In this document: positions 1-62,444 of the stretch, one piece after another
Numbering within the stretch: the stretch's first letter is position 1
Layout: every line of letters begins with the position of its first letter
DNA from: an uncultured Nitrospiraceae bacterium
GTDB taxonomy: Bacteria; Nitrospirota; Thermodesulfovibrionia; Thermodesulfovibrionales; Dissulfurispiraceae
Reading direction: 5' to 3'
Assembly: GCA_963705105.1 (NCBI GenBank)
Contig: CAVPIW010000002.1
Span: 1-62,444 of the forward strand
Length of the DNA: 62,444 nucleotides
Made by a program: the position numbers and the translations under genes
The notes under the pieces: generated by a model
Told to the model about the DNA's origin: nothing
Databases searched by the model: none
The model's input: only the letters and a program-made list of their open reading frames with translations

Positions 1-8
1 GAAAAGCG

Positions 9-914
9 ATGAAAAGGAGGAAGACGATGAAAAGGTTGAAGGGGTTCTTCGCAGATTACCGGGTAATGGCGGCTTTGATTCTTATGATCAGCATTTGCAT
101 TGCGGTCCCGCTGACTGCATACGGCGCAGACAGACTGATGGTGAAGGACGGCAATGGTAACACGAAATTCGTCGTCACCGACGCGGGCATGGTGGGTGTC
201 GGGGTTGCGGCGCCTTCGTACAAGGGAGACTTCTCTGCCGAGGCGGCCGTCACCGGTCCCGGCACATATGGACCCGCCACATCACAGCTCCATTTCTCCC
301 CTGCAGGCGGCGACACGGGCGGATGGCTGACCTCCGTGGCGGACAACAACTTCTTTGTCTCCTCCGGAGCGATGTGGAACGGCAGCGGATGGATGCAGAA
401 ATCACCTGACGGCAAGGCGGTCATGGCGGGATCGGGAGGGTCGGGCTACCGGGTCATGACACGGCAGGGCTGCGCCGTGAACGCCGTCTGCATTCCCGTC
501 ACGAGAATGACGATCGACTACGCCGGAAAGTTGACGCTCGGCGGAGGGGCCTATTCGGATGGGGCGAGCTGGTTCGACGCGTCGAGCCGGGAATACAAGG
601 ACAACATCCGTGAGCTGAGCGCGGCGGAAGCCGGGAAAGCGTTGGAGGAACTGAATCCTGTCACCTTCAGCTATAAGTCGAACCCTGAGGAGCAGCATGT
701 GGGGTTCGTCGCCGAGGATGTGCCGTCGCTTGTTGCGAGTTCGGACCGCAAGGGCCTGAGCGCGATGGACATCGTGGCGGTGCTGACGAAGGTGGTGAAG
801 GAGCAGAAGGAGACGATCGAGGCCCAGAAAAAGACCATCGCCGACCTCGCAGAAAAAATGGCAGAGATCGAGAAACTATTCCTCCTGAAAGTGGGCGTGG
901 CTGATGTGAGATAG
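9..914 (+). CDS. Secreted fibre-like protein with C-terminal intramolecular chaperone (peptidase S74) domain and coiled coil
   Basis: N-terminal signal peptide; Gly-rich beta segments; SSREYKDNI...LNPVTFSYK...HVGFVAEDVP...GLSAMDIVAVLTKVVKEQ matches the S74 chaperone pattern. Start may be 27. Confidence 0.75.
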   Translation: MKRRKTMKRLKGFFADYRVMAALILMISICIAVPLTAYGADRLMVKDGNGNTKFVVTDAGMVGVGVAAPSYKGDFSAEAAVTGPGTYGPATSQLHFSPAGGDTGGWLTSVADNNFFVSSGAMWNGSGWMQKSPDGKAVMAGSGGSGYRVMTRQGCAVNAVCIPVTRMTIDYAGKLTLGGGAYSDGASWFDASSREYKDNIRELSAAEAGKALEELNPVTFSYKSNPEEQHVGFVAEDVPSLVASSDRKGLSAMDIVAVLTKVVKEQKETIEAQKKTIADLAEKMAEIEKLFLLKVGVADVR

Positions 915-935
915 GGCTGCCGGGCGGAGAGGTTT

Positions 936-3900
936 ATGTGTCGCAACCATCTCTGTATCGGGCGAAACATTATGAAAAGTAACGATAACATATATTCGAT
1001 TCGCTCAGCCGCAGGCATCGTCATATCGTTCTTTACGCCCGGACACGGGGGAGGGAGTTCCCGGTCCGGTGCGGCCGCCATGCTCGCCGGCGTGCTGGTT
1101 TCCTTTCTGCTCTTCGGATGCCTTGCTGACGTCACATCGATCGTCGCGCCGTCGATGACCGCGACCGGCCGGGTCATGACCTTTACAGTCAACGGCATGT
1201 TGATTTCGGGCGGTGCAACCGGACATGCCGGCATCGTCCTGCAGATTCCATCGGGAACGCAGGTCCTTCGGGCCCATTATGAGGCGAGCGGGGGTACGGA
1301 AGGCATGATGAGCGGCGAACTCAGCGCAAACTCCTGGATTGCGACGGGGTACACCGCTGAACCGGGCTATCAACTGTACGCCGGAACCGGTGGGGGATTT
1401 TTGGAGTCTCCCGGCACATACACGGTCTCAGTAAAGGTCTGGCTCCTCGTGCCCGATACGGTATTGCCCGGAACGTATCGCATCAAGGCATCGGTCGGCA
1501 CTGTGGAGATCAACCCCGGCACAATGGAGAGCCACTGGACGCAGGTCAGCCCCAGCAACAATGGTGTTGCAGTTTTCAACTTCTCTCAAATATCGGGGAA
1601 GTACGTGTCAAATCCGGTGACGATTGAATCCGGCACGCCGGACACCCTGCCACCGGCCGATGTCCTCCCCGTGGTGACGCCGGGCTATCGCAATGACAGA
1701 ACAAAGGCCCGGTTCACCGTCGATTTCAGCGGTTATGACGAGCAGGCCCAGGGAGACGTGATCAAGTACCGCATTTACTTCTCGCGGAACGCCTTCTCCG
1801 GCGTCGACGGCGCACAGATGCTCACAAATCAAACACTGCCGAGCATCTCCTGTTCCGGAGGAATTTGCACGCTCTCAACGGAGATCTGGAGCGTTCTCTA
1901 TTACATCGAGGTCCCGCCGGGCAGCGAGGTCCCGACGATCATTGATGGTCTTGCCTTAGGCGTGCCGTACCATTTTGCGGTAACGGCCGAAGACCTAGAG
2001 GGACGCGTGAGCAGTCCCGTCCCGGTGACGGCGGAGATGGAGACCGGCATTTTCACCGGCACCGTTTTGAACAGTGCGGGTATAGGCATTCCAAACGTTG
2101 CAGTAACCGCTCATGATACGGCCAACGTGAACCCGATAGGTCCGGGGGTCTATACGAACGCAGCAGGGAATTACGCGCTTGCCGGGCTGCCGCTGGGTCC
2201 ATATAAGCTCAGCTTCAGGGGAACCGGCGGATATTTGACTCAATGGCATAACGGGAAGATCGATTTCTCATCGGCTGATGTTGTCAGTCTCGCCGGCGAC
2301 ACGACGATCGTCAATGCGGTCTTGGCATACGGAGGCATCGTCAGCGGAAGTGTCACGAGTCAGAGCGGCGACGGCATAGGGAACGTGAATGTCTCAGTCT
2401 ATGAGACGGTTACACGATCTCCCATAGGGAGCTGCCTGACCAATGCAAACGGAGGCTATGCCATCGGCGGGTTGGTGACCGGCTCATACAAGATCGGTTT
2501 TGATGCAGGAAGGACCGACTATCTGGGTGAGTGGTTTGACGACCGTCCTGATTTCGATTCCGCAATCTCTGTTAACGTGTCCGCTGCCGCGACAGCGACG
2601 GTGAATGCGGTCCTTGCCAGGGGCGGTGTAATCACGGGAAAGGTAACAGGAATCAATGGAGCGGGTCTGTCCAATGTTCAGGTGCAACTCTACGACGGGA
2701 CATCACAGTGGATAGTAGCAACGACGTATACCGATGCCGGGGGCATCTACTCGTTCACAAGGTTGCCGGCGGGCAGTTACAAAGTGTATGTCAGACCATC
2801 CGCCGATTATCTGGGTGAATGGTATAACGACGGGGCAGATTTTGCTTCGGCCCATACCCTGCACATACAGCTTGGCTCTACCGGCGCCGCCGATGTGTCC
2901 CTCACTCTCGGCGGGATCATCGCAGGCAAGGTGACCAACGGGAGCGACGTCGCTGTTGCCGGCGTCAGGGCTTCAGCATACGACCCTGTCAGGCGGCTTC
3001 TGATCGGGACATATGCATATTCCGACCCAGCCGGCAATTACGCAATTCGCGGCTTGCCCACAGGGGGGTACAAGGTCATATTCGAGGCCCCCTGGGGTAG
3101 CGAGTACCTGAGCGAGTGGTACAGTGACAAATCTGATTTGTCTTCAGCCGATCCCGTGCCGGTAACGGCTGCCGCCACCACGGCGCTCAATGTCTCGCTG
3201 ACAAGGGGCGGCGTCGTCTCGGGTGACGTGACCGATCCTTCCGGCAATGCGATACCCAATGTTCAGGTGGGTGCATACGATGCCGCGGACAGGTTCAATC
3301 GTCTTTCCTATGCATTCACTGATTCCACTGGTCATTATGAGTTGAAAGGCCTGCTGGACGGGGACTACAGGGTCTGGTTTTCCGCCAGTTGGTATGCTCC
3401 GGAGTGGTATAATGACAAGGCCGCCTTTGCGGTCTCCGATGCGGTCAGTGTCATGACCGGCGCCACGGTATCGGGGATCAACGCGGTTCTTGCCCCTTCG
3501 TGCCTCTGGGGTATATTCCCCGACTCTGCCGTGTTTGGCTCTGTGGGCGGAGAGTCGTCGTTCTCGGTGAGCGCTGTCCCGACCTGTAGTTGGAGCGCAA
3601 CCACGACGGCGCCGTGGATCAGCGTCACCTCAGGCGCGTCAGGGTCGGGAAGCGGGACCGTGGCCTACTCTGTCGCCCAGAATTTACAGCCGGCACAAAG
3701 GACGGGGATAATCACCGTCGACGGCTGGTCTTTGACGGTTTCTCAGAATGGAGGACCCTGCACCATGCCATCGGTTCGGCTTAAGTTATCGTCCAATTAT
3801 TATGCAACGCTGAACGCTGCTTACGATCTCGCTCAGAATGACGATACCATCGAAGCCCAGGCGATCACGTTTTCTGAGGATCCGCTTTTCGATCTTGACA

Positions 3901-4027
3901 AGGCGGTCATGCTCAAGGGAGGTTTCGACTGCGAATATACCATGAACACCGAAACTGGACAGTAATCAAAGGTTCTCTGACGATAACGGACGGGACGGTG
4001 GAGGTTGAGAGGGTGACCATCGAGTGA
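936..4027 (+). CDS. Large secreted/surface protein: Fn3-like segment, five carboxypeptidase-regulatory-like repeats, BACON-like domain, C-terminal sorting-like domain (frameshift near 3950)
   Basis: ORF 936..3965; five ~97-aa repeats (G.VT..SG.GI.NV.V..YD...T...G.Y...GL..G.YK..F...YL.EW); CSWSATTTAPWISVTSGASGSGSGTVAYSVAQN is BACON-like; a shifted frame continues WTVIKGSLTITDGTVEVERVTIE* to 4027. Start codon uncertain. Confidence 0.7.
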
Positions 4028-4048
4028 TTACATGGGGACCCCAGAGAT

Positions 4049-4306
4049 TCACGGCCGCTTCAGGATGTCATGCGTGCCGACCCTTCTGAGTAAGTATGTG
4101 TCAGCATCTATCTGAAGGGTTATGCGGTATCCTTTGGAAATCCTTATCTCCCAAACAGATGCGTGCCCTTCCATTTTCTTCATGTAAAGCGAGGGATGAC
4201 CAGGGTTTTGCAGGAGCCGCTCAATCTGTGTGTCCACCTGCTCCTGAATGTTCGCAGGGAGCTTCTTGTAATCTTTCTTGAACGGGGCGGTGAAAGAGAT
4301 CCTCAT
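4049..4306 (-). CDS. RelE/ParE-superfamily type II toxin
   Basis: 85 aa, basic; F.KDYKKLP...NPGHPSL...VWEIRISKGYRIT...LRRVGTHD; start overlaps the upstream antitoxin stop (ATGA). Confidence 0.8.
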   Translation of the reverse strand: MRISFTAPFKKDYKKLPANIQEQVDTQIERLLQNPGHPSLYMKKMEGHASVWEIRISKGYRITLQIDADTYLLRRVGTHDILKRP

Positions 4307-4578
4307 TTCTTGAGGGCCTTTATCACATCCGAAGGCTTCGTAAACGGCCCCTCAACCTCTCCCTTACGTATGGCCTCATCCGCCTCCTTTTCCATTTTCT
4401 GCCATTCCTGCGTCCAGAACCACACCTGGTCTTTGGGAACGAGCTTCTTGGGGATGAGGACGATGGCGTTGTCTCTTATCTGGGTTTCAAGAAAATCACC
4501 CACCTCGAGGCGCAGGGAATCGAAGACCTCTCTCGGTATCGTAATCTGGTGTTTGGGGCCGATTTTTACTGCAGGCAT
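4303..4578 (-). CDS. AbrB/MazE/SpoVT-family antitoxin
   Basis: VKIGPKHQITIPREVFDSLRLEVGDFL swapped-hairpin motif; acidic tail QVWFWTQEWQKMEKEADEAI; AGGAGG RBS. Confidence 0.85.
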   Translation of the reverse strand: MPAVKIGPKHQITIPREVFDSLRLEVGDFLETQIRDNAIVLIPKKLVPKDQVWFWTQEWQKMEKEADEAIRKGEVEGPFTKPSDVIKALKK

Positions 4579-4679
4579 AGGGTTACCTCCTTACTTTCTT
4601 ACTATCAGTATAGGGTGGGCAACAAAACAGTGTCAATGAAGCACAACAAAGTTCTTTTCGGCCCGTCGGTAAGCAGCCC

Positions 4680-5918
4680 CTATGGTCCCTTTTGCTCGGG
4701 TCTTTTAAGAAAGGCCGAGAGGACGATGGCGAGCACGCCCGCTGCGGCGGCCATGAAAAAGCTCCCCGAGAAACTCCCCGATCGCTCGGCGAGGACGCCT
4801 GCGACAGCGGGGCCGATGATCTGGCCGATGCCGAAGATGAAGGTGATGAAGCCGAAGGCCGCCGTCGCCCTTTGGGGCCCCATGTAGTCACCGACGGCGG
4901 CGGCCATGATCGACGGGATGCTCCAGGCGACGATGCCGAAAAAGACGATGGAGAGGGTGAGCGCAGCACCCGGGAGTGCCAGCGCGATCAGGAAGTACGA
5001 GAGGGTCTGGAAGAAAAAGACGAGCATGAGGCCGCCCTTTCGCCCGATCCTGTCCGAGAGGGTCCCGAAGACGGGCCCCGAGAAGAGGCTCAGGAACCCC
5101 ACCATTGACCAGAGCTCACCGGCCGCCGCTTCCGTGTATCCCCTGTCGCGGACGAGAGAGGTGACGAAAAAGGTGACGAAGATGACGTAGGTGTAGCCGA
5201 AGAGAAAGTAGATTGCGCCGAGGTGATAGACAATACGTGAGCGGTAGATGCTCGTCAATCCCTCGGCCTTGTCCGGCACGGCAGGCGCTGCGTCGCCGCT
5301 TCCGACGGGCCGTAGTCCCATCTCCTCCGGTTTGTTCCTCAGCATGAGGAGGCAGAGCAGGGAGATGACAATAATCGTGAAGCCGAGAATCAATGAACTG
5401 GCCCGCCATCCCTCGCTTCCCCTGGCGGCATTGACGGCCGGTATGACCGTGCCGGCCGCCATGATGGCAAACCCGCTGCCGATGACGACGAATCCCGTGG
5501 CCCTGCCCCTCTTTGCGCTTGTGAACCATGACGAGACGAGGGCCATGATCGGGACGTTTGATGCGCCGCTGCCCATGCCTGTCAGGGTATAGAGAATGGC
5601 GAGTGGGACAAACCCCTGCGCGGCGGCAGACATCATCATGGTCGCGCCGATCAGCAGGAGGGCGAGGAAAATGAGCTTTCTCGCCCCGATCCTGATCACC
5701 CAGAGCCCGCAGAACACGACGGCAAGGAGGTATCCCATGAAATTGGCGGTGCTGATGAACCCCATCTGTCCGTATGTCAGATTGAGCGATGAGGCCATGG
5801 AAGGGAAAAGCATGCCGAGGGCGAAGCGGCCGAGCCCTATGGAGCCGACGACGCCGAGTGTGCCGGCAAGGACGATGACCCAGCCGTAATGAAAAGGCAG
5901 GTTACCCGTTAATTTCAT
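4680..5918 (-). CDS. MFS transporter (YbfB/YjiJ-like)
   Basis: 412 aa, about 12 hydrophobic segments, GTLSDRIGRK MFS motif A, GLGRFALGMLFP N-terminus. Confidence 0.85.
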   Translation of the reverse strand: MKLTGNLPFHYGWVIVLAGTLGVVGSIGLGRFALGMLFPSMASSLNLTYGQMGFISTANFMGYLLAVVFCGLWVIRIGARKLIFLALLLIGATMMMSAAAQGFVPLAILYTLTGMGSGASNVPIMALVSSWFTSAKRGRATGFVVIGSGFAIMAAGTVIPAVNAARGSEGWRASSLILGFTIIVISLLCLLMLRNKPEEMGLRPVGSGDAAPAVPDKAEGLTSIYRSRIVYHLGAIYFLFGYTYVIFVTFFVTSLVRDRGYTEAAAGELWSMVGFLSLFSGPVFGTLSDRIGRKGGLMLVFFFQTLSYFLIALALPGAALTLSIVFFGIVAWSIPSIMAAAVGDYMGPQRATAAFGFITFIFGIGQIIGPAVAGVLAERSGSFSGSFFMAAAAGVLAIVLSAFLKRPEQKGP

Positions 5919-5947
5919 TAACTAAACCCTATCCTCGTGTCAGCTTT

Positions 5948-6315
5948 TCCTATCGTTGCATACGCCCGACCGAAAGGCGGGGCGTATGCGCCACTGAACA
6001 GTCGACAATAGACAGTATCAGCAATCGAAACCGGGCCACGAACAGCCGACGGGAAGGCTGATGTGGTGAAAAGCATTTCCGCTAAGATACCTTATTCATC
6101 CCCAGACCACCCTTTGCCGTGTCTATCGATACGGAAAGCCCGTCAGGCAACAGTGACTGAACACCTTGAGACGCCTTATCATCGCATTGGAAAGGCTTTG
6201 AACCATATCTGCCTTCCCGGCAAAACAGCACATAGTAATAAAGTGATCATCGTCGCCGCAGCAAGGTTTTCGGCGCATGCGTTCCGCCTTTCCGGAAGGC
6301 GTATGCAAGGTGAGG
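5948..6315. mobile_element. MITE-like intergenic repeat, copy A
   Basis: Imperfect ~44-bp terminal inverted repeats (cctatcgttgcatacgcc..gaaaggcggggcgtatgcgcc / ggcgcatgcgttccgcctttccggaaggcgtatgcaaggtgagg); interior shared with copies at 10.4, 25.3 and 48.8 kb. Confidence 0.75.
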
Positions 6316-6445
6316 TCTATACACGGTAGTGTGGACACCAATAATGCCATTTGAAAATTAACAATCAATGATAATAGAATGTACGAGAGAACATTGCAAC
6401 AACTCTCCCGCCAGGGATCGACAAGCGAGGACTGGATTGAAAGGA

Positions 6446-6952
6446 ATGACAAGGCTCTTCGCAGGATTGACGGGATCGCTCTGCCTCCTCTTTCTCCTTA
6501 TCTCTCATGCAGGGTCCGCCGAAAAGGAGATTCCCAAGAAGTTGTTCGTCGCGCCGCCGCCCTTTTCACCGGGCATATTCCCCTGCTCGCAGTGCCATCA
6601 GGGCATGCCGGTGAACAAGAAACAGAGGAAGCTGGAGCAGTATCATCAGGAAATCACGGTACAGCATATGCCCGGCGGCTGGTGTTATGAGTGCCACAAT
6701 CCCGACGACAGGGACAAGCTGAGGATGGCGAGCGGCACACTCGTGGATTTCGAGGAATCCTTTAAAATCTGCGGACAGTGCCATGGCATTATCCTGAGGG
6801 ACTGGAAGGCGGGCATCCACGGATTGAGAACGGGCATGTGGAACGGGCAAAAGCAGTACAGGCTCTGCGTGCATTGCCACTGGCCCCACGAGCCTAAGTT
6901 CAAGCAGATCAAACCGCTGCCTCCGCCGGCCCGGCCGTCTGCCATCAAGTGA
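6446..6952 (+). CDS. Periplasmic tetraheme cytochrome c
   Basis: Signal peptide plus four CxxCH motifs (CSQCH, CYECH, CGQCH, CVHCH); ATG 6446 chosen over the ORF-track start at 6368. Confidence 0.85.
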   Translation: MTRLFAGLTGSLCLLFLLISHAGSAEKEIPKKLFVAPPPFSPGIFPCSQCHQGMPVNKKQRKLEQYHQEITVQHMPGGWCYECHNPDDRDKLRMASGTLVDFEESFKICGQCHGIILRDWKAGIHGLRTGMWNGQKQYRLCVHCHWPHEPKFKQIKPLPPPARPSAIK

Positions 6953-6972
6953 GGGGGGGAAGAGGGTAAACC

Positions 6973-7896
6973 ATGAAAAGGAAAAAAGATATGCAGGAAC
7001 GGTCCGTCGGCAGAAGAACGTTCCTGAAAGGGGCGGCTCTCGGTCTCGCTTCGGCTGCCTTGCCGCTCGACAAGGCTGACGCCGGTTTCTGGGAGGCCTT
7101 CTTTCAGAAGCATTTCAGGGAGATGAACGATGCGGAGATCGGGGCCGTCATCAAGAGGCTCGAACAGGAATATGCCGGCAAGTACAAGAAGGAAATAAAG
7201 ATCGGGACGGAAAAACCGATGCCTGATGTGCTGTTCGCTTACGGACTCGACCTGTCCCGGTGCATCGGCTGCAGGCGGTGCGTCTATGCCTGCGTGGACG
7301 AGAACAACCAGTCGAAGGACCCGCAGGTGCACTGGATTTCCGTCCTTCGGTTCAAGAAGGGCGAAAAATTCCTCGATCTCGAAGCGTCGGAGAAATACTA
7401 CAACCCGGAAAAAGTCCCCGAGCCGGGTTATTTCTATATGCCGGTCCATTGCCAGCAGTGTGAGAACCCTCCCTGCGTCAAGGCCTGCCCGACCCAGGCG
7501 ACATGGAAGGAGCCCGACGGCATCATCGTCGTCGACTACAACTGGTGCATCGGGTGCCGCTACTGCATGGCCGCCTGTCCCTACGGCGCCCGCCGCTTCA
7601 ACTGGGCGGAGCCGAAGAGGAAGCCCGAGGAAACCAACACGAAGATGCACTACCTCGGCAACAGACCGCGCTACAAGGGTGTCGTCGAGAAATGCACCTT
7701 CTGCATCCAGAGGACGCGGAACGGCAGATATCCCGCCTGTGTCGAGGCCTGCCCCGTCGGTGCGCGGAAATTCGGCAACCTCCTCGATCCTGAGAGCGAG
7801 ATCCGTTATCTCATCAACAAGAAGCGGGTATTCAGGCTCAAGGAGGATCTCAACACCTATCCCAAGTTCTACTATTTCTTCGCGCATGGAGGGTAA
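6973..7896 (+). CDS. Tat-exported 4Fe-4S protein (NrfC/DsrO/QrcC family)
   Basis: GRRTFLK twin-arginine motif; CIGCRRCVYAC, CQQCENPPCVKACP, CIGCRYCMAACPY, KCTFC...PACVEACP. Confidence 0.9.
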   Translation: MKRKKDMQERSVGRRTFLKGAALGLASAALPLDKADAGFWEAFFQKHFREMNDAEIGAVIKRLEQEYAGKYKKEIKIGTEKPMPDVLFAYGLDLSRCIGCRRCVYACVDENNQSKDPQVHWISVLRFKKGEKFLDLEASEKYYNPEKVPEPGYFYMPVHCQQCENPPCVKACPTQATWKEPDGIIVVDYNWCIGCRYCMAACPYGARRFNWAEPKRKPEETNTKMHYLGNRPRYKGVVEKCTFCIQRTRNGRYPACVEACPVGARKFGNLLDPESEIRYLINKKRVFRLKEDLNTYPKFYYFFAHGG

Positions 7897-7905
7897 GGAG
7901 GCGCC

Positions 7906-9126
7906 ATGATCTACCTCGTGAAAAACTTTTTCATCGCCATGAAGCAGATCTTCATCGGCAGCAAGAAATACTACCTCTGGGTCGCCTTTCTCATGATCCT
8001 GATGGCCCTCGGCGTAAGCGCCTACCTCGATCAGATCGACCGGGGACTGATCGTCACGAACATGAGGGACCAGGTATCCTGGGGATTTTACATCTCCAAT
8101 TTCACCTACCTCGTCGGCGTGGCGGCGGCGGCCGTTCTCCTCGTCGTCCCCGCGTACATCTATGATTTCAAGCCCATCAAGGAGGTCGTCCTCTTCGGCG
8201 AACTGCTCGCCATATCGGCCATCACCATGTGCCTCTTTTTCGTCACCATCGATATGGGGCAGCCCCTCAGGTCATGGCACATCCTGCCTTTCATCGGCGC
8301 CATGAACTTTCCCAACTCGCTTCTCGCCTGGGACGTGATCGTCCTGAACGGCTACCTTTTTCTGAACACCTCCATCGCCTTCTACGTGCTCTATCGCTTT
8401 TCTCAGGGCAAGGAGTACAAGTGGTCCGTCATCGGGCCTCTCATCGTCCTTTCCATACCGTGGGCCGTGAGCATCCACACCGTGACGGCATTCCTGTACA
8501 ACGGGCTGTCGGCCCGTCCCTACTGGAACGCCTCGATCCTGGCGCCGCGCTTTCTCGCCTCGGCCTTCTGCTCGGGCCCGGCGCTGATGATCCTCGTCTT
8601 TCAGCTCATCAGGAAATTTTCCGAGGTGGAGATCGAAAACAAGGCCCTTTTCAAGATAGCAGAACTGATCGCGTATGCCATGGCGATCAACCTCTTCCTC
8701 CTCGGCGCGGAGCTGTTCAAGGAATTCTATTCCGGCAGTATCCACTCCTACCCCGTCCAGTACCTCTATTTCGGCCTCCACGGCCACAACGCCCTCGTCC
8801 CCTGGATATGGATCGCCACGATTTTCAATATCTGCGCCTTCTTCCTCTTTCTGTTCCCGAAGACGCGGGAGAATTTCGTCACCCTGAACCTGGCCTGCAT
8901 TCTCATGATCACCGGCATCTACATTGAAAAGGGCATGGGCCTTGTCATCCCGGGATTCATTCCCGATGTGCTCGGCGAAATCTATGAATACATGCCGACG
9001 ATGCACGAGATCATGATCACCGTGGGTGTCTGGGCCATGGGCGCCCTCCTGTATACCCTCCTCCTCAAGTTCGCCATCCCGGTGTACCTGGGAAAGGTGA
9101 GATTCGAGACGAAAAAGACGGCGTAA
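7906..9126 (+). CDS. NrfD/PsrC/DsrP-family membrane quinol-interacting subunit
   Basis: Multi-[41 protein letters not shown], all shared with dsrP in this window. Confidence 0.9.
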   Translation: MIYLVKNFFIAMKQIFIGSKKYYLWVAFLMILMALGVSAYLDQIDRGLIVTNMRDQVSWGFYISNFTYLVGVAAAAVLLVVPAYIYDFKPIKEVVLFGELLAISAITMCLFFVTIDMGQPLRSWHILPFIGAMNFPNSLLAWDVIVLNGYLFLNTSIAFYVLYRFSQGKEYKWSVIGPLIVLSIPWAVSIHTVTAFLYNGLSARPYWNASILAPRFLASAFCSGPALMILVFQLIRKFSEVEIENKALFKIAELIAYAMAINLFLLGAELFKEFYSGSIHSYPVQYLYFGLHGHNALVPWIWIATIFNICAFFLFLFPKTRENFVTLNLACILMITGIYIEKGMGLVIPGFIPDVLGEIYEYMPTMHEIMITVGVWAMGALLYTLLLKFAIPVYLGKVRFETKKTA

Positions 9127-9157
9127 GAAACAGTCGCGGAATCAAGAGAAAATGCGG

Positions 9158-9185
9158 GGGCCTCCGAAAAGAGGCCCTTTCGTTT
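9158..9185 (+). terminator. Probable intrinsic terminator after the NrfD-family gene
   Basis: gggcctc-cgaaaa-gaggccc stem followed by tttcgttt. Confidence 0.6.
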
Positions 9186-9186
9186 A

Positions 9187-9587
9187 TCCTATCGTTGTCC
9201 TATCGTTGCAATGCGTCCTCAGGAAAGGCGGGGTGAAAATGCCACTACACGGTAGTCAGTAGATGACAACAGATAGGAACCAGAGGATGAACGCACCGAC
9301 GGGGAGGCTGATGTGGTGAAGAGCGGCTGTGTCTGTTGATATCAAAAGGCAGTCATGCAACAGGCGCTGAACACCCCGAGATGCACACCCATAGGCCCGA
9401 CCGAATGGCGGGGTGAAGCGCCGAAAAGCATCGGTGCTGCGAAACCGCTGCCGTCCCGCTGAGAGTATGTAAGCAAAACTGTTGATGATACAAGGGATGA
9501 AATCTTCAACAACCAATAATAAAAAATCATGCTCGCTATCAGCGAGGCTTTGAGGCGATTTGCCCGGCCTTTTCTGCAATTATAAGG
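9187..9587. mobile_element. MITE-like repeat, copy B, flanked by TTTA duplication
   Basis: ttta|tcctatcgttg(x2)ca ... tgcaattataagg|ttta; the right-hand TTTA contains the stop codon of the minus-strand hydrolase. Confidence 0.8.
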
Positions 9588-9588
9588 T

Positions 9589-10140
9589 TTATTTGATGCG
9601 CCGGGATATCGCTTTGAACTCCTCGGTGCCGGCGACCTTGAGCAACTGGAAGAGGACCGTCTCGGTGCTGGTGATGACAGCCCCGGCGTCCCGCATGAAC
9701 CCGAGGCCGACTTTCCAGTTCTCCTTCGTCCGTGAGCACTGGGCGTCGGCGACGGAATGGACGTAGAACCCTTCCCTGAGCAGGCCGAGGCATGTCTGGA
9801 GGACGCAGATGTGGGTCTCCATGCCCGTGAGAATGGTCGTTTGCCGTTTCGTCTCCCTGAGTTTCCCGATGAAAGGCGGAATCTCGCAGCAACTGAAGGT
9901 GAGTTTTTCAATGGGCTCGTATGCCGTCAGAACGTCACGGATCTCCGGGACGGTGGGGCCGATGCCCTTGGGATACTGTTCCGTCAGGATGACGGGGATA
10001 TGCATCATTTTGCAGAGTTCGATGAGGTGAACCGTATTGCTCACGACGGGATCCCTCATCTTCATGGCCGCTGCGAGGCGATCCTGGATGTCGACGATCA
10101 GGAGGACGGCGTCGTCCTTGTCAAGAAAGAATCTGTCCAT
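9589..10140 (-). CDS. Isochorismatase-family hydrolase
   Basis: LLIVDIQDRL, TEQYPKGIGPT, EKLTFSC, GMETHICVLQT motifs. Confidence 0.9.
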   Translation of the reverse strand: MDRFFLDKDDAVLLIVDIQDRLAAAMKMRDPVVSNTVHLIELCKMMHIPVILTEQYPKGIGPTVPEIRDVLTAYEPIEKLTFSCCEIPPFIGKLRETKRQTTILTGMETHICVLQTCLGLLREGFYVHSVADAQCSRTKENWKVGLGFMRDAGAVITSTETVLFQLLKVAGTEEFKAISRRIK

Positions 10141-10176
10141 ACAAGCCTCCATTCAATAGGGATTCAAAATACAACA

Positions 10177-10339
10177 TTGACAGCCTCGTAAAAAGTCCCG
10201 TAAAGGGTTTATCCGTCATTCCCGTGCAGACGGGAATCCAGTCCTTCAGGTAGTTATTTGTACTCTGCATACCCGCTCCCCGCTTACTATCCGCGGGGAC
10301 AAGCTTCGCGGGTATGACGACTATTTACGAGATCGTCAA
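10177..10339. repeat. REP-doublet/dRS3-like palindromic repeat, a different family from the MITEs
   Basis: Outer inverted repeat ttgacagcctcgtaaaaagtc / gactatttacgagatcgtcaa enclosing gtcattcccgtgcagacgggaatcc and its degenerate inverse cgcgggtatgac. Confidence 0.65.
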
Positions 10340-10369
10340 CATTCAAGGTTCAACAGTATCACCACAGCC

Positions 10370-10790
10370 GCCCTCCGGAAAGGCAAGGGGCACCAAACCA
10401 CCCTTTGCTGTGTCTGTTGATATCAAAAGCCAGTCATGCAACAGGCGCTGAACACCCCGAGATGCACACCCATAGGCCCGACCGAATGGCGGGGTGAAGC
10501 GCCGAAAAGCATCGGTGCTGCGAAACCGCTGCCGTCCCGCTGAGAGTATGTAAGCACAACTGTTGATGAGACAAAGGATGAAATCTTCAACAACCAATAA
10601 TAAATGATCATGCTCGCTATCAGCGCGGCTTTGAGGCGCCTTGTCCCGCCATTTGGTGCATCTGCCAAACGGTCCTCATCATCGCATTGGAAAGGCTTTG
10701 AACCATAGTTGCCTTCCCGGAGGATGCGTCGCCTTCACCAGGGCTTTGAGGCGCTTTGAGATGCCTTTTTTTGCAACAGAACAGAAAGGT
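10370..10790. mobile_element. MITE-like repeat, copy C (ends degenerate, limits approximate)
   Basis: Near-identical to 9326-9560 and to the reverse complement of 48840-49175. Confidence 0.75.
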
Positions 10791-10804
10791 CAAGGCCCAT
10801 TATT

Positions 10805-11338
10805 CTATGGTTCGCCTATCCGTTCCGTTATGAACCTCCTGATCAGCGATGCCGCCTCGTCGACGGAGACCCTGTCTGTCTCGATAACCAATTCGGCACC
10901 GAGCGACTCCTCGTAAGGGACCTGCAGACCCGGCACGGGGGCGCCGACCATCCCTTTACGGTATATGTCGGGAGGCGCGCCGTGACGGTCTTTTCGTGAC
11001 GCCTCCCTTGCCATACAGACATCGAGGGGGCACCGCAGGTAGATCTCGGCAAAACGGGAAGCGGACGCACGGGCGAGGTCCCGCCATTGTCTCCTGTTGC
11101 CCGTCGCATCGATGATGACGTGATGCCCGAGGTCTGACAGGATGTGTGCTGTGTAGACAAGAGAGCGGTACACGATGTCCCTCTCCGCATCCGAATATGT
11201 CGGCACGGGTGTGACGACCTTCCGCATCTCGTCCATCCGGAGGATGACAAATCCGGGGAAGTCGTTTTTTATCCTGTCCGCGACGGCACTCTTGCCGCTG
11301 CCGGGCAGACCGGTGATCCAGAGCACAAGGCCCTTCAT
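10805..11338 (-). CDS. cysC: Adenylyl-sulfate (APS) kinase family protein
   Basis: VLWITGLPGSGKS P-loop; IDATGNRRQWRDLAR; EIYLRCPLDVC; VPGLQVPYE. Confidence 0.75.
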   Translation of the reverse strand: MKGLVLWITGLPGSGKSAVADRIKNDFPGFVILRMDEMRKVVTPVPTYSDAERDIVYRSLVYTAHILSDLGHHVIIDATGNRRQWRDLARASASRFAEIYLRCPLDVCMAREASRKDRHGAPPDIYRKGMVGAPVPGLQVPYEESLGAELVIETDRVSVDEAASLIRRFITERIGEP

Positions 11339-11478
11339 GGGTACAAGTATACAACAAGAACAGAGCGAAGTCGATGGGCGCGTTGTTGCCACGATGCCCC
11401 TGAAATTCTTGATATACCTTACAAATCAGGATGTTATTGCGATTGACTAAAGACGCCCCGTGAAGGTAATATGTCTCT

Positions 11479-14400
11479 ATGCAACACGCCGACTACGTCC
11501 CCCTGCACCTGCATACCGAATACAGCCTTCTCGACGGCGCCATCAAAATCGATGAGCTGGTAAAGAAGGCCGCCGATTTCCGCCTGCCCGCCCTTGCGAT
11601 TACGGACCACGGAAACCTTTTTGGCGCCGTCGAGTTCTACCGCAAGGCGATGAAGGCGGGGATCAAGCCCATCATCGGCTGCGAGATCTATGTGGCCCCG
11701 AACAGCCGGTTCGACCGGGCCAAGTCGGCCATCGACCCCAACCTTCCCGAGGAGGCGGCCTTCCACCTCATCCTCCTTGCGCGGGACAGCGCGGGATACC
11801 GGAACCTGACGACGATCGTGACGAAGGCGTACCTTGAGGGGTTCTACTACAAGCCGAGAATCGACAAAGACCTGCTCGAGCAATACAGCGGCGGACTCAT
11901 CGGGCTGAGCGCATGCCTCAAGGGCGAAGTGGCCTATTACCTTCAGCATGGCCAGATCGACAGGGCGAGAGAGGTGGCCCTTCAGTACAAGCATATCCTC
12001 GGTTCCGGTAATTTTTTCCTCGAAATCCAGTACAACGGTCTTGCCAAGCAGGACGAGGCGAACAAGAAACTCATCGAACTCGCCCAGGAGCTTCACATCC
12101 CCCTCGTTGCGACGAACGACTGCCATTACCTGCACAGGGAGGATTCGAAGGCCCATGACATTCTGCTCTGCATCCAGACGGGCAAGACCGTCCGTGACGA
12201 CAAGAGGATGCGGTTCGAAACGGACCATTTTTACTTCAAGTCTCCGGAAGAGATGACCGAGGCGTTCAGGGACGTGCCCGAGGCGATCGCCAATACCGTC
12301 CTCATCGCCGAACGGTGCAATCTCGATTTTGCCCTCGGGAAGAACCTCCTTCCCCACTATGCCGTTCCCGAGGGGACGACACCCGATTCCTATCTCGAAG
12401 AACTCGCCGTGAAGGGGTTACGGGACCGGTTCCGGGACGGGCCGCCGGCGCATTATACCGACCGCCTCATGATGGAACTCGAGGTAATCAGGAGGACGCA
12501 GTACTCGTCCTATTTCCTCATCGTCTGGGATTTCATAAGCTACGCCAAGGGAAGGGGGATACCCGTCGGACCCGGCCGTGGCTCCGCAGCGGGGAGTCTT
12601 GTCGCCTACACCCTCGGCATCACCGAAATAGACCCCATTAAATACAACCTTCTCTTTGAAAGGTTCCTCAATCCCGACCGGGTGAGCATGCCCGACATCG
12701 ATGTCGATTTCTGCAAGGACCGCAGGAACGAGGTCATTTCCTACGTCTCGGAAAAGTACGGCAAGGACCACGTGGCGCAGATCATCACCTTCGGCACAAT
12801 GGCCTCGAGAGCGGCGATCCGTGACGTCGGGAGGGTGCTCGACCTGCCCTACGCCGAGGTCGACAGGATCGCCAAGCTCATTCCGACGGGGGCGGACATC
12901 AAAGACATCGCGGGTGCGCTGAATGTGGAGCCGCAGCTGCGGGAGCTTTCCGAGGCGGACCCCCGGGTCCATGAGCTCCTGGACATCGCCAGCCGTCTCG
13001 AGGGCCTGTCGCGGCACGCGTCGACCCACGCGGCGGGAGTCGTCATCGCTCCGGAGCCGCTGACAAACTTCACGGCGCTCTACAAGCATCCCTCCGAAGA
13101 TACCGTCACAACGCAGTTCGACATGGGGTCCGTCGAGAAGGTGGGCCTGCTGAAATTCGACTTCCTTGGGCTTAAGACCCTGACGGTCATCGAGAAGGCC
13201 CTGCAATACATCAGGCAGAGCGGAAAGGACTTCAACCTGTCCGAAATACCCCTGGACGATGAAAAGACCTACCGTCTTCTCTGCACAGGCGAGACGACGG
13301 GCATATTCCAGGTCGAGAGCGACGGCATGCGCGACATCCTCGTGAGGATGCAGCCCAACCGTTTCGAGGAGCTCATCGCCCTCGTGGCCCTCTACCGGCC
13401 CGGGCCCATGGCCTGGATCGACGATTTCATCAGGTGCAAGAAGGGCGAACAGGAGATTACCTACGATCTGCCGGAGCTGAAGGAGATCCTCGGGGAGACG
13501 TACGGGATCATCCTCTACCAGGAGCAGGTGATGATGATCGCCAACAGGATCGCCAACTTCTCCATGGGGCAGGCGGACCTCCTGAGGCGCGCCATGGGCA
13601 AGAAGAAACAGGAAGAGATGGAAAAGCAGAAGGAGGTCTTCATCAAGGGAGCGGTTTCCAACGGCATCCCCGAGGGCAAGGCAAAGGACCTCTTCGAGCG
13701 CATGGAGCCCTTCGCGCGTTACGGATTCAACAAATCCCACTCCGCGGCGTATGCGTACATCGCTTACCAGACGGCCTATCTGAAGGCCCACTATCCCGTC
13801 GAGTTCATGACGGCGAACCTCAGTGCGGACATGGGCGACACCGACAAGGTCGTCAAGCTCATCGGCGAATGCAAACACATGTCGATAGAGATCCTTCCTC
13901 CCGACATCAATGAGAGCGAACGGGAATTCAAGATCGTCGGCAACTCCGTCCGTTTCGGCCTCGAGGCGGTCAAGGGGGTCGGCTCCTCGGCCATCGACGT
14001 CATGATCCAGGACAGGCAGGACGGTCCCTTCCGCTCCTTCGAGGATTTTCTCACGAGGATGGACTCGAAAAAAGTGAACAAGAAGGTGGTCGAGAGCCTC
14101 ATCAAGGCCGGGGCCTTCGACTCGCTTTACACCGAGAGCCCTTGTGTCGCCCGCGGGCGGGCCATGGACGCCCTGCTGTCGCCGGTGTCCGCGAAGTCCC
14201 TCGGCATGAGTCTCTTCGGGGAGCCTGAACCGTCTGCAGGATCCGATTCGAAAAGCTGGGACGAACCGACCATCCTGAAATACGAAAGGGAGGCCCTCGG
14301 TTTCTACCTCTCAGGCCATCCCCTCTCCCGTTACCGCAGGACACTCGCCGGTCAGGGCGTCATCACGATCTCGGGCATCGAAGAGAGGGCTGCCGCGCCC

Positions 14401-14895
14401 GGCGAAGGGCAGGAAGTGACCGTGGCGGGCATGATCGGCGACATGAGGAACAGGGCAAGGGAAAAGGGCGTCACCGCCTATCTCACCATCGAGGACGAAA
14501 CGGCAAACTGCGAAGTCCTCGTCTTCCCCGACCTGCACAGGAAGCACACGGACCTGCTCAGGAAAGGCGCCGGCATTATCGTGCGGGGTCAGTTGTTCAG
14601 CGCTGAAAAGGGGACGAAGATCATCGCCAGGGAGATACAGAACCTGGACGGGGTGGAGCTCACGATCAGGTACGAGGTGTCCGTCGGAGGGTCCGATACG
14701 GATGAGCTGACGAGGAAGCTCAAGGGCATCAGGAAATACCTCGGCATGAACAGGAAGGCGAAGGAGAACTGCTCGCTGTACCTCAAGGTCGTTCTCCCGG
14801 AATACTGTGTCGTCATCACGTCCCAGCTGCAGCCCGCAAACAACTTCCGCGAGGAAGTGGAACGGATAACGGGGAACGCCGTCCGGGTCCTATGA
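11479..14895 (+). CDS. dnaE: DNA polymerase III alpha subunit
   Basis: PHP domain [41 protein letters not shown]. Confidence 0.98.
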
Positions 14896-15872
14896 GCCAT
14901 TATCTCGATTTCGAAAGACCTCTGGAGGAGCTCGAATCCAGGATCAGGGAGCTGAAAAGGCTCACCGAAGGAAAGGAGACCGAGATGCCGGCGGAGATCA
15001 GGAAACTCGAAAAAAAGGCGAAAGACCTGAGGACGGAGATCTTCTCCAATCTCAATGCCTGGCAGAGAACGCTCATCGCCCGCCATCCCGAAAGACCCTA
15101 CACATTGGACTACGTCTCTCTCATCGCCGAGGATTTCGTCGAATTGCACGGTGACAGGAGGTTCGCCGACGATCCCGCCATCGTGGGCGGTATGGGCAGG
15201 ATCGGGGGGATGCCGATGATGATCATCGGCCACCAGAAGGGAAGAGGGACAAAGGAGAGGATTTCGCGGAATTTCGGCCAGCCGAACCCTGAGGGGTACC
15301 GGAAAGCCCTGAGGCTCATGAAACTGGCGGAGCGATTCAGGAGGCCCGTCGTCACGCTTGTCGACACCCCCGGCGCTTATCCCGGCATGGGGGCCGAAGA
15401 GAGGGGCCAGGCCGAGGCGATCGCGACAAACCTCATGATGATGTCGCAGTTAAGAACGCCCGTCGTCTCCGTCGTGATCGGAGAGGGAGGAAGCGGCGGC
15501 GCCCTTGCCCTGACTGTCGCAGACAAGGTCGCCATGCTCGAACATGCCGTCTATTCCGTCATATCACCGGAGGGGTGTGCCGCCATACTCTGGAAGAGAA
15601 ACGGGGAACTGTCCACCGATGACTACCTCCGCGCGGCCGAGGCACTGAAATTGACGGCCCAGGACCTGAAAGGCTTCAAGATCATCGATGATATCATTCC
15701 CGAACCCCTCGGGGGCGCCCACCGGGACCCGGAAACGGCGGCAAAGCGGATTGCGGACTATATCGTGAAAACCGTTGAGGGGCTCCAGGGGAAATCGCCG
15801 CACAGGCTCGTTGAGGAACGATATGTCAAAATACGGAAAATGGGGCGCGTCACGCCTCAAACAGGGCCTTGA
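14892..15872 (+). CDS. accA: Acetyl-CoA carboxylase carboxyltransferase alpha subunit
   Basis: [46 protein letters not shown]; conserved position after dnaE. Confidence 0.97.
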
Positions 15873-16758
15873 CGAAATCGCCGGGATCGAAGTCCTTGAG
15901 GTCGTCCACGCCTTCCCCGATCCCGATAAGCCGCACCGGGATGCCCGCCTCCCTCGTAATCGCGAATATGATGCCTCCCTTCGCCGTGCCGTCGAGCTTG
16001 GTGAGGGCGATACCGGACACCCCGATGGCCTCGTTGAATATCTGCGCCTGTCTGAGCGCGTTCTGACCCGTCGTCGCGTCGACGATGAGCAGGGTCTCCT
16101 GGGGGGCGTCAGGCACCGATTTCTTCACGACACGGTTGATCTTCTTCAACTCTTCCATCAGGGGGCTCTTGGTGTGGAGTCTCCCTGCCGTATCGATAAT
16201 GACCACATCGACGCCCCGGTGTTTGGCCGCCTCGACGGCGTCAAAGGCGACTGCCGCGGGGTCGGCGCCGCTCTGGTGTTTGATGATGTCGGCCCCTGTC
16301 CGGCTCGCCCAGATTTCGAGCTGTTCGATGGCGGCTGCCCTGAAGGTGTCGGCCGCAGCGAGGATGACGGAATAGCCGTCATTGATGAACCGTGAGGCCA
16401 GTTTGCCGATCGTCGTCGTCTTGCCGACACCGTTGACGCCGACGGTGAGTATGACGAAGGGCCGCTCTCCGAAGAGAACAATGGGCTGGGACCTGCCGAG
16501 GAGCGACGACATCCTCTCCCTCAGATAGTTCTTCACATCGTCAGGGGTACGCACGGCGCCCTCCCTCACCTTTTCCCGCAGTAAGTCCATGATCTCTTCC
16601 GTCGCCTTGCCCCCGAGATCGGAGGTGATCAGGATCTCTTCAATGTCATCGATCGTGGATTCGTCGATCCTGCGCTCGACAAGGACCGATTCGACCCGCT
16701 CGATGATCGTTTGTTTCGTCTTTTGCAGTCCCGCCTTGAGTTTATCGAAAAATCCCAT
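15850..16758 (-). CDS. ftsY: Signal recognition particle receptor FtsY
   Basis: [37 protein letters not shown]. Confidence 0.97.
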
Positions 16759-17000
16759 GGCTCCTCACTCGTTATGGCATATTTCGTGCCGGTCCTGATG
16801 CGGTGAATCGGAGTCGTTTCAGTATGTGATTAAAGGGCAGGAAACGACCAGGCGACCGGCAAGTTGATGGATATAGTAGCACAATGGCCGTTCCGGATTC
16901 ATCAGCCCGAAAGGGGCAGGGGTTTTAGGGGAGGCGCGCCCGCAGGGAGATCGGATAGCAACTCCTTGATAAAAGATATATATCTCTGATACCATTATTG

Positions 17001-17211
17001 ATGCCTGAGGACAGCATGAGGGCACGTCTGCTGCTGAGAGTCATCGCAAAAACTGTAGACTTCCTCATAATCGCCGTTGCTACGAAAACTGTGCCCCATA
17101 TCGGATTTCTCGCCGGTCTTGTCTCCCTCTCCATCAGTGACGGCCTCTTTTGATGGGAGAATCGCGGAGAAGACGGTACAGCGACTCAGGGTCGACTCCG
17201 GAACACTTTAA
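17001..17211 (+). pseudogene. Remnant of an RDD-family membrane protein gene
   Basis: MPEDSMRARLLLRVIAKTVDFLII...SDGLF* (stop 17151-17153); a +1 frame resumes DGR... and stops at 17211. The R..A..VD and DGLFDGR motifs resemble RDD proteins. Confidence 0.5.
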
Positions 17212-17241
17212 GACAGGAAACCGTGCAGGAGGAGGAAAGCA

Positions 17242-18273
17242 GTGTTCTTTCAGAAAATTCTCGGTATTTTTTCCACAGACCTCGCCATAGATCTCGGGAC
17301 GGCGAATACCCTTGTCTACGTCAAAGGCAAGGGCATCATATGCAACGAACCGTCCGTCGTTGTCCTCCGCAGGGACAACAAGAAACCCGTCGCCGTCGGT
17401 ATGGAGGCGAAGGAGATGCTCGGAAAGACGCCGGCGAACATCATCACGATCAGACCCATGAAAGACGGCGTGATTGCCGATTTCGACGCGACGGAGGAAA
17501 TGCTCAAATACTTCATCGCCAAGGCCCACGACCGCAAGAGTTTTCTCTCTCCCCGGGTCATCATAGGCGTTCCCTCGGGTATCACGCAGGTGGAGCAGCG
17601 GGCCGTCAAGGACGCCGCCCTTGCCTCGGGAGCGCGGGAGGTGTATCTCATCGAAGAACCGATGGCCGCTGCCATGGGTGTCGGCCTGCCCATCGACGAG
17701 CCTTCGGGAAACCTCATCGTCGACATCGGCGGCGGGACGACGGACGTCGCCGTCATATCGCTGGAGGGCATCGTCTGCAGCAAGGCGGTGAGGGTCGGCG
17801 GGGATAAGATGGACGAGGCGATCATGGCGTACATCAAGAGAAAGTACAATCTCATGATCGGAGAGCGCACGAGCGAGCAGATCAAAATAACGCTCGGCTC
17901 GGCATACGACACGAGCAAGACGGAGTCGATGGAAGTGAAGGGACGGGACCTCATCTCCGGCATCCCGAAGGGGATCAACGTGACGGCCACGGAGATCCGT
18001 CAGGCCCTGCAGGAAAGCATCGGGATCATCATCGACACCATCAAGGTCACCCTCGAAAACACGCCTCCCGAACTCTCGGCCGACATCGTCGACAGGGGCA
18101 TCGTGCTCGCCGGAGGGGGAGCACTCCTCAGGGGCCTCGACATACTCATCAGGGAGCAGACCGGGGTCCCCGTCGTCGTTCCCGATGACCCGCTCACGGC
18201 CGTTGTGCGGGGATGCGGCGCCATGCTCGACAAACTGGACCTTCTGAGGAAGGTGGCATTGAACACGAGTTAA
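17242..18273 (+). CDS. mreB: Rod shape-determining actin-like protein MreB
   Basis: IDLGTANTLV, RPMKDGVIADF, IEEPMAAA, DIGGGTT, LAGGGALL; GTG start with GGAGG RBS. Confidence 0.98.
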   Translation: MFFQKILGIFSTDLAIDLGTANTLVYVKGKGIICNEPSVVVLRRDNKKPVAVGMEAKEMLGKTPANIITIRPMKDGVIADFDATEEMLKYFIAKAHDRKSFLSPRVIIGVPSGITQVEQRAVKDAALASGAREVYLIEEPMAAAMGVGLPIDEPSGNLIVDIGGGTTDVAVISLEGIVCSKAVRVGGDKMDEAIMAYIKRKYNLMIGERTSEQIKITLGSAYDTSKTESMEVKGRDLISGIPKGINVTATEIRQALQESIGIIIDTIKVTLENTPPELSADIVDRGIVLAGGGALLRGLDILIREQTGVPVVVPDDPLTAVVRGCGAMLDKLDLLRKVALNTS

Positions 18274-19073
18274 TGACGAAGGGGAAGAAGAGACTTTTTT
18301 TTCTGTTCGTCCTTGTCTGCTCATTGTTCGTTCTCATGGTCCTTCAGCAAAGGATCATATCGTTTTCTTCTCTCAGGGGCATCGCCTATCCCTTCACCTA
18401 CGTCAACAGTGTCGTCGTGTCAATAAGGACCGGCATCAGTGACCACTGGCACGCCTATGAGGAAAACAAGCTCCTGAAGAAGGAGCTGACCGGACTTCGT
18501 CTTGAGCAGCAGCGGTATGATGAGGTGATCAGGGAAAACGAGCGGATACGGGAGCTGCTGACCCTCACGGAGCGCAATCCCAGATACGTCGCCACGTGCC
18601 GGGTCATCGCCCGCGGCTATGACCGTCTCCTCAACACCCTCCTGCTCGACAAAGGAAGCCGAAGCGGCATCCGGAAAGACATGGCGGTGGTCACGGCGAA
18701 GGGGCTCGCCGGGAGGATTCATGCCGTCGGTGAAAATCATTCGGAGATGCTCCTCCTGTGGGACCCGAACTTCTCCGTTGCTGTCCGGTTCGAAGACAGC
18801 AGGCGGGAAGGCGTCGTCTCGGGAACTGGACAGGCGTTATGCGTCCTGAAATACCTCTCGCCTGAAGAAAAAGTCGAAAAGGGTGAAGTCGTCATAACGT
18901 CGGGACTGGACGGGATTTTTCCCCAGGGGATTCCCGTCGGCGCCGTCTCCGAGGTGAGCAGGGAAGGCTCGGCATTTTACCTGTCCGTTGTCATTCAGCC
19001 TTTTCAGCCCTCCGGTACGGTTGAAGAAGTCGTCATCCTCAAAAGACCCTCTGATGCCCGTGATGTTCCATAA
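18273..19073 (+). CDS. mreC: Rod shape-determining protein MreC
   Basis: TM, coiled coil (EENKLLKKEL, RENERIRELL), LDKG..GI..DMAV, VITSGLDGIFPQGIPVG. Confidence 0.93.
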   Translation: MTKGKKRLFFLFVLVCSLFVLMVLQQRIISFSSLRGIAYPFTYVNSVVVSIRTGISDHWHAYEENKLLKKELTGLRLEQQRYDEVIRENERIRELLTLTERNPRYVATCRVIARGYDRLLNTLLLDKGSRSGIRKDMAVVTAKGLAGRIHAVGENHSEMLLLWDPNFSVAVRFEDSRREGVVSGTGQALCVLKYLSPEEKVEKGEVVITSGLDGIFPQGIPVGAVSEVSREGSAFYLSVVIQPFQPSGTVEEVVILKRPSDARDVP

Positions 19074-19575
19074 GATTCCGCCGTTGAAATGGATTCTTGC
19101 GGCCCTCGCCGTGTATATCGTCCAGACGACGCTCACTTTTTTCGGCATTCCCCTCAGTCTCGGCATCGCACTTGTTTATGCCTTTCTCCTGAAGACCCTC
19201 TATGAGCAGACGAAGGTCAGTGAATACCGGGGGATGCAGGCGGAACTCAAAGGCACGGCCTTCGGGATGGGGACGGGCATGGTTGAAGACCTGCTCGCAG
19301 GCTCTATCGTGGGGCCGGGCATCTTCAGCAAGGGGTTGATAGGGTTTGGCGGCGCGGCGCTCTTTTCCGACGCCATTCTTCGATGGTCCCCCCTTGTGGG
19401 CGCCGTTCTGATCAGCGTCATGACCTTCATGGACGGTCTGCTGATCATGCTCCTGCGGATCCTTTTTTCGGAAACGCAGATCAACAGGGCGGATGCGCTC
19501 TTTGCCCTCTCCATCCAGATGCTCATCAACATACCTTTCGGGCTGCTCCTGAAACCGAGGAGCGAAACGCCGTGA
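19063..19575 (+). CDS. mreD: Rod shape-determining protein MreD
   Basis: Hydrophobic ~170 aa between mreC and mrdA; G..G...DLL.G..G motif; start 19054 or 19063. Confidence 0.75.
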   Translation: MFHKIPPLKWILAALAVYIVQTTLTFFGIPLSLGIALVYAFLLKTLYEQTKVSEYRGMQAELKGTAFGMGTGMVEDLLAGSIVGPGIFSKGLIGFGGAALFSDAILRWSPLVGAVLISVMTFMDGLLIMLLRILFSETQINRADALFALSIQMLINIPFGLLLKPRSETP

Positions 19576-21335
19576 CTACCCTCTACCGCAGAATCCAGAT
19601 CGGGTCCTATGTCATCCTCATCTTCGTCCTGGTCCTCGGGCTGAGGCTCATGCAGCTTCAGGTGATCGAGGCGGACAAGTTCAAGCGGTTATCAGAGCAG
19701 AACAGGCTGAGAATTCTGCGGGTCCCCGCGGCAAGGGGCATCATCTTCGACAGGAACGGCGTCGCCCTCGTGAAGAACATCCCCTATTTCAGCGTCTCGA
19801 TCATGCCCGAGTCGAAGCAGACCGTCGATACGGCCGCCCTTGCCGAGCTGCTCGGGATGAGCAGGGATGACGTGGAGGAAAGGCTGAACAGGAAGAACCT
19901 GAGCCCCTTTGTCCCCATAAAGCTCAGGCTGGGTCTGACACAACGGGAAGTGGCCCGCATCGAGGCGAGGAGAGCCGATTTCCCCGGGCTCTCCATCGAT
20001 ACCGACATGGGCCGCGAGTATATCTTCGGGAAGGCGGGCTCACAGGTGGTCGGGTACCTCGGCAAGATCACGAACGCGCAGCTCATGAACCCCCATCTCA
20101 GGAACTTCCCGCCTGACACCATGATCGGGCAGTGGGGGATAGAGGCGATGTACGATGAACAACTGAGGGGAACGGCCGGGGAGAAGATCATCGAGATCGA
20201 CGCCCTCGGGAGGGAACTGCGCCTTATTCACGAACAAAAGCCCATGAGAGGAAAGGACATCACCCTCAGCATCGACATAGAGGTTCACAGAGCTATGGAG
20301 GGAGCCTTCGGTGAAAAGGCGGGAGCCGTCGTGGCCCTCGATCCCCGGTCGGGAGAGGTCCTTGCCCTTGAAAGCATTCCCACGTTCGATCCCAATGTCT
20401 TCGCCCGCGGCATGACAGCCGCCGAGTGGAAAGCACTCGTCGAGAACAAGAAAAACCCCATGCTCAACCGTGCCCTGCAGAGCCAGTATCCGCCGGGGTC
20501 GACCTTCAAGATCATCACCGCCGTCGCTGCTCTCGAGCGGGGCCTTATTACGCCGGACATGAGAGTATACTGCAAGGGGGGGATCTCCTATGGTCCCTGG
20601 ACCTTCGGATGCTGGCAAAAGGGAGGGCACGGCTCCGTCAATCTCCACCGGGCCATCGTGGAATCCTGCGATGTCTATTTCTATGAAGTCGGCAGAAGGC
20701 TCGGCATCGATGCAATCAGCCAGTATGCGCTCGCTTTCGGTTTCGGAAAGGAGACGGGACTCGCCATCCACCCGGTGAAGGAAAGAAGGGGCCTGATACC
20801 GACTGCCGAATGGAAGAAAGACAACAAGGGCCTGCCCTGGTATCTGGGGGACACCTTCATGTCGGCCATCGGTCAGGGTTTCATAACGGCGACTCCCCTC
20901 CAGACAGCCCTCATGATGTCGACCTTTGCAAACGGCGGGACGGTCATTGCTCCCACTTTGATAAAAGGGGAGTCGGGACGCCGCGAAACGCTGGGTCTTC
21001 GTCCTGATACGCTTGCATTGGTAAAAAAAGGTCTCGCCGGGGTGGTGAACGAAGGCAACGGCACGGCAAAGGGCGCCCGTTCGGCAATGACGGTCATCGG
21101 GGGCAAGACCGGGACTGCCCAGGTCATCGGCAAGAGAAAGGGCCCCGTCGCCGAGCGCTTCATGGACCACGCATGGTTCGTCGCATTCGCGCCGGTTGAG
21201 GAACCGGAGATAGCCGTCGCAATTTTTGTCGAACACGGCGGAAGCGGCGGAAAAACGGCGGCTCCCCTTGCCAGAAGAGCCGTTGATGCATACATGAAGA
21301 GCAAGAAGAAAGCGGAAAAGGCGGACAGTCAGTGA
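19572..21335 (+). CDS. mrdA: Penicillin-binding protein 2
   Basis: ARGIIFDRNG, YPPGSTFK (SxxK), SCD (SxN position), KTGTAQ; GTG start overlaps the mreD stop. Confidence 0.95.
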   Translation: MTTLYRRIQIGSYVILIFVLVLGLRLMQLQVIEADKFKRLSEQNRLRILRVPAARGIIFDRNGVALVKNIPYFSVSIMPESKQTVDTAALAELLGMSRDDVEERLNRKNLSPFVPIKLRLGLTQREVARIEARRADFPGLSIDTDMGREYIFGKAGSQVVGYLGKITNAQLMNPHLRNFPPDTMIGQWGIEAMYDEQLRGTAGEKIIEIDALGRELRLIHEQKPMRGKDITLSIDIEVHRAMEGAFGEKAGAVVALDPRSGEVLALESIPTFDPNVFARGMTAAEWKALVENKKNPMLNRALQSQYPPGSTFKIITAVAALERGLITPDMRVYCKGGISYGPWTFGCWQKGGHGSVNLHRAIVESCDVYFYEVGRRLGIDAISQYALAFGFGKETGLAIHPVKERRGLIPTAEWKKDNKGLPWYLGDTFMSAIGQGFITATPLQTALMMSTFANGGTVIAPTLIKGESGRRETLGLRPDTLALVKKGLAGVVNEGNGTAKGARSAMTVIGGKTGTAQVIGKRKGPVAERFMDHAWFVAFAPVEEPEIAVAIFVEHGGSGGKTAAPLARRAVDAYMKSKKKAEKADSQ

Positions 21336-22459
21336 AAGTAAACATTAATCCCCGTTTTTTCAAGAGTTTCGACTGGCTCACATTCGCCGTCATCATCGTT
21401 CTCGCGCTCATCGGCATCGCGACGATATACAGCGCCACACGACCCATCACCGCGCCTGAACATCCCGATTTCTACCTCAAACAGATGGTCTGGCTGTCCA
21501 TCAGCGTCGCCGCTCTGCTCATCGTCATCAGCTTCGATTATGTCTGGCTGTACCGCTTTTCCATGCCCCTGTACGGTGTCGGCTTTTTCCTCCTCGTCTT
21601 CGTGCTGTTCGTCGGCAGGACCACCATGGGCGCGCAGCGATGGATAAGCCTGGGCCCCCTTTCCTTTCAACCCTCGGAATTTTTCAGGGTCGTCTTCATC
21701 ATCGCCGCGTCGGCCTTTCTGTCGAGGAGCGGTCAGCACATACAGAAGGATGTGTTCCTGAAAAGTCTCGTTCTCTTCGGTATTATTCCGCTTGCGCTGC
21801 TCATCAAGCAGCCCGATCTCGGTACGGCCGTTCTCCTCGCAACAATCCTCGTCACCCTGCTCCTGTCGAAAGGCGTCAGCAGGAGGGTCATCACCGCCGT
21901 CGTCATCATAGCGCTCATCTCGGTGCCCTTCGTCGGCCACATCCTGTGGGAAGGACTGAAGGACTACCAGAAAAACCGCATCATCGCCTTCATGGACCCC
22001 GACGTGGACCCCGCCGGCATCGGATATAACATCAACCAGTCGAAGATCTCGATCGGCTCGGGCGGTCTGTTCGGAAAGGGGTACCTCAAGGGAACACAGG
22101 GACCTCTCAGGTTCCTGCCCGAAAAGCACACGGACTTCATATTCGCCGTCTATTCCGAGGAATGGGGCTTTGCCGGGAGCCTTTTCCTCGTCGCCGTCTA
22201 TCTCGTGCTTTTCCTGCGGGGACTCGACACGGCCGTAAAGGCCAAGGACGAGTTCGGCCGTCTGCTCGCTACAGGCATCACGTTCATGTTTTTCATCTAT
22301 TTCTTTGTCAATATCGGGATGACCCTCGGCATGATGCCCGTCGTGGGAGTACCCCTGCCCTTCGTGAGCTACGGCGGAACGGCCCTCCTCAGCAATTTCA
22401 TCGCCGCCGGCATACTCATCAGTATCAGGACAAGACGGTTCGAGCTTTTCTATCCGTAG
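21332..22459 (+). CDS. rodA: SEDS peptidoglycan glycosyltransferase RodA
   Basis: GAQRWI, FQPSEF, QPDLGT, LPEKHTDFIF, GVPLPFVSYGG. Confidence 0.96.
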   Translation: MKVNINPRFFKSFDWLTFAVIIVLALIGIATIYSATRPITAPEHPDFYLKQMVWLSISVAALLIVISFDYVWLYRFSMPLYGVGFFLLVFVLFVGRTTMGAQRWISLGPLSFQPSEFFRVVFIIAASAFLSRSGQHIQKDVFLKSLVLFGIIPLALLIKQPDLGTAVLLATILVTLLLSKGVSRRVITAVVIIALISVPFVGHILWEGLKDYQKNRIIAFMDPDVDPAGIGYNINQSKISIGSGGLFGKGYLKGTQGPLRFLPEKHTDFIFAVYSEEWGFAGSLFLVAVYLVLFLRGLDTAVKAKDEFGRLLATGITFMFFIYFFVNIGMTLGMMPVVGVPLPFVSYGGTALLSNFIAAGILISIRTRRFELFYP

Positions 22460-22528
22460 AAAAGGGTATGATACAATACAGATTAACGGATCGTTACCGG
22501 TCTGAAAACTCATCGAGCGGAGGGCATC

Positions 22529-22999
22529 ATGAAGGTCATAGAAGGAGAAATTCAGGCCCAGGGGCTTAAATTCGGCATCGTCGTGAGCAGGTTCAACGAT
22601 TTCATCACGTCGAAACTCCTCGACGGCGCTATCGACGGTCTGCTGCGGCATGGCGCAAGCGAGGACGACATCGAGGTCGTGAGGGTGCCCGGTTCTTTCG
22701 AGATCCCCCTCGTCGCAAAGAAGATGGCCGCGCAGGAGCGGTTTGACGCGGTCATCTGCCTCGGGACGGTCATCAGGGGAGCCACCCCCCATTTCGATTA
22801 TGTGGCCTCCGAGGTGTCGAAAGGCATCGCCGTCGCCGCCCTGGAGACGGGGGTCCCGATCGCTTTCGGCGTACTGACGACGGACACGATAGAACAGGCC
22901 GTCGAAAGGGCGGGCTCCAAGTCGGGCAACAAGGGATGGGATGCAGCCCTCACGGCGATCGAAATGGCCCAGGTCATAAAGAAGCTTCCGTTACGATGA
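22529..22999 (+). CDS. ribH: 6,7-dimethyl-8-ribityllumazine synthase
   Basis: [38 protein letters not shown]. Confidence 0.97.
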
Positions 23000-23436
23000 A
23001 GAGGCGGAAGGCTCGGGAGTATGCCCTGCAGTTCATCTACCGCATCGACTTCCTGGAGGCCTGGAAATCGCTGGACACCGGCAGGCTCACCGAAGACCTC
23101 TCGTCGTTCTGGACGGAGACGAAGGAGAAGGATGAGGACGTCAGGCAATTCGCAGAAGAGATTATAGGGGGAACGATCACCCAGCTGGGCAGAATCGACG
23201 GCTTGCTCCAGGATGTGGCGGATCGATGGAAACTCTCGCGCATGGCGAGCATTGACCGGAACATCCTGCGGCTGGCCACCTATGAGATCCTCAGCAGAAG
23301 CGAAATTCCCGCCGCCGTGATCATCAACGAGGCCCTTGAGATCGCGAAGAAATACTCCACGTCCGAATCAGCCTCCTTCATCAACGGGATTCTTGACAGG
23401 ATTGCAAGGGAAAACAGGGGACAGACCGTTCCCTGA
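22996..23436 (+). CDS. nusB: Transcription antitermination factor NusB
   Basis: [39 protein letters not shown]; follows ribH. Confidence 0.96.
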
Positions 23437-23466
23437 GTCCGCGGGCGCAATCACAGATGAATTCTC

Positions 23467-24192
23467 ATGAAATACGCTGTTCTGTCGGATGTTCACGGGA
23501 ACCTCGAGGCGCTGGCGGCTGTCCTTGAGGACATCAGGGAAAGGGGAATCAGAGAGGTCCTCTTTCTTGGTGATGCCGTCGGATACGGCCCGGACCCCGG
23601 CGCATGCATCGAACTCCTCCATGCTTCGTGCGCCGCTTCCATCGCGGGCAATCACGACCGGGCCGTTCTCGGCCTTACGGACCCCCGTCGCTTCAATGAC
23701 GCCGCCCTCCAGGCCATCGTGTGGACCCGTGACCGGTTAAACGAGACCCACGCGGCCCTTCTTGCTCAATATCCGCTTGCTCTGCCGGTCCTGTCGCATG
23801 ACTGTTTTCTCGTTCATGGCACTCCCCATGAACCCGATCAGTGGCATTACCTCATGTCTCTCCATGACGCCGGGCACAATTTCAATGCCTTTGATAAAAA
23901 AATCTGTATGGTCGGACACACCCACCAGCCCTTCATCATAGAACGCCTCCCCTCGGGAGAGCTTGTCATGTACCGTCAGGAAGCATGTATCGGCGATTTG
24001 GAGCGGTACATCATGAATGCCGGCAGCGTCGGCCAGCCCCGCGACGGGGACCCGCGGGCATGCTATCTGGAAGTTGGTGACGATGTGGCGAGAATTCGCC
24101 GCATTTCATACGATATCGGGAAGACACAGAGAAAGATAGTGCGGTCAGGCCTTCCTGAATCGCTCGCCATCCGGCTTGCCCTGGGGCGGTGA
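23467..24192 (+). CDS. Calcineurin-like metallophosphoesterase
   Basis: SDVHGN, LGDAVGYG, GNHD, GHTH, NAGSVGQPRDGDPRA. Confidence 0.92.
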   Translation: MKYAVLSDVHGNLEALAAVLEDIRERGIREVLFLGDAVGYGPDPGACIELLHASCAASIAGNHDRAVLGLTDPRRFNDAALQAIVWTRDRLNETHAALLAQYPLALPVLSHDCFLVHGTPHEPDQWHYLMSLHDAGHNFNAFDKKICMVGHTHQPFIIERLPSGELVMYRQEACIGDLERYIMNAGSVGQPRDGDPRACYLEVGDDVARIRRISYDIGKTQRKIVRSGLPESLAIRLALGR

Positions 24193-24225
24193 GACATTTT
24201 CAAGGTTCGAGATGTCTTTTCGCTC

Positions 24226-24640
24226 CATGCGCCCGACCGAAAGGCGGGGCGAAGGCGCCGACAAGCATCGGTGCTGCGAAACCTTTGCCTTCCCGCAAGA
24301 CCATTGCAGGCTGAAGGTCAATGACACAAAGGACGAATTACTGATAAACCAACAATAAATAATCCCTATAGTTGCATAGAAAGGCGGGGCGAAGCGCCTC
24401 AAAGCCTTGCTGAAGGCGACGATAAGCCTCGTTATGTTTGTTTTTCAGGATTCTACTCTTTGTTTGATCGACCATTGGCTTGAAAGGTTGTCTTCCGTGA
24501 GGGTTATGGTGTCGCCGCAGCAAGGTTTTCGGCGCATACGCCCCGCCTTTCCCGGGAGTGTATTGCAACAATAAGGTAATCATGCTCGCTATCAGCGAGG
24601 CTTTGAGGCGCTTCGCCCCGCCTTTTCATGCAACAGGGGA
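24226..24640. mobile_element. MITE-like repeat, copy D (outer element, interrupted by the next feature)
   Basis: Left part matches 9395-9520 and right part (catgctcgctatcagcgagg...) matches 9528-9580; limits approximate. Confidence 0.7.
24364..24576. mobile_element. 213-bp MITE nested in copy D, TAAT target duplication
   Basis: taat|ccctatagttgca...tgcaacaataagg|taat; colinear with 52032-52244. Confidence 0.85.
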
Positions 24641-24658
24641 AATACAAAGGAGGTTTTT

Positions 24659-24973
24659 ATGGACGCCGTTGTTGTGTACATCACTGCGCCGAATGAGGAG
24701 GAGGCGGCGAGGATTGCCGCTGCGCTTGTGGAAGAGAGACTCGCCGCCTGCGTGAACATCGTCAGGAGCATCCGTTCCATCTACCGGTGGCAGGACAAGA
24801 CGGAAGATGAGCCTGAAGTGCTCATGATCGCCAAGACGCGGGGGATGCTCTTCGAACGCCTCATGCGTCGCGTGAGGGAACTGCACAGTTACACCGTTCC
24901 GGAAATCATCGCCATGCCGGTCATTGCCGGCTCGGAGGATTATCTCCGGTGGATGGAAGAGGTCACGGGATGA
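24659..24973 (+). CDS. cutA: Divalent-cation tolerance protein CutA
   Basis: LVEERLAACVN, SIYRW, HSYTVPEII; GGAGG RBS. Confidence 0.95.
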   Translation: MDAVVVYITAPNEEEAARIAAALVEERLAACVNIVRSIRSIYRWQDKTEDEPEVLMIAKTRGMLFERLMRRVRELHSYTVPEIIAMPVIAGSEDYLRWMEEVTG

Positions 24974-25281
24974 AGGAGGGGGTGTGGACGGAGATTATCT
25001 GCAGGGGATTCTGTCCATACTTTAAAGAAGGGAAGGAAGAACTCCAGTGCGCTCCATACGCCCTGCTTAAGGAAACTTTTACAATCAATGAAATACGAGC
25101 GGCCCTCGATGCGTTGAGCGGGAAAGGTGAACCTGATTTCACCCGGGACGAGGAAATAGACGAGATCGCCTGCAGGGGGTGCGAGTTTCTCGCTGACGGG
25201 TGCGACTTCCGGCAGGACCGGTCAGGTCCTCCCTGCGGAGGATACACCGTTCTTGAGGCGCTCCTGAAGTGCTTCGGGTAA
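24970..25281 (+). CDS. Small Cys-rich hypothetical protein
   Basis: ATGA overlap with the cutA stop; CRGFC, C, CRGC, CDFR, PCGG. Confidence 0.65.
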   Translation: MKEGVWTEIICRGFCPYFKEGKEELQCAPYALLKETFTINEIRAALDALSGKGEPDFTRDEEIDEIACRGCEFLADGCDFRQDRSGPPCGGYTVLEALLKCFG

Positions 25282-25306
25282 TCCGCCCCTTCCCGCTGCA
25301 ACTTCA

Positions 25307-25880
25307 CCCTGCAGTTGCATGAAAAGGCGGGGCAAAGCGCTCTGAAAACAGTGTGAGTGTCAGTGTCACTACCGCTTCCTCCGGGAAGGCAGATATGTTC
25401 AAAACCTTTCCCATGAGATGATGAGGACCGTTTGGCAGATGCACCGAATGGCGGGACAAAGCGCTCTGAAAAACAGTGTCAGTGTCAGTGTGAGTGTCAG
25501 CAAAAGGTTCACCTTTTTCAGCCGCCGGCCTGAAATGCTCTCCACGGGACGGCAGCGGTTTCGCAGCACCGATGCTTTTCGGCGCTTCACCCCGCCATTC
25601 GGTCGGGCGTATGGGTGTGCATCTCAGGGTGTTCAGCGCCCGTTGCCTGACGGGGCTATTGTCATCGGCAGACACGGCAAGAGGTGGTCTGGGGATGGAT
25701 AAGGTATCTTGGCGGAAAGGCTTTACACCACATCAGCCTTCCCGTCGGTGGGCGCGGTCTGGGTGCCGACTGTTCACTCCCGGTGACTTGATGACTCAAT
25801 GACTCAATGACTTAATGACCCGACGACCGCCACGGTGGCGCAAACACCCCCCTTTCCTGAGTCCATATGCAACTTATTTG
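25307..25880. mobile_element. MITE-like repeat, copy E (long composite) with AGTGTC/G hexamer and TGACTCAA octamer microrepeats
   Basis: Starts ccctgcagttgcatgaaaaggcggggcaaagcgc; shares modules with copies A, C and G; octamer run at 25784-25823; right end degenerate. Confidence 0.75.
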
Positions 25881-25955
25881 CGAAAAGGGCATGATTCCCC
25901 TATACTATTGCACGAAACCTGTCCTCCGCGAAAAGAAGCGTCAAAGAGGTGTGCT

Positions 25956-26549
25956 ATGATGAATATCCTGGCTTTTTACGGAAGCCCCCGCCGACAGGGC
26001 AACACGTCGCGCCTGCTCCAGAGCGCCGTCAGGGGCGCCCGGGATGAGGGGGCCGATGTGGAGGAGATCGTCCTGCGCGATCTCAAGATGTCCCCATGCC
26101 TTGAAATATACGGCTGTGCAAAGACGGGCCGGTGCGCCATCCAGGACGACTTCCAGCAGGTCTATGACAAGATCCTCGCCTGCGACGGCATTATCCTGGC
26201 GACACCCGTGTTTTTTTATGCCGTCAGTGCCCATACGAAGATCCTGATGGACCGGTGTCAGTCCCTTTGGGTGAAGAAATACTGGCTTGAGAAAGAGTCC
26301 CTCCCCCTGAAGGAAAGGAGCCGGAAGGGCCTCCTCATCTCGGTGGGGGCGACGAAGGGGAAAAAGCTCTTCGAGGGCATCATGCTGACGACCCGTTATT
26401 TCTTCGATGCCATAGACGGCGCGCTCTGGAAATCTCTCCTGTACAAGGACCTCGATTTTCAGGACGACATCCTGAAATATCCTGAATACCTCACCGAAGC
26501 CTACGAGACGGGCAGGGAGTTCGTGCGGGCACTGGAAAGCCCGGCCTGA
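25956..26549 (+). CDS. Flavodoxin-like / iron-sulfur flavoprotein (NAD(P)H-dependent FMN reductase family)
   Basis: GSPRRQGNT FMN loop; PCLEIYGCAKTGRCAIQDD; ATPVFFYAVSAHTKILMDR. Confidence 0.85.
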   Translation: MMNILAFYGSPRRQGNTSRLLQSAVRGARDEGADVEEIVLRDLKMSPCLEIYGCAKTGRCAIQDDFQQVYDKILACDGIILATPVFFYAVSAHTKILMDRCQSLWVKKYWLEKESLPLKERSRKGLLISVGATKGKKLFEGIMLTTRYFFDAIDGALWKSLLYKDLDFQDDILKYPEYLTEAYETGREFVRALESPA

Positions 26550-26554
26550 GCAAA

Positions 26555-26749
26555 CGGTGCAGTTGCATGAAAAGGCTGGGCGAAGCGCTCTGAAAAACAG
26601 TGTCAGTGTGAGTGTCAGTGTCAGTAAAAAGGCTCACTTTTCGGCCATTTGCTTGAAACGTCGTCTTTTCTAACGGTTACGGTGTCGCCGCATCAAGGTT
26701 TTCGGCCCATACACCCCGCCTTTCCTGAGTGCGTAATGCAACGAGAAGG
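26555..26749. mobile_element. MITE-like repeat, copy F (195 bp)
   Basis: caaa|cggtgcagttgca...tgcaacgagaagg|ctaa; colinear with 39157-39350; abuts the stop codon of the next gene. Confidence 0.75.
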
Positions 26750-27859
26750 CTAAGCGTCTTCGGATTCGACGAGGCCGGTCAGCTCGTTCATAAGGGTTTT
26801 GACAGTCACGATCCTGTCCACCCTGTCTGCATTCGTGCCGACGGTATAGAGGGGCTGTTCCTTGTCCGGGTTGTATCCGGCGGAGCTGAGGAGCCCGTTG
26901 CAAATACAGAAGTACTCTTCGTTGCTCAGTTTGGCCGGGCAGCGCGTGAACTTTCCCTCGGCATCCTTCAGGAGTACGTATCCCTTGTCACACTTCGGCT
27001 CCCTCAGGCGTTTCAGCGATGACTGATACATGGGGGAGTGCCTGATGATCCTGAAGGGGAGACCGCAGGGCGAGCCCGGCCGGTGGGCGACGATGATGTC
27101 CTCGGTCTGCGCGTCGATGACCGCCTGCTTGTAGAGCGGCGTCGCGCTGCTTTCCTCCGTCGCGAGAAAGCGTGTGCCCATCTGGACCCCGTCCGCTCCC
27201 ATCTCCATGAACCTCACGATGTCTTCATAGGTATAAATACCGCCTGCGACGATGACGGGGATATTTCCTTTTTTCTGGGCCATCTCCTTGACGGGCGGGA
27301 ACAGGTTTTCGAGCCTGTTCGATTCGAGATTGATCTGGTCGATCTTGAATCCCAGGTGCCCTCCTGCAAGGGGCCCTTCCAGGACGACGGCGTCGGGTCT
27401 GAACCCCAGTTTCTCCCACTTCTTGCAGATCAGGTCAAGGGCGCGGGCCGAGGAGACGATGGGGATGATGGCTGTGTCCTTCGGAGGCTGGATCGCGGGG
27501 AGGTTCATGGGCAGGCCGGCGCCTGAAATGATCGCATCGGCGCCGGCGTCGATGGAAGCCCTGACTGAAGCCTCATAATCCTTCACAAGGGCGACCATGA
27601 TGTTGATGCCGGCAAACCCGCCGCCCTCTTTCGACAGGGCGATTTCCTCGTAGACGGCGTCATATGTGGAATATCGTTTGCCTCTTCTCTTCGACAAAAG
27701 ACGATCGAGACAGGCGCTCGAAACGATACCCATACCGCCCTCCTCGGCAACGGCACGCGCGAGGGGGTACAGCGAAACGCCGACTCCCATTCCTCCCTGG
27801 ATGATCGGAAGGGGGATTTTTTTCCCTTTTATGATAAGCGGGGGAAGTTTCAATTTCAA
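26750..27859 (-). CDS. Nitronate monooxygenase / FabK-FabX-like flavin oxidoreductase with C-terminal Cys cluster
   Basis: PIIQGGMGVGVS, ISGAGLP, EGPLAGGHLG, AGGI, GVQMGTRF, C..G...CP...FCICNGL. Confidence 0.85.
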   Translation of the reverse strand: MKLKLPPLIIKGKKIPLPIIQGGMGVGVSLYPLARAVAEEGGMGIVSSACLDRLLSKRRGKRYSTYDAVYEEIALSKEGGGFAGINIMVALVKDYEASVRASIDAGADAIISGAGLPMNLPAIQPPKDTAIIPIVSSARALDLICKKWEKLGFRPDAVVLEGPLAGGHLGFKIDQINLESNRLENLFPPVKEMAQKKGNIPVIVAGGIYTYEDIVRFMEMGADGVQMGTRFLATEESSATPLYKQAVIDAQTEDIIVAHRPGSPCGLPFRIIRHSPMYQSSLKRLREPKCDKGYVLLKDAEGKFTRCPAKLSNEEYFCICNGLLSSAGYNPDKEQPLYTVGTNADRVDRIVTVKTLMNELTGLVESEDA

Positions 27860-28153
27860 AGTGTGAGGACGATCCTCCCTTGTGTTCAGAAGGAATAAGA
27901 ACCGATTTAAATAATAATTATTATACCTGATTTAATCAAGAAAATATTTATCCCGGCGGTGCGGAAACCGTCCCGCCTTTGCATGCGGCGACAAAGTCCG
28001 GCATGAGTGATCACCCGAGTCCGAAACAGCTTGACAGCGAGACTTTGGAAACGAGGAGAGAGTTCGGCTTCTGACGCAAAATTCGCGGGCAGACCTCTCC
28101 TCGTGCCGGATCATTATGGACAACAGTGATGCGTGATATAATAGAAAGTGGAA

Positions 28154-28480
28154 ATGAAGTATCTCCTCTATTTTCTCATCGGCGGCTTTACGGTCACTGT
28201 CGTCACGTACGTATCATCACAGGGCAAGGGTCTCTTCGCCGCCTTCGTCGCGAACATGCCCGTCATCACCTTCGTGACCTTCCTGACGATCTATTTCGCC
28301 GCAGGACAGGAGGCTGTCCTTGCCTATGCCAAAGGCCTGCTCATTATGCTCTTTCCCTGGCTCGCCTACATCTTCGCAGTCATTTTCCTGTCGCCGCACC
28401 TGTCGCTCCTTCCTTCTCTTGCCATCGGGATTCTTCTTTATTTCTCCCTCGCCTATGTCATTCTGACAAAAACCGGCTGA
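28154..28480 (+). CDS. Small four-TM membrane protein (GlpM/DUF3147-like)
   Basis: Four hydrophobic helices; FLIGG..V, AAF.A.MP motifs. Confidence 0.65.
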   Translation: MKYLLYFLIGGFTVTVVTYVSSQGKGLFAAFVANMPVITFVTFLTIYFAAGQEAVLAYAKGLLIMLFPWLAYIFAVIFLSPHLSLLPSLAIGILLYFSLAYVILTKTG

Positions 28481-28531
28481 CAGCCCCCTGTCAGTCCTTC
28501 ACCGTTACGGTGCTTTCCCGGAGACTTTTCA

Positions 28532-29422
28532 TCACCACGGATAGAGGCATTCATCAGGAATGAGCCTTTTCCTTTTCGAAACTAGTCCCTTGTTGTTGCG
28601 ACCGACGGCGAAAACATGATCTTCCCGGTCCTGCTGAAATCTATCGAGACGATTCCCGTCGGCGAGATGTCGGAAAAGTTCCTCTTTGACGTCTCCGCGC
28701 TTCAGCCGCCCTATCTTCTCCACCGTCTCCGTGAAGGGCGGAAACGCGGAAAAGACGTTCCGAAAAGTATCTTCCAGCAAGGAAAACGAGCTACTTGCCG
28801 TGTCGTGCACATCGCCGCCGGACCCCTGTCCCGGCATCCTCATCAGTCCGCTCCTGCCGTCCGAAAAATCGATGATGAAAGGGCTGTCGCCGAAGAGGTA
28901 CAGGTCGGACACGATCACCTCTCTTTCCATTATCCGCCCAAGTTGCTTTATGACCCCTGCCCGCGCCGCCGGCACAGGGATATCACGGTGCAGGCACAGG
29001 TATTCACCGGACCGGTCATGATTGATGAGCGTATTGAGGGTCCTGGCAACAACCTGGTGCTCAGGAAAGAGCATGCATGCGACGGGCCTGGCAGGGTAGA
29101 TCATGCATCGATCAGCCTTGAGGAAGTCACAGGGTTTCCTGAGTTTGACCGACGCGATGGCAATGGGCTCATGCCTCTCGTGAGGCAGGATCCCGAGGAA
29201 GCAGAACTGTTCGTATAATTCTTCGGGCTGGATCTTCAGAAAATGGGCTGCGCAGAGAATATCAAAGACTGTCACGGGGATGTGCATGTCCGGCCTCCTG
29301 CAACCCGGCTTGGAGCAGCGGTCATCGCATCGCAGGGCGGAGTGCAGACCGCCGAGATGATGCCTCATGGCGGAGTATTCCCCGATATCGGGCGAAAAGG
29401 GTGTCGTTATTCCCCGCTTCAT
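28532..29422 (-). CDS. YkgJ-family cysteine-cluster protein
   Basis: CDDRCSKPGC, PCDFL...CMIYPARPVACMLFP. Confidence 0.75.
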   Translation of the reverse strand: MKRGITTPFSPDIGEYSAMRHHLGGLHSALRCDDRCSKPGCRRPDMHIPVTVFDILCAAHFLKIQPEELYEQFCFLGILPHERHEPIAIASVKLRKPCDFLKADRCMIYPARPVACMLFPEHQVVARTLNTLINHDRSGEYLCLHRDIPVPAARAGVIKQLGRIMEREVIVSDLYLFGDSPFIIDFSDGRSGLMRMPGQGSGGDVHDTASSSFSLLEDTFRNVFSAFPPFTETVEKIGRLKRGDVKEELFRHLADGNRLDRFQQDREDHVFAVGRNNKGLVSKRKRLIPDECLYPW

Positions 29423-29440
29423 AAAAATAAGGAGCGGAGA

Positions 29441-29671
29441 CTAACCCGTCAGTAATCCCCGGTCCTTCAGGGCCTGAACCAACTGGTCGTATTCAAACCG
29501 GTACCGGTACCCGAGTTGAACGATCACTTCATAGGGATCAGGATCATCAAGATCGATCGCGGCAAGGAACCGGTCAAACAGCGCGGTAAAGACAGCACGC
29601 TTTTCCTTGTCAAAGTATGAGTCCTCGAAGGCGTTCACGATTTTTACGGCGGTGTCCTCTATTTCTCCCAT
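29441..29671 (-). CDS. Small acidic hypothetical protein
   Basis: 76-aa ORF with GAGGGG RBS and protein-like composition. Confidence 0.6.
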   Translation of the reverse strand: MGEIEDTAVKIVNAFEDSYFDKEKRAVFTALFDRFLAAIDLDDPDPYEVIVQLGYRYRFEYDQLVQALKDRGLLTG

Positions 29672-29771
29672 TGGTCACCCCTCTTCATGTTCTTTTCCTC
29701 ATTATACCACGGCTTTCTCTTGAGGGAACGGGGCAGTCATGATAGAATAAGGCGGAAAGGGGCAGGCGATC

Positions 29772-30977
29772 GTGGAGATAACAACACAACGGGTGTCGAC
29801 ACTCGAGCTAATCCTCCGGTGGAGCAGCACGGATGCCCGTCACACCGACAGGCTATATGTCCGGAAGGTGAATTTCTGGCGGGACATCTTCCCCGGTGAG
29901 GTCCGTGATGACCTCATGGGGAAAAGAGAGGGCGATGTGCTCACATACGACCTGCTGCCCGGAAAAATCGTGCCCCCCTTTGACGAAGGATATATCTTCC
30001 CTCTGGAACACCCGCACTTTGACAATCGTTATGACAGGGACAGGTTTGTCGAGCCCCGGTTCGGACGTTTCTATCCAAAGGGCATGCTGAAGGCGCTGCC
30101 CGGCATATTCCGTTCGAATATGGAGCCCTTTCGCTGTGTCGGGGTCGATAATGCTTCACTCATGGTCGATTTCAATCATCCCCTCTCGCAGAAGGATATA
30201 GGCCTGACCGTGCTTGTCCGCGATGTCCGTCAGAAACTGGGTGAACTGGGCGGAAGCTGCAATGACTGGCTGGCGGCGGCAACCGACGGGCCGGGCATGC
30301 AGGCCCGGTGGCGCGGGAACCCGACGGATTTTTTTGCCGATGACCCCTATCGCCGGCCCGACGAGAGCAGCGACAGGCTCTTTTACCGGGAGCCGCGTTT
30401 TGTGACCCATGTCGACGACAAAGCCCTCGAGGTTATTACCGGTCTGTACGAAACACTCCTCGCTCCGGACATGAAGGTGCTCGATCTCATGAGCAGCGTG
30501 AAATCCCACCTGCCGGCCCGTTTCATTCTCCGTTCCGTCACAGGGCTGGGTCTGAACAGCGAAGAGATGGCCCAAAACCGGCAGCTCACGTCATCAGTGG
30601 TCCATGACGTGAATGAGGACCCCGTCCTGCCTTTCGGCGACAATGAGTTCGACGCCGTCGTCTGTTCGGTATCCATTGAATATGTGATCCGTCCCCGTGA
30701 GCTTTGCCGCGAGGTCGCCCGTGTGCTCAGGCCCGGTGGTCCCTTCATCGTCACGTTCTCCCACCGGTGGTTTCCGCCGAAGGTCATACGAATCTGGGAG
30801 GAACTTCATGAGTTCGAGCGCATGGGGATGGTCGCCGAGTATTTTCTCCGGTCGGGGTTGTTTGACGGGATCGAGACTTTTTCCATGCGCGGCCTTCCGC
30901 GGCCGGAGAATGACCGCTATTACCCGGGGGTTATGGTCTCAGACCCGGTCTACGCCGTTTGGGGACGGTGCTTGTGA
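29772..30977 (+). CDS. Class I SAM-dependent methyltransferase with N-terminal FKBP/SlyD-like extension
   Basis: VDFNHPL (FKBP-like); FY.EPRFVTHVD, VLDLMSS..SHLP, LGLN.EEM..N, SVSIEY. Confidence 0.8.
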   Translation: MEITTQRVSTLELILRWSSTDARHTDRLYVRKVNFWRDIFPGEVRDDLMGKREGDVLTYDLLPGKIVPPFDEGYIFPLEHPHFDNRYDRDRFVEPRFGRFYPKGMLKALPGIFRSNMEPFRCVGVDNASLMVDFNHPLSQKDIGLTVLVRDVRQKLGELGGSCNDWLAAATDGPGMQARWRGNPTDFFADDPYRRPDESSDRLFYREPRFVTHVDDKALEVITGLYETLLAPDMKVLDLMSSVKSHLPARFILRSVTGLGLNSEEMAQNRQLTSSVVHDVNEDPVLPFGDNEFDAVVCSVSIEYVIRPRELCREVARVLRPGGPFIVTFSHRWFPPKVIRIWEELHEFERMGMVAEYFLRSGLFDGIETFSMRGLPRPENDRYYPGVMVSDPVYAVWGRCL

Positions 30978-31010
30978 TTGACGTCTATACAATAAATCTG
31001 GAGGTGTCTC

Positions 31011-31226
31011 ATGGCTGACGTAATCATATTCGGAAAGGCCGGCTGACCCCATACGGACCGGGCCAGGGCGGCCTTCGGAAAGACTGCGGTTTATTACGAC
31101 GTTAAGATGGATGATGAAAAGATGGAGCTGATGCTCCGGTATTCGAAGGGGGCGCGGCGGGTGCCCGTCATCGTCGAGGGAGACAGGGTGACGATCGGGT
31201 ATCAGGGAGGCACCTGAGGGGTATAA
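31011..31226 (+). CDS. Glutaredoxin-like selenoprotein, 71 aa, two Sec residues (U12, U69; C-terminus GTUGV*)
   Basis: GGAGG RBS; reading TGA 31044 and TGA 31215 as Sec gives MADVIIFGKAGUPHTDRARAAF...RRVPVIVEGDRVTIGYQGGTUGV*, with UPxT at the CPxC site and the cis-Pro VP motif; absent from the ORF track. Confidence 0.85.
31058..31078 (+). promoter_or_regulatory. Putative bacterial SECIS for UGA 31044
   Basis: ccg-ggcc[agggc]ggcc-tt-cgg hairpin; G-containing loop starts 18 nt after the UGA. Confidence 0.55.
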
Positions 31227-31229
31227 AAC

Positions 31230-31246
31230 GACGGCGGTCAGCCGTC
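31230..31246 (+). promoter_or_regulatory. Putative bacterial SECIS for UGA 31215, located in the 3' UTR
   Basis: Perfect gacggc[ggtca]gccgtc hairpin; loop starts with G, 18 nt after the UGA. Confidence 0.7.
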
Positions 31247-31251
31247 AACCT

Positions 31252-32610
31252 TTACGGGAATATCTTGCCGGGATTGAGAATGCCCCGGGGGTCGAAGACC
31301 TGCTTGATCCCTTTCATGATCTCCAGCTCCCGCCCCCTGACCTCCATGTCGAAATAGGGACGCTTCAGGAGGCCGATCCCGTGCTCCCCCGAGAGGGAGC
31401 CTCCCAGGTTCAGCGTGGCCTCGAAGATCCTGCCGACGAGTTCCTTTCCTCTCGCGTACTCGTCGCCGTTTCTCCTGTCCACCATGATATTGACGTGGAG
31501 GTTTCCGTCACCGGCATGGCCGAAGCTGACGATCCTGATCCCGCTCTCCTCCGAAAGCCGCCTCAGGTCCCTCAGCATGACGGGGATCTTGTCCCTTGGA
31601 ACGACTATGTCCTCGTTGATCTTATCAGGTTTCAGGTGGAACAGGGCGGGCGAAACAGACCTCCTCGCCTCCCAGAGTCTCTCCCGCGCCGCTCCGTCCT
31701 CGGCGATAACGGATTCACCGCGGTAACTGCCGCAGATGGCGACGACCCGGTCGGCCTCCTTTCTGATCGTGGCCGGGTGCCCGTCGAGCTCGATCAGCAG
31801 AAGGGCCTCCACATCGGCGGGCAGACCAGTCGGTTTGTACTGCTCGATCGCCTCGATGGACGACCGGTCGAGCAGTTCCATGGTCCGGGGAATGATCTTC
31901 GATGAGATGATTTTCGAGACGGCCGCGCCCGTCGATTCCAGGTCGTCGAAGAGCACCATGAGCGTCACCACGTCCTCGGGCATCGGCAGGATCCTGAGAC
32001 GTATCTTCGTCACGATCGCCAGAGTGCCCTCGGACCCCACAATGAGGTCCTTGAGATCGTATCCGACGGCCCGCTTGTACGTTTTCCCCCCGACGTTGAT
32101 CACCGTGCCGTCGGGCAGGACCGCCTCCATCGCCATGACGTAATCCCTTGTCACCCCGTATTTCAGGGCCCGCGGCCCGCCGGCATTGGTCGCCACATTT
32201 CCCCCGATGGTGCAGATGTCGAGGCTTGCCGGGTCAGGGGGGTAAAAGTACCCGAGGAATTCGAGTTCCTTCTGGAGCTTGCCGTTGATCATGCCGGGCT
32301 CGACGACGACGGAGAGGTTCTTCGTGCTGATTTCGAGGAACTTCTTCATCTTTTCGAGGCTCACGACGATGCTTGCATCGCCCTGGGGCACCGAAGCGCC
32401 GGCCATGCCCGTTCCGGCTCCCCGGGTGACGATGGAAAGCCCCTTCTCCCCCGCGTACCGGACGATTCTCACGACCTCGTCGGTGTTCCTCGGCCATGTG
32501 ACGGCGCGGGGAGCCGTTGCCCGGGCCGAGGAGGAGTCGAAGCTGTAACAGATGAGGTCTTCCCGGTCCGTCGAGATCTCTATGCCTGGCAATGCCGCTG
32601 GATGGTCCAT
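31252..32610 (-). CDS. FAD-linked oxidase, GlcD/D-lactate dehydrogenase family
   Basis: RGAGT, YPPDPAS, IGGNVATNAGG, KYGVTRDY, GSEGTL, GHAGDGNLH, SGEHGIG, LNPGK. Confidence 0.9.
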   Translation of the reverse strand: MDHPAALPGIEISTDREDLICYSFDSSSARATAPRAVTWPRNTDEVVRIVRYAGEKGLSIVTRGAGTGMAGASVPQGDASIVVSLEKMKKFLEISTKNLSVVVEPGMINGKLQKELEFLGYFYPPDPASLDICTIGGNVATNAGGPRALKYGVTRDYVMAMEAVLPDGTVINVGGKTYKRAVGYDLKDLIVGSEGTLAIVTKIRLRILPMPEDVVTLMVLFDDLESTGAAVSKIISSKIIPRTMELLDRSSIEAIEQYKPTGLPADVEALLLIELDGHPATIRKEADRVVAICGSYRGESVIAEDGAARERLWEARRSVSPALFHLKPDKINEDIVVPRDKIPVMLRDLRRLSEESGIRIVSFGHAGDGNLHVNIMVDRRNGDEYARGKELVGRIFEATLNLGGSLSGEHGIGLLKRPYFDMEVRGRELEIMKGIKQVFDPRGILNPGKIFP

Positions 32611-32617
32611 GCCGTCT

Positions 32618-35600
32618 CTATGTCTTTGCGACGTCCAGATTCTCCGTCTCGCTGAACCGGAGGGAGATGATCTTCGACGCCCCGGGCTCCTCCATGGTGA
32701 CGCCGTAGAGGTAGTCCGCCGCCTCCATCGTCGTCCTGTTATGCGATATGACGATGAACTGGGTGTCCCCCGACAGGTCACCGAGCATGCGGGCGAAACG
32801 GGACGTATTTGCCTCGTCGAGGGGCGCGTCCACCTCGTCGAGGATGCAGAGCGGGCTGGGTTTGATGAGGAAGCCCGCGAAGAGCAGGGACAGAGAGGTG
32901 AGGGCCTTCTCTCCGCCCGAGAGGAGGTTCAGGTTCTGGAGCTTTTTCCCAGGGGGCTGGGCGATGATCTCGATGCCCGATTCGAGGATGTTCTGCTCGT
33001 CCGTAAGAATGATATCCGCCTTGCCTCCCCCGAAGAGCAGGGTGAAGACCTCGGAGAATTTCGACCGCAGGGCCTCGTAGGCCTCGCGGAGCTTCCTCCG
33101 TGACGTGCTGTTGATCCTGCTGATGGCCTCCTCCAGTTCGGCGATCGACAGGGTCAGGTCTTTCTGCTGCGCCGTCAGAAAGTCGTAGCGGGCCTTCAGT
33201 TCGGCATACTCCTCGATGGCTGCGAGATTGACGGGCCCGAGCTCGGCGATCCGGCCGTTCACGTAGGCAAGCCTGCCCTCGTCCTCAGAGGGATCGAATC
33301 CCTCCGTCACGACGGGCTCGGCAGCGATGTCAAGGCCGTATTTCTGGAAGACAGTGCGGGAACAACCCTCGATCCTCACCTTCTTTTCCGTCTCCTGCCC
33401 CGCGAGGTCTGCGATGAGCAGAGAAATCTCCTCCCGCGAGGCGTTGATGGTCTTGAGGGACTTCTCCAGCGATGCGATCGCCTCTTCCTCCTCCCGGACG
33501 GCCTCCCGCAGGTCATCTCCTTCCCGCCTCATCGCAGCGGCATCGACGACGGCAGCCCTCATCTGTTCCTCGAACCCCTTCATCTCCTCTGAAAGGACGG
33601 CGATCGTCTCCTCCGCCTGCGCGATCTCTCCGGCGGCACGGGCATTTTTCTCGTCGATCTCCAGAAGGATGGCCGCCGTCGATTCGCGCTCCTTCGCGAC
33701 GGACTTCATCTTCTCGTCCAGCGACGTTATGGAGAGCCGGAGGTCCGTCAGGTGGGTCCGGATTTCTTCGTACTCCCCCCGCCTGCCTGCAAGGCTTTGC
33801 TGCAGTGAGGAGATTTCATCCTGCAGGGCCTCCCGCTGTTCCCCGATCGCGGCAATCTCGGCCGTCTTCACCGAGCGGAGGGCGGTGACGGACTCTTTCT
33901 CCTGGCGGATTGTCCCAACCTCCATGGTCAGGAACGAGAGTTTTCGGTGCTTCCGTTCGAGGTCCTCGGCGAGAGTCGCGGCGGAATGCCCCAGGAGGGA
34001 TATCTCCTTTTCCCGGTCGATGCGCCGGTCTTCCTTTTCTTTCAGGGATTCCCTCTGCCGCACCAGGGCTTCTGAAAGGGACTGCACCGCCTCTTCGAGG
34101 ACGCCCACCTCCCTCTCCTGGACGGCGGTGATCTCCTGCAGTTCCCTGATCTCTCGTTTCCGTTTCAGGATCTCCCTGCCCCGGCCGACAAAGATGGTGC
34201 CGTCCCGGTTGATGATTTCGCCCTCCCGGGTGACGATCCGGCGCCCCGGGAAGGAGGGGTCCCTGATGATCGTGAGAGCCCTTTCGAGGTCGTTGACGAT
34301 GTAGGTGCCCTCGATCAGGCGCGTTATCATCCTCTTTGCCTCCACGGCGAGGTGCGCCGCCTCATCGCTGCCGCCGTTCATCTCGAAACGCAGACAGTCC
34401 AGGGCGCGTGTGAGATCATCAGGTCCCGCAGGGGCCTGCCCCTCACCGGTCGCATCGTTTCCGCCGCATCCGGGGAGCAGCAGGGCTGTCCTGCCCAGGT
34501 TTTTCTCCCTGACGATCGCCGCGGCCGTCAGGATGTCATCGGGCGTCTCAAGGACCAGCGACGTGATGATATCGGAGAGGAGCGCCTCGATGGCCTGCTC
34601 GAAATCCCGCTCGGCGGAAAGGATATCGGACACGATGAGATGGTCTGCGTGGAGCCGGACCCGTGTTTCGGACAGGAACTCGACGAGGGTCCTGTCGATG
34701 AGGAGCTCCCGCAGAGAATGCAGGCGCGACGTGTTCGATATGAGGGCCTCCCGGCGGAGTGACAGTTCACTGCGCTTTTCTTCCAGGCTTTCTTTCAGCA
34801 GGCCGAAATCCTCCCTGGCGTCGTTAATTTCGGCGATGAGGCGCCCCTGTTCCTCTTCCTTTATACGGAGTTCCTCCCGCAGCTCCCGGAGGCGTCTTTC
34901 CAAGTCCCCGATCGCCTGCTCCAGGGTCGCATGGTCTTTCAGGGACGACTGCTCCCGGTGCTGAAGGTTTTCGATGGTAGTCTGAAGCCTCTGGTCCTCA
35001 TTCCTCCGGGCGCTCAGCGTTTCGGAGATGCTGAAAAGTTGCCGCCGCTTCGTTTCCAGGAGCTCCTCCCCCTCGGAGGCGGCGATGCTGCATTCCTCGG
35101 CCCAGTCCCTTTTCTCCCGCATCTGCCCGGCCAGATCGTCACGGCCGGCAAGGAGTCGCCGTTCTTCCTCTTCCAGTTCGCCTATCCTGGCCGCAAGGGC
35201 CAGTCTTCTTTTCTCCCGCTCCTCGCAGGCAGTCCTGATCCGAATGATCTCGTCGGTCCGGTTCTCCCTGTTCGTTTTTGCGACGGCCATCGCCTTTTCA
35301 AGCTCGGCGATGCGCTTCTCCAGGTCATGGAGCCTCTGGTCGAGGCCGGTGAGCGATCTTTCCCTGTCGATGAGGGCGATTCGCCTCGTTTCGACGGTGT
35401 TTTCGATGGTCGAGAGTTCACTCCTCTTCGCAGCCTCCGCGTCACGGGCACGGGTGATCTCAGACAGAACGGCCTCGAGGGCGGTGAGGAGGGACTGATA
35501 TTCCCTTTTCGCCGTTCTCAGATCGATCGCCCTTATTTCTTCGGTCAGTCTCCGGTATCTTTCGGCTTTTTTCACCTGCCTGTCGAGACTGCCGATCTGG

Positions 35601-36241
35601 CGTTTCACCTCGGTGACGATGTCGTTGATCCGCTGCAGGTTCTGTTTCGACGAGTCGAGCTTCGACAGGGCCTCGGCCTTCTTGACCTTATATTTCATGA
35701 CCCCGGCGACCTCTTCTATGAGAAACCTCCTTTCCTGGGCTTTCGCGTTGAGGATTTCCGAGATCCTGCCCTGGTCGAGAATGGAGTAACTCCGTACATC
35801 GAGGCCTGTGTCGAGAAAGATATCCCTGATATCCCTGAGCCTGCATTGCCGGTTGTTGGTCAGGTACTCGCTCTCACCCGACCGGTAGAGCCTCCGGGAG
35901 ACGCTCAACTCTCCTTCACCGGGGACAGCGCCGGCGGAACCGCCGTTGCCGTTGTCGGCATCGCCGTTCTGTGACGCCCGGTAACGGTCCACCTTCAGGG
36001 TGACCTCGGCCATTCCCCGGATTTTCTTTGTCGACGACCCCTGGAAGATGACCTCCTCCATTTTTTCGCCCCGGAGGCTTCGGGCGCTCTGCTCCCCCAG
36101 CACCCAGCGGAAGGCGTCGACGATGTTGCTCTTCCCGCATCCATTGGGACCGACGATGCAGGTGATGCCGTCGTGCAGGGATATCGCTGTTTTATCAGCA
36201 AATGATTTGAAACCAATGAGTTGCAGCTGCCTGATTTTCAT
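32618..36241 (-). CDS. smc: Chromosome segregation protein SMC
   Basis: GFKSFAD, VGPNGCGKSNI, long coiled coils with hinge, LLSGGEKAL, LDEVDAPLD. Confidence 0.96.
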   Translation of the reverse strand: MKIRQLQLIGFKSFADKTAISLHDGITCIVGPNGCGKSNIVDAFRWVLGEQSARSLRGEKMEEVIFQGSSTKKIRGMAEVTLKVDRYRASQNGDADNGNGGSAGAVPGEGELSVSRRLYRSGESEYLTNNRQCRLRDIRDIFLDTGLDVRSYSILDQGRISEILNAKAQERRFLIEEVAGVMKYKVKKAEALSKLDSSKQNLQRINDIVTEVKRQIGSLDRQVKKAERYRRLTEEIRAIDLRTAKREYQSLLTALEAVLSEITRARDAEAAKRSELSTIENTVETRRIALIDRERSLTGLDQRLHDLEKRIAELEKAMAVAKTNRENRTDEIIRIRTACEEREKRRLALAARIGELEEEERRLLAGRDDLAGQMREKRDWAEECSIAASEGEELLETKRRQLFSISETLSARRNEDQRLQTTIENLQHREQSSLKDHATLEQAIGDLERRLRELREELRIKEEEQGRLIAEINDAREDFGLLKESLEEKRSELSLRREALISNTSRLHSLRELLIDRTLVEFLSETRVRLHADHLIVSDILSAERDFEQAIEALLSDIITSLVLETPDDILTAAAIVREKNLGRTALLLPGCGGNDATGEGQAPAGPDDLTRALDCLRFEMNGGSDEAAHLAVEAKRMITRLIEGTYIVNDLERALTIIRDPSFPGRRIVTREGEIINRDGTIFVGRGREILKRKREIRELQEITAVQEREVGVLEEAVQSLSEALVRQRESLKEKEDRRIDREKEISLLGHSAATLAEDLERKHRKLSFLTMEVGTIRQEKESVTALRSVKTAEIAAIGEQREALQDEISSLQQSLAGRRGEYEEIRTHLTDLRLSITSLDEKMKSVAKERESTAAILLEIDEKNARAAGEIAQAEETIAVLSEEMKGFEEQMRAAVVDAAAMRREGDDLREAVREEEEAIASLEKSLKTINASREEISLLIADLAGQETEKKVRIEGCSRTVFQKYGLDIAAEPVVTEGFDPSEDEGRLAYVNGRIAELGPVNLAAIEEYAELKARYDFLTAQQKDLTLSIAELEEAISRINSTSRRKLREAYEALRSKFSEVFTLLFGGGKADIILTDEQNILESGIEIIAQPPGKKLQNLNLLSGGEKALTSLSLLFAGFLIKPSPLCILDEVDAPLDEANTSRFARMLGDLSGDTQFIVISHNRTTMEAADYLYGVTMEEPGASKIISLRFSETENLDVAKT

Positions 36242-36402
36242 GCTCGTTTCTTCATTGTACGGTCGAAGGAAAGGGGGGGTCAATTAAAATAATTATAATA
36301 CAGAAATAAAAATTTTTTATTTGATGATTTATCCCCGCCTGTATTATGCTTGAATGCCTTTCCTGTTTCAAATGTTTCAAATCAAATAAAGAGGAGGTTC
36401 TT

Positions 36403-37638
36403 ATGCCGAAGAAGTATGATACTCCACTCTTGGATGAGCTGGAAAAGGGACCGTTCCCGAGCTTCGTGACGGAAATCAAGAAGTGCGCCGAATGGAACGA
36501 CATGGCCGCCGACGAGCTCGGCCAGCTCGAGAAGTCGTACAGGACAAAGGTCGTCTACTGGAAGCACGGCGGCATCGTCGGCGTCCGGGGCTACGGCAGC
36601 GGCATCATCGGCCGGTATTCGGAGCTCCCCAACGAGTTTCCGAATGTGGCCCACTTCCACACCGTTCGTATCAACCAGCCCTCGGGATGGTTCTACACGA
36701 CGGAAGCCCTCAGGACCGTCTGCGATCTCTGGGAGAAGTACGGCAGCGGCATCACCAACATGCACGGGTCGACGGGCGACATGGTCCTCCTCGGCACGAC
36801 GACGGACAAACTCGAGACGATCTTCGCCGAGTTTTCGTCCAGGGGCTGGGACCTCGGCGGCTCCGGTTCCGCCATGAGGACGCCGAGCTGCTGCATCGGC
36901 CCAGGCCGTTGCGAATGGACGAACATCAACACCCTCGACCTCTGCTACGAACTGACGCAGGAGTTCCAGGACGAGCTCCACAGGCCGGCCTTCCCCTACA
37001 AGTTCAAGATCAAGATCGCGGGCTGCGCCACCGACTGCGTCGCCGCCATCGCCCGTGCAGACTGCTCCATCATCGGGACCTGGAAAGGCGACATCAAGAT
37101 CGACCAGGATGCGGTGAAGTGGTATGCCAAGAACGGACTGGACATCCAGAAGTCCATCGTCGGCATGTGCCCGACCAACTGCATGAGCTTTGACGGCAGC
37201 GAGCTGAAGATCGACAACTCCAACTGCAACCGCTGCATGCACTGCATCTCGAAGATGACGAAGGCCCTCCAGCCCGGTGACGAGAAAGGCGCCACCATCT
37301 GCATCGGCAGCAAGGCCCCCATCGTCGTCGGTTCCCTCCTCTCCTGGGTCATCGTGCCCTTTATCAAGGTCGAGCCTCCCTACGACGAAATCAAAGACAT
37401 GGTCAGGAAGATCATCGAGTGGTGGGACGAGTTCGGCAAGCCGAGAGAGAGAGTCGGCGAGCTCATCGAGCGCATCGGCATGCGGTCCTTCCTCGAGTGG
37501 ATCGGCGTCCCGCCCGTTCCCCAGCAGATCAAGGAGCCGCGGAAGGATCCCTTCTGGTTCTTCGAGGAGGCGGACATCGAGAAGGTCAAGGCGAGAGAGG
37601 CCGAAGAGAAGAAGATCGGCAAATTCCTGTTCAAATAA
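36403..37638 (+). CDS. dsrA: Dissimilatory sulfite reductase alpha subunit
   Basis: [62 protein letters not shown]. Confidence 0.98.
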
Positions 37639-37668
37639 ACTTTTATCGATACAGCAAGGAGGATAATA

Positions 37669-38739
37669 ATGTCAGTACCACAGAGACGCACAGACATAGG
37701 TCCACCCAAATATGACCAGTTCCTTCCGCCGGTAATCAAGAAGAATTACGGGCAGTGGAAATATCACGAGCAGCTTTCAGGCGGCGTCATGGTCCATGTC
37801 GCCGACAGCGGGGACAAGGTCTTCACTGTGAGGGTCGCGAGCCCCAGAATCCTTTCGACAAAGACGATCCGCGACCTCTGCGCCATCGCCGACAAGTTCT
37901 GCGGCGGCCACCTCAGGTTCACCTCGAGGAACAACATCGAGTTCATGACCGACAACCAGGCCCAGTGTGACGCACTGCAGAAGCACCTCAAGGACAACGG
38001 CTTCATGATCGGCGGCATCGGGCCCCGCGTCAGCAATATCGTCCACACACAGGGATGGGTCCACTGCCACAGCGCGGCGACGGACGCCTCGGGCATCGTC
38101 AAGGCCGTCATGGACGACCTGGCCGATTACTTCACCACGAAGGAGCTCCCGAACAAGGTGAGGATCGCCCTGGCCTGCTGCGTCAACATGTGCGGCGCCG
38201 TCCACTGCTCCGACATCGCCATCGTGGCGGTCCACACCATCGTGCCGATCCCCGATGACGCCGTGATCCCGAACATCTGCGAGATCCCGACGACGATCGC
38301 TTCCTGTCCGACGGGCGCCATCAGCCCGAACCCGGCGAAGAAGAGCGTCAAGATCAACGCGAAGAAGTGCATGTACTGCGGCAACTGTTTCACCGTCTGC
38401 CCGGCCCTCCCTATCAAGGACCCCGAAAGGGACGGCCTCGCCATCGTCGTGGGCGGCAAGGTCGGCAGCCTGCGGTCCGATCCCGCGTTCTCGAAGCTCG
38501 TCATCCCCTTCATCTCGAACGAGCCGCCGCGGTGGCCGAAGGTCGTCGCCGCCGTCAGGCTCATCCTCGAGACGTACGAGAAGGACGCCCAGAAGTTCGA
38601 GCGTGTCGGCGAGTGGATCAACAGGATCGGCTGGGAGAAGTTCTTCGAGAAGACCGGCATCGAATTCACCTACCAGCACATCGATGACTTCACCTTCATG
38701 AGAGACACCATGAGGACGGCTTCCACGTTCAAGTGGTAA
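37669..38739 (+). CDS. dsrB: Dissimilatory sulfite reductase beta subunit
   Basis: [48 protein letters not shown]. Confidence 0.98.
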
Positions 38740-38747
38740 CACAGGCA

Positions 38748-38773
38748 CGGCCGGGTGAGCGATCACCCGGCCG
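38748..38773 (+). other. Perfect 11-bp GNRA-capped hairpin between dsrB and dsrD
   Basis: cggccgggtga[gcga]tcacccggccg with no U-tract. Confidence 0.6.
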
Positions 38774-38808
38774 ATTACGAATCCAATAGCATTGAGAGGT
38801 GTAAAGAT

Positions 38809-39054
38809 ATGGATACTGCTGAAATTCAGAAAAAGATCTGGGAAGTGCTCGAGAAGGCTAAAGGAAAGAAGAAACTGAAGGAAAAGGATGTCTGCAGGCT
38901 CGTCTCCGAAGAGATCGGCGCCGACAAGGACGAGGTGAAGACCGTCCTGAGGGCGATTATCGACGAGGGAAAGCTCTGCTACTCCTATTCCGGCGGCGCG
39001 AGCTCCGTCGAGATTCCCAGCGAGGAATACCTTCGGGAAAAGGGAATGCTCTAA
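38809..39054 (+). CDS. dsrD: DsrD, small winged-helix activator of DsrAB
   Basis: 81 aa directly after dsrB; K-rich N-terminus, EVK..L...I.EGKL.YSYSGG.S. Confidence 0.8.
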   Translation: MDTAEIQKKIWEVLEKAKGKKKLKEKDVCRLVSEEIGADKDEVKTVLRAIIDEGKLCYSYSGGASSVEIPSEEYLREKGML

Positions 39055-39084
39055 ACCCCTTCATTTCCCGCAGATCGTACTCAG

Positions 39085-39127
39085 GCAAAGGCGGCCCGGG
39101 GGAACCCCCAGGCCGCTTTGCTTTTTT
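39085..39127 (+). terminator. Intrinsic terminator of dsrABD
   Basis: gcaaaggcggcc..gggg-aa-cccc..ggccgctttgc followed by tttttt. Confidence 0.75.
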
Positions 39128-39156
39128 CCGCCCCGGTGCTGCTTCCCCTGCCTTTA

Positions 39157-39350
39157 CCTGGTAGTTGTATGCAAAGGCGGAGCGAAGCACTCTGAAAACA
39201 GTGTGAGTGTCAGTGTCAGTGTCGGAAAAGATGTCCAATTCTCCTGACATCGGCGTATGCCTCGTCTTTCCTTTTGATACATGTGTCGCCGCAGCAAGGT
39301 TTTCGGCGCATACGCCCCGCCTTTCCCGCGAGTGTAGTGCAACGATAAGG
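39157..39350. mobile_element. MITE-like repeat (194 bp), TTTA target duplication
   Basis: ttta|cctggtagttgta...tgcaacgataagg|ttta. Confidence 0.8.
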
Positions 39351-39355
39351 TTTAT

Positions 39356-39472
39356 TCTCACGCAAAGCCGCAAAGAGCGCAAAGAAAGATACAGACCTTC
39401 ATCCTAAAAAAAGATTTTATGCACTTGTGCATTTGCCGTTCTTGGCGACCTTGGCGTCTTGGCGCGAGGATA
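39356..39472. repeat. Palindromic element built from (CGCAAAG)n 9-nt-period arms
   Basis: ctcacgcaaagccgcaaagagcgcaaag ... cttggcgaccttggcgtcttggcgcgag, imperfect inverted arms. Confidence 0.5.
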
Positions 39473-39494
39473 GGCCTTTTCTTGTTTGTATAGT

Positions 39495-39630
39495 GTATGA
39501 GGAATTCATTCGACCTGTCATCGATCGTTGGTCTGCAATGGTCTGTACGGGAAGGCAGAGGTGTCGCAGCACCGATGCTTTTCGGCGCATTCGCCCCGTC
39601 TTTCCTGAGATCTCATTGCGGTGATAAGGG
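39495..39630. mobile_element. Partial MITE-like copy (right half)
   Basis: Reverse-complement match to 24235-24345; ends gcggtgataagg. Confidence 0.6.
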
Positions 39631-39731
39631 TTTATTATGCGAAGAAATCATGCCCTATCCTCGTGTCACGTTATTTTGGACACAAATGCTCGGTAAGGTT
39701 TTTTCGTGACCCCATGGGGTATAATATCCGG

Positions 39732-41144
39732 ATGCTGAAATTCCCGAGGTTGGTCCTTGCCGGTATCAGGGGAGGCAGCGGCAAGACGACCCTCTCGCTT
39801 TCCCTTATCACGGCCCTGAGGACACTGAGAGGGCTCAGGGTGATCCCTTTCAAGAAAGGACCCGATTATATCGATGCGGGATGGCTGTCTCTCGCCGCAC
39901 AGGCGCCCTGCTACAACCTCGATCCTTTTCTCATCCCGGCGGAGAAGGTCATCAGGTCCTTCTATGACAGGGCACGGGGAGACATCGCCGTCATAGAGGG
40001 AAACAGGGGGCTTTTCGACGGTGTCGATGCCGAAGGATCATACAGTACGGCGGAACTGGCGAAGCTCCTGAATGCGCCCGTCATTCTCGTCATCGACTGC
40101 ACCAAGATGACAAGGACCGCTGCTGCCGTCGTTCTGGGCTGCATGCAGCTCGACAGGGACGTTCGCATCGCGGGGGTCGTCCTGAACCAGCTTGCAGGGA
40201 AGCGGCACGAGCGGATAGCGAGGGAATCGGTCGAAAAATACTGCAAAATCCCCGTTCTCGGCGCGATTCCCCGTCTTGAGTCGGAAGAACTGCCGGAGCG
40301 GCACATGGGATTGACCCCTATTCATGAATATCCCGACCGCGACAGGGTGATCGAAGGCATGGAGGCGATTGCCGCCAAATACCTCGATCTCGACGCCTTC
40401 ATCGCCATAGCCCGGGAGGCGGGTGATCTGCCGATACCTGCGCCTGAAGCGACGGATGAGGCGGGTGCGACCCCGGGAGACCAGGTGAAGGTGGGGGTCA
40501 TCAGGGACGCGGCTTTTCAGTTCTACTACCCTGAAAACCTCGAGGCCCTTCAGGAGCAGGGCGCCGTTCTCATCGAGATCGACGCCGTGACGGAGCCGCG
40601 TCTGCCTGACATAGACGCCCTCTACATCGGCGGGGGGTTTCCCGAGACGAACGCCCCCGGCCTTGCCCGGAACGAAACCTTCAGGCGGTCCGTGCATGAC
40701 GCTGCGGAAGCGGGTCTTCCTGTTTACGCCGAATGCGGGGGGCTCATGTTCCTCGGCGAGAGCATCGCTATGAACGGCGCGAGCTATCCCATGGCAGGGA
40801 TTTTTCCCCTTGCCTTCGATATGAGGAAGAAGCCTCAGGCCCATGGGTACACAGTCGTCGAAGCCGACCGGGGGAACCCCTTTTATCCCGTCGGCACCGT
40901 TCTTCACGGGCACGAGTTTCACTATTCCTCGGCGCTGTCCCTCGGAGAGCGTGACGGCATGCATCTGGCCTTCTCGATGCGGAGGGGAAAGGGGATACGG
41001 GACGGACGGGACGGTCTCTGTTATAAGAACGTTCTCGCGACATACACACATATTCATGCCCTCGGCTCTCCCGGATGGGTCAGGGGATTCCTGACGAAGG
41101 CGAGGGAGTATAAGGAAAACCATGAGAAGAAAAGATCCGCCTGA
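39732..41144 (+). CDS. dsrN: Siroheme amidase DsrN (cobyrinate a,c-diamide synthase family)
   Basis: GGSGKTT, FKKGPDYID, IEGNRGLFDG, ERHMGL, AFQFYYPEN, YAECGG, GHEFHYS; dsr context. Confidence 0.88.
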   Translation: MLKFPRLVLAGIRGGSGKTTLSLSLITALRTLRGLRVIPFKKGPDYIDAGWLSLAAQAPCYNLDPFLIPAEKVIRSFYDRARGDIAVIEGNRGLFDGVDAEGSYSTAELAKLLNAPVILVIDCTKMTRTAAAVVLGCMQLDRDVRIAGVVLNQLAGKRHERIARESVEKYCKIPVLGAIPRLESEELPERHMGLTPIHEYPDRDRVIEGMEAIAAKYLDLDAFIAIAREAGDLPIPAPEATDEAGATPGDQVKVGVIRDAAFQFYYPENLEALQEQGAVLIEIDAVTEPRLPDIDALYIGGGFPETNAPGLARNETFRRSVHDAAEAGLPVYAECGGLMFLGESIAMNGASYPMAGIFPLAFDMRKKPQAHGYTVVEADRGNPFYPVGTVLHGHEFHYSSALSLGERDGMHLAFSMRRGKGIRDGRDGLCYKNVLATYTHIHALGSPGWVRGFLTKAREYKENHEKKRSA

Positions 41145-41520
41145 ATGCCCCTTTTGCGGCAGATTTATCATGCGTCCCTTCACGTTGCAGGGTGAATTCG
41201 GTGAGTTCACGGGGGGCAAATGCCCCTGCGGCACCGTCTTCGTCTGCGACCCCACGGGGCACGAAGCGGGGCAGGCATACACAGAGGCGCTCGCCTTTGC
41301 CAAGGGCGACTGGAATTTCGAGACCCTCGACCCCGAGAAGGATTATTCCATGGAGGACATGGATTACGACTTCAAGAACCACGTTCCTGTTTCGAGCCAC
41401 CGCGGCGGGCTCTGCGGGAAGCTCGTCTTCGTGAAGCTGAAGGGAACACAGGGGGGACCGGCTGAGGGGGAGGGTTCCCCGCCCCGGGAGTCCGGGGGAG
41501 GTGAACGGAAAGAGCCATGA
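41122..41520 (+). CDS. Zn-ribbon-like hypothetical protein
   Basis: CPFCG...GKCPCGTVFVCDPTGH; overlaps both neighbouring genes. Confidence 0.7.
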   Translation: MRRKDPPECPFCGRFIMRPFTLQGEFGEFTGGKCPCGTVFVCDPTGHEAGQAYTEALAFAKGDWNFETLDPEKDYSMEDMDYDFKNHVPVSSHRGGLCGKLVFVKLKGTQGGPAEGEGSPPRESGGGERKEP

Positions 41521-42161
41521 ACATGAAGGCACGGATCGGGCAGCTCCTGGAGGCGAAAGCCCTCGGGGACATCGCGGCCCTGTCGCTCGAACACAAGAGC
41601 GTGATCAGATTTCTGGTGTCATATGCCTACGACAGGCAGGACATCCTGACGTGGAGGGCCGTCGATGCCATGGGACGGGTGGCGCAGGAATTCGCAAGGC
41701 ATAATCACATCCCTGTGCTCCGAGACACGATCAGGAAGCTTCTCTGGACCATGACGGAGGAATCAGGAGGGATCGGCTGGTGCGCTCCGGACATGATCGG
41801 CGAGATCATCAGGTCTGATTTTGCGGAATTCGGCGATGTCATCCCCATCCTGTGGTCATACAGGGAAGAGGATTCATTCAGGCCGGGGGTGCTCTGGGCG
41901 ATGGTCCGTCTCGCGGAGCTCAGACCCGATCTCCTGCGTTTCATCTGTGATGATGTGGATGAGCTTTTCGACGACGGGAATCCGCAGGTGCGGGGTCTTG
42001 CTTCGGCTCTCGTGGGAACGGTCTGCACGTCCCTTCCGCCGGATCGCCTGCCCGTCCTGATGGCGGACAGGGCTCCCGTACGATGGTACGCAGACCGTGA
42101 ATTCCGGGACCGGACGGTCGCGGAGATAACCCGGGAAGCCTCAAATAAAAATCTCAAATGA
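41517..42161 (+). CDS. HEAT/PBS-lyase-like repeat protein of sulfate reducers (DVU0298-like)
   Basis: WRAVDAMG, RKLLWTMTEESGGIGW.AP..IGEI, D.NPQVRG.A. Confidence 0.7.
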   Translation: MNMKARIGQLLEAKALGDIAALSLEHKSVIRFLVSYAYDRQDILTWRAVDAMGRVAQEFARHNHIPVLRDTIRKLLWTMTEESGGIGWCAPDMIGEIIRSDFAEFGDVIPILWSYREEDSFRPGVLWAMVRLAELRPDLLRFICDDVDELFDDGNPQVRGLASALVGTVCTSLPPDRLPVLMADRAPVRWYADREFRDRTVAEITREASNKNLK

Positions 42162-42312
42162 AAATATAATATTAATTTATTTGACCTTCCACTGTTAACT
42201 ATATTATTTTGTATGACCTTTTATGTGTCTCTCCGGGGCCTTTTCCCGGGCTGGCGGGGGGACAGAACAAAAGCGGTATTCAAAAAACTATTTATAAAAG
42301 GAGGTAGCAGAA

Positions 42313-42648
42313 ATGCCAAATCTTGATTTTCAGGGAAAAACGATCGAAATTGACGAGGACGGGTACGTCGTAAATCTTGACGACTGGACAAACGACCTCG
42401 CAACGTTCATGGCCGACAAGGACGGCCTCCAGCTCACCGAGGCCCATTGGGAAGTCATCAACTTCCTCAGGGACTATTTCCAGAAGTATCAGATCGCGCC
42501 GATGATCAAAATCCTCGTGAAAGAGATCGGTAAGGTCATGGGGCCGGAGAAGGGAAATACGAAGTACCTGTATGAACTCTTTCCCGATGGTCCTGCGAAG
42601 CAGGCCTGTAGATATGCCGGCCTTCCGAAGCCGACAGGTTGCGTCTAA
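42313..42648 (+). CDS. dsrC: Sulfur carrier DsrC
   Basis: DEDGY, HWEVINFLR, YLYELFP.GPAKQACRYAGLPKPTGCV with both conserved C-terminal Cys. Confidence 0.96.
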   Translation: MPNLDFQGKTIEIDEDGYVVNLDDWTNDLATFMADKDGLQLTEAHWEVINFLRDYFQKYQIAPMIKILVKEIGKVMGPEKGNTKYLYELFPDGPAKQACRYAGLPKPTGCV

Positions 42649-42670
42649 GTCATTTACTGCGTCTATCCAC

Positions 42671-42696
42671 GGTGAGATAGGGTTCCCTATCTCACC
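42671..42696 (+). terminator. Strong hairpin after dsrC (terminator or stabiliser)
   Basis: ggtgagatagg[gttc]cctatctcacc, weak U-tract. Confidence 0.55.
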
Positions 42697-42798
42697 ACTT
42701 CCTTATTCTCTTTGCCATGAAGGGGCTTGCAAACATGTCCACTCCGTCGTCTCCTCATGTCCGATACGATCCTGCTCTGCAAGGCGGGGCATAGCTGC

Positions 42799-43347
42799 AT
42801 GAGCCTGGAGAGTCTCCTTTCCCGCAAGAGATCCGCTATTCTGAAACGATGGTGCAACGCAATCCTGGAGACCTATCCCTCCGACACGGCACATTTTCTC
42901 AGGAGCCAGAAGAACCGGTTCACGAATCCCGTCGGGCAGACGATCGCCGAAGAAACAGAGCGCGTCTTCGATGACCTCCTCAGGGGGGCCGAAGCATCGG
43001 AGGCATCCCTGTTTCTTGACAATATCATCCGCATCAGGGCCGTCCAGGAATTTCCCCCGTCGCAGGCCCTTTCATTCGTCTTCGATCTGAAGAAGGCGGT
43101 CCGTGACGAACTCTCCGTCGAACTCCTCGACGGAGGAATGGCGGCACAACTTGCGGCATTTGAGTCTTCCATCGACGCCCTGATGCTCCGCGCCGTTGAC
43201 GCGTATATGCAATGCAGGGAGAAGATATTCCAGATCAGAATGGATGAGATGAGACGGATGACGCACAGGCATATGCGCTTGGCGAACCTGACCTGCGGGG
43301 TCCCGGACGGGGATCTCGAAAACGATAACAGTGACAAAACACCATAA
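42799..43347 (+). CDS. dsrT: DsrT (RsbRD N-terminal-domain protein)
   Basis: W...ILETYP..TA.F.....NRFTNPVG, IIRIRAVQ.F.PSQA..F; directly upstream of dsrM. Confidence 0.85.
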   Translation: MSLESLLSRKRSAILKRWCNAILETYPSDTAHFLRSQKNRFTNPVGQTIAEETERVFDDLLRGAEASEASLFLDNIIRIRAVQEFPPSQALSFVFDLKKAVRDELSVELLDGGMAAQLAAFESSIDALMLRAVDAYMQCREKIFQIRMDEMRRMTHRHMRLANLTCGVPDGDLENDNSDKTP

Positions 43348-43361
43348 AAAGGGGTAACACT

Positions 43362-44354
43362 ATGGGAGCCTTATTTTCATTATGCGCAGTAGTGATGCTC
43401 GTTCTGGTCGCATACGCCGGGGTGCAGGGAGCGAACCTCCAGGTACTTTTCGGTCTCGTCGTTCCCTATGCGGCCGGCGCCGTCTTCATCCTGGGGCTCA
43501 TTTACCGCGTCGTCGACTGGGCCCGGTCGCCCGTTCCTTTCCGCATCCCCACGACGGGGGGGCAGGGTTTTTCTCTTCCCTGGGTGAAGCAGGCAAAACT
43601 CGACAACCCTTCGACAACGGCCGGTGTCATCGGGAGGATGGCGCTGGAGGTGCTGCTCTTCCGGTCTCTCTTCAGGAACACCAAGACGGACCTCCGGGAA
43701 GGCATCAGGGTGACGCACACCTCGGCGAAATGGCTGTGGCTGGCAGGGCTGGCCTTTCACTATTCGTTCTTCATCATCTTCATCCGCCATTTCCGCCTGT
43801 TCGTCGAACCCGTTCCCTTCTTCATCCGCACCCTTGAATTCTTCGACGGTTTCTTCCAGGTCGGTGTCCCGGGGGTGTACATGACCGATGCCCTCATCGT
43901 CGCCGCCGTCTCGTACCTGCTCCTGAGGAGGGTCGCCATTCCCCAGGTGCGATACATCTCCCTCGCTTCCGACTTTTTCCCGCTTTTCCTGATCCTGGGC
44001 GTTGCGATTTCCGGTATTTTCATGCGCTATTTCACGAAGGTCGACATCACAAGCGTCAAGACCTTCATCGTCGGTCTCGCCACATTTCATCCGGTCATCC
44101 CCCAGAACATCGGCGTCGTCTTTTACGTTCACCTCTTTCTCGTCAGTGTGCTCTTCGCCTATTTCCCCTTCAGCAAGCTTATGCATATAGCCGGTGTTTT
44201 CCTCAGCCCCACGAGAAACCTGGCGAATAACAACAGGATGGTGCGTCACGTCAACCCCTGGGATTACCCGGTTCATGTCCATACCTATGACGAGTATGAA
44301 GAGGAATTCAGGGAAAAAATGAAAAAGGCTGGAATTCCAGTAGAAAAGGAGTAG
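43362..44354 (+). CDS. dsrM: DsrM, membrane cytochrome b (NarI family)
   Basis: WARSPVPFRIPTT, FRSLFRN, AFHYSF...RH, YVHLFLV, YFPFSKLMH..GVF.SPTRN. Confidence 0.95.
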   Translation: MGALFSLCAVVMLVLVAYAGVQGANLQVLFGLVVPYAAGAVFILGLIYRVVDWARSPVPFRIPTTGGQGFSLPWVKQAKLDNPSTTAGVIGRMALEVLLFRSLFRNTKTDLREGIRVTHTSAKWLWLAGLAFHYSFFIIFIRHFRLFVEPVPFFIRTLEFFDGFFQVGVPGVYMTDALIVAAVSYLLLRRVAIPQVRYISLASDFFPLFLILGVAISGIFMRYFTKVDITSVKTFIVGLATFHPVIPQNIGVVFYVHLFLVSVLFAYFPFSKLMHIAGVFLSPTRNLANNNRMVRHVNPWDYPVHVHTYDEYEEEFREKMKKAGIPVEKE

Positions 44355-44356
44355 CC

Positions 44357-45964
44357 ATGGCAAAAATACCAAAGGCTGACGAACTTGCACAGATACAGTA
44401 TACTCCTCCCCAGAAGGGTTGGATGGATGTCCCCGCAGAGCTGAAACCGGGCATGTGGTGCTATGGCGCCAAGGGAAAGAACCTGAAGGCCCTGGAATTC
44501 CCCAATGCACGGGACTGGTCTCCCGCCGAGGACGACTGGAAACTGCCCGAGAACTGGCAGCAGATCTTCCTGGAAGGCATGAAGGAGCGGCTCAGCAAGT
44601 ACCGCACCTTCCATGTCTTCATGGACATCTGCGTGCGCTGCGGGGCCTGCGCCGACAAGTGCCATTTCTACGTCGGCGGCGGCGACCCGAAAAACATGCC
44701 GGTGCTGAGGGCGGAGCTGCTCCGGTCCATCTACCGGAAGTATTTCACCTTTTCGGGCAAGGCCCTCGGCAAGCTTGCCGGGGGGCGCGAGCTTACCCTC
44801 GACGTGCTCAAGGAGCTCTGGTATTACTACTACCAGTGCACCGAGTGCCGCCGGTGCTCGCTCTTCTGCCCTTACGGGATCGACCAGGCCGAAATCACCA
44901 TCATCGGCAGGGAGCTCCTCAACCTCCTGGGCCTGAACATCGACTGGATCGCCGGCCCGGCTGCAAACTGCTACCGGAAAGGCAACCATCTCGGTCTCGA
45001 ACCTCATACAATCAAGGGGAGCATAGAGTTCTTCCTCGGCGACATCGAGGATATAACAGGTGTCAAAATCGAGCCGACTTTCAACCGGAAGGGCGCAGAA
45101 ATTCTCTTCGTGACGCCTTCGGGCGATCTCTTCGCCGATCCGGGCACCTATACGGCAATGGGGTATCTCATGCTCTTTCATGAGCTCGGCCTCGACTACA
45201 CATGGAGCACCTACGCTTCCGAGGGAGGCAATTTCGGCTTCTTCACATCCAATGAACTCGCCAAGAGGCTGAACTACAAGATTTACGCAGAGGCGAAACG
45301 TCTCGGCGTTAAATGGATCCTCGGCGGCGAGTGCGGCCACATGTGGAGGGTGCTCCACCAGTACATGGACACGTGGAACGGCCCGACTGACTTCATGGAG
45401 GTCCCTGTTTCACCCATCACCGGCACCCGTTTCGAAAACACCCGGTCGACAAAGATGGTTCACATCATCGAGTTCACTGCCGACCTCATCCGAAACGGCA
45501 AACTGAAGCTCGACCCGAGCAGGAACGATCACCTGAAGGTGACCTTCCATGATTCCTGCAACACGTCGAGGGGGATGGGCATTTTCGAGGAACCCCGCTA
45601 TGTCATCAAGAGCGTCTGCAACAATTTCTACGAGATGCCGGAAGACACGATCAGGGAGAAGACCTTCTGCTGCGGCAGCGGTTCCGGTCTCAACGCGGGC
45701 GAGAACATGGAACTGAGGATGCGGGGAGGTTTCCCCAGGGCGAACGCCGTGAAATATGTCCGGGACAAGCACGGTGTCAACATGCTCGCCAACATCTGCG
45801 CCATTGACAGGGCGGCCCTGCCCCCTCTCATGGATTACTGGGTGCCGGGCGTCGCCGTGACGGGAACCCATGAGCTGGTGGCGAACGCGCTCGTCATGAA
45901 GGGCGAAAAGAAGAGGACGACCAATCTGCGTGCCGAGCCCCTGCCCGGGATGGAGGAAGAGTAA
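44357..45964 (+). CDS. dsrK: DsrK, HdrD-like Fe-S/CCG subunit
   Basis: CVRCGACADKC, CTECRRCSLFCP, GECGH, HDSCN, TFCCG, CAID. Confidence 0.96.
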   Translation: MAKIPKADELAQIQYTPPQKGWMDVPAELKPGMWCYGAKGKNLKALEFPNARDWSPAEDDWKLPENWQQIFLEGMKERLSKYRTFHVFMDICVRCGACADKCHFYVGGGDPKNMPVLRAELLRSIYRKYFTFSGKALGKLAGGRELTLDVLKELWYYYYQCTECRRCSLFCPYGIDQAEITIIGRELLNLLGLNIDWIAGPAANCYRKGNHLGLEPHTIKGSIEFFLGDIEDITGVKIEPTFNRKGAEILFVTPSGDLFADPGTYTAMGYLMLFHELGLDYTWSTYASEGGNFGFFTSNELAKRLNYKIYAEAKRLGVKWILGGECGHMWRVLHQYMDTWNGPTDFMEVPVSPITGTRFENTRSTKMVHIIEFTADLIRNGKLKLDPSRNDHLKVTFHDSCNTSRGMGIFEEPRYVIKSVCNNFYEMPEDTIREKTFCCGSGSGLNAGENMELRMRGGFPRANAVKYVRDKHGVNMLANICAIDRAALPPLMDYWVPGVAVTGTHELVANALVMKGEKKRTTNLRAEPLPGMEEE

Positions 45965-45965
45965 C

Positions 45966-46724
45966 ATGTACGACGGAGGAAAGATCGTCATTTTGATTCT
46001 CGTCTTGATCGGTTTGGTGACGTTTCCGATTTATTACAACGCGGGAAAGGCTGCAGCGAAGCCGGACCCGAAAATCGACACCCCCGTCATCCAGCAGATG
46101 CAGGTCAAGAAGTGCATCGAGCCGAAAGAATTCATGAAGGCCGAGCACATGCAGATCCTCGATGACTGGAGAGACGCGGTGGTCCGGAACGGTGAGACCG
46201 TCTACGTCGCAAGCGACGGCCAGAAATACCCCATGAGCCTGCAGAACACCTGTATGCGCTGCCACTCCAACAAGGACAAGTTCTGCGACGAATGCCACAC
46301 CTATGTGGCGGTGAAGCCCTATTGCTGGGACTGTCATATCGAGCCGAAGAAGGGGGATGCGAAACCTGTCGCGACGGCGCCTGCTCCGGCCGGTCTTCCC
46401 CCAACGGCGGTGCTCCATTTCGCCGTCGGAAAGGCCGATCCTGAAGGAGGCGCCGAAAAGATGCTCGTGCCGATTGTGGAGTATCTGAAGGCGAACCCGC
46501 AGGCAACGGTCGATATTTCCGGCTATGTGGACAAGACCGGCGACCCGAAAAAGAACGAAGAGCTGGCGAAGAACCGGGCCAAGGCCGTACGGGACATGCT
46601 CACTGCCGCAGGAGTTCCGGCTGACCGGATCGGCATGAAAAAACCGGGGGTCATCACCGGGGCCGGTTCAGACGTCGAGGCCCGCCGAGTCGAAGTGACT
46701 ATCGCCGGCGGAAAGGGGGTTTAA
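45966..46724 (+). CDS. dsrJ: DsrJ triheme cytochrome c fused to a C-terminal OmpA-like domain
   Basis: MYDGGK N-terminus, C..P..FM..EHM..L..WR..VVR.G, CMRCH/CDECH/CWDCH; then an Ala/Pro linker and F..GK...ISGYVDKTG....N..LAKNRAKAVRD.L...GV..DRI...RRVEV. Confidence 0.9.
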   Translation: MYDGGKIVILILVLIGLVTFPIYYNAGKAAAKPDPKIDTPVIQQMQVKKCIEPKEFMKAEHMQILDDWRDAVVRNGETVYVASDGQKYPMSLQNTCMRCHSNKDKFCDECHTYVAVKPYCWDCHIEPKKGDAKPVATAPAPAGLPPTAVLHFAVGKADPEGGAEKMLVPIVEYLKANPQATVDISGYVDKTGDPKKNEELAKNRAKAVRDMLTAAGVPADRIGMKKPGVITGAGSDVEARRVEVTIAGGKGV

Positions 46725-46727
46725 CCG

Positions 46728-47513
46728 ATGAGCATCAATAGAAGGGAATTCATAAAATTGGCGGGTTTCTCGACGATCCTCGGCATCGGAGGCACGGCGG
46801 GTCTGTTCGAGCTCCATCATCCCGCGGAGGCACTGCAGCAGCTGCAGCACCAGAAGGACCCGAACGCCCTGACGGCAAAACGGTGGGCCATGGTGATCGA
46901 TACGCGGAAGTTCAGGACCGACGAGGACTACAAGCGTTGCACCGATGCCTGCCACAAGGTTCACAATGTGCCGGACATAGGGAATCCGAAGGAAGAGATC
47001 AAGTGGATCTGGAAGGAGACCTTTGAGCACGCCTTCCCGGGACAGGAGCACCAGTACTTCGCCGAGGACCTTAAGCACAAGCCCTTCCTCGTCCTCTGCA
47101 ACCACTGCGACAATCCCCCCTGCGTCCGGGTGTGCCCGACGAAGGCGACCTTCAAGAGGCCTGACGGCATTGTCGTCATGGATCCGCACCGGTGCATCGG
47201 TTGCCGGTTCTGCATGGCCGGCTGTCCTTTCGGGGCGAGGAGCTTCAACTTCAAGGACCCCCGGCGCTTTGTCAAGCAGATCAACCCGGAATTTCCGGCA
47301 CGAACGAAGGGTGTCGTCGAGAAATGCACCTTCTGCCACGAGCGTCTTGCCAAGGGTCTCAGACCCGCCTGCGTCGAGGCTTCCAACGGTGCGATCCTTT
47401 TCGGCGACCTGAAGGACGAGAACTCTGAGGTCAGGAAGGCGCTGAACGAGAACTACAGCATCCGCCGGAAGTCAGAGATAGGGACACAGCCCAGTGTCTT
47501 CTACATACTATAG
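46728..47513 (+). CDS. dsrO: DsrO, Tat-exported Fe-S protein
   Basis: NRREFIK, ACH..HNVP, CNHCDNPPCVRVCP, CIGCRFCMAGCP, KCTFC. Confidence 0.95.
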   Translation: MSINRREFIKLAGFSTILGIGGTAGLFELHHPAEALQQLQHQKDPNALTAKRWAMVIDTRKFRTDEDYKRCTDACHKVHNVPDIGNPKEEIKWIWKETFEHAFPGQEHQYFAEDLKHKPFLVLCNHCDNPPCVRVCPTKATFKRPDGIVVMDPHRCIGCRFCMAGCPFGARSFNFKDPRRFVKQINPEFPARTKGVVEKCTFCHERLAKGLRPACVEASNGAILFGDLKDENSEVRKALNENYSIRRKSEIGTQPSVFYIL

Positions 47514-47525
47514 GAGGAGGCAGCC

Positions 47526-48711
47526 ATGATCGAAAAAGCGCTTACCGGAGACAAGAGATACTGGGGTTTGATCGGCTTCCTGCTCGTCATCATCGGGCTC
47601 GGGCTGCTGAATTACGTGCGGCAGTTCAATGAAGGTCTCGGCATCACAGGGATGAGCAGGGACGTGTCCTGGGGATTCTACATCTCCCAGTTCACGTTCC
47701 TTGTCGGCGTGGCGGCCTCGGCCGTCATGGTCGTCCTGCCCTATTATCTCCACGATTACAAGAAGTTCGGCAGGATAACCATTCTCGGCGAGTTTCTCGC
47801 CATACCATCGGTCATCATGTGTATGCTCTTTATTTTCGTCGATATGGGCCAGCCCCTCCGCGTGCTGAACGTCATGCTTCATCCGACGCCGAATTCGGTC
47901 ATGTTTTACGACATGATCGTTCTCAGCGGCTACCTGATCCTGAACGTCCTGATCGGGTGGACATCCCTTGCGGCGGAGAAGAACGGCGTGCTCGCCGCCC
48001 AAGTGGATCAAGCCCTTAGTGTACCTGTCGATTCCCTGGGCCTTCAGCATCCACACGGTGACGGCCTTCCTCTATGCCGGTCTGCCGGGGAGACACTTCT
48101 GGCTCTCGGCCATCCTGGCCGCCCGCTTTCTCGCCTCGGCTTTTGCCGGCGGCCCTGCCCTGCTCATCATTCTCTGCCTCATCGTGAGAAAACTCTCCAA
48201 GTTCGATCCGGGAAAAGAGCAGATCCAGTCCCTTGCGAAAATCGTAACCTATGCCATGATTGCCAATGTCTTTTTCCTCGGCCTGGAGGTCTTTACGGCC
48301 TTCTACAGCGGCATTCCCGGTCACTCGCACCCCTTCGTGTATCTCTACAAGGGGCTTGAGGGGCATGCCAAGCTCGTTCCCCTCATGTGGATGTCGTCCA
48401 TACTGGCCTTGATTTCACTCGTCCTCCTGATCAATCCTGCGACGAGGAAGAACGAGAGCATCCTGACCTTCGCCTGCATCGCCGTCTTCATCTCGCTCTG
48501 GATCGATAAGGGCTTCGGGCTCATCGTCGGCGGATTCGTGCCGAATCCTTTCGAGCGTGTGACGGAGTACTGGCCCACACTTGCCGAAACGTCCATTACT
48601 CTCGGAGTCTGGGGTATCGGATTCCTGGTCCTGGCGATTCTTTACAAAATCGCGGTCTCGATCAAGGAAGAGACGGCGCCGCCGCCTGAGATGGATACGG
48701 GCGAGCACTGA
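47526..48711 (+). pseudogene. dsrP: dsrP (NrfD family) split by a +1 frameshift near 47991 (real or assembly error)
   Basis: 5' half in ORF 47526..48359 up to EKNGV; 3' half ([25 protein letters not shown]...) in ORF 47968..48711; removing one base joins them. Confidence 0.85.
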
Positions 48712-48735
48712 CCGTCAATCGCTGTCTTGTTATAG

Positions 48736-48770
48736 AAGAGGGCTCACCGGTCAGGTGAGCCCTCTTTTGT
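48736..48770 (+). terminator. Intrinsic terminator of dsrTMKJOP
   Basis: aagagggctcacc[ggtca]ggtgagccctctt followed by ttgtt. Confidence 0.8.
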
Positions 48771-48779
48771 TGATGCGCA

Positions 48780-49245
48780 CTTATTCCCTTGCGTGAAAAG
48801 GGGGGGCAAAGCGCTCTGAAAACAGTGTCAGTGTCACTACCGCTTCCTCCGGGAAGGCAACTATGGTTCAAAGCCTTTCCAATGCGATGATGAGGACCAT
48901 TTTGGCAGATGCGCCGAAAGGCGGGGCAAAGCGCCTCAACGCCTCGCTGATAGCGAGCATGATTTTTTATTATTGGTTGTTGAAGATTTCATCCTCTGTA
49001 TCATCAACAGTTTTGCTTACATACTCTCAGCGGGACGGCAGCGGTTTCGCAGCACCGATGCCTTTCGGCGCTTCACCCCGCCATTCGGTCGGGCGTATGG
49101 GTGTGCATATCGGGGTATTCAGCGCCTGTTGCATGACTGGCTTTTGATATCAACAGACACAGCAAAGGGTGGTCTGGGGACGAATAAGGTATCTCAGCGG
49201 AAAGGCTTCTCACCACATCAGCCTTCCCGCCCGCGTGTTCGTGGC
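48780..49245. mobile_element. MITE-like repeat, copy G (long composite; limits approximate)
   Basis: Reverse complement of copy C; outer modules shared with copies A and E. Confidence 0.75.
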
Positions 49246-49280
49246 CTCGTCTATGGAAATTATGTGAGGAGTGAGGATCT

Positions 49281-49466
49281 ATGTATGTCGTTTCTGTAAA
49301 TATCGAAAAGTGTGACGGGTGCGGGGAGTGCGTGACCATCTGTCCCGAGGGGGTGTTCAGGCTATTTGATGAGAAGGCCGATCCCTTTCAGGCAGAGGAT
49401 TGTGTCTTTTGCGAGAGCTGTCTCGGTGTCTGTCCTGCCGGGGCGATTACGATCAGCGAAATATAG
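49281..49466 (+). CDS. 2x[4Fe-4S] ferredoxin
   Basis: CDGCGECVTICP and CVFCESCLGVCP; GAGGA RBS. Confidence 0.92.
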   Translation: MYVVSVNIEKCDGCGECVTICPEGVFRLFDEKADPFQAEDCVFCESCLGVCPAGAITISEI

Positions 49467-49547
49467 GGACGCCGCCGTCCTGCTGTCGGCGGCGAAAAAA
49501 AGGGGAAGCATCATGGCGACGCTCCCCCCTGTATGGCGATGAAGACT

Positions 49548-49799
49548 TTAGGTCTTTTGGATATAGATTTCCCAGTATCCTTTGTCTTCGAGCTTTACGA
49601 CCTCAATGGCATACCCTTGCTTATCCGCAAACCTCGGGATCGAGTCTTCTGCCGACGCGGGAGCGTCACAGAGGATCTTCAGAACGTCTCCTCCCGCCAA
49701 CTTTTCGAGCTGCTTCTTTGTCAGGACGAGCGGATAGGGACAAACCCTCCCGAGCACATCAAGGATCTCTGTCGGTGCCTGAGACTTCAAATCTGCCAT
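49548..49799 (-). CDS. tusA: TusA-family sulfur carrier
   Basis: LDVLGRVCPYPLV motif. Confidence 0.88.
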   Translation of the reverse strand: MADLKSQAPTEILDVLGRVCPYPLVLTKKQLEKLAGGDVLKILCDAPASAEDSIPRFADKQGYAIEVVKLEDKGYWEIYIQKT

Positions 49800-49825
49800 A
49801 GTCTATAATCCTCCTCTGATGGATT

Positions 49826-50239
49826 TTAAAAGATCTGGAGATGGTGAAGCGATTCCATCTCCTTCTGGATTTCACTGCTGGGAACGATTTTAGCGAGTGT
49901 CTCTCCTCCCAGGGCCTCTGCATCCATAACGATCATGTCCTCGGTCAGGCCGAATCTATCGAGGTCCTCCTTGCAGATCATGACGTTGAGATCGAGGAGT
50001 AAGCAATTCTGAAGGTGCATTTCAATGCTGGTGTCTGCGTAGTTTTTCATCGCCTGCTGGTTCTTGAGGCAGTTGAGCACGCCGTCGCCGACAAAGAAGA
50101 GCGCCGCCTCGACGAGGTCCCCGTCTTCCAGATAGATTTCGACGGTCTGGCTCGCGATCGCGTGGGTCAGGGCCAGTCTGGAAGCCTCCGTCTTATAGGG
50201 GAGTGACCGAACGATAAATCCGAGTTTCGTCGTCGCCAT
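49826..50239 (-). CDS. DsrF/TusC-like sulfur-relay subunit
   Basis: IVRSLPY, LFFVGDGV...LKNQ, ICKEDL...GL. Confidence 0.7.
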   Translation of the reverse strand: MATTKLGFIVRSLPYKTEASRLALTHAIASQTVEIYLEDGDLVEAALFFVGDGVLNCLKNQQAMKNYADTSIEMHLQNCLLLDLNVMICKEDLDRFGLTEDMIVMDAEALGGETLAKIVPSSEIQKEMESLHHLQIF

Positions 50240-50240
50240 A

Positions 50241-50603
50241 TTAATCACCTCCTATGAGGAGCACCCTGTCGGCATCGAAGCAGCTGGCGAGATACCAGTC
50301 CATGCTGTGTCTCTTGCACCCTTCCAGCGTGTCTTCCTTGTGATACCCCCTCGCCTCGGCGCAGGCCTCGCAGGCGGTCATCTGAAATTGCCCCGTCGCC
50401 ATCATGTCCTGGACCGATTTCTGAAGGAATGAATAGTCACGGAAGGATTTCTGCCCCTTTTTGGAGAGCATCGTCGCATTTCCGGACAGCCACATATCGA
50501 CTTTATGCCCTTTCTTGACGGCTGCCTCGGCCAGTTTCACCGAAAAATCAAGGGTGAGCGAACCGACGAGCCCGGAAAAGACACCAATGGTCAACTTTCC
50601 CAT
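50241..50603 (-). CDS. DsrE/TusD-like sulfurtransferase
   Basis: AEAAVKKGHKV..W.SGNA, ACEACAEARG carrying the catalytic-type Cys. Confidence 0.78.
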   Translation of the reverse strand: MGKLTIGVFSGLVGSLTLDFSVKLAEAAVKKGHKVDMWLSGNATMLSKKGQKSFRDYSFLQKSVQDMMATGQFQMTACEACAEARGYHKEDTLEGCKRHSMDWYLASCFDADRVLLIGGD

Positions 50604-50618
50604 ACCTGAGCCTCCTTT

Positions 50619-50915
50619 CTATATCCAGACTACTTTTTCGTATTCGTCGAAAATTACATCCACCAGGTCGTCAAAGGTGACTGACTTCACGCGGCTGTCG
50701 ACCTGATCTGCCACATATCCGCGGGATTCGAGGTCTTCCGCCAGGATATAGAAATTGGCGGACTTGTCGAGCACCGGGCCGGCTTTGCCATTCTCCTTCA
50801 CTGTTGCATGGTACACACCGTTACCGACGAAGATAATGCCGAGTTTCTCGGCAGAGAGCCTGTCAAGAATGTCGGTTCCTGTCCTGTAGTCGCTCAATAA
50901 AACGGCAAGCTTCAT
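50619..50915 (-). CDS. DsrH/TusB-like subunit
   Basis: NGVYHA, YILAEDLESRG, VTFDDLVD; GGAGG RBS. Confidence 0.78.
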   Translation of the reverse strand: MKLAVLLSDYRTGTDILDRLSAEKLGIIFVGNGVYHATVKENGKAGPVLDKSANFYILAEDLESRGYVADQVDSRVKSVTFDDLVDVIFDEYEKVVWI

Positions 50916-51057
50916 AATTCTTCACCTCCTGTTCTATAATTTTTTATAGAAATATAAAAATATCCTTATAAATGAATATTTTTGCGTATGAATTTATACC
51001 AGTTGGAGGCTGTCCTTGTCAATAGAAAAGTATTGGCGAGGAGACGGAGATGAAGAG

Positions 51058-51948
51058 ATGGCTGTGGAGCCGGTGATTCGGGAAATCCGCTTTCAAAAGG
51101 GGCGGCGGGGGAAGCCCCTCGTCGTGTTCGTTCATGGCATGGGAATGGACGTGAAAGTCTGGAGCGATCCTTCGGAGGCTCGCATTCTCGGGGGCAGGTA
51201 TCCCCTGAGTGCTCTCCTGTGCGGTCAGGAGAAGGCTCTGGAGACGTCATTCCACGATCTCTGCGGCAACGGGTATCCTGTGCTGACCTGGAGCCAGTCG
51301 AGGCCTGCAGGCCCGATTCACGCCGCCGTCTCGGAGCTGGCAGAACTCTTAAAGCAATACTCGGAACGCACCGCAGAGGGAATCATCATCATCGGGCATA
51401 GCCGGGGCGGACTCATCGGCAGGAAATTCATCGAACAGTGCGATCTCCCCCTGAGAGGTTTCATCACCATTGCCACCCCCCACCGGGGGACCACCATGGC
51501 GAAATGGGCCTTGTGGCTGGCGCCTCTTGCGGGACTCGTGGACCGCATGATTCCGAGTGTCTATGCCGGGGAGGCGATTACGGCGTTCCGGAGGGTCCTC
51601 CGGTTCTTCCGCAGCGCCGGCCCCCGGGAACTTCTCCCCGGATCACCTTTCCTGAGGGAATTGAGGGATGCGAAGCCTCCGTCATCCCGGTGCGTCAGCT
51701 TCGGCGGAACGAACCCGAATCTGATCACCGTCGGAAATGTTTCACTGCAGGATCTCCTGGAGAAGGTCATTCCTGATCGAGCGCTGCCCGATGAATTGAA
51801 GGCGGGCACGGGTGATAGTCTCGTGTCGAAACAGAGCTCGCGGCTGCACTACGGAGACGAACATCATGATGTCCCGCTGAATCATGCCGCCATTATGTTC
51901 GACAGGCACGTGAGGGATCTCATCGTCAAAGCCGTGGATTCGATGTAG
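51058..51948 (+). CDS. Alpha/beta-hydrolase (lipase/PGAP1-like)
   Basis: VFVHGMG, IGHSRGG nucleophile elbow, TIATPH.G, GDSLV, NH. Confidence 0.85.
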   Translation: MAVEPVIREIRFQKGRRGKPLVVFVHGMGMDVKVWSDPSEARILGGRYPLSALLCGQEKALETSFHDLCGNGYPVLTWSQSRPAGPIHAAVSELAELLKQYSERTAEGIIIIGHSRGGLIGRKFIEQCDLPLRGFITIATPHRGTTMAKWALWLAPLAGLVDRMIPSVYAGEAITAFRRVLRFFRSAGPRELLPGSPFLRELRDAKPPSSRCVSFGGTNPNLITVGNVSLQDLLEKVIPDRALPDELKAGTGDSLVSKQSSRLHYGDEHHDVPLNHAAIMFDRHVRDLIVKAVDSM

Positions 51949-52031
51949 ACCACGGATAGTGTGAGTGTCAGTGTGAGTGAAAGGAATTGCCGGTTTGAAG
52001 TGACAGTGAGATGCTCCGCGGTGAATCTCTA

Positions 52032-52244
52032 CCTTGTCGTTGAATAGAAAGGCGTGGCGAAGCGCCTAAAAGCCTTGCTGAAGGCGACGATACGCCTCGT
52101 CAGGTTTGTGTTTCAGGATTCTAATCTTTGTGTGATCGACCATTGGCTTGAAGGGTTGTCTTCTGTGAGGGTTACGGTGTCGCCGCAGCAAGGTTTTCGG
52201 CTCATACACCCCGCCTTTCCGGGGAGTGTATTGCAACGATAAGG
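52032..52244. mobile_element. 213-bp MITE, TCTA target duplication
   Basis: tcta|ccttgtcgttgaa...tgcaacgataagg|tcta; same length as and colinear with 24364-24576. Confidence 0.85.
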
Positions 52245-52299
52245 TCTACATGCAGTATCATCTAGTTGCATTATTTTGGTCAGCGGTGTTCTTTCCCGA

Positions 52300-53689
52300 C
52301 TATCGGCTGCCGGCTGTCAGCAGGAGGTAGAGCAGGTCATCGATCTCGTCCAGCAGCTTCTTGAAGGCGCCTCCGTAGCTCTTTGATTCCGAAAAGAGAG
52401 CGGACCGCAACTGCCTTATCTCCTCATCGTCGCACTTTTCGTAAGTTATATGTCCGTTCTGGAGGGCAAGCCGCTCCAGAACGAGGAGCCTTTGCGCCTG
52501 CGCAGAGAAGGGAAGGAGGAGTGCCCGAACGCTGTCAAGCCGCAGAGCAAGGTTCATGCTGTTTCGCAGCTCGGTGCGGCGTCCCCGCTCCCCCTGGCCG
52601 GTGACTCTGTTTGTGACGTCCATGTTATTCAGGATGCGGGCGATCTCCCTCACAAGGATGAAAAGGGTGCAGTATTCGAGCCCCCTGATCCCCCTTCGCC
52701 ACTGGAGCAGCATCGGATTTCTCCAGAACCAGAGAAAGTTCCGCACGCCGAGGTCGATTATTTCCGTCGCAGCCCCTTCGATGTCTCTGATCGCCGCCGT
52801 GATACCGTCCGAAAGTCCTCCGGAATCACCTTGATCAGCAGTCTCCTCAGTGCGAAGCGGAAACGACCCCGATTCCGGGTGATGCTCCGCCGGGGGAATT
52901 CCAAGATAGTTCCAGATGTTTCGGAGAACAGCTGATCCCGCAACATCTCCGGGGGTGTCGAAATGGACGAGGGACAGCAGAACGGCGCCTTTGCCGTATT
53001 TCCCCTCGACGACAACGGGATCGCCGGACAGGCGCTGCGGATCGAGCCTGATCTGATAGAGGTTTTCCAGGTCAGCCCAGCTGCCGTGCGCATTGACATC
53101 GCCGACGTTCAGATCGGAGCTGAAGGCATCGGGAAGGGCGGAACGGTATGAGGCGAGTATCCTGATTGTCTCATCGTGCAGGACGAACTGAGAGGGCCAC
53201 CAGACGTAAAATGGGGGTGATAGATCGTCTTTGAGCGACGGTATGCTGAGGCTTTTCGGGAGTGTCTCATGGAGAGTCGATGACGGTGCATTTTCGGGTA
53301 TCAATCCCTGCCAGACAGGATGATCAAACAGATTGAGATGGACTCTCCCGCTAAAACTGGGCACCCTCCTCTTTGTCGGCTTTCTCCCGATGGAGAGAAG
53401 ACCGATCCCGTCGAGGGTCGCCAGGCCTGCGCCCCCGCAGAAGCCCAGGTAATTCCCTCCCTCCTCGACAAACGTCCTGAGTGCCTCACCCCCCTCCTTG
53501 CCGAGTCTCCTGATCTTGTTCGAGGCCCATCCCCCGGGGACGAAGATCGTGTCGTAGGAAGAGAGACATCCTTTTCTGATGTCTTCGGACCGGATGAGAT
53601 CGAAGGGGAGGCCATTCGCAGACAAAGCCCTGTATGCCATCAGATCCCCAGAGGAAGGACTCGTCCCACAAAAGAGCCGCCTTTTTCAT
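52300..53689 (-). CDS. BPL-N / class I glutamine-amidotransferase-like protein (frameshift near 53645)
   Basis: VPGGWA, FVEEGGNYLGFCGGAG; the N-terminus MKKAALLWDESFLWG lies in ORF 53486..53689 and joins LMAYRAL if one base is removed. Confidence 0.7.
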
Positions 53690-53770
53690 GGCATCATAGT
53701 GCTGTCACCACATAGTATAGAGAACGAGTAACCCGTGAATTTTTCAGGGGCCTCACGGTAAGAAATGTGT

Positions 53771-53890
53771 CCTAATCTCCGCAACAGGACCTCCGGGAAA
53801 GGCGGGGCGAGCATTGCAACGATAAGGTAAGCAATCATGCTCGCTATCAGCGAGGCTTTGGGGTGCTTTGCCCCGCCTTTCAGTACAACC
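53771..53890. mobile_element. Truncated MITE-like remnants
   Basis: gaaaggcggggc, tgcaacgataagg and catgctcgctatcagcgagg modules. Confidence 0.6.
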
Positions 53891-53901
53891 ACAATGTACC
53901 G

Positions 53902-55805
53902 CTATTCACCGCCGACCCTGTATCCGCGGGGTGTCACCATCCACCCTTTCCATACAAAGGTCTTTGAGTTGCCGACAAGGACCGTCGTCTGCATGTCGAT
54001 CTCATGGTCGAGCATCTGCCCGAGGTCCGTCACGACGACTTTTCATCCGTCCTCATGGCGGCCCTGACGATTCCCACAGGAGTTTCCGGGCTTCTGTAGC
54101 CGAGGAGGATTTCCCGTGCCCGCGAAATGTGATCCCGTCTCCCCTTGCTCCGCGGGTTATAGAGAACGATGACGAAGTCAGCCGCCGCCGCCGCGGAAAG
54201 CCTCTTTTCAATCAGGTCCCACGGTGTCAGCCTGTCCGAGAGGCTGACGGAGGCGAAGTCGTGCATGAGAGGGGCGCCGAGCCGGGATGCGCAGGCATTG
54301 AGCGCCGAGATCCCGGGAATGACTTCAACCTCAACGTGTCCCCGGTCGCGCGATTCCTTTTCGGAGGCATCACTCCGCACATGCTGACGCTCCGCTCCCC
54401 ATCCTGTCTCCCGAAGGAGTTCGAAGATCAGTCCGGCCATGGCATAAATACCGGGGTCTCCTCCGCTTACCATGGCGACTTTTTTCCCTGTCCGGGCGAT
54501 TTCGACAGCCTTTCTGCATCGCTCCACTTCGCGGGTCATGCCTGTCGAGACGATTTCCTTCCCGGTCAGCAGGTCCCGGATCAGTTCAAGATAGGGGCCG
54601 TAACCGACAATGACGTCGGACTCCTGAAGGACGTCCCGGGCATAGGGCGTGATGTGTTCGGTCCTTCCAGGTCCCGTTCCGACAATCGAGAGTCTGCCCT
54701 GCCCGCCAGTCTCCTGCCCTTCACCGATGTTCATCGCGACTGCAGGCACGGTTACACTCCCCGCTTCCTGCTCCGGCAGAGGGGCGACGGGACCGGGGGT
54801 GTCACCGCCGTCACCGGCTATTTCGGCGACCGCAACGGTGACGTTTCCCTCCTTCCGCTTTGGGACGAGCAGACGTCCGCTCCGTGAACCGAGGATCGCC
54901 GACGGCTCGGCGACCGCTTTCGCTCCCGTTGCCTTCAGGGCCGCCGGAGACGGGCTCACACCCTGTACACCGTTCAGTTCGGCGGCCGAGAAAGCTCGTA
55001 TATCAAAGCCGTGGCTTTCTGCAAACGCGACGAGGCCGGGTTCCGAGGCCTTCCTGTCCAGCGTTGCGATAGTGCGGACCGACGAAAAAGAGAGTCCCTT
55101 GTCGCAAAGGACTTTTCTGACGACCGATTCGATCTCATCGCGGGACGTGCCGCTGTTACAGCCGATGCCGAGGACCAGGTTTACGGGCCTCAGGATGAGG
55201 CGCCGGCGGTCATCGGGCTTCTGCTCAAGGATCCTGTTCGAGATGACCATGTCGGCTTCGGCAGGGTTTTTCACGGGCAAAAAAGCTGCCGGCAAAGGCC
55301 CGGCGGCGCCGTTCTCCGGAAAGACATTCAGGGAGCCCGAGTCGAGCAATTGTGTTGCAATGCGAGGAAGGCTGTCCCAGTTCTCGATGACGAGCCCGCT
55401 GTCTGCGGCCCAGAGATCGATGGACGGCATGTCGTTCACGTCTGATGCCGTCGTGATGACGGCTGTCCCGCGGAGAAAACGGGCGATTGAGGCCGCGAGT
55501 TCATTGGCGCCGCCCAGATGGCCGCTCAGAAGACTGATCGCGTGTCTCCCTGCCTCGTCGATGACGACCACGGCAGGATCACGTTTCTTGTCCTCCAACA
55601 GCGGCGCGATGGATCGAACGGCGATGCCCGATGCCATGATGAAAATGAGTGCCTTCGACGTTTTCCAAACGCCGGGGACGATACCGGCCTTATAACGGAG
55701 GACCCTCGCGTGAGGAAAAAGGCGGGTCAGCCTGTCGGCGACAAGCCGGCCCTTCTGCGTTATATACAGGATGGTCGTGCCATCGATTGCCGTCGTCCGT
55801 TTCAT
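53902..55805 (-). CDS. cobJ: CbiG-CbiH(CobJ) fusion: cobalt-precorrin-5A hydrolase plus precorrin-3B C17-methyltransferase (frameshift near 54042)
   Basis: CbiG motifs DPAVVVID..G..ISLLSGHLGGAN, VITTASD, GIGC, VAEP; CbiH motifs VGTGPG, VSGGDPGIYAM, LGAPLMHDF, SLSD.LTPW, LYNPRS; the tail IDMQTTVLVGNSKT...MVTPRGY continues in a shifted frame to TAG at 53902. Confidence 0.85.
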
Positions 55806-55814
55806 GGTTTTCTC

Positions 55815-57779
55815 CTATGCATCGAGCACGTCCCTGATTTTTCTGAGAAGGGTATCGGGCGAAATGGGTTTTGAAAGGTAGTACATGGAGCCTTCGGTTA
55901 TCCCCTTCTTCTCGATGATATCGGCGGCATATCCGCTCACGAAGATCGCCCGGATATCGGGGCGGATTTTACGGATCTCCTCGAATGCTTCCTTGCCGTT
56001 TTTTTTCGGCATGACCACATCGAGGATGAGCAGGCGGATCGCCTTCGCGTGTTCCAGAAATTTCGATACCGCATCCTCGCCGTCTCTGGCTTCGACGACC
56101 TTGTAGCCGTATTTCTGGAGGACATCTCTCGTGAGACACCGCACATCCTCATCGTCCTCTGCAACGAGGACCGTTTCGGTTCCCCCTGATGCCTGTTCCT
56201 GATGGAGATGGTCCTCTTCTTCGATGTCCTTATCGATGATCGGGAAAAAGAGCCTGAAGGTCGTCCCCTTTCCAGGTTCGCTCGAAACGTCGACGGTCCC
56301 GCCGTGTTGCTGCATGATGCCATAGACGATCGAGAGGCCGAGCCCTGTCCCTTTGCCGACTTCCTTTGTCGTAAAGTAGGGGTCGAAGATCCTCTCTCTA
56401 ATCTTTTCGTCTATGCCGACGCCCGTATCCGAAACGGTGACGACGGCCTGCGGCCGCTGTTTACCGCCGTCATCGGATGCTTCAACGCCGACGCGCACCG
56501 CATACGTCGTGATGCTCAGTTTCCCGCCTTTCGGCATCGCATCCCGCGCGTTCGTCACGAGGTTCATCAGCACCTGCTCGATCTGACCGGTGTCTGCCAG
56601 GACGATCAAAGCGTCGTCGCATCGTGTGACCTCGAATTCGATATCTTCACCTATGAGCCTGTCGAGGAACTTCTCGATATTCCTGATGATCTCATTGAGG
56701 TTCGCAGGTCTGAGGTCGATGATCTGCTTTCTGCTGAAGGTCAGGAGGCTCTGGGTCAGGTTCGCGGCCCTCGATCCCGAGGCGAGGATGAGATCGACAT
56801 AGCGTTTCAGTGGATCATCAGCGCTCATCCTGCCCGCCAGGAGACTGCCGTATCCGATGATGGTCGTCAGGATGTTGTTGAAGTCGTGCGCAATGCCCCC
56901 CGCAAGGGTCCCGATGGCCTCCATTTTCTGTGCATGCCTAAGCTGATCTTCGAGCTGCGCCTTTTCGGACTCCTTCTTCTTGAGAGATTCGACCATGCTG
57001 TTAAAGGCCCGTGCGAGGTTGCCGATTTCGTCCTGCGTCTGAACGGATACCGTTTCGACGGAAGCGCCCCGTTCGATCGCCTTCACTCCCTCCGTCAGAG
57101 ATGTAAGAGGCCTCGTAATCCGCCGCGCGACGAGATAGGTGAGAAGAGACCCGAGGATGAGAAAGGACGCCGCTATAAGGATGCTCTCGAACAGCAGTGC
57201 GTTTAGCTGATTTTTCAGTCGTTTCTTGTCAAGAATGATGCACACAAATCCAATGACCCGCTCCTGTTCGGGGATAAGCGACTCCTCAAAGAAGAGATCG
57301 CTTTCCGGGGAGAAACTCGAACGGGTAATTACGGGCGACCAGAACTCGATTATGTCACCCGAGTCATGGGACGTAATCTCCCTGGTCCGACTGAGCAGCT
57401 CAAACATCTGTTTTCGCCGATCACCTTCCCCGTCGTCATGTGTGATACCTTCCTTCGCCCGTTTTGCCAGCAACTTCCCTTCGGCGGTGTAAAGCGATAC
57501 GAATATGACTTCTTCCTGCTGCAGCATTCCTTCGGTGGAGTCTCTGAGGAGACTCTCGTTTTCCGCGAAGACACCAAGGCGTGCACTATGAGCGAAGAGC
57601 CGGGCCAGGACAACGCCCTTGTTGCGCAGATCCTCGGAGAGGGTCTGGCTCTGGTGCCTGATGAAAAAGATGGTAAAAGAAGCGGAGATGATCAGAACGA
57701 GGAGCGAGAATTCAAGGAACACCTTGACCTTGAAGTTGCGCCCGAGAAAGAGGAAAAGCCGGTTCAGGAGCGCCGTCAT
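55815..57779 (-). CDS. Membrane hybrid sensor histidine kinase (periplasmic sensor, HAMP, HisKA, HATPase, receiver)
   Basis: Two TMs, DEIGNLARAFN, GGIAHDFNNIL, NARDAM, DTGVGI, GTGLGL, VAEDD...LDVVMP...KP. Confidence 0.95.
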   Translation of the reverse strand: MTALLNRLFLFLGRNFKVKVFLEFSLLVLIISASFTIFFIRHQSQTLSEDLRNKGVVLARLFAHSARLGVFAENESLLRDSTEGMLQQEEVIFVSLYTAEGKLLAKRAKEGITHDDGEGDRRKQMFELLSRTREITSHDSGDIIEFWSPVITRSSFSPESDLFFEESLIPEQERVIGFVCIILDKKRLKNQLNALLFESILIAASFLILGSLLTYLVARRITRPLTSLTEGVKAIERGASVETVSVQTQDEIGNLARAFNSMVESLKKKESEKAQLEDQLRHAQKMEAIGTLAGGIAHDFNNILTTIIGYGSLLAGRMSADDPLKRYVDLILASGSRAANLTQSLLTFSRKQIIDLRPANLNEIIRNIEKFLDRLIGEDIEFEVTRCDDALIVLADTGQIEQVLMNLVTNARDAMPKGGKLSITTYAVRVGVEASDDGGKQRPQAVVTVSDTGVGIDEKIRERIFDPYFTTKEVGKGTGLGLSIVYGIMQQHGGTVDVSSEPGKGTTFRLFFPIIDKDIEEEDHLHQEQASGGTETVLVAEDDEDVRCLTRDVLQKYGYKVVEARDGEDAVSKFLEHAKAIRLLILDVVMPKKNGKEAFEEIRKIRPDIRAIFVSGYAADIIEKKGITEGSMYYLSKPISPDTLLRKIRDVLDA

Positions 57780-58669
57780 TTGATGATCCTCATATTCGAA
57801 TTGGAGGTTTCGTCAATGACTATCCCCAGCTTTTTGGCAACCTTCTGGTTGACCGACAGGATCGCTTTGCGGGGATCGACATTGCGTATGTTTTTCGCAC
57901 TCGTGCCGGCAAGGATCTTTTTCGCAATGTCGGAGACTTGCCTGCCGATGTCATGGGGGTCAATGCCGACAGACAAAAGGGCGCCCATCTCTACATATTT
58001 TTCCGAGAATGTGAGGATCGGCACCCTGTTCTCCACGGAGAAGAGCAGCAGGGACTCCGTCGTCTCAGTTGTCACCACAAGGGAGTCCGGTATCATCCAG
58101 AAGACATCGATCTTCCCTTTCAAAGTGAGGAGAGCGGAGGGGACTTCCTTGGGGCTCTGAATCTCCTTCGTGAGCAGCTTGATGCCTGTTTCCGCCGCCG
58201 CGCTCTGGGCCTTCTTCACAAGGGCTGCCGTTTTCCCCGGGTTGAAGAGAATCCCCACGCGCTTCGCTTCCGGGAGGATCTTCTGGAGAGACTGGAACTG
58301 TTTTTCGGGCGCTATATCCATGCTCACGCCGGCTATATTGTCTTCGCCGCCAACGACCGATTGCGGGTTTGCCACCATGAGATAGACAATGGGGATGTCC
58401 CTGATTCGCTTTGTTTTCATCAGGGCGTCCATGCCGATGGCGAGGATAAGGTCAGGCCGTCTCTGCCGGATCTGGCTGACGATCTCTTCGGCGACCATCT
58501 CGGACGCCACGAATTCTATGATCCTGCAACTGCATCCGGCCCGGAAGCCTTTGAGAGCATCCTCGTAGGGCTTCACGGGAATGCTCTTGACGGCTACGAT
58601 GGTCTGTTCAGCGGCTGCGAGAGCGGCGGAGAGCAGGAGTGTGACGAGTATGACGAATGTCCTTATCAT
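57776..58669 (-). CDS. Periplasmic ABC-type substrate-binding-fold protein paired with the kinase
   Basis: Signal peptide, PDLILAIG, IPIVY.MV..P, KRVGILFNP, WMIPD, V..GAL; ATGA overlap with the kinase start; no permease or ATPase nearby. Confidence 0.85.
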   Translation of the reverse strand: MIRTFVILVTLLLSAALAAAEQTIVAVKSIPVKPYEDALKGFRAGCSCRIIEFVASEMVAEEIVSQIRQRRPDLILAIGMDALMKTKRIRDIPIVYLMVANPQSVVGGEDNIAGVSMDIAPEKQFQSLQKILPEAKRVGILFNPGKTAALVKKAQSAAAETGIKLLTKEIQSPKEVPSALLTLKGKIDVFWMIPDSLVVTTETTESLLLFSVENRVPILTFSEKYVEMGALLSVGIDPHDIGRQVSDIAKKILAGTSAKNIRNVDPRKAILSVNQKVAKKLGIVIDETSNSNMRIIK

Positions 58670-58761
58670 GCTTTTCGTGTAGGCAGAGAGGCTATTAACC
58701 TTGAAGAAAAGTGTAAAATCGTTTAGTATGATATATCGTTAAAAATTGTAAACTATTTACT

Positions 58762-60660
58762 ATGTCCATGTATAGGTCTCTTTTCATACGATGTCTTTTT
58801 GTGTTTCCCGTTCTCCTCTGTGCCCTCGCCCTCCCGCAAAGGGCAACGGCCCAGACAGAGGAAGAGATGGAGATGCTCCAGCTCTATTTCAGGGAGGATG
58901 AACTCGTCGTCACGGCGACGCGCTCCCCGAAACCGATCTCGCAGGCCTCCGAGACGATCACGGTCGTCACGGCGAAGGAGATCGAGATGATGAACGCCCA
59001 TACGCTGACGGATGTGCTGAACACGGTACCGGGCGTCCAGATCGAGATCCGGGGCGGGCCGGGAAGCCCTGCGGACGCTCACATCCAGGGCTCCGAATCG
59101 CGTCATATTCTCGTGATGATCGACGGTGTGCCCCAGAACAACCTGTCGGACAATAGAGCAGACATCAGCTCGATCCCCATCCAGAACATCGAGCGGATCG
59201 AGATCATCAAGGGGCCCGTCTCGTCGTCCTGGGGATCTTCCCTGGGCGGCATCATCAACGTCATTACAAAGGGCCCGAACCAGTCGAGGGGAATCGGCGG
59301 GACCCTCTCAGCCTCCTACGGAGAGAGGAACACCGGCGACTTCAGGGCCGAGCTGTCCGGGACGAAAGGACCCCTTGGCTATTATCTCTTTGCAGGCAAC
59401 CTCACGACGAACGGTTTCAACCCGAACTCTGATTATTACGCAAACAATATTTATGGGAAAATACGTCTGGACATCACGGACCGTCTCAGCTCGACCGTGA
59501 CGTTCGGATACAGCCAGGGGAACAGGGGTCTAGGGGAATTTCCGGAAATAGGCATATCCTCCAGGAACGACTTCGAGTACCTTTTTTCTTCACTTTTACT
59601 CAACTATGCGTTTAATGACGATGCAGACGTCACGCTCTCCCTATGGATGTCGCGGAAGCACATTGACTTCTTGGATAATCCCGTGGACAAGACCGAAATC
59701 CCCGCAAGTAGGCTCTTCGGCGATTCACAGCACGGGGGCGACCTGCGGTTCAACTGGAGACGGGGGATGCACACCGTCGTTGTGGGCGCAGAATTCAACG
59801 ACGGTGAGCTCAAGTCGAGCAATATTACCAGCGGCAGGCAGGAACTGGATACGTGGGCGGTCTTTGCGAACGACACGATCGTCGTTGACAGGTTCTCCTT
59901 CACGCCCGGCATAAGGTACGACGACACAAGCACGAACGGGGATTTCCTGAGCCCCAGCCTTGGCATCACTTACAAGATCGACGACAAGAACCTCCTCCGT
60001 GGGTACATCGGCCGGGGTTTCAGCATCCCTCCCCTGTCTGCGACTTTCGGGGTTGACAACTTCTTCAGACCTGCGGATAACCTCAAAGTCGAGAAGGTCA
60101 TGTCCTACAAGCTCGGGGTCGAATCGATCGCACTGAAATACCTCTGGCTGCGCTCGACCCTATTTCTTCATGACGTGTCCGACGCCATCGCCCTGGAGAA
60201 TGGCACCGATACGGATACCGGGGCGCCTGTCGTTAAAACGGTAAATAAGGACAAAGTGAGGAGGCAGGGAGTCGAAATCGAGCTGAAGACCATTCCTGTC
60301 TATCACACCTCCCTCTCGGCGGGATTCACCTATCTCGACGCGACAGACAGAGAGACGGGAGAACGTTTAAAAGACACCGCACCTTACACATACGACATCG
60401 GCATTCAGTACGACCATAACAACCTCAAAGCGCTGCTGACAGGTCATTTCATATGGTGGAATGCGATAGCCGAAAGGAAGGGAAAATACAATGCCTTCGT
60501 CTGGGATTTCAACGTCTCGAAGAGGTTCGCCCTGTCCGCTGAAAGGTCCCTCGATCTCTTTTTCTCCATACACAACATATTCGACAGCTCCCAGTATCTG
60601 GACGTCCTCTTTAAAAACCCGGGAAGATGGATCGAGGGAGGTGTAAGGTTCAGTTTTTGA
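58762..60660 (+). CDS. TonB-dependent outer-membrane receptor
   Basis: Signal peptide, ELVVTATR TonB-box region, plug ILVMIDGVP...IERIEIIKGP.SS.WG...GGIINVITK, C-terminal PGR...GVRFSF. Confidence 0.93.
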   Translation: MSMYRSLFIRCLFVFPVLLCALALPQRATAQTEEEMEMLQLYFREDELVVTATRSPKPISQASETITVVTAKEIEMMNAHTLTDVLNTVPGVQIEIRGGPGSPADAHIQGSESRHILVMIDGVPQNNLSDNRADISSIPIQNIERIEIIKGPVSSSWGSSLGGIINVITKGPNQSRGIGGTLSASYGERNTGDFRAELSGTKGPLGYYLFAGNLTTNGFNPNSDYYANNIYGKIRLDITDRLSSTVTFGYSQGNRGLGEFPEIGISSRNDFEYLFSSLLLNYAFNDDADVTLSLWMSRKHIDFLDNPVDKTEIPASRLFGDSQHGGDLRFNWRRGMHTVVVGAEFNDGELKSSNITSGRQELDTWAVFANDTIVVDRFSFTPGIRYDDTSTNGDFLSPSLGITYKIDDKNLLRGYIGRGFSIPPLSATFGVDNFFRPADNLKVEKVMSYKLGVESIALKYLWLRSTLFLHDVSDAIALENGTDTDTGAPVVKTVNKDKVRRQGVEIELKTIPVYHTSLSAGFTYLDATDRETGERLKDTAPYTYDIGIQYDHNNLKALLTGHFIWWNAIAERKGKYNAFVWDFNVSKRFALSAERSLDLFFSIHNIFDSSQYLDVLFKNPGRWIEGGVRFSF

Positions 60661-60824
60661 TGCTGCTGACCGATGCTCTCAATGTCTGCCGTCAAAGGAA
60701 AGGATCCCGCGATTGTGAGGAAAATCACGATGATCTAAAGTTACCGGCAATTCTCACGAAAAAAATACTAAAGATTCAGGGCTCCAAAATCAAGAAAACC
60801 GAGAATCAGCGTGAGGAGGAAAAG

Positions 60825-60947
60825 ATGAAGACAGAGAGGATACCGGAGATGAAAACCAGTGAGAAGATCGTCGTTCTGGATGCAGGCAGGGAAGGCTCGT
60901 CATGGATGTCCTGCTGCTGGGGAGCGTTTGCTTTTTACAGAAGATAG
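60825..60947 (+). CDS. RiPP precursor peptide 1 (40 aa)
   Basis: GAGGAGG RBS; MKTERIPEMKTSEKIVVLDAGREGSSWMSCCWGAFAFYRR; upstream of the radical SAM/SPASM gene. Confidence 0.85.
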   Translation: MKTERIPEMKTSEKIVVLDAGREGSSWMSCCWGAFAFYRR

Positions 60948-61017
60948 GCGCGGAAAGACATTTCTTTGGCTGCCATGAGTTGTGTTGAGACATGTTAATC
61001 AGCGTGAGGAGGAAAAG

Positions 61018-61140
61018 ATGAAGACAGAGAGGATACCGGAGATGAAAACGAATGAGAAGATCGTCGTTCTCGATGCAGGCAGGGAAGGCTCGTCATGGAT
61101 GTCCTGCTGCTGGGGGGCGTTTGCGTTTTACAGGAGATAA
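61018..61140 (+). CDS. RiPP precursor peptide 2 (40 aa)
   Basis: MKTERIPEMKTNEKIVVLDAGREGSSWMSCCWGAFAFYRR; one amino-acid difference from copy 1; below the ORF-track size cut-off. Confidence 0.85.
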   Translation: MKTERIPEMKTNEKIVVLDAGREGSSWMSCCWGAFAFYRR

Positions 61141-61174
61141 ATCGCTAAACGACATTTCTCTCTGCTATAATACC

Positions 61175-61207
61175 AGAAAGGGGAGTTAAGCTCCCCTTTC
61201 TTTTTTT
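61175..61207 (+). terminator. Intrinsic terminator between the peptide genes and the maturase
   Basis: gaaaggggag[ttaag]ctcccctttc followed by ttttttt and then the ATG. Confidence 0.8.
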
Positions 61208-62444
61208 ATGATACTCTCGAATTTTTCAAAGATCTTTCCCTGTGAGGGAAAACCTGGTTATCAGCTCCTCTACTCGACGAAGAGGGCATCGTCCCTGCTC
61301 GTCCATGATTCAGTCATACAGTCCCTGCAGGAAGGACGCATCGCCGGCGATGAACAGCAGCTCCTCGAGCATCTCGGGTTTCTCGTCCGGAGCATCGAAG
61401 AGGAGGTACGGGAGATTCTCAGTATCATGGACAGCATGAACAGGACCGCCCGCCTGTTCAGCGCCATGGTCGTGCTGAATCTCGACTGCAATCTCGCCTG
61501 CACCTACTGCTATGAAGGGGCGATGAAAGGGCGGCACTTCATGTCCGACGAGACGGCAGACGCCCTCATCGGGTTCCTCGAAAGGGAGCACATCGAACAG
61601 GGAAGGAGCATCCACCTCGATTTTTACGGTGGTGAGCCGTTGCTCAGCCAGAGACTCATTGCCGCGATCTCGGGGAGACTGAAGACGTCGGCGGAGCGCC
61701 GGGGACTTTCCTGCTCCTTCAATCTCATAACGAACGGCACCCTCCTGACCAGGAAGGCCGTCGAGAGCATGCTTCCCCTTGGATTGAAGGGCGCCAAGAT
61801 CACCCTCGACGGTCCCAGGGATGTTCATGACGAGCTGCGTCCTTTTAAATCCGGGGCCGGCAGTTATGACCTCATTGTCAGGAATGTCAGGGAGACCTGC
61901 GATCTCATCGAGATTCAGGTCGGCGGCAATTACAGCAGGGAGACCTATGAGAGACTTCCCGATCTTCTCGGTCAGCTCATTGCCGGGGGCATAAAGCCCG
62001 CTGATATCTCGATGGTCAAGTTCACGCCGATCCTCAAAGTGAGCAGCGAGTTCGCAACACCCGAATCAATGGGGGGGTGCATCACGATCGATGAGCCCTG
62101 GCTCATTGAGGCAAGCATCTTTCTCAGGGAGGAGATCCTCAAGAGGGGCTTTACGACGCAGAAGGTACAGCCGTCAATCTGTATGGTCGAAATGGAAAAC
62201 GACATCGTCGTCAATCACGACGGTGCGCTCTACAAGTGCCCGGCCTTTCTCGGACTGAAGGATTTCGAAGCCGGAAACTTGCAGACAGGGATCAAAGGCT
62301 ATGGTGAGTCTCATAACCTCGGTTATTGGAAAAAAGAAGAATGCCTGACCTGTTCGTACCTCCCTCTCTGCTTCGGCGGGTGCAGGTACATGAAATTCCT
62401 CAGGGACGGACGGGTGGATGACGTAGACTGCAGGAAGGACTATC
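61208..62444 (+). CDS. Radical SAM/SPASM peptide maturase (geopeptide-maturase-like), 3' end outside the window
   Basis: Open frame from ATG 61208: LNLDCNLACTYCYE (CxxxCxxC), FYGGEPLL, TNGTLL, ITLDG; SPASM CMVE...LYKCP...CLTCSYLPLCFGGCRY...DC. Confidence 0.92.
   Translation, partial: MILSNFSKIFPCEGKPGYQLLYSTKRASSLLVHDSVIQSLQEGRIAGDEQQLLEHLGFLVRSIEEEVREILSIMDSMNRTARLFSAMVVLNLDCNLACTYCYEGAMKGRHFMSDETADALIGFLEREHIEQGRSIHLDFYGGEPLLSQRLIAAISGRLKTSAERRGLSCSFNLITNGTLLTRKAVESMLPLGLKGAKITLDGPRDVHDELRPFKSGAGSYDLIVRNVRETCDLIEIQVGGNYSRETYERLPDLLGQLIAGGIKPADISMVKFTPILKVSSEFATPESMGGCITIDEPWLIEASIFLREEILKRGFTTQKVQPSICMVEMENDIVVNHDGALYKCPAFLGLKDFEAGNLQTGIKGYGESHNLGYWKKEECLTCSYLPLCFGGCRYMKFLRDGRVDDVDCRKDY

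Follow-up and report, generated by a model that had tools for sequence, protein, structure and literature searches.

Organization of the locus

At the end of the window, by which we mean the whole analysed stretch of 62,444 nt, two gene sets diverge from a short gap. On the minus strand, the list of open reading frames and domain searches placed a hybrid sensor histidine kinase of 654 aa (55815-57779) and an orphan periplasmic substrate-binding protein of family PF04392 (297 aa, 57776-58669), whose gene overlaps the start of the kinase gene by 4 nt. Across an AT-rich intergenic region of 92 bp (58670-58761), the plus strand encodes a TonB-dependent outer-membrane receptor of 632 aa (58762-60660), identified in the same way, two precursor peptides of 40 aa each (60825-60947 and 61018-61140), a hairpin (61175-61201; 12-bp stem, then seven T) and a radical SAM/SPASM maturase (61208-62444). 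The maturase gene, which covers 412 aa in the window, is truncated by the contig end at 62444, and its last 22 aa and stop codon open contig G000:C16. A CbiG-CbiH fusion gene of cobalamin biosynthesis, recognized by profile and Pfam searches, lies directly upstream of the whole set (54030-55805). The open reading frames confirmed every gene position of the first-pass annotation, as well as the strand of the receptor, peptide and maturase genes, the 92-bp gap and the translational coupling of binding protein and kinase. The window contains a complete geopeptide module of a divergent subtype, in which a unit of receptor, peptides, hairpin and maturase stands opposite a unit of binding protein and kinase. 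For comparison, synteny was scored around 50 other maturase genes of the phylum (51 loci with the window), and gene families were surveyed in 401 genomes, 44 of which contain the maturase.

The precursor peptides and the maturase

Peptide 1 consists of a leader-like KIVVLDAG, an invariant Cys-Cys and, after it, WGAFAFYRR, and peptide 2 differs from it by a single residue change, S12N. The two genes lie in a tandem duplication of 143 nt with 96% identity between its copies (60804-60946 and 60997-61139); in their coding parts there are five synonymous differences and one non-synonymous difference, the stop codons are TAG and TAA, and GAGGAGG precedes each gene. Of the 51 loci, 45 have a peptide of the Cys-Cys type with a ribosome-binding site ahead of the maturase, and three of the six misses are contig ends. 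In the peptide alignment, the Cys pair is invariant (32/32) and G21 is present in 90% or more. From this recurrence, the invariance of the Cys pair and the mostly synonymous differences between copies, we conclude that the peptide reading frames are real genes. The geopeptide family named in the first-pass annotation holds for them in part: both match TIGR04229 in the NCBIfam search (E about 5e-4), although their scores of 19.8 and 19.7 bits are below the cut-off of 30, and they are best described as geopeptide-like.

For the enzyme, by contrast, the named family was right, as the maturase scores 593.9 bits with TIGR04280 (cut-off 400) and is a clear member of the geopeptide radical SAM maturases. 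Its C94, C98 and C101 (CX3CX2C) and seven C-terminal Cys residues are invariant in the maturase alignment. The best match is CteB both in sequence (E 1.5e-20, about 21% identity) and in fold, since the structure model (pLDDT 90.1) aligns with 5why/5wgg at E 6.8e-22 and TM 0.67 over 433 columns, and the modelled CteB-like fold includes an N-terminal domain of three strands plus helices. PapB and related NCBIfam models also match at E 1e-40 to 1e-47, but all far below their own cut-offs. By analogy with CteB, the nearest solved relative, the cross-link made by this enzyme would most likely be a thioether.

Between the peptides and the maturase, the hairpin has a folding energy of -22.3 kcal/mol (z -4.24), and none of 200 shuffled sequences was equally stable. 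It ends 6 nt before the start codon of the maturase, and its stem contains the only Shine-Dalgarno-like stretch upstream of this gene; it looks like a terminator or attenuator. Of 45 loci, 37 carry a comparable hairpin (-15 kcal/mol or stronger) after their last peptide gene, compared with 38 of 270 random 260-nt windows. Such a structure, placed between precursor and maturase, would yield more precursor than enzyme transcript.

The receptor and the presumptive control region

The receptor has a signal peptide, a Plug domain (88.3 bits in Pfam) and a beta-barrel domain (126.1 bits) of the 22-strand type, and carries the TonB-box-like stretch ELVVTAT, as read from the sequence. The domain search found no N-terminal signalling extension of the anti-sigma type. 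Every named receptor type of NCBIfam scored far below its cut-off, the best being BtuB types, with 157 bits (cut-off 599.7) and 144 bits (cut-off 836).

The gap at 58670-58761 is presumably a shared control region of both units. It contains only weak sigma-70-like matches, no match to a sigma-54 or Fur-box site, and an 11-nt direct repeat (58707-58717 and 58742-58752) that is not conserved in relatives. A feedback loop is not traceable in the window, where a recognizable regulator and a sigma-54 site are both missing and relatives share no operator with it. Six relatives have an NtrC-type regulator, and in these the sigma-54-like sites occur after the regulator gene, before other signalling genes, but not in front of the peptide operon.

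The binding protein and the kinase

The binding protein scores 125.8 bits with PF04392 (cut-off 25.9) and carries a CxC motif (C46/C48); it falls short of the TrpX equivalog (83.2 bits, cut-off 390). The kinase comprises sCache_4, HAMP, HisKA, HATPase_c and a C-terminal receiver domain, and no response regulator gene adjoins it. Reading of the sequences predicts a Sec-type signal peptide for the binding protein and, for the kinase, two membrane spans flanking a periplasmic sCache_4 domain. In relatives the sensor domain is kept while the outputs are swapped, so that one finds hybrid HisKA kinases, HisKA kinases with an NtrC-type regulator, or PAS-HisKA_3 kinases with a LuxR-type regulator. The same three loci (L055, L064 and L041) are the nearest relatives of the window in both the sensor-domain tree and the binding-protein tree.

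The absence of an ABC ATPase or permease, noted in the first-pass annotation for the window, extends to the contig for the two families searched, as none of the 39 PF00005 and six PF02653 matches in the genome lies on it. Without an ABC partner on the contig, and with a receptor that has no anti-sigma-type extension, the route through periplasmic binding protein and kinase remains.

Conservation of the module

A survey of neighbourhoods, proposed in the first-pass annotation as a check, showed the suspected co-occurrence: 44 of 45 assessable loci have the TonB receptor gene next to the maturase gene, and no other partner is linked to the peptide so tightly; a PF04392 binding protein is near the maturase in 43 of 50, and in 40 of 50 the binding-protein gene is immediately followed by one for a sCache_4/HAMP sensor kinase. 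Judging by these counts, the arrangement is far more than chance. The module is held together in three different gene orders and recurs in named Nitrospirota and Desulfobacterota records of these two phyla, among them Desulfuromonadales, Geotalea and Desulfobulbia. Where the set is split (L050, L079 and L081), it is the peptide and maturase that the receptor accompanies and not the sensor, which fits a receptor ligand that is the product of the maturase. In the Pfam-scanned flanks of relatives, the surrounding genes vary between loci and show no metal theme. Taken together, these comparisons indicate a real cluster for a small, radical-SAM-modified Cys-Cys peptide, kept with an importer, a binding protein and a kinase in many anaerobic bacteria.

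The first-pass annotation had named as contrary evidence the occurrence of receptor, binding protein and kinase mostly outside peptide loci, and this is half the case. Binding-protein homologues occur in 167 of the 401 genomes, and the pair is far commoner without peptide genes than with them; yet in the subclade of the window 43 of 52 rows are peptide-linked, and it is the only subclade that is mostly so. Nested within this otherwise peptide-linked clade, the remaining nine rows imply that the pair does not need a home-made peptide to work. At peptide-less loci, the binding protein is kept with the same type of sensor in 20 of 20 cases and the receptor is also present in 12, and a bare copy of binding protein and kinase (L098) exists in the same genome as the window. 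A cysteine specific to their clade is common to the peptide-linked binding proteins, whereas all 11 distant bare ones compared lack it, which makes a different ligand or partner probable.

A candidate exporter

The first-pass annotation advised looking beyond the window for an exporter or a peptidase, and the first of these has a candidate. On the adjoining contig, the next gene (C16:66-656) encodes a half-size MFS protein of 196 aa and overlaps the maturase stop codon. Its homologues are found in seven of the 401 genomes, in all seven directly beside the maturase, and its nearest named families are efflux pumps. No exporter gene adjoins 44 of the 51 loci (the window being one of the 51), and a leader peptidase is absent from all scanned flanks.

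Comparison with known systems

The closest system is the geopeptide system itself (TIGR04229 and TIGR04280), a hypothetical equivalog defined by comparative genomics, on whose product or function a search of the literature library used found no paper. The window shares with it a maturase above the cut-off, precursors with IVVLD.G and a Cys-Cys core, and the peptide directly upstream of the enzyme. It differs in its sub-cut-off precursors, divergent layout, two tandem precursors and half-size MFS gene, and the host, judged by its nearest named relatives, seems to belong to an anaerobic lineage of Nitrospirota rather than to Geobacter. With CteB, the SCIFF maturase, and the ranthipeptide maturases of the PapB type, the enzyme shares a radical SAM core, a SPASM domain and (with CteB) an N-terminal domain like those for peptide recognition, whereas its substrate has a single adjacent Cys pair instead of spaced Cys repeats.

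Signalling from a periplasmic binding protein to a hybrid histidine kinase is known from LuxP-LuxQ (AI-2) and TorT-TorS (TMAO). The likeness is in the working mode: an orphan binding-protein gene beside a hybrid kinase with a periplasmic sensor, and no ABC transporter. In the window, however, the binding protein is of another family (PF04392), and a TonB receptor and genes for a candidate ligand belong to the set. The kinase itself was rejected as a member of LuxQ (122.2 bits, cut-off 1200) or TorS (130.5, cut-off 676.5).

In methanobactin operons, the gene for the peptide precursor is accompanied by those for the TonB receptor MbnT, the periplasmic binding protein MbnE and an exporter. This subtype likewise adds to a ribosomal peptide an importer in the outer membrane, a binding protein in the periplasm and an efflux-type transporter, but it has a radical SAM/SPASM enzyme in place of MbnBC, a binding protein paired with a kinase and not with uptake, no sigma/anti-sigma genes and no sign of metal binding. 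In Gram-positive agrBDCA and comCDE, precursor gene, modifying enzyme and sensor kinase share one locus, as they do here, and a response regulator follows in relatives of the window. By contrast, the present cell is diderm, a signal would need the TonB receptor and the binding protein to reach the kinase, the module has no dedicated peptidase and autoinduction is at most putative.

Possible functions of the module

We tentatively prefer a reading, in our view possible rather than probable, in which the module produces a peptide signal whose return is gated by TonB and sensed in the periplasm. The RRE-like N-terminal domain of the maturase would bind abundant precursor by its N-terminal IVVLD.G stretch, and the enzyme would introduce cross-links, most likely thioethers like those made by CteB, into the invariant Cys-Cys region. 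Export of the product from the cytoplasm would follow, in this organism probably by the half-size MFS protein acting as a dimer, and the peptide would build up outside the cell and be drawn back into the periplasm by the receptor. There, it would be taken up by the binding protein, whose docking on the periplasmic Cache domain of the kinase would switch the phosphorelay.

Alternatively, receptor, binding protein and kinase may sense a foreign compound, and the peptide would be an output, e.g., an antimicrobial or an intracellular effector, that is never re-imported. The surplus of binding-protein homologues over maturases (167 and 44 genomes), the pairing retained at peptide-less loci, often with the receptor, and the nesting of peptide-less members within the peptide-linked clade all speak for it. 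In addition, the solved PF04392 proteins covered in PMC10443332 (Table 1) and PMC6816091 bind free Trp, Tyr or Phe. Nevertheless, the receptor is the tightest-linked partner of the peptide and stays with peptide and maturase at the three split loci, and the clade-specific cysteine sets the linked binding proteins apart from bare ones, so we consider this explanation unlikely. The efflux-type half-size MFS protein, tied to the maturase, would suit any product that is exported and favours neither explanation.

The Cys-Cys peptide might also be a secreted public good for a metal or cofactor, like a chalkophore or siderophore, whose loaded form is recovered by the receptor and reported by binding protein and kinase, which would be acquisition and not signalling. 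TonB receptors typically import scarce nutrients, and methanobactin operons show a comparable gene set. The invariant Cys pair and the conserved Cys of linked binding proteins agree with this, and the nested peptide-less trios could be pirates of others' product. However, the scanned loci have no inner-membrane importer, reductase or metal-responsive regulator in common, the control region has no Fur-box-like site, and the flanking genes, which differ by locus, suggest no metal. Moreover, the half-size MFS protein resembles efflux pumps, not importers, and relatives of the maturase use up Cys thiols in thioethers, which would remove metal ligands; we regard a carrier as quite improbable. Finally, that a receptor and binding protein for cobalamin or siderophore uptake are chance neighbours of the peptide and its maturase is suggested by the BtuB-type best scores and the adjacent CbiG-CbiH gene, but this is close to refuted and most improbable, as the BtuB models are far below cut-off, a search of 45000-62444 with E values of up to 1 gave no cobalamin riboswitch, no cobalamin gene occurs in the Pfam-scanned flanks of 10 relatives and the receptor, peptide and maturase are linked in 44 of 45 loci.

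The linkage of the module in many anaerobes suggests that the cell probably senses its own peptide, and this sensing may have a quorum-sensing meaning.

The gene cluster in the window

All the genes named by the first-pass annotation were recovered by the ORF list and the domain scans. On the minus strand, a 654-aa hybrid kinase with sCache_4, HAMP, HisKA, HATPase_c and receiver domains (55815-57779) is preceded by a 297-aa PF04392 binding protein (57776-58669; 125.8 bits against a cut-off of 25.9), the latter gene overlapping the kinase gene start by 4 nt. A divergent gap of 92 bp separates this pair from the plus-strand receptor unit, which starts with a 632-aa TonB-dependent receptor (58762-60660; Plug PF07715, 88.3 bits; barrel PF00593, 126.1 bits), continues with two peptide genes and ends with a radical SAM/SPASM maturase that starts at 61208 and is truncated by the end of contig C2, which the window spans in full. 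The closest receptor to that of the window was found in a Thermodesulfovibrionia genome (L124, E 2e-222), and the closest named maturases, with 52% and 50% identity, in Nitrospirota/Nitrospirae metagenome-assembled genomes; the window thus probably belongs to an anaerobic Nitrospirota lineage.

Neither of the minus-strand proteins belongs to a named equivalog among those considered. The binding protein reaches only 83.2 bits against the cut-off of 390 for TrpX, and its nearest solved chains are 3lkv, 6hni and 3lft; for the solved PF04392 amino-acid binders, PMC6816091 names at least two selectivity residues. The kinase scores 122.2 bits against 1200 for LuxQ and 130.5 bits against 676.5 for TorS, and resembles these binding-protein-dependent hybrid kinases in architecture only. 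The window contig holds none of the genome's six PF02653 permease and 39 PF00005 ABC ATPase matches. Elsewhere in the same genome (contig C8, 2250-6351), two genes for PF02653 permeases and two for ABC ATPases come after a weak third PF04392 match; this set is an ordinary ABC transporter, unlike the two kinase-coupled copies of the genome.

A fused cbiG-cbiH gene (cobalt-precorrin 5A hydrolase and precorrin-3B C17-methyltransferase; 54030-55805, minus strand) directly adjoins the kinase gene; this adjacency is absent from the ten relatives' loci scanned, and no cobalamin riboswitch was found near the window copy. Two further genes do not recur beside the module in relatives, namely those for a 446-aa protein whose sole match, a weak one, is to BPL_N and which falls in no NCBIfam family (52300-53640, minus strand) and for a 310-aa alpha/beta-hydrolase-like protein (51016-51948, plus strand). 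They are accompanied by a run of small genes (49548-50915, minus strand) that we take to resemble TusA and DsrE/F/H-type sulfur-relay proteins.

Conservation of the neighbourhood

Among 401 sampled genomes of the window's phylum, the cut-off of TIGR04280, the profile of the geopeptide maturase, was exceeded in 44. For each of the 50 over-cut-off maturase places outside the window, we retrieved a surrounding stretch of at most 20 kb and searched its ORFs with the window proteins, using the N-terminal 270 residues of the kinase as the sensor query. The co-occurrence that had been proposed was borne out, as the receptor was found in 44 of the 50 loci, the binding protein in 43 and the sensor in 40. 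Five of the six receptor misses have less than 500 nt of contig upstream, so that 44 of 45 assessable loci carry the receptor, the single true miss being L082. The binding protein was missing from L042, L050, L070, L074, L079, L081 and L082, and the contig end cuts one side of L042, L070 and L074. Where detected, the sensor gene directly follows that of the binding protein (40/50); three loci have the binding protein and no detected sensor, of which L047 and L089 are cut by a contig edge and L043 has nfeD and a gene of the SPFH family next in line.

Linkage is maintained through several rearrangements. In 37 loci the receptor, peptide, maturase, binding protein and kinase genes follow one another on a single strand, while six have the binding-protein and kinase genes on the upstream side of the receptor gene; five of these six (L041, L055, L064, L086 and L087) show the divergent layout of the window, and the sixth is L084. 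In L084, and also in the named Desulfuromonadales/Geotalea records L116, L117, L119 and L122, the receptor, binding protein and kinase genes jointly point away from the maturase. When the sets are split, the receptor stays with the peptide. The flanking genes of the ten loci scanned with Pfam include fmt/def, ATP synthase and infB.

Precursor peptides and the hairpin that follows them

The two 40-aa peptide genes (60825-60947 and 61018-61140, plus strand), which end 260 and 67 nt upstream of the maturase start, lie inside a 143-nt tandem duplication whose copies are 96% identical. Between the coding copies there are five synonymous substitutions and a single amino-acid replacement, S12N, and both have GAGGAGG a few bases ahead of the ATG. 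The first-pass annotation had likened these peptides to geopeptides. Although TIGR04229 is matched (peptide residues 15-35 on model positions 1-22, E about 5e-4), the scores of 19.8 and 19.7 bits fall below the cut-off of 30; by these comparisons the peptides are geopeptide-like, but not TIGR04229 equivalogs.

Of 51 loci, the window among them, 45 have a gene for a CC-type peptide, with its ribosome-binding site, ahead of the maturase gene. Three of the six loci without one have no more than 41 nt of contig upstream, the others being L062, L082 and L084. In an alignment of 32 precursors the adjacent Cys pair is invariant (32/32), the Gly that follows the hydrophobic stretch (G21) is at least 90% conserved, and the consensus reads MxxRIxVLxKG...CCxGAxxP. 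Eleven loci (L044, L047, L048, L051, L057, L063, L075, L077, L078, L083 and L090) have a lysine-rich stretch of 45-90 residues, mostly of (KKKAT)-like repeats, in place of the short leader, with the CC end kept; these leaders resemble histone-like tails.

In the window, the second peptide gene is followed by a hairpin (61175-61201; -22.3 kcal/mol, z -4.24) with a 12-bp GC-rich stem and then seven T, which ends six bases before the maturase start codon. In 37 of 45 loci a hairpin of -15 kcal/mol or lower with a T-rich tail stands behind the last peptide gene, and the control scan found one in 38 of 270 random 260-nt windows from these loci. The stem sequence GGGAGAGC...GCTCTCCC is common to many of them (L044-L068 and others), and AAGGGGAG...CTCCCCTT forms the stem in the window's subtype. 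One arm of these hairpins is Shine-Dalgarno-like. Besides terminating transcription, they may act on the translation of the maturase or on the stability of the transcript. A public RNA-library run yielded four contigs, 90-99% alike, which cover only parts of the receptor and maturase genes, none of them the peptide genes, and, being contigs, cannot show transcription or 3′ ends.

The maturase

The geopeptide assignment of the enzyme held in the profile search, in which TIGR04280 scored 593.9 bits against a cut-off of 400 with model positions 1-412 of 428 aligned, the end of the model being unmatched because the contig end truncates the gene. The SPASM domain was also recognised (TIGR04085, 55.7 bits against 27). 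Both the CX3CX2C motif (C94, C98 and C101) and seven C-terminal cysteines (C325, C344, C379, C382, C388, C392 and C408) are invariant in 32 sequences.

In the AlphaFold model (mean pLDDT 90.1), residues 1-80 (pLDDT about 90) form three strands and then several helices ahead of the radical SAM barrel, and may be a peptide-recognition (RRE-like) domain of the kind known from RiPP SPASM maturases; no PqqD-type Pfam match was found in the maturase at E up to 0.01. The top match by both sequence and fold is CteB, the thioether-forming SCIFF maturase (5wgg/5why), followed by anSME, TigE, SuiB and ChlB, and the Foldseek alignment of the model with CteB spans 433 columns, the N-terminal domain included. 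As CteB is the best match, a thioether at the peptide Cys pair would be our best guess for the chemistry, and only a guess.

A half-size transporter gene on the probable next contig

The first 66 bases of contig C16 of the same genome encode, in frame, 22 residues that continue the C-termini of relatives' maturases where the window stops, the junction falling between residues 38 and 39 of the 60-residue query tails. From this reading frame and from synteny, we infer that C16 follows the window contig. One public DNA run contains the stretch at 99% identity and may be its source, and a DNA contig of a second run extends 448 nt beyond the window end. Overlapping the maturase stop codon is a gene for a 196-aa protein (C16, 66-656) that matches the first half of MFS_1 only. 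The convergent queC gene lies just 5 nt past it, so there is no space for a second MFS half.

Homologues of 185-194 aa directly follow the maturase in L041, L055, L071, L074 and L082. In the last of these, the half-transporter is present and no receptor, binding protein or kinase lies within 9 kb; neither L082 (G134:C22) nor L084 (G262:C11) yielded a CC peptide ORF ahead of its maturase gene. The half-size protein occurs, at E up to 1e-25, in seven of the 401 genomes, and in all seven it lies near a geopeptide maturase match (within 50 nt in the fetched loci and within 250 nt in genome G330); this efflux-type half-transporter was found only beside the maturase. The named families closest to it are efflux pumps, for example MdtG, Tet, Bcr/CflA and the myxochelin exporter MxcK, each matched far under cut-off and over the N-terminal half only. 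The suggestion that an exporter or peptidase might lie outside the window is answered in part: a candidate exporter was found on C16, but no conserved peptidase appeared in the Pfam-scanned flanks of ten loci. In 44 of the 51 loci there is no exporter gene beside the module.

Relatives without peptide genes

Homologues of the binding protein (E up to 1e-20) occur in 167 of the 401 genomes, nearly four times the number of maturase carriers. Twenty loci were picked by hand from this list, comprising the best-scoring ones in maturase-less genomes and a spread of weaker ones. A like sensor directly follows the binding protein in 20/20, a related receptor is present in 12/20 and a maturase match in 0/20. 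No CC peptide ORF was found in the nine peptide-less loci that were translated, which include the closest relatives and the window genome's own copy. The latter (contig C9, about 119.3-125.0 kb; 6746-12414 in L098) has on one strand genes for a receptor (E 3e-122 to that of the window), a PF04392 binding protein lacking the Cys signature, an sCache/HAMP kinase and a receiver-kinase. Outputs of the peptide-less loci vary and are mostly histidine kinases. In one locus, the receptor/binding-protein set L108 (10462-13059), the sensor ends in PAS-GGDEF-EAL in place of a kinase, and the wider module can therefore feed cyclic-di-GMP signalling.

In a quick IQ-TREE phylogeny of 64 binding proteins, 43 peptide-linked rows and nine bare ones (among them L093, which ends at a contig edge, so that the absence of a peptide is not assessable there) form one group (SH-aLRT 93), outside which fall 11 bare rows and the long-branched L071. 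The peptide-linked label changes seven times on this tree, at least four by the starred branches, against a mean of 17.3 after shuffling. Judged by these sequences, trios linked to a peptide form a subclade inside a broader uncharacterised sensing module, and on several occasions members of this subclade lost the peptide genes or never possessed them. The trio thus occurs mostly without peptide genes in the wide family, a pattern that the first-pass annotation had taken as counting against it, but not in the window's subclade.

A cysteine of the binding protein follows this division. Where a residue is present at the position of C48 of the window protein, it is Cys in 40 of 43 peptide-linked rows, 8 of 9 nested bare rows and 0 of 11 distant bare rows. 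The CxC motif to which it belongs (C46/C48 in the window, codons at 58526-58534) is found in 31 of the 43 peptide-linked rows, and in nine with C48 alone a second Cys stands at the end of a lipobox-like signal peptide, where it is probably the lipidated residue. Contact with the peptide Cys pair, with a metal or with the kinase are candidate roles for C48. The nearest relatives of the window are identical in the sensor-domain and binding-protein trees (L055, L064 and L041). In a co-fold of the 40-aa precursor (32 aligned sequences) with the mature binding protein (42 aligned sequences) the score was 0.02 against a mark of 0.32, which speaks neither for nor against binding.

Regulation and outputs

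The sensor domain is constant among the relatives and the transmitter varies, being a hybrid HisKA kinase (the type of the window), HisKA with an NtrC-type sigma-54 activator, or PAS-HisKA_3 with a LuxR-type regulator. An NtrC-type regulator directly follows the kinase in seven loci (four verified with Pfam, three called by size, position and receiver-domain match). Past the regulator gene and ahead of a receiver-only gene, six of the seven have a sigma-54-like -24/-12 site with 10 of 11 consensus bases, namely L060 (5178-5193), L062 (4907-4922), L077 (14808-14823), L078 (5133-5148), L083 (5012-5027) and L090 (14671-14686), the last of which also fronts a kinase-like gene. The distance from the regulator gene is 129-210 nt in five loci and 448 nt in L062, and there are only 17 sites of that quality in all 51 loci. 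In these relatives, such sites would mean that a second signalling tier is the output of the module. Perfect sigma-54 sites also stand about 80 nt ahead of the peptide gene in L043 and L089.

In the window itself, the sigma-54 consensus has 13 matches against 20.5 expected, with none near the cluster; no regulator gene adjoins the module and no Fur-box-like pattern was found in the cluster. A direct repeat in the divergent region, AAAA(G/T)TGTAAA, was considered as an operator and discarded, as it is not conserved in the control regions of six relatives.

A possible peptide circuit and its alternatives

That the linkage is tight and has been rearranged repeatedly argues for a receptor, binding protein and kinase that work on what the peptide and maturase genes produce. 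In the simplest scheme, which is close to that of the first-pass annotation and which we hold tentatively, at somewhat under an even chance, this product would be made by the peptide and maturase genes, exported, re-imported by the receptor and bound by the binding protein, after which the kinase would signal. Its weak points are the 44 loci without an exporter, the failure to see a peptidase in the flanks scanned, the lack of a known outward route across the outer membrane and the many bare trios.

The last of these points speaks for an alternative in which the trio senses another compound and merely controls peptide production; we consider it unlikely, though of some weight. Another reading, in which the peptide would carry a metal or cofactor and be recovered and sensed, is improbable in our estimate. 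That a receptor for cobalamin or siderophores lies here by chance is nearly excluded, as the BtuB models are matched far below cut-off (TIGR01779, 157 bits against 599.7; PRK10641, 144 against 836), no cobalamin or other riboswitch was matched with Rfam in 45000-62444 (cobalamin sought up to E 1) and the Pfam-scanned flanks of ten loci hold no cobalamin genes.

If the scheme of export, re-import and sensing is extended to the clade, a radical-SAM cross-linked Cys-Cys peptide might serve anaerobic diderms of at least two phyla, the Nitrospirota and Desulfobacterota, as a cell-to-cell signal, entering through a dedicated TonB-dependent receptor and being read out by a periplasmic Cys-bearing binding protein and a Cache kinase, while genomes of this clade with only the receptor, binding protein and kinase would be eavesdroppers. 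We regard this broader proposal as speculative and rather doubtful. Our search of openly available literature found no papers on geopeptide, on TIGR04280/TIGR04229 or on RiPP/SPASM systems with TonB receptors, and only general ones on PF04392/COG2984. To our knowledge, no circuit of peptide quorum sensing with energy-gated entry through the outer membrane has been described. The question is directly testable, since the module is compact and has at least one carrier that is named and cultured, Geotalea toluenoxydans (L122).

In textbooks, Gram-negative-type cells signal with small molecules such as acyl-homoserine lactones, and signalling by peptides is regarded as a Gram-positive speciality. 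If the loop is real, it would mean peptide signalling in Gram-negative-type anaerobes of sediments and the subsurface. Three groups would likewise gain a ligand and a role, namely a RiPP family that is catalogued but unstudied, the large family of transporter-less PF04392 binding proteins with Cache kinases (167 of 401 genomes) and a class of small TonB receptors.
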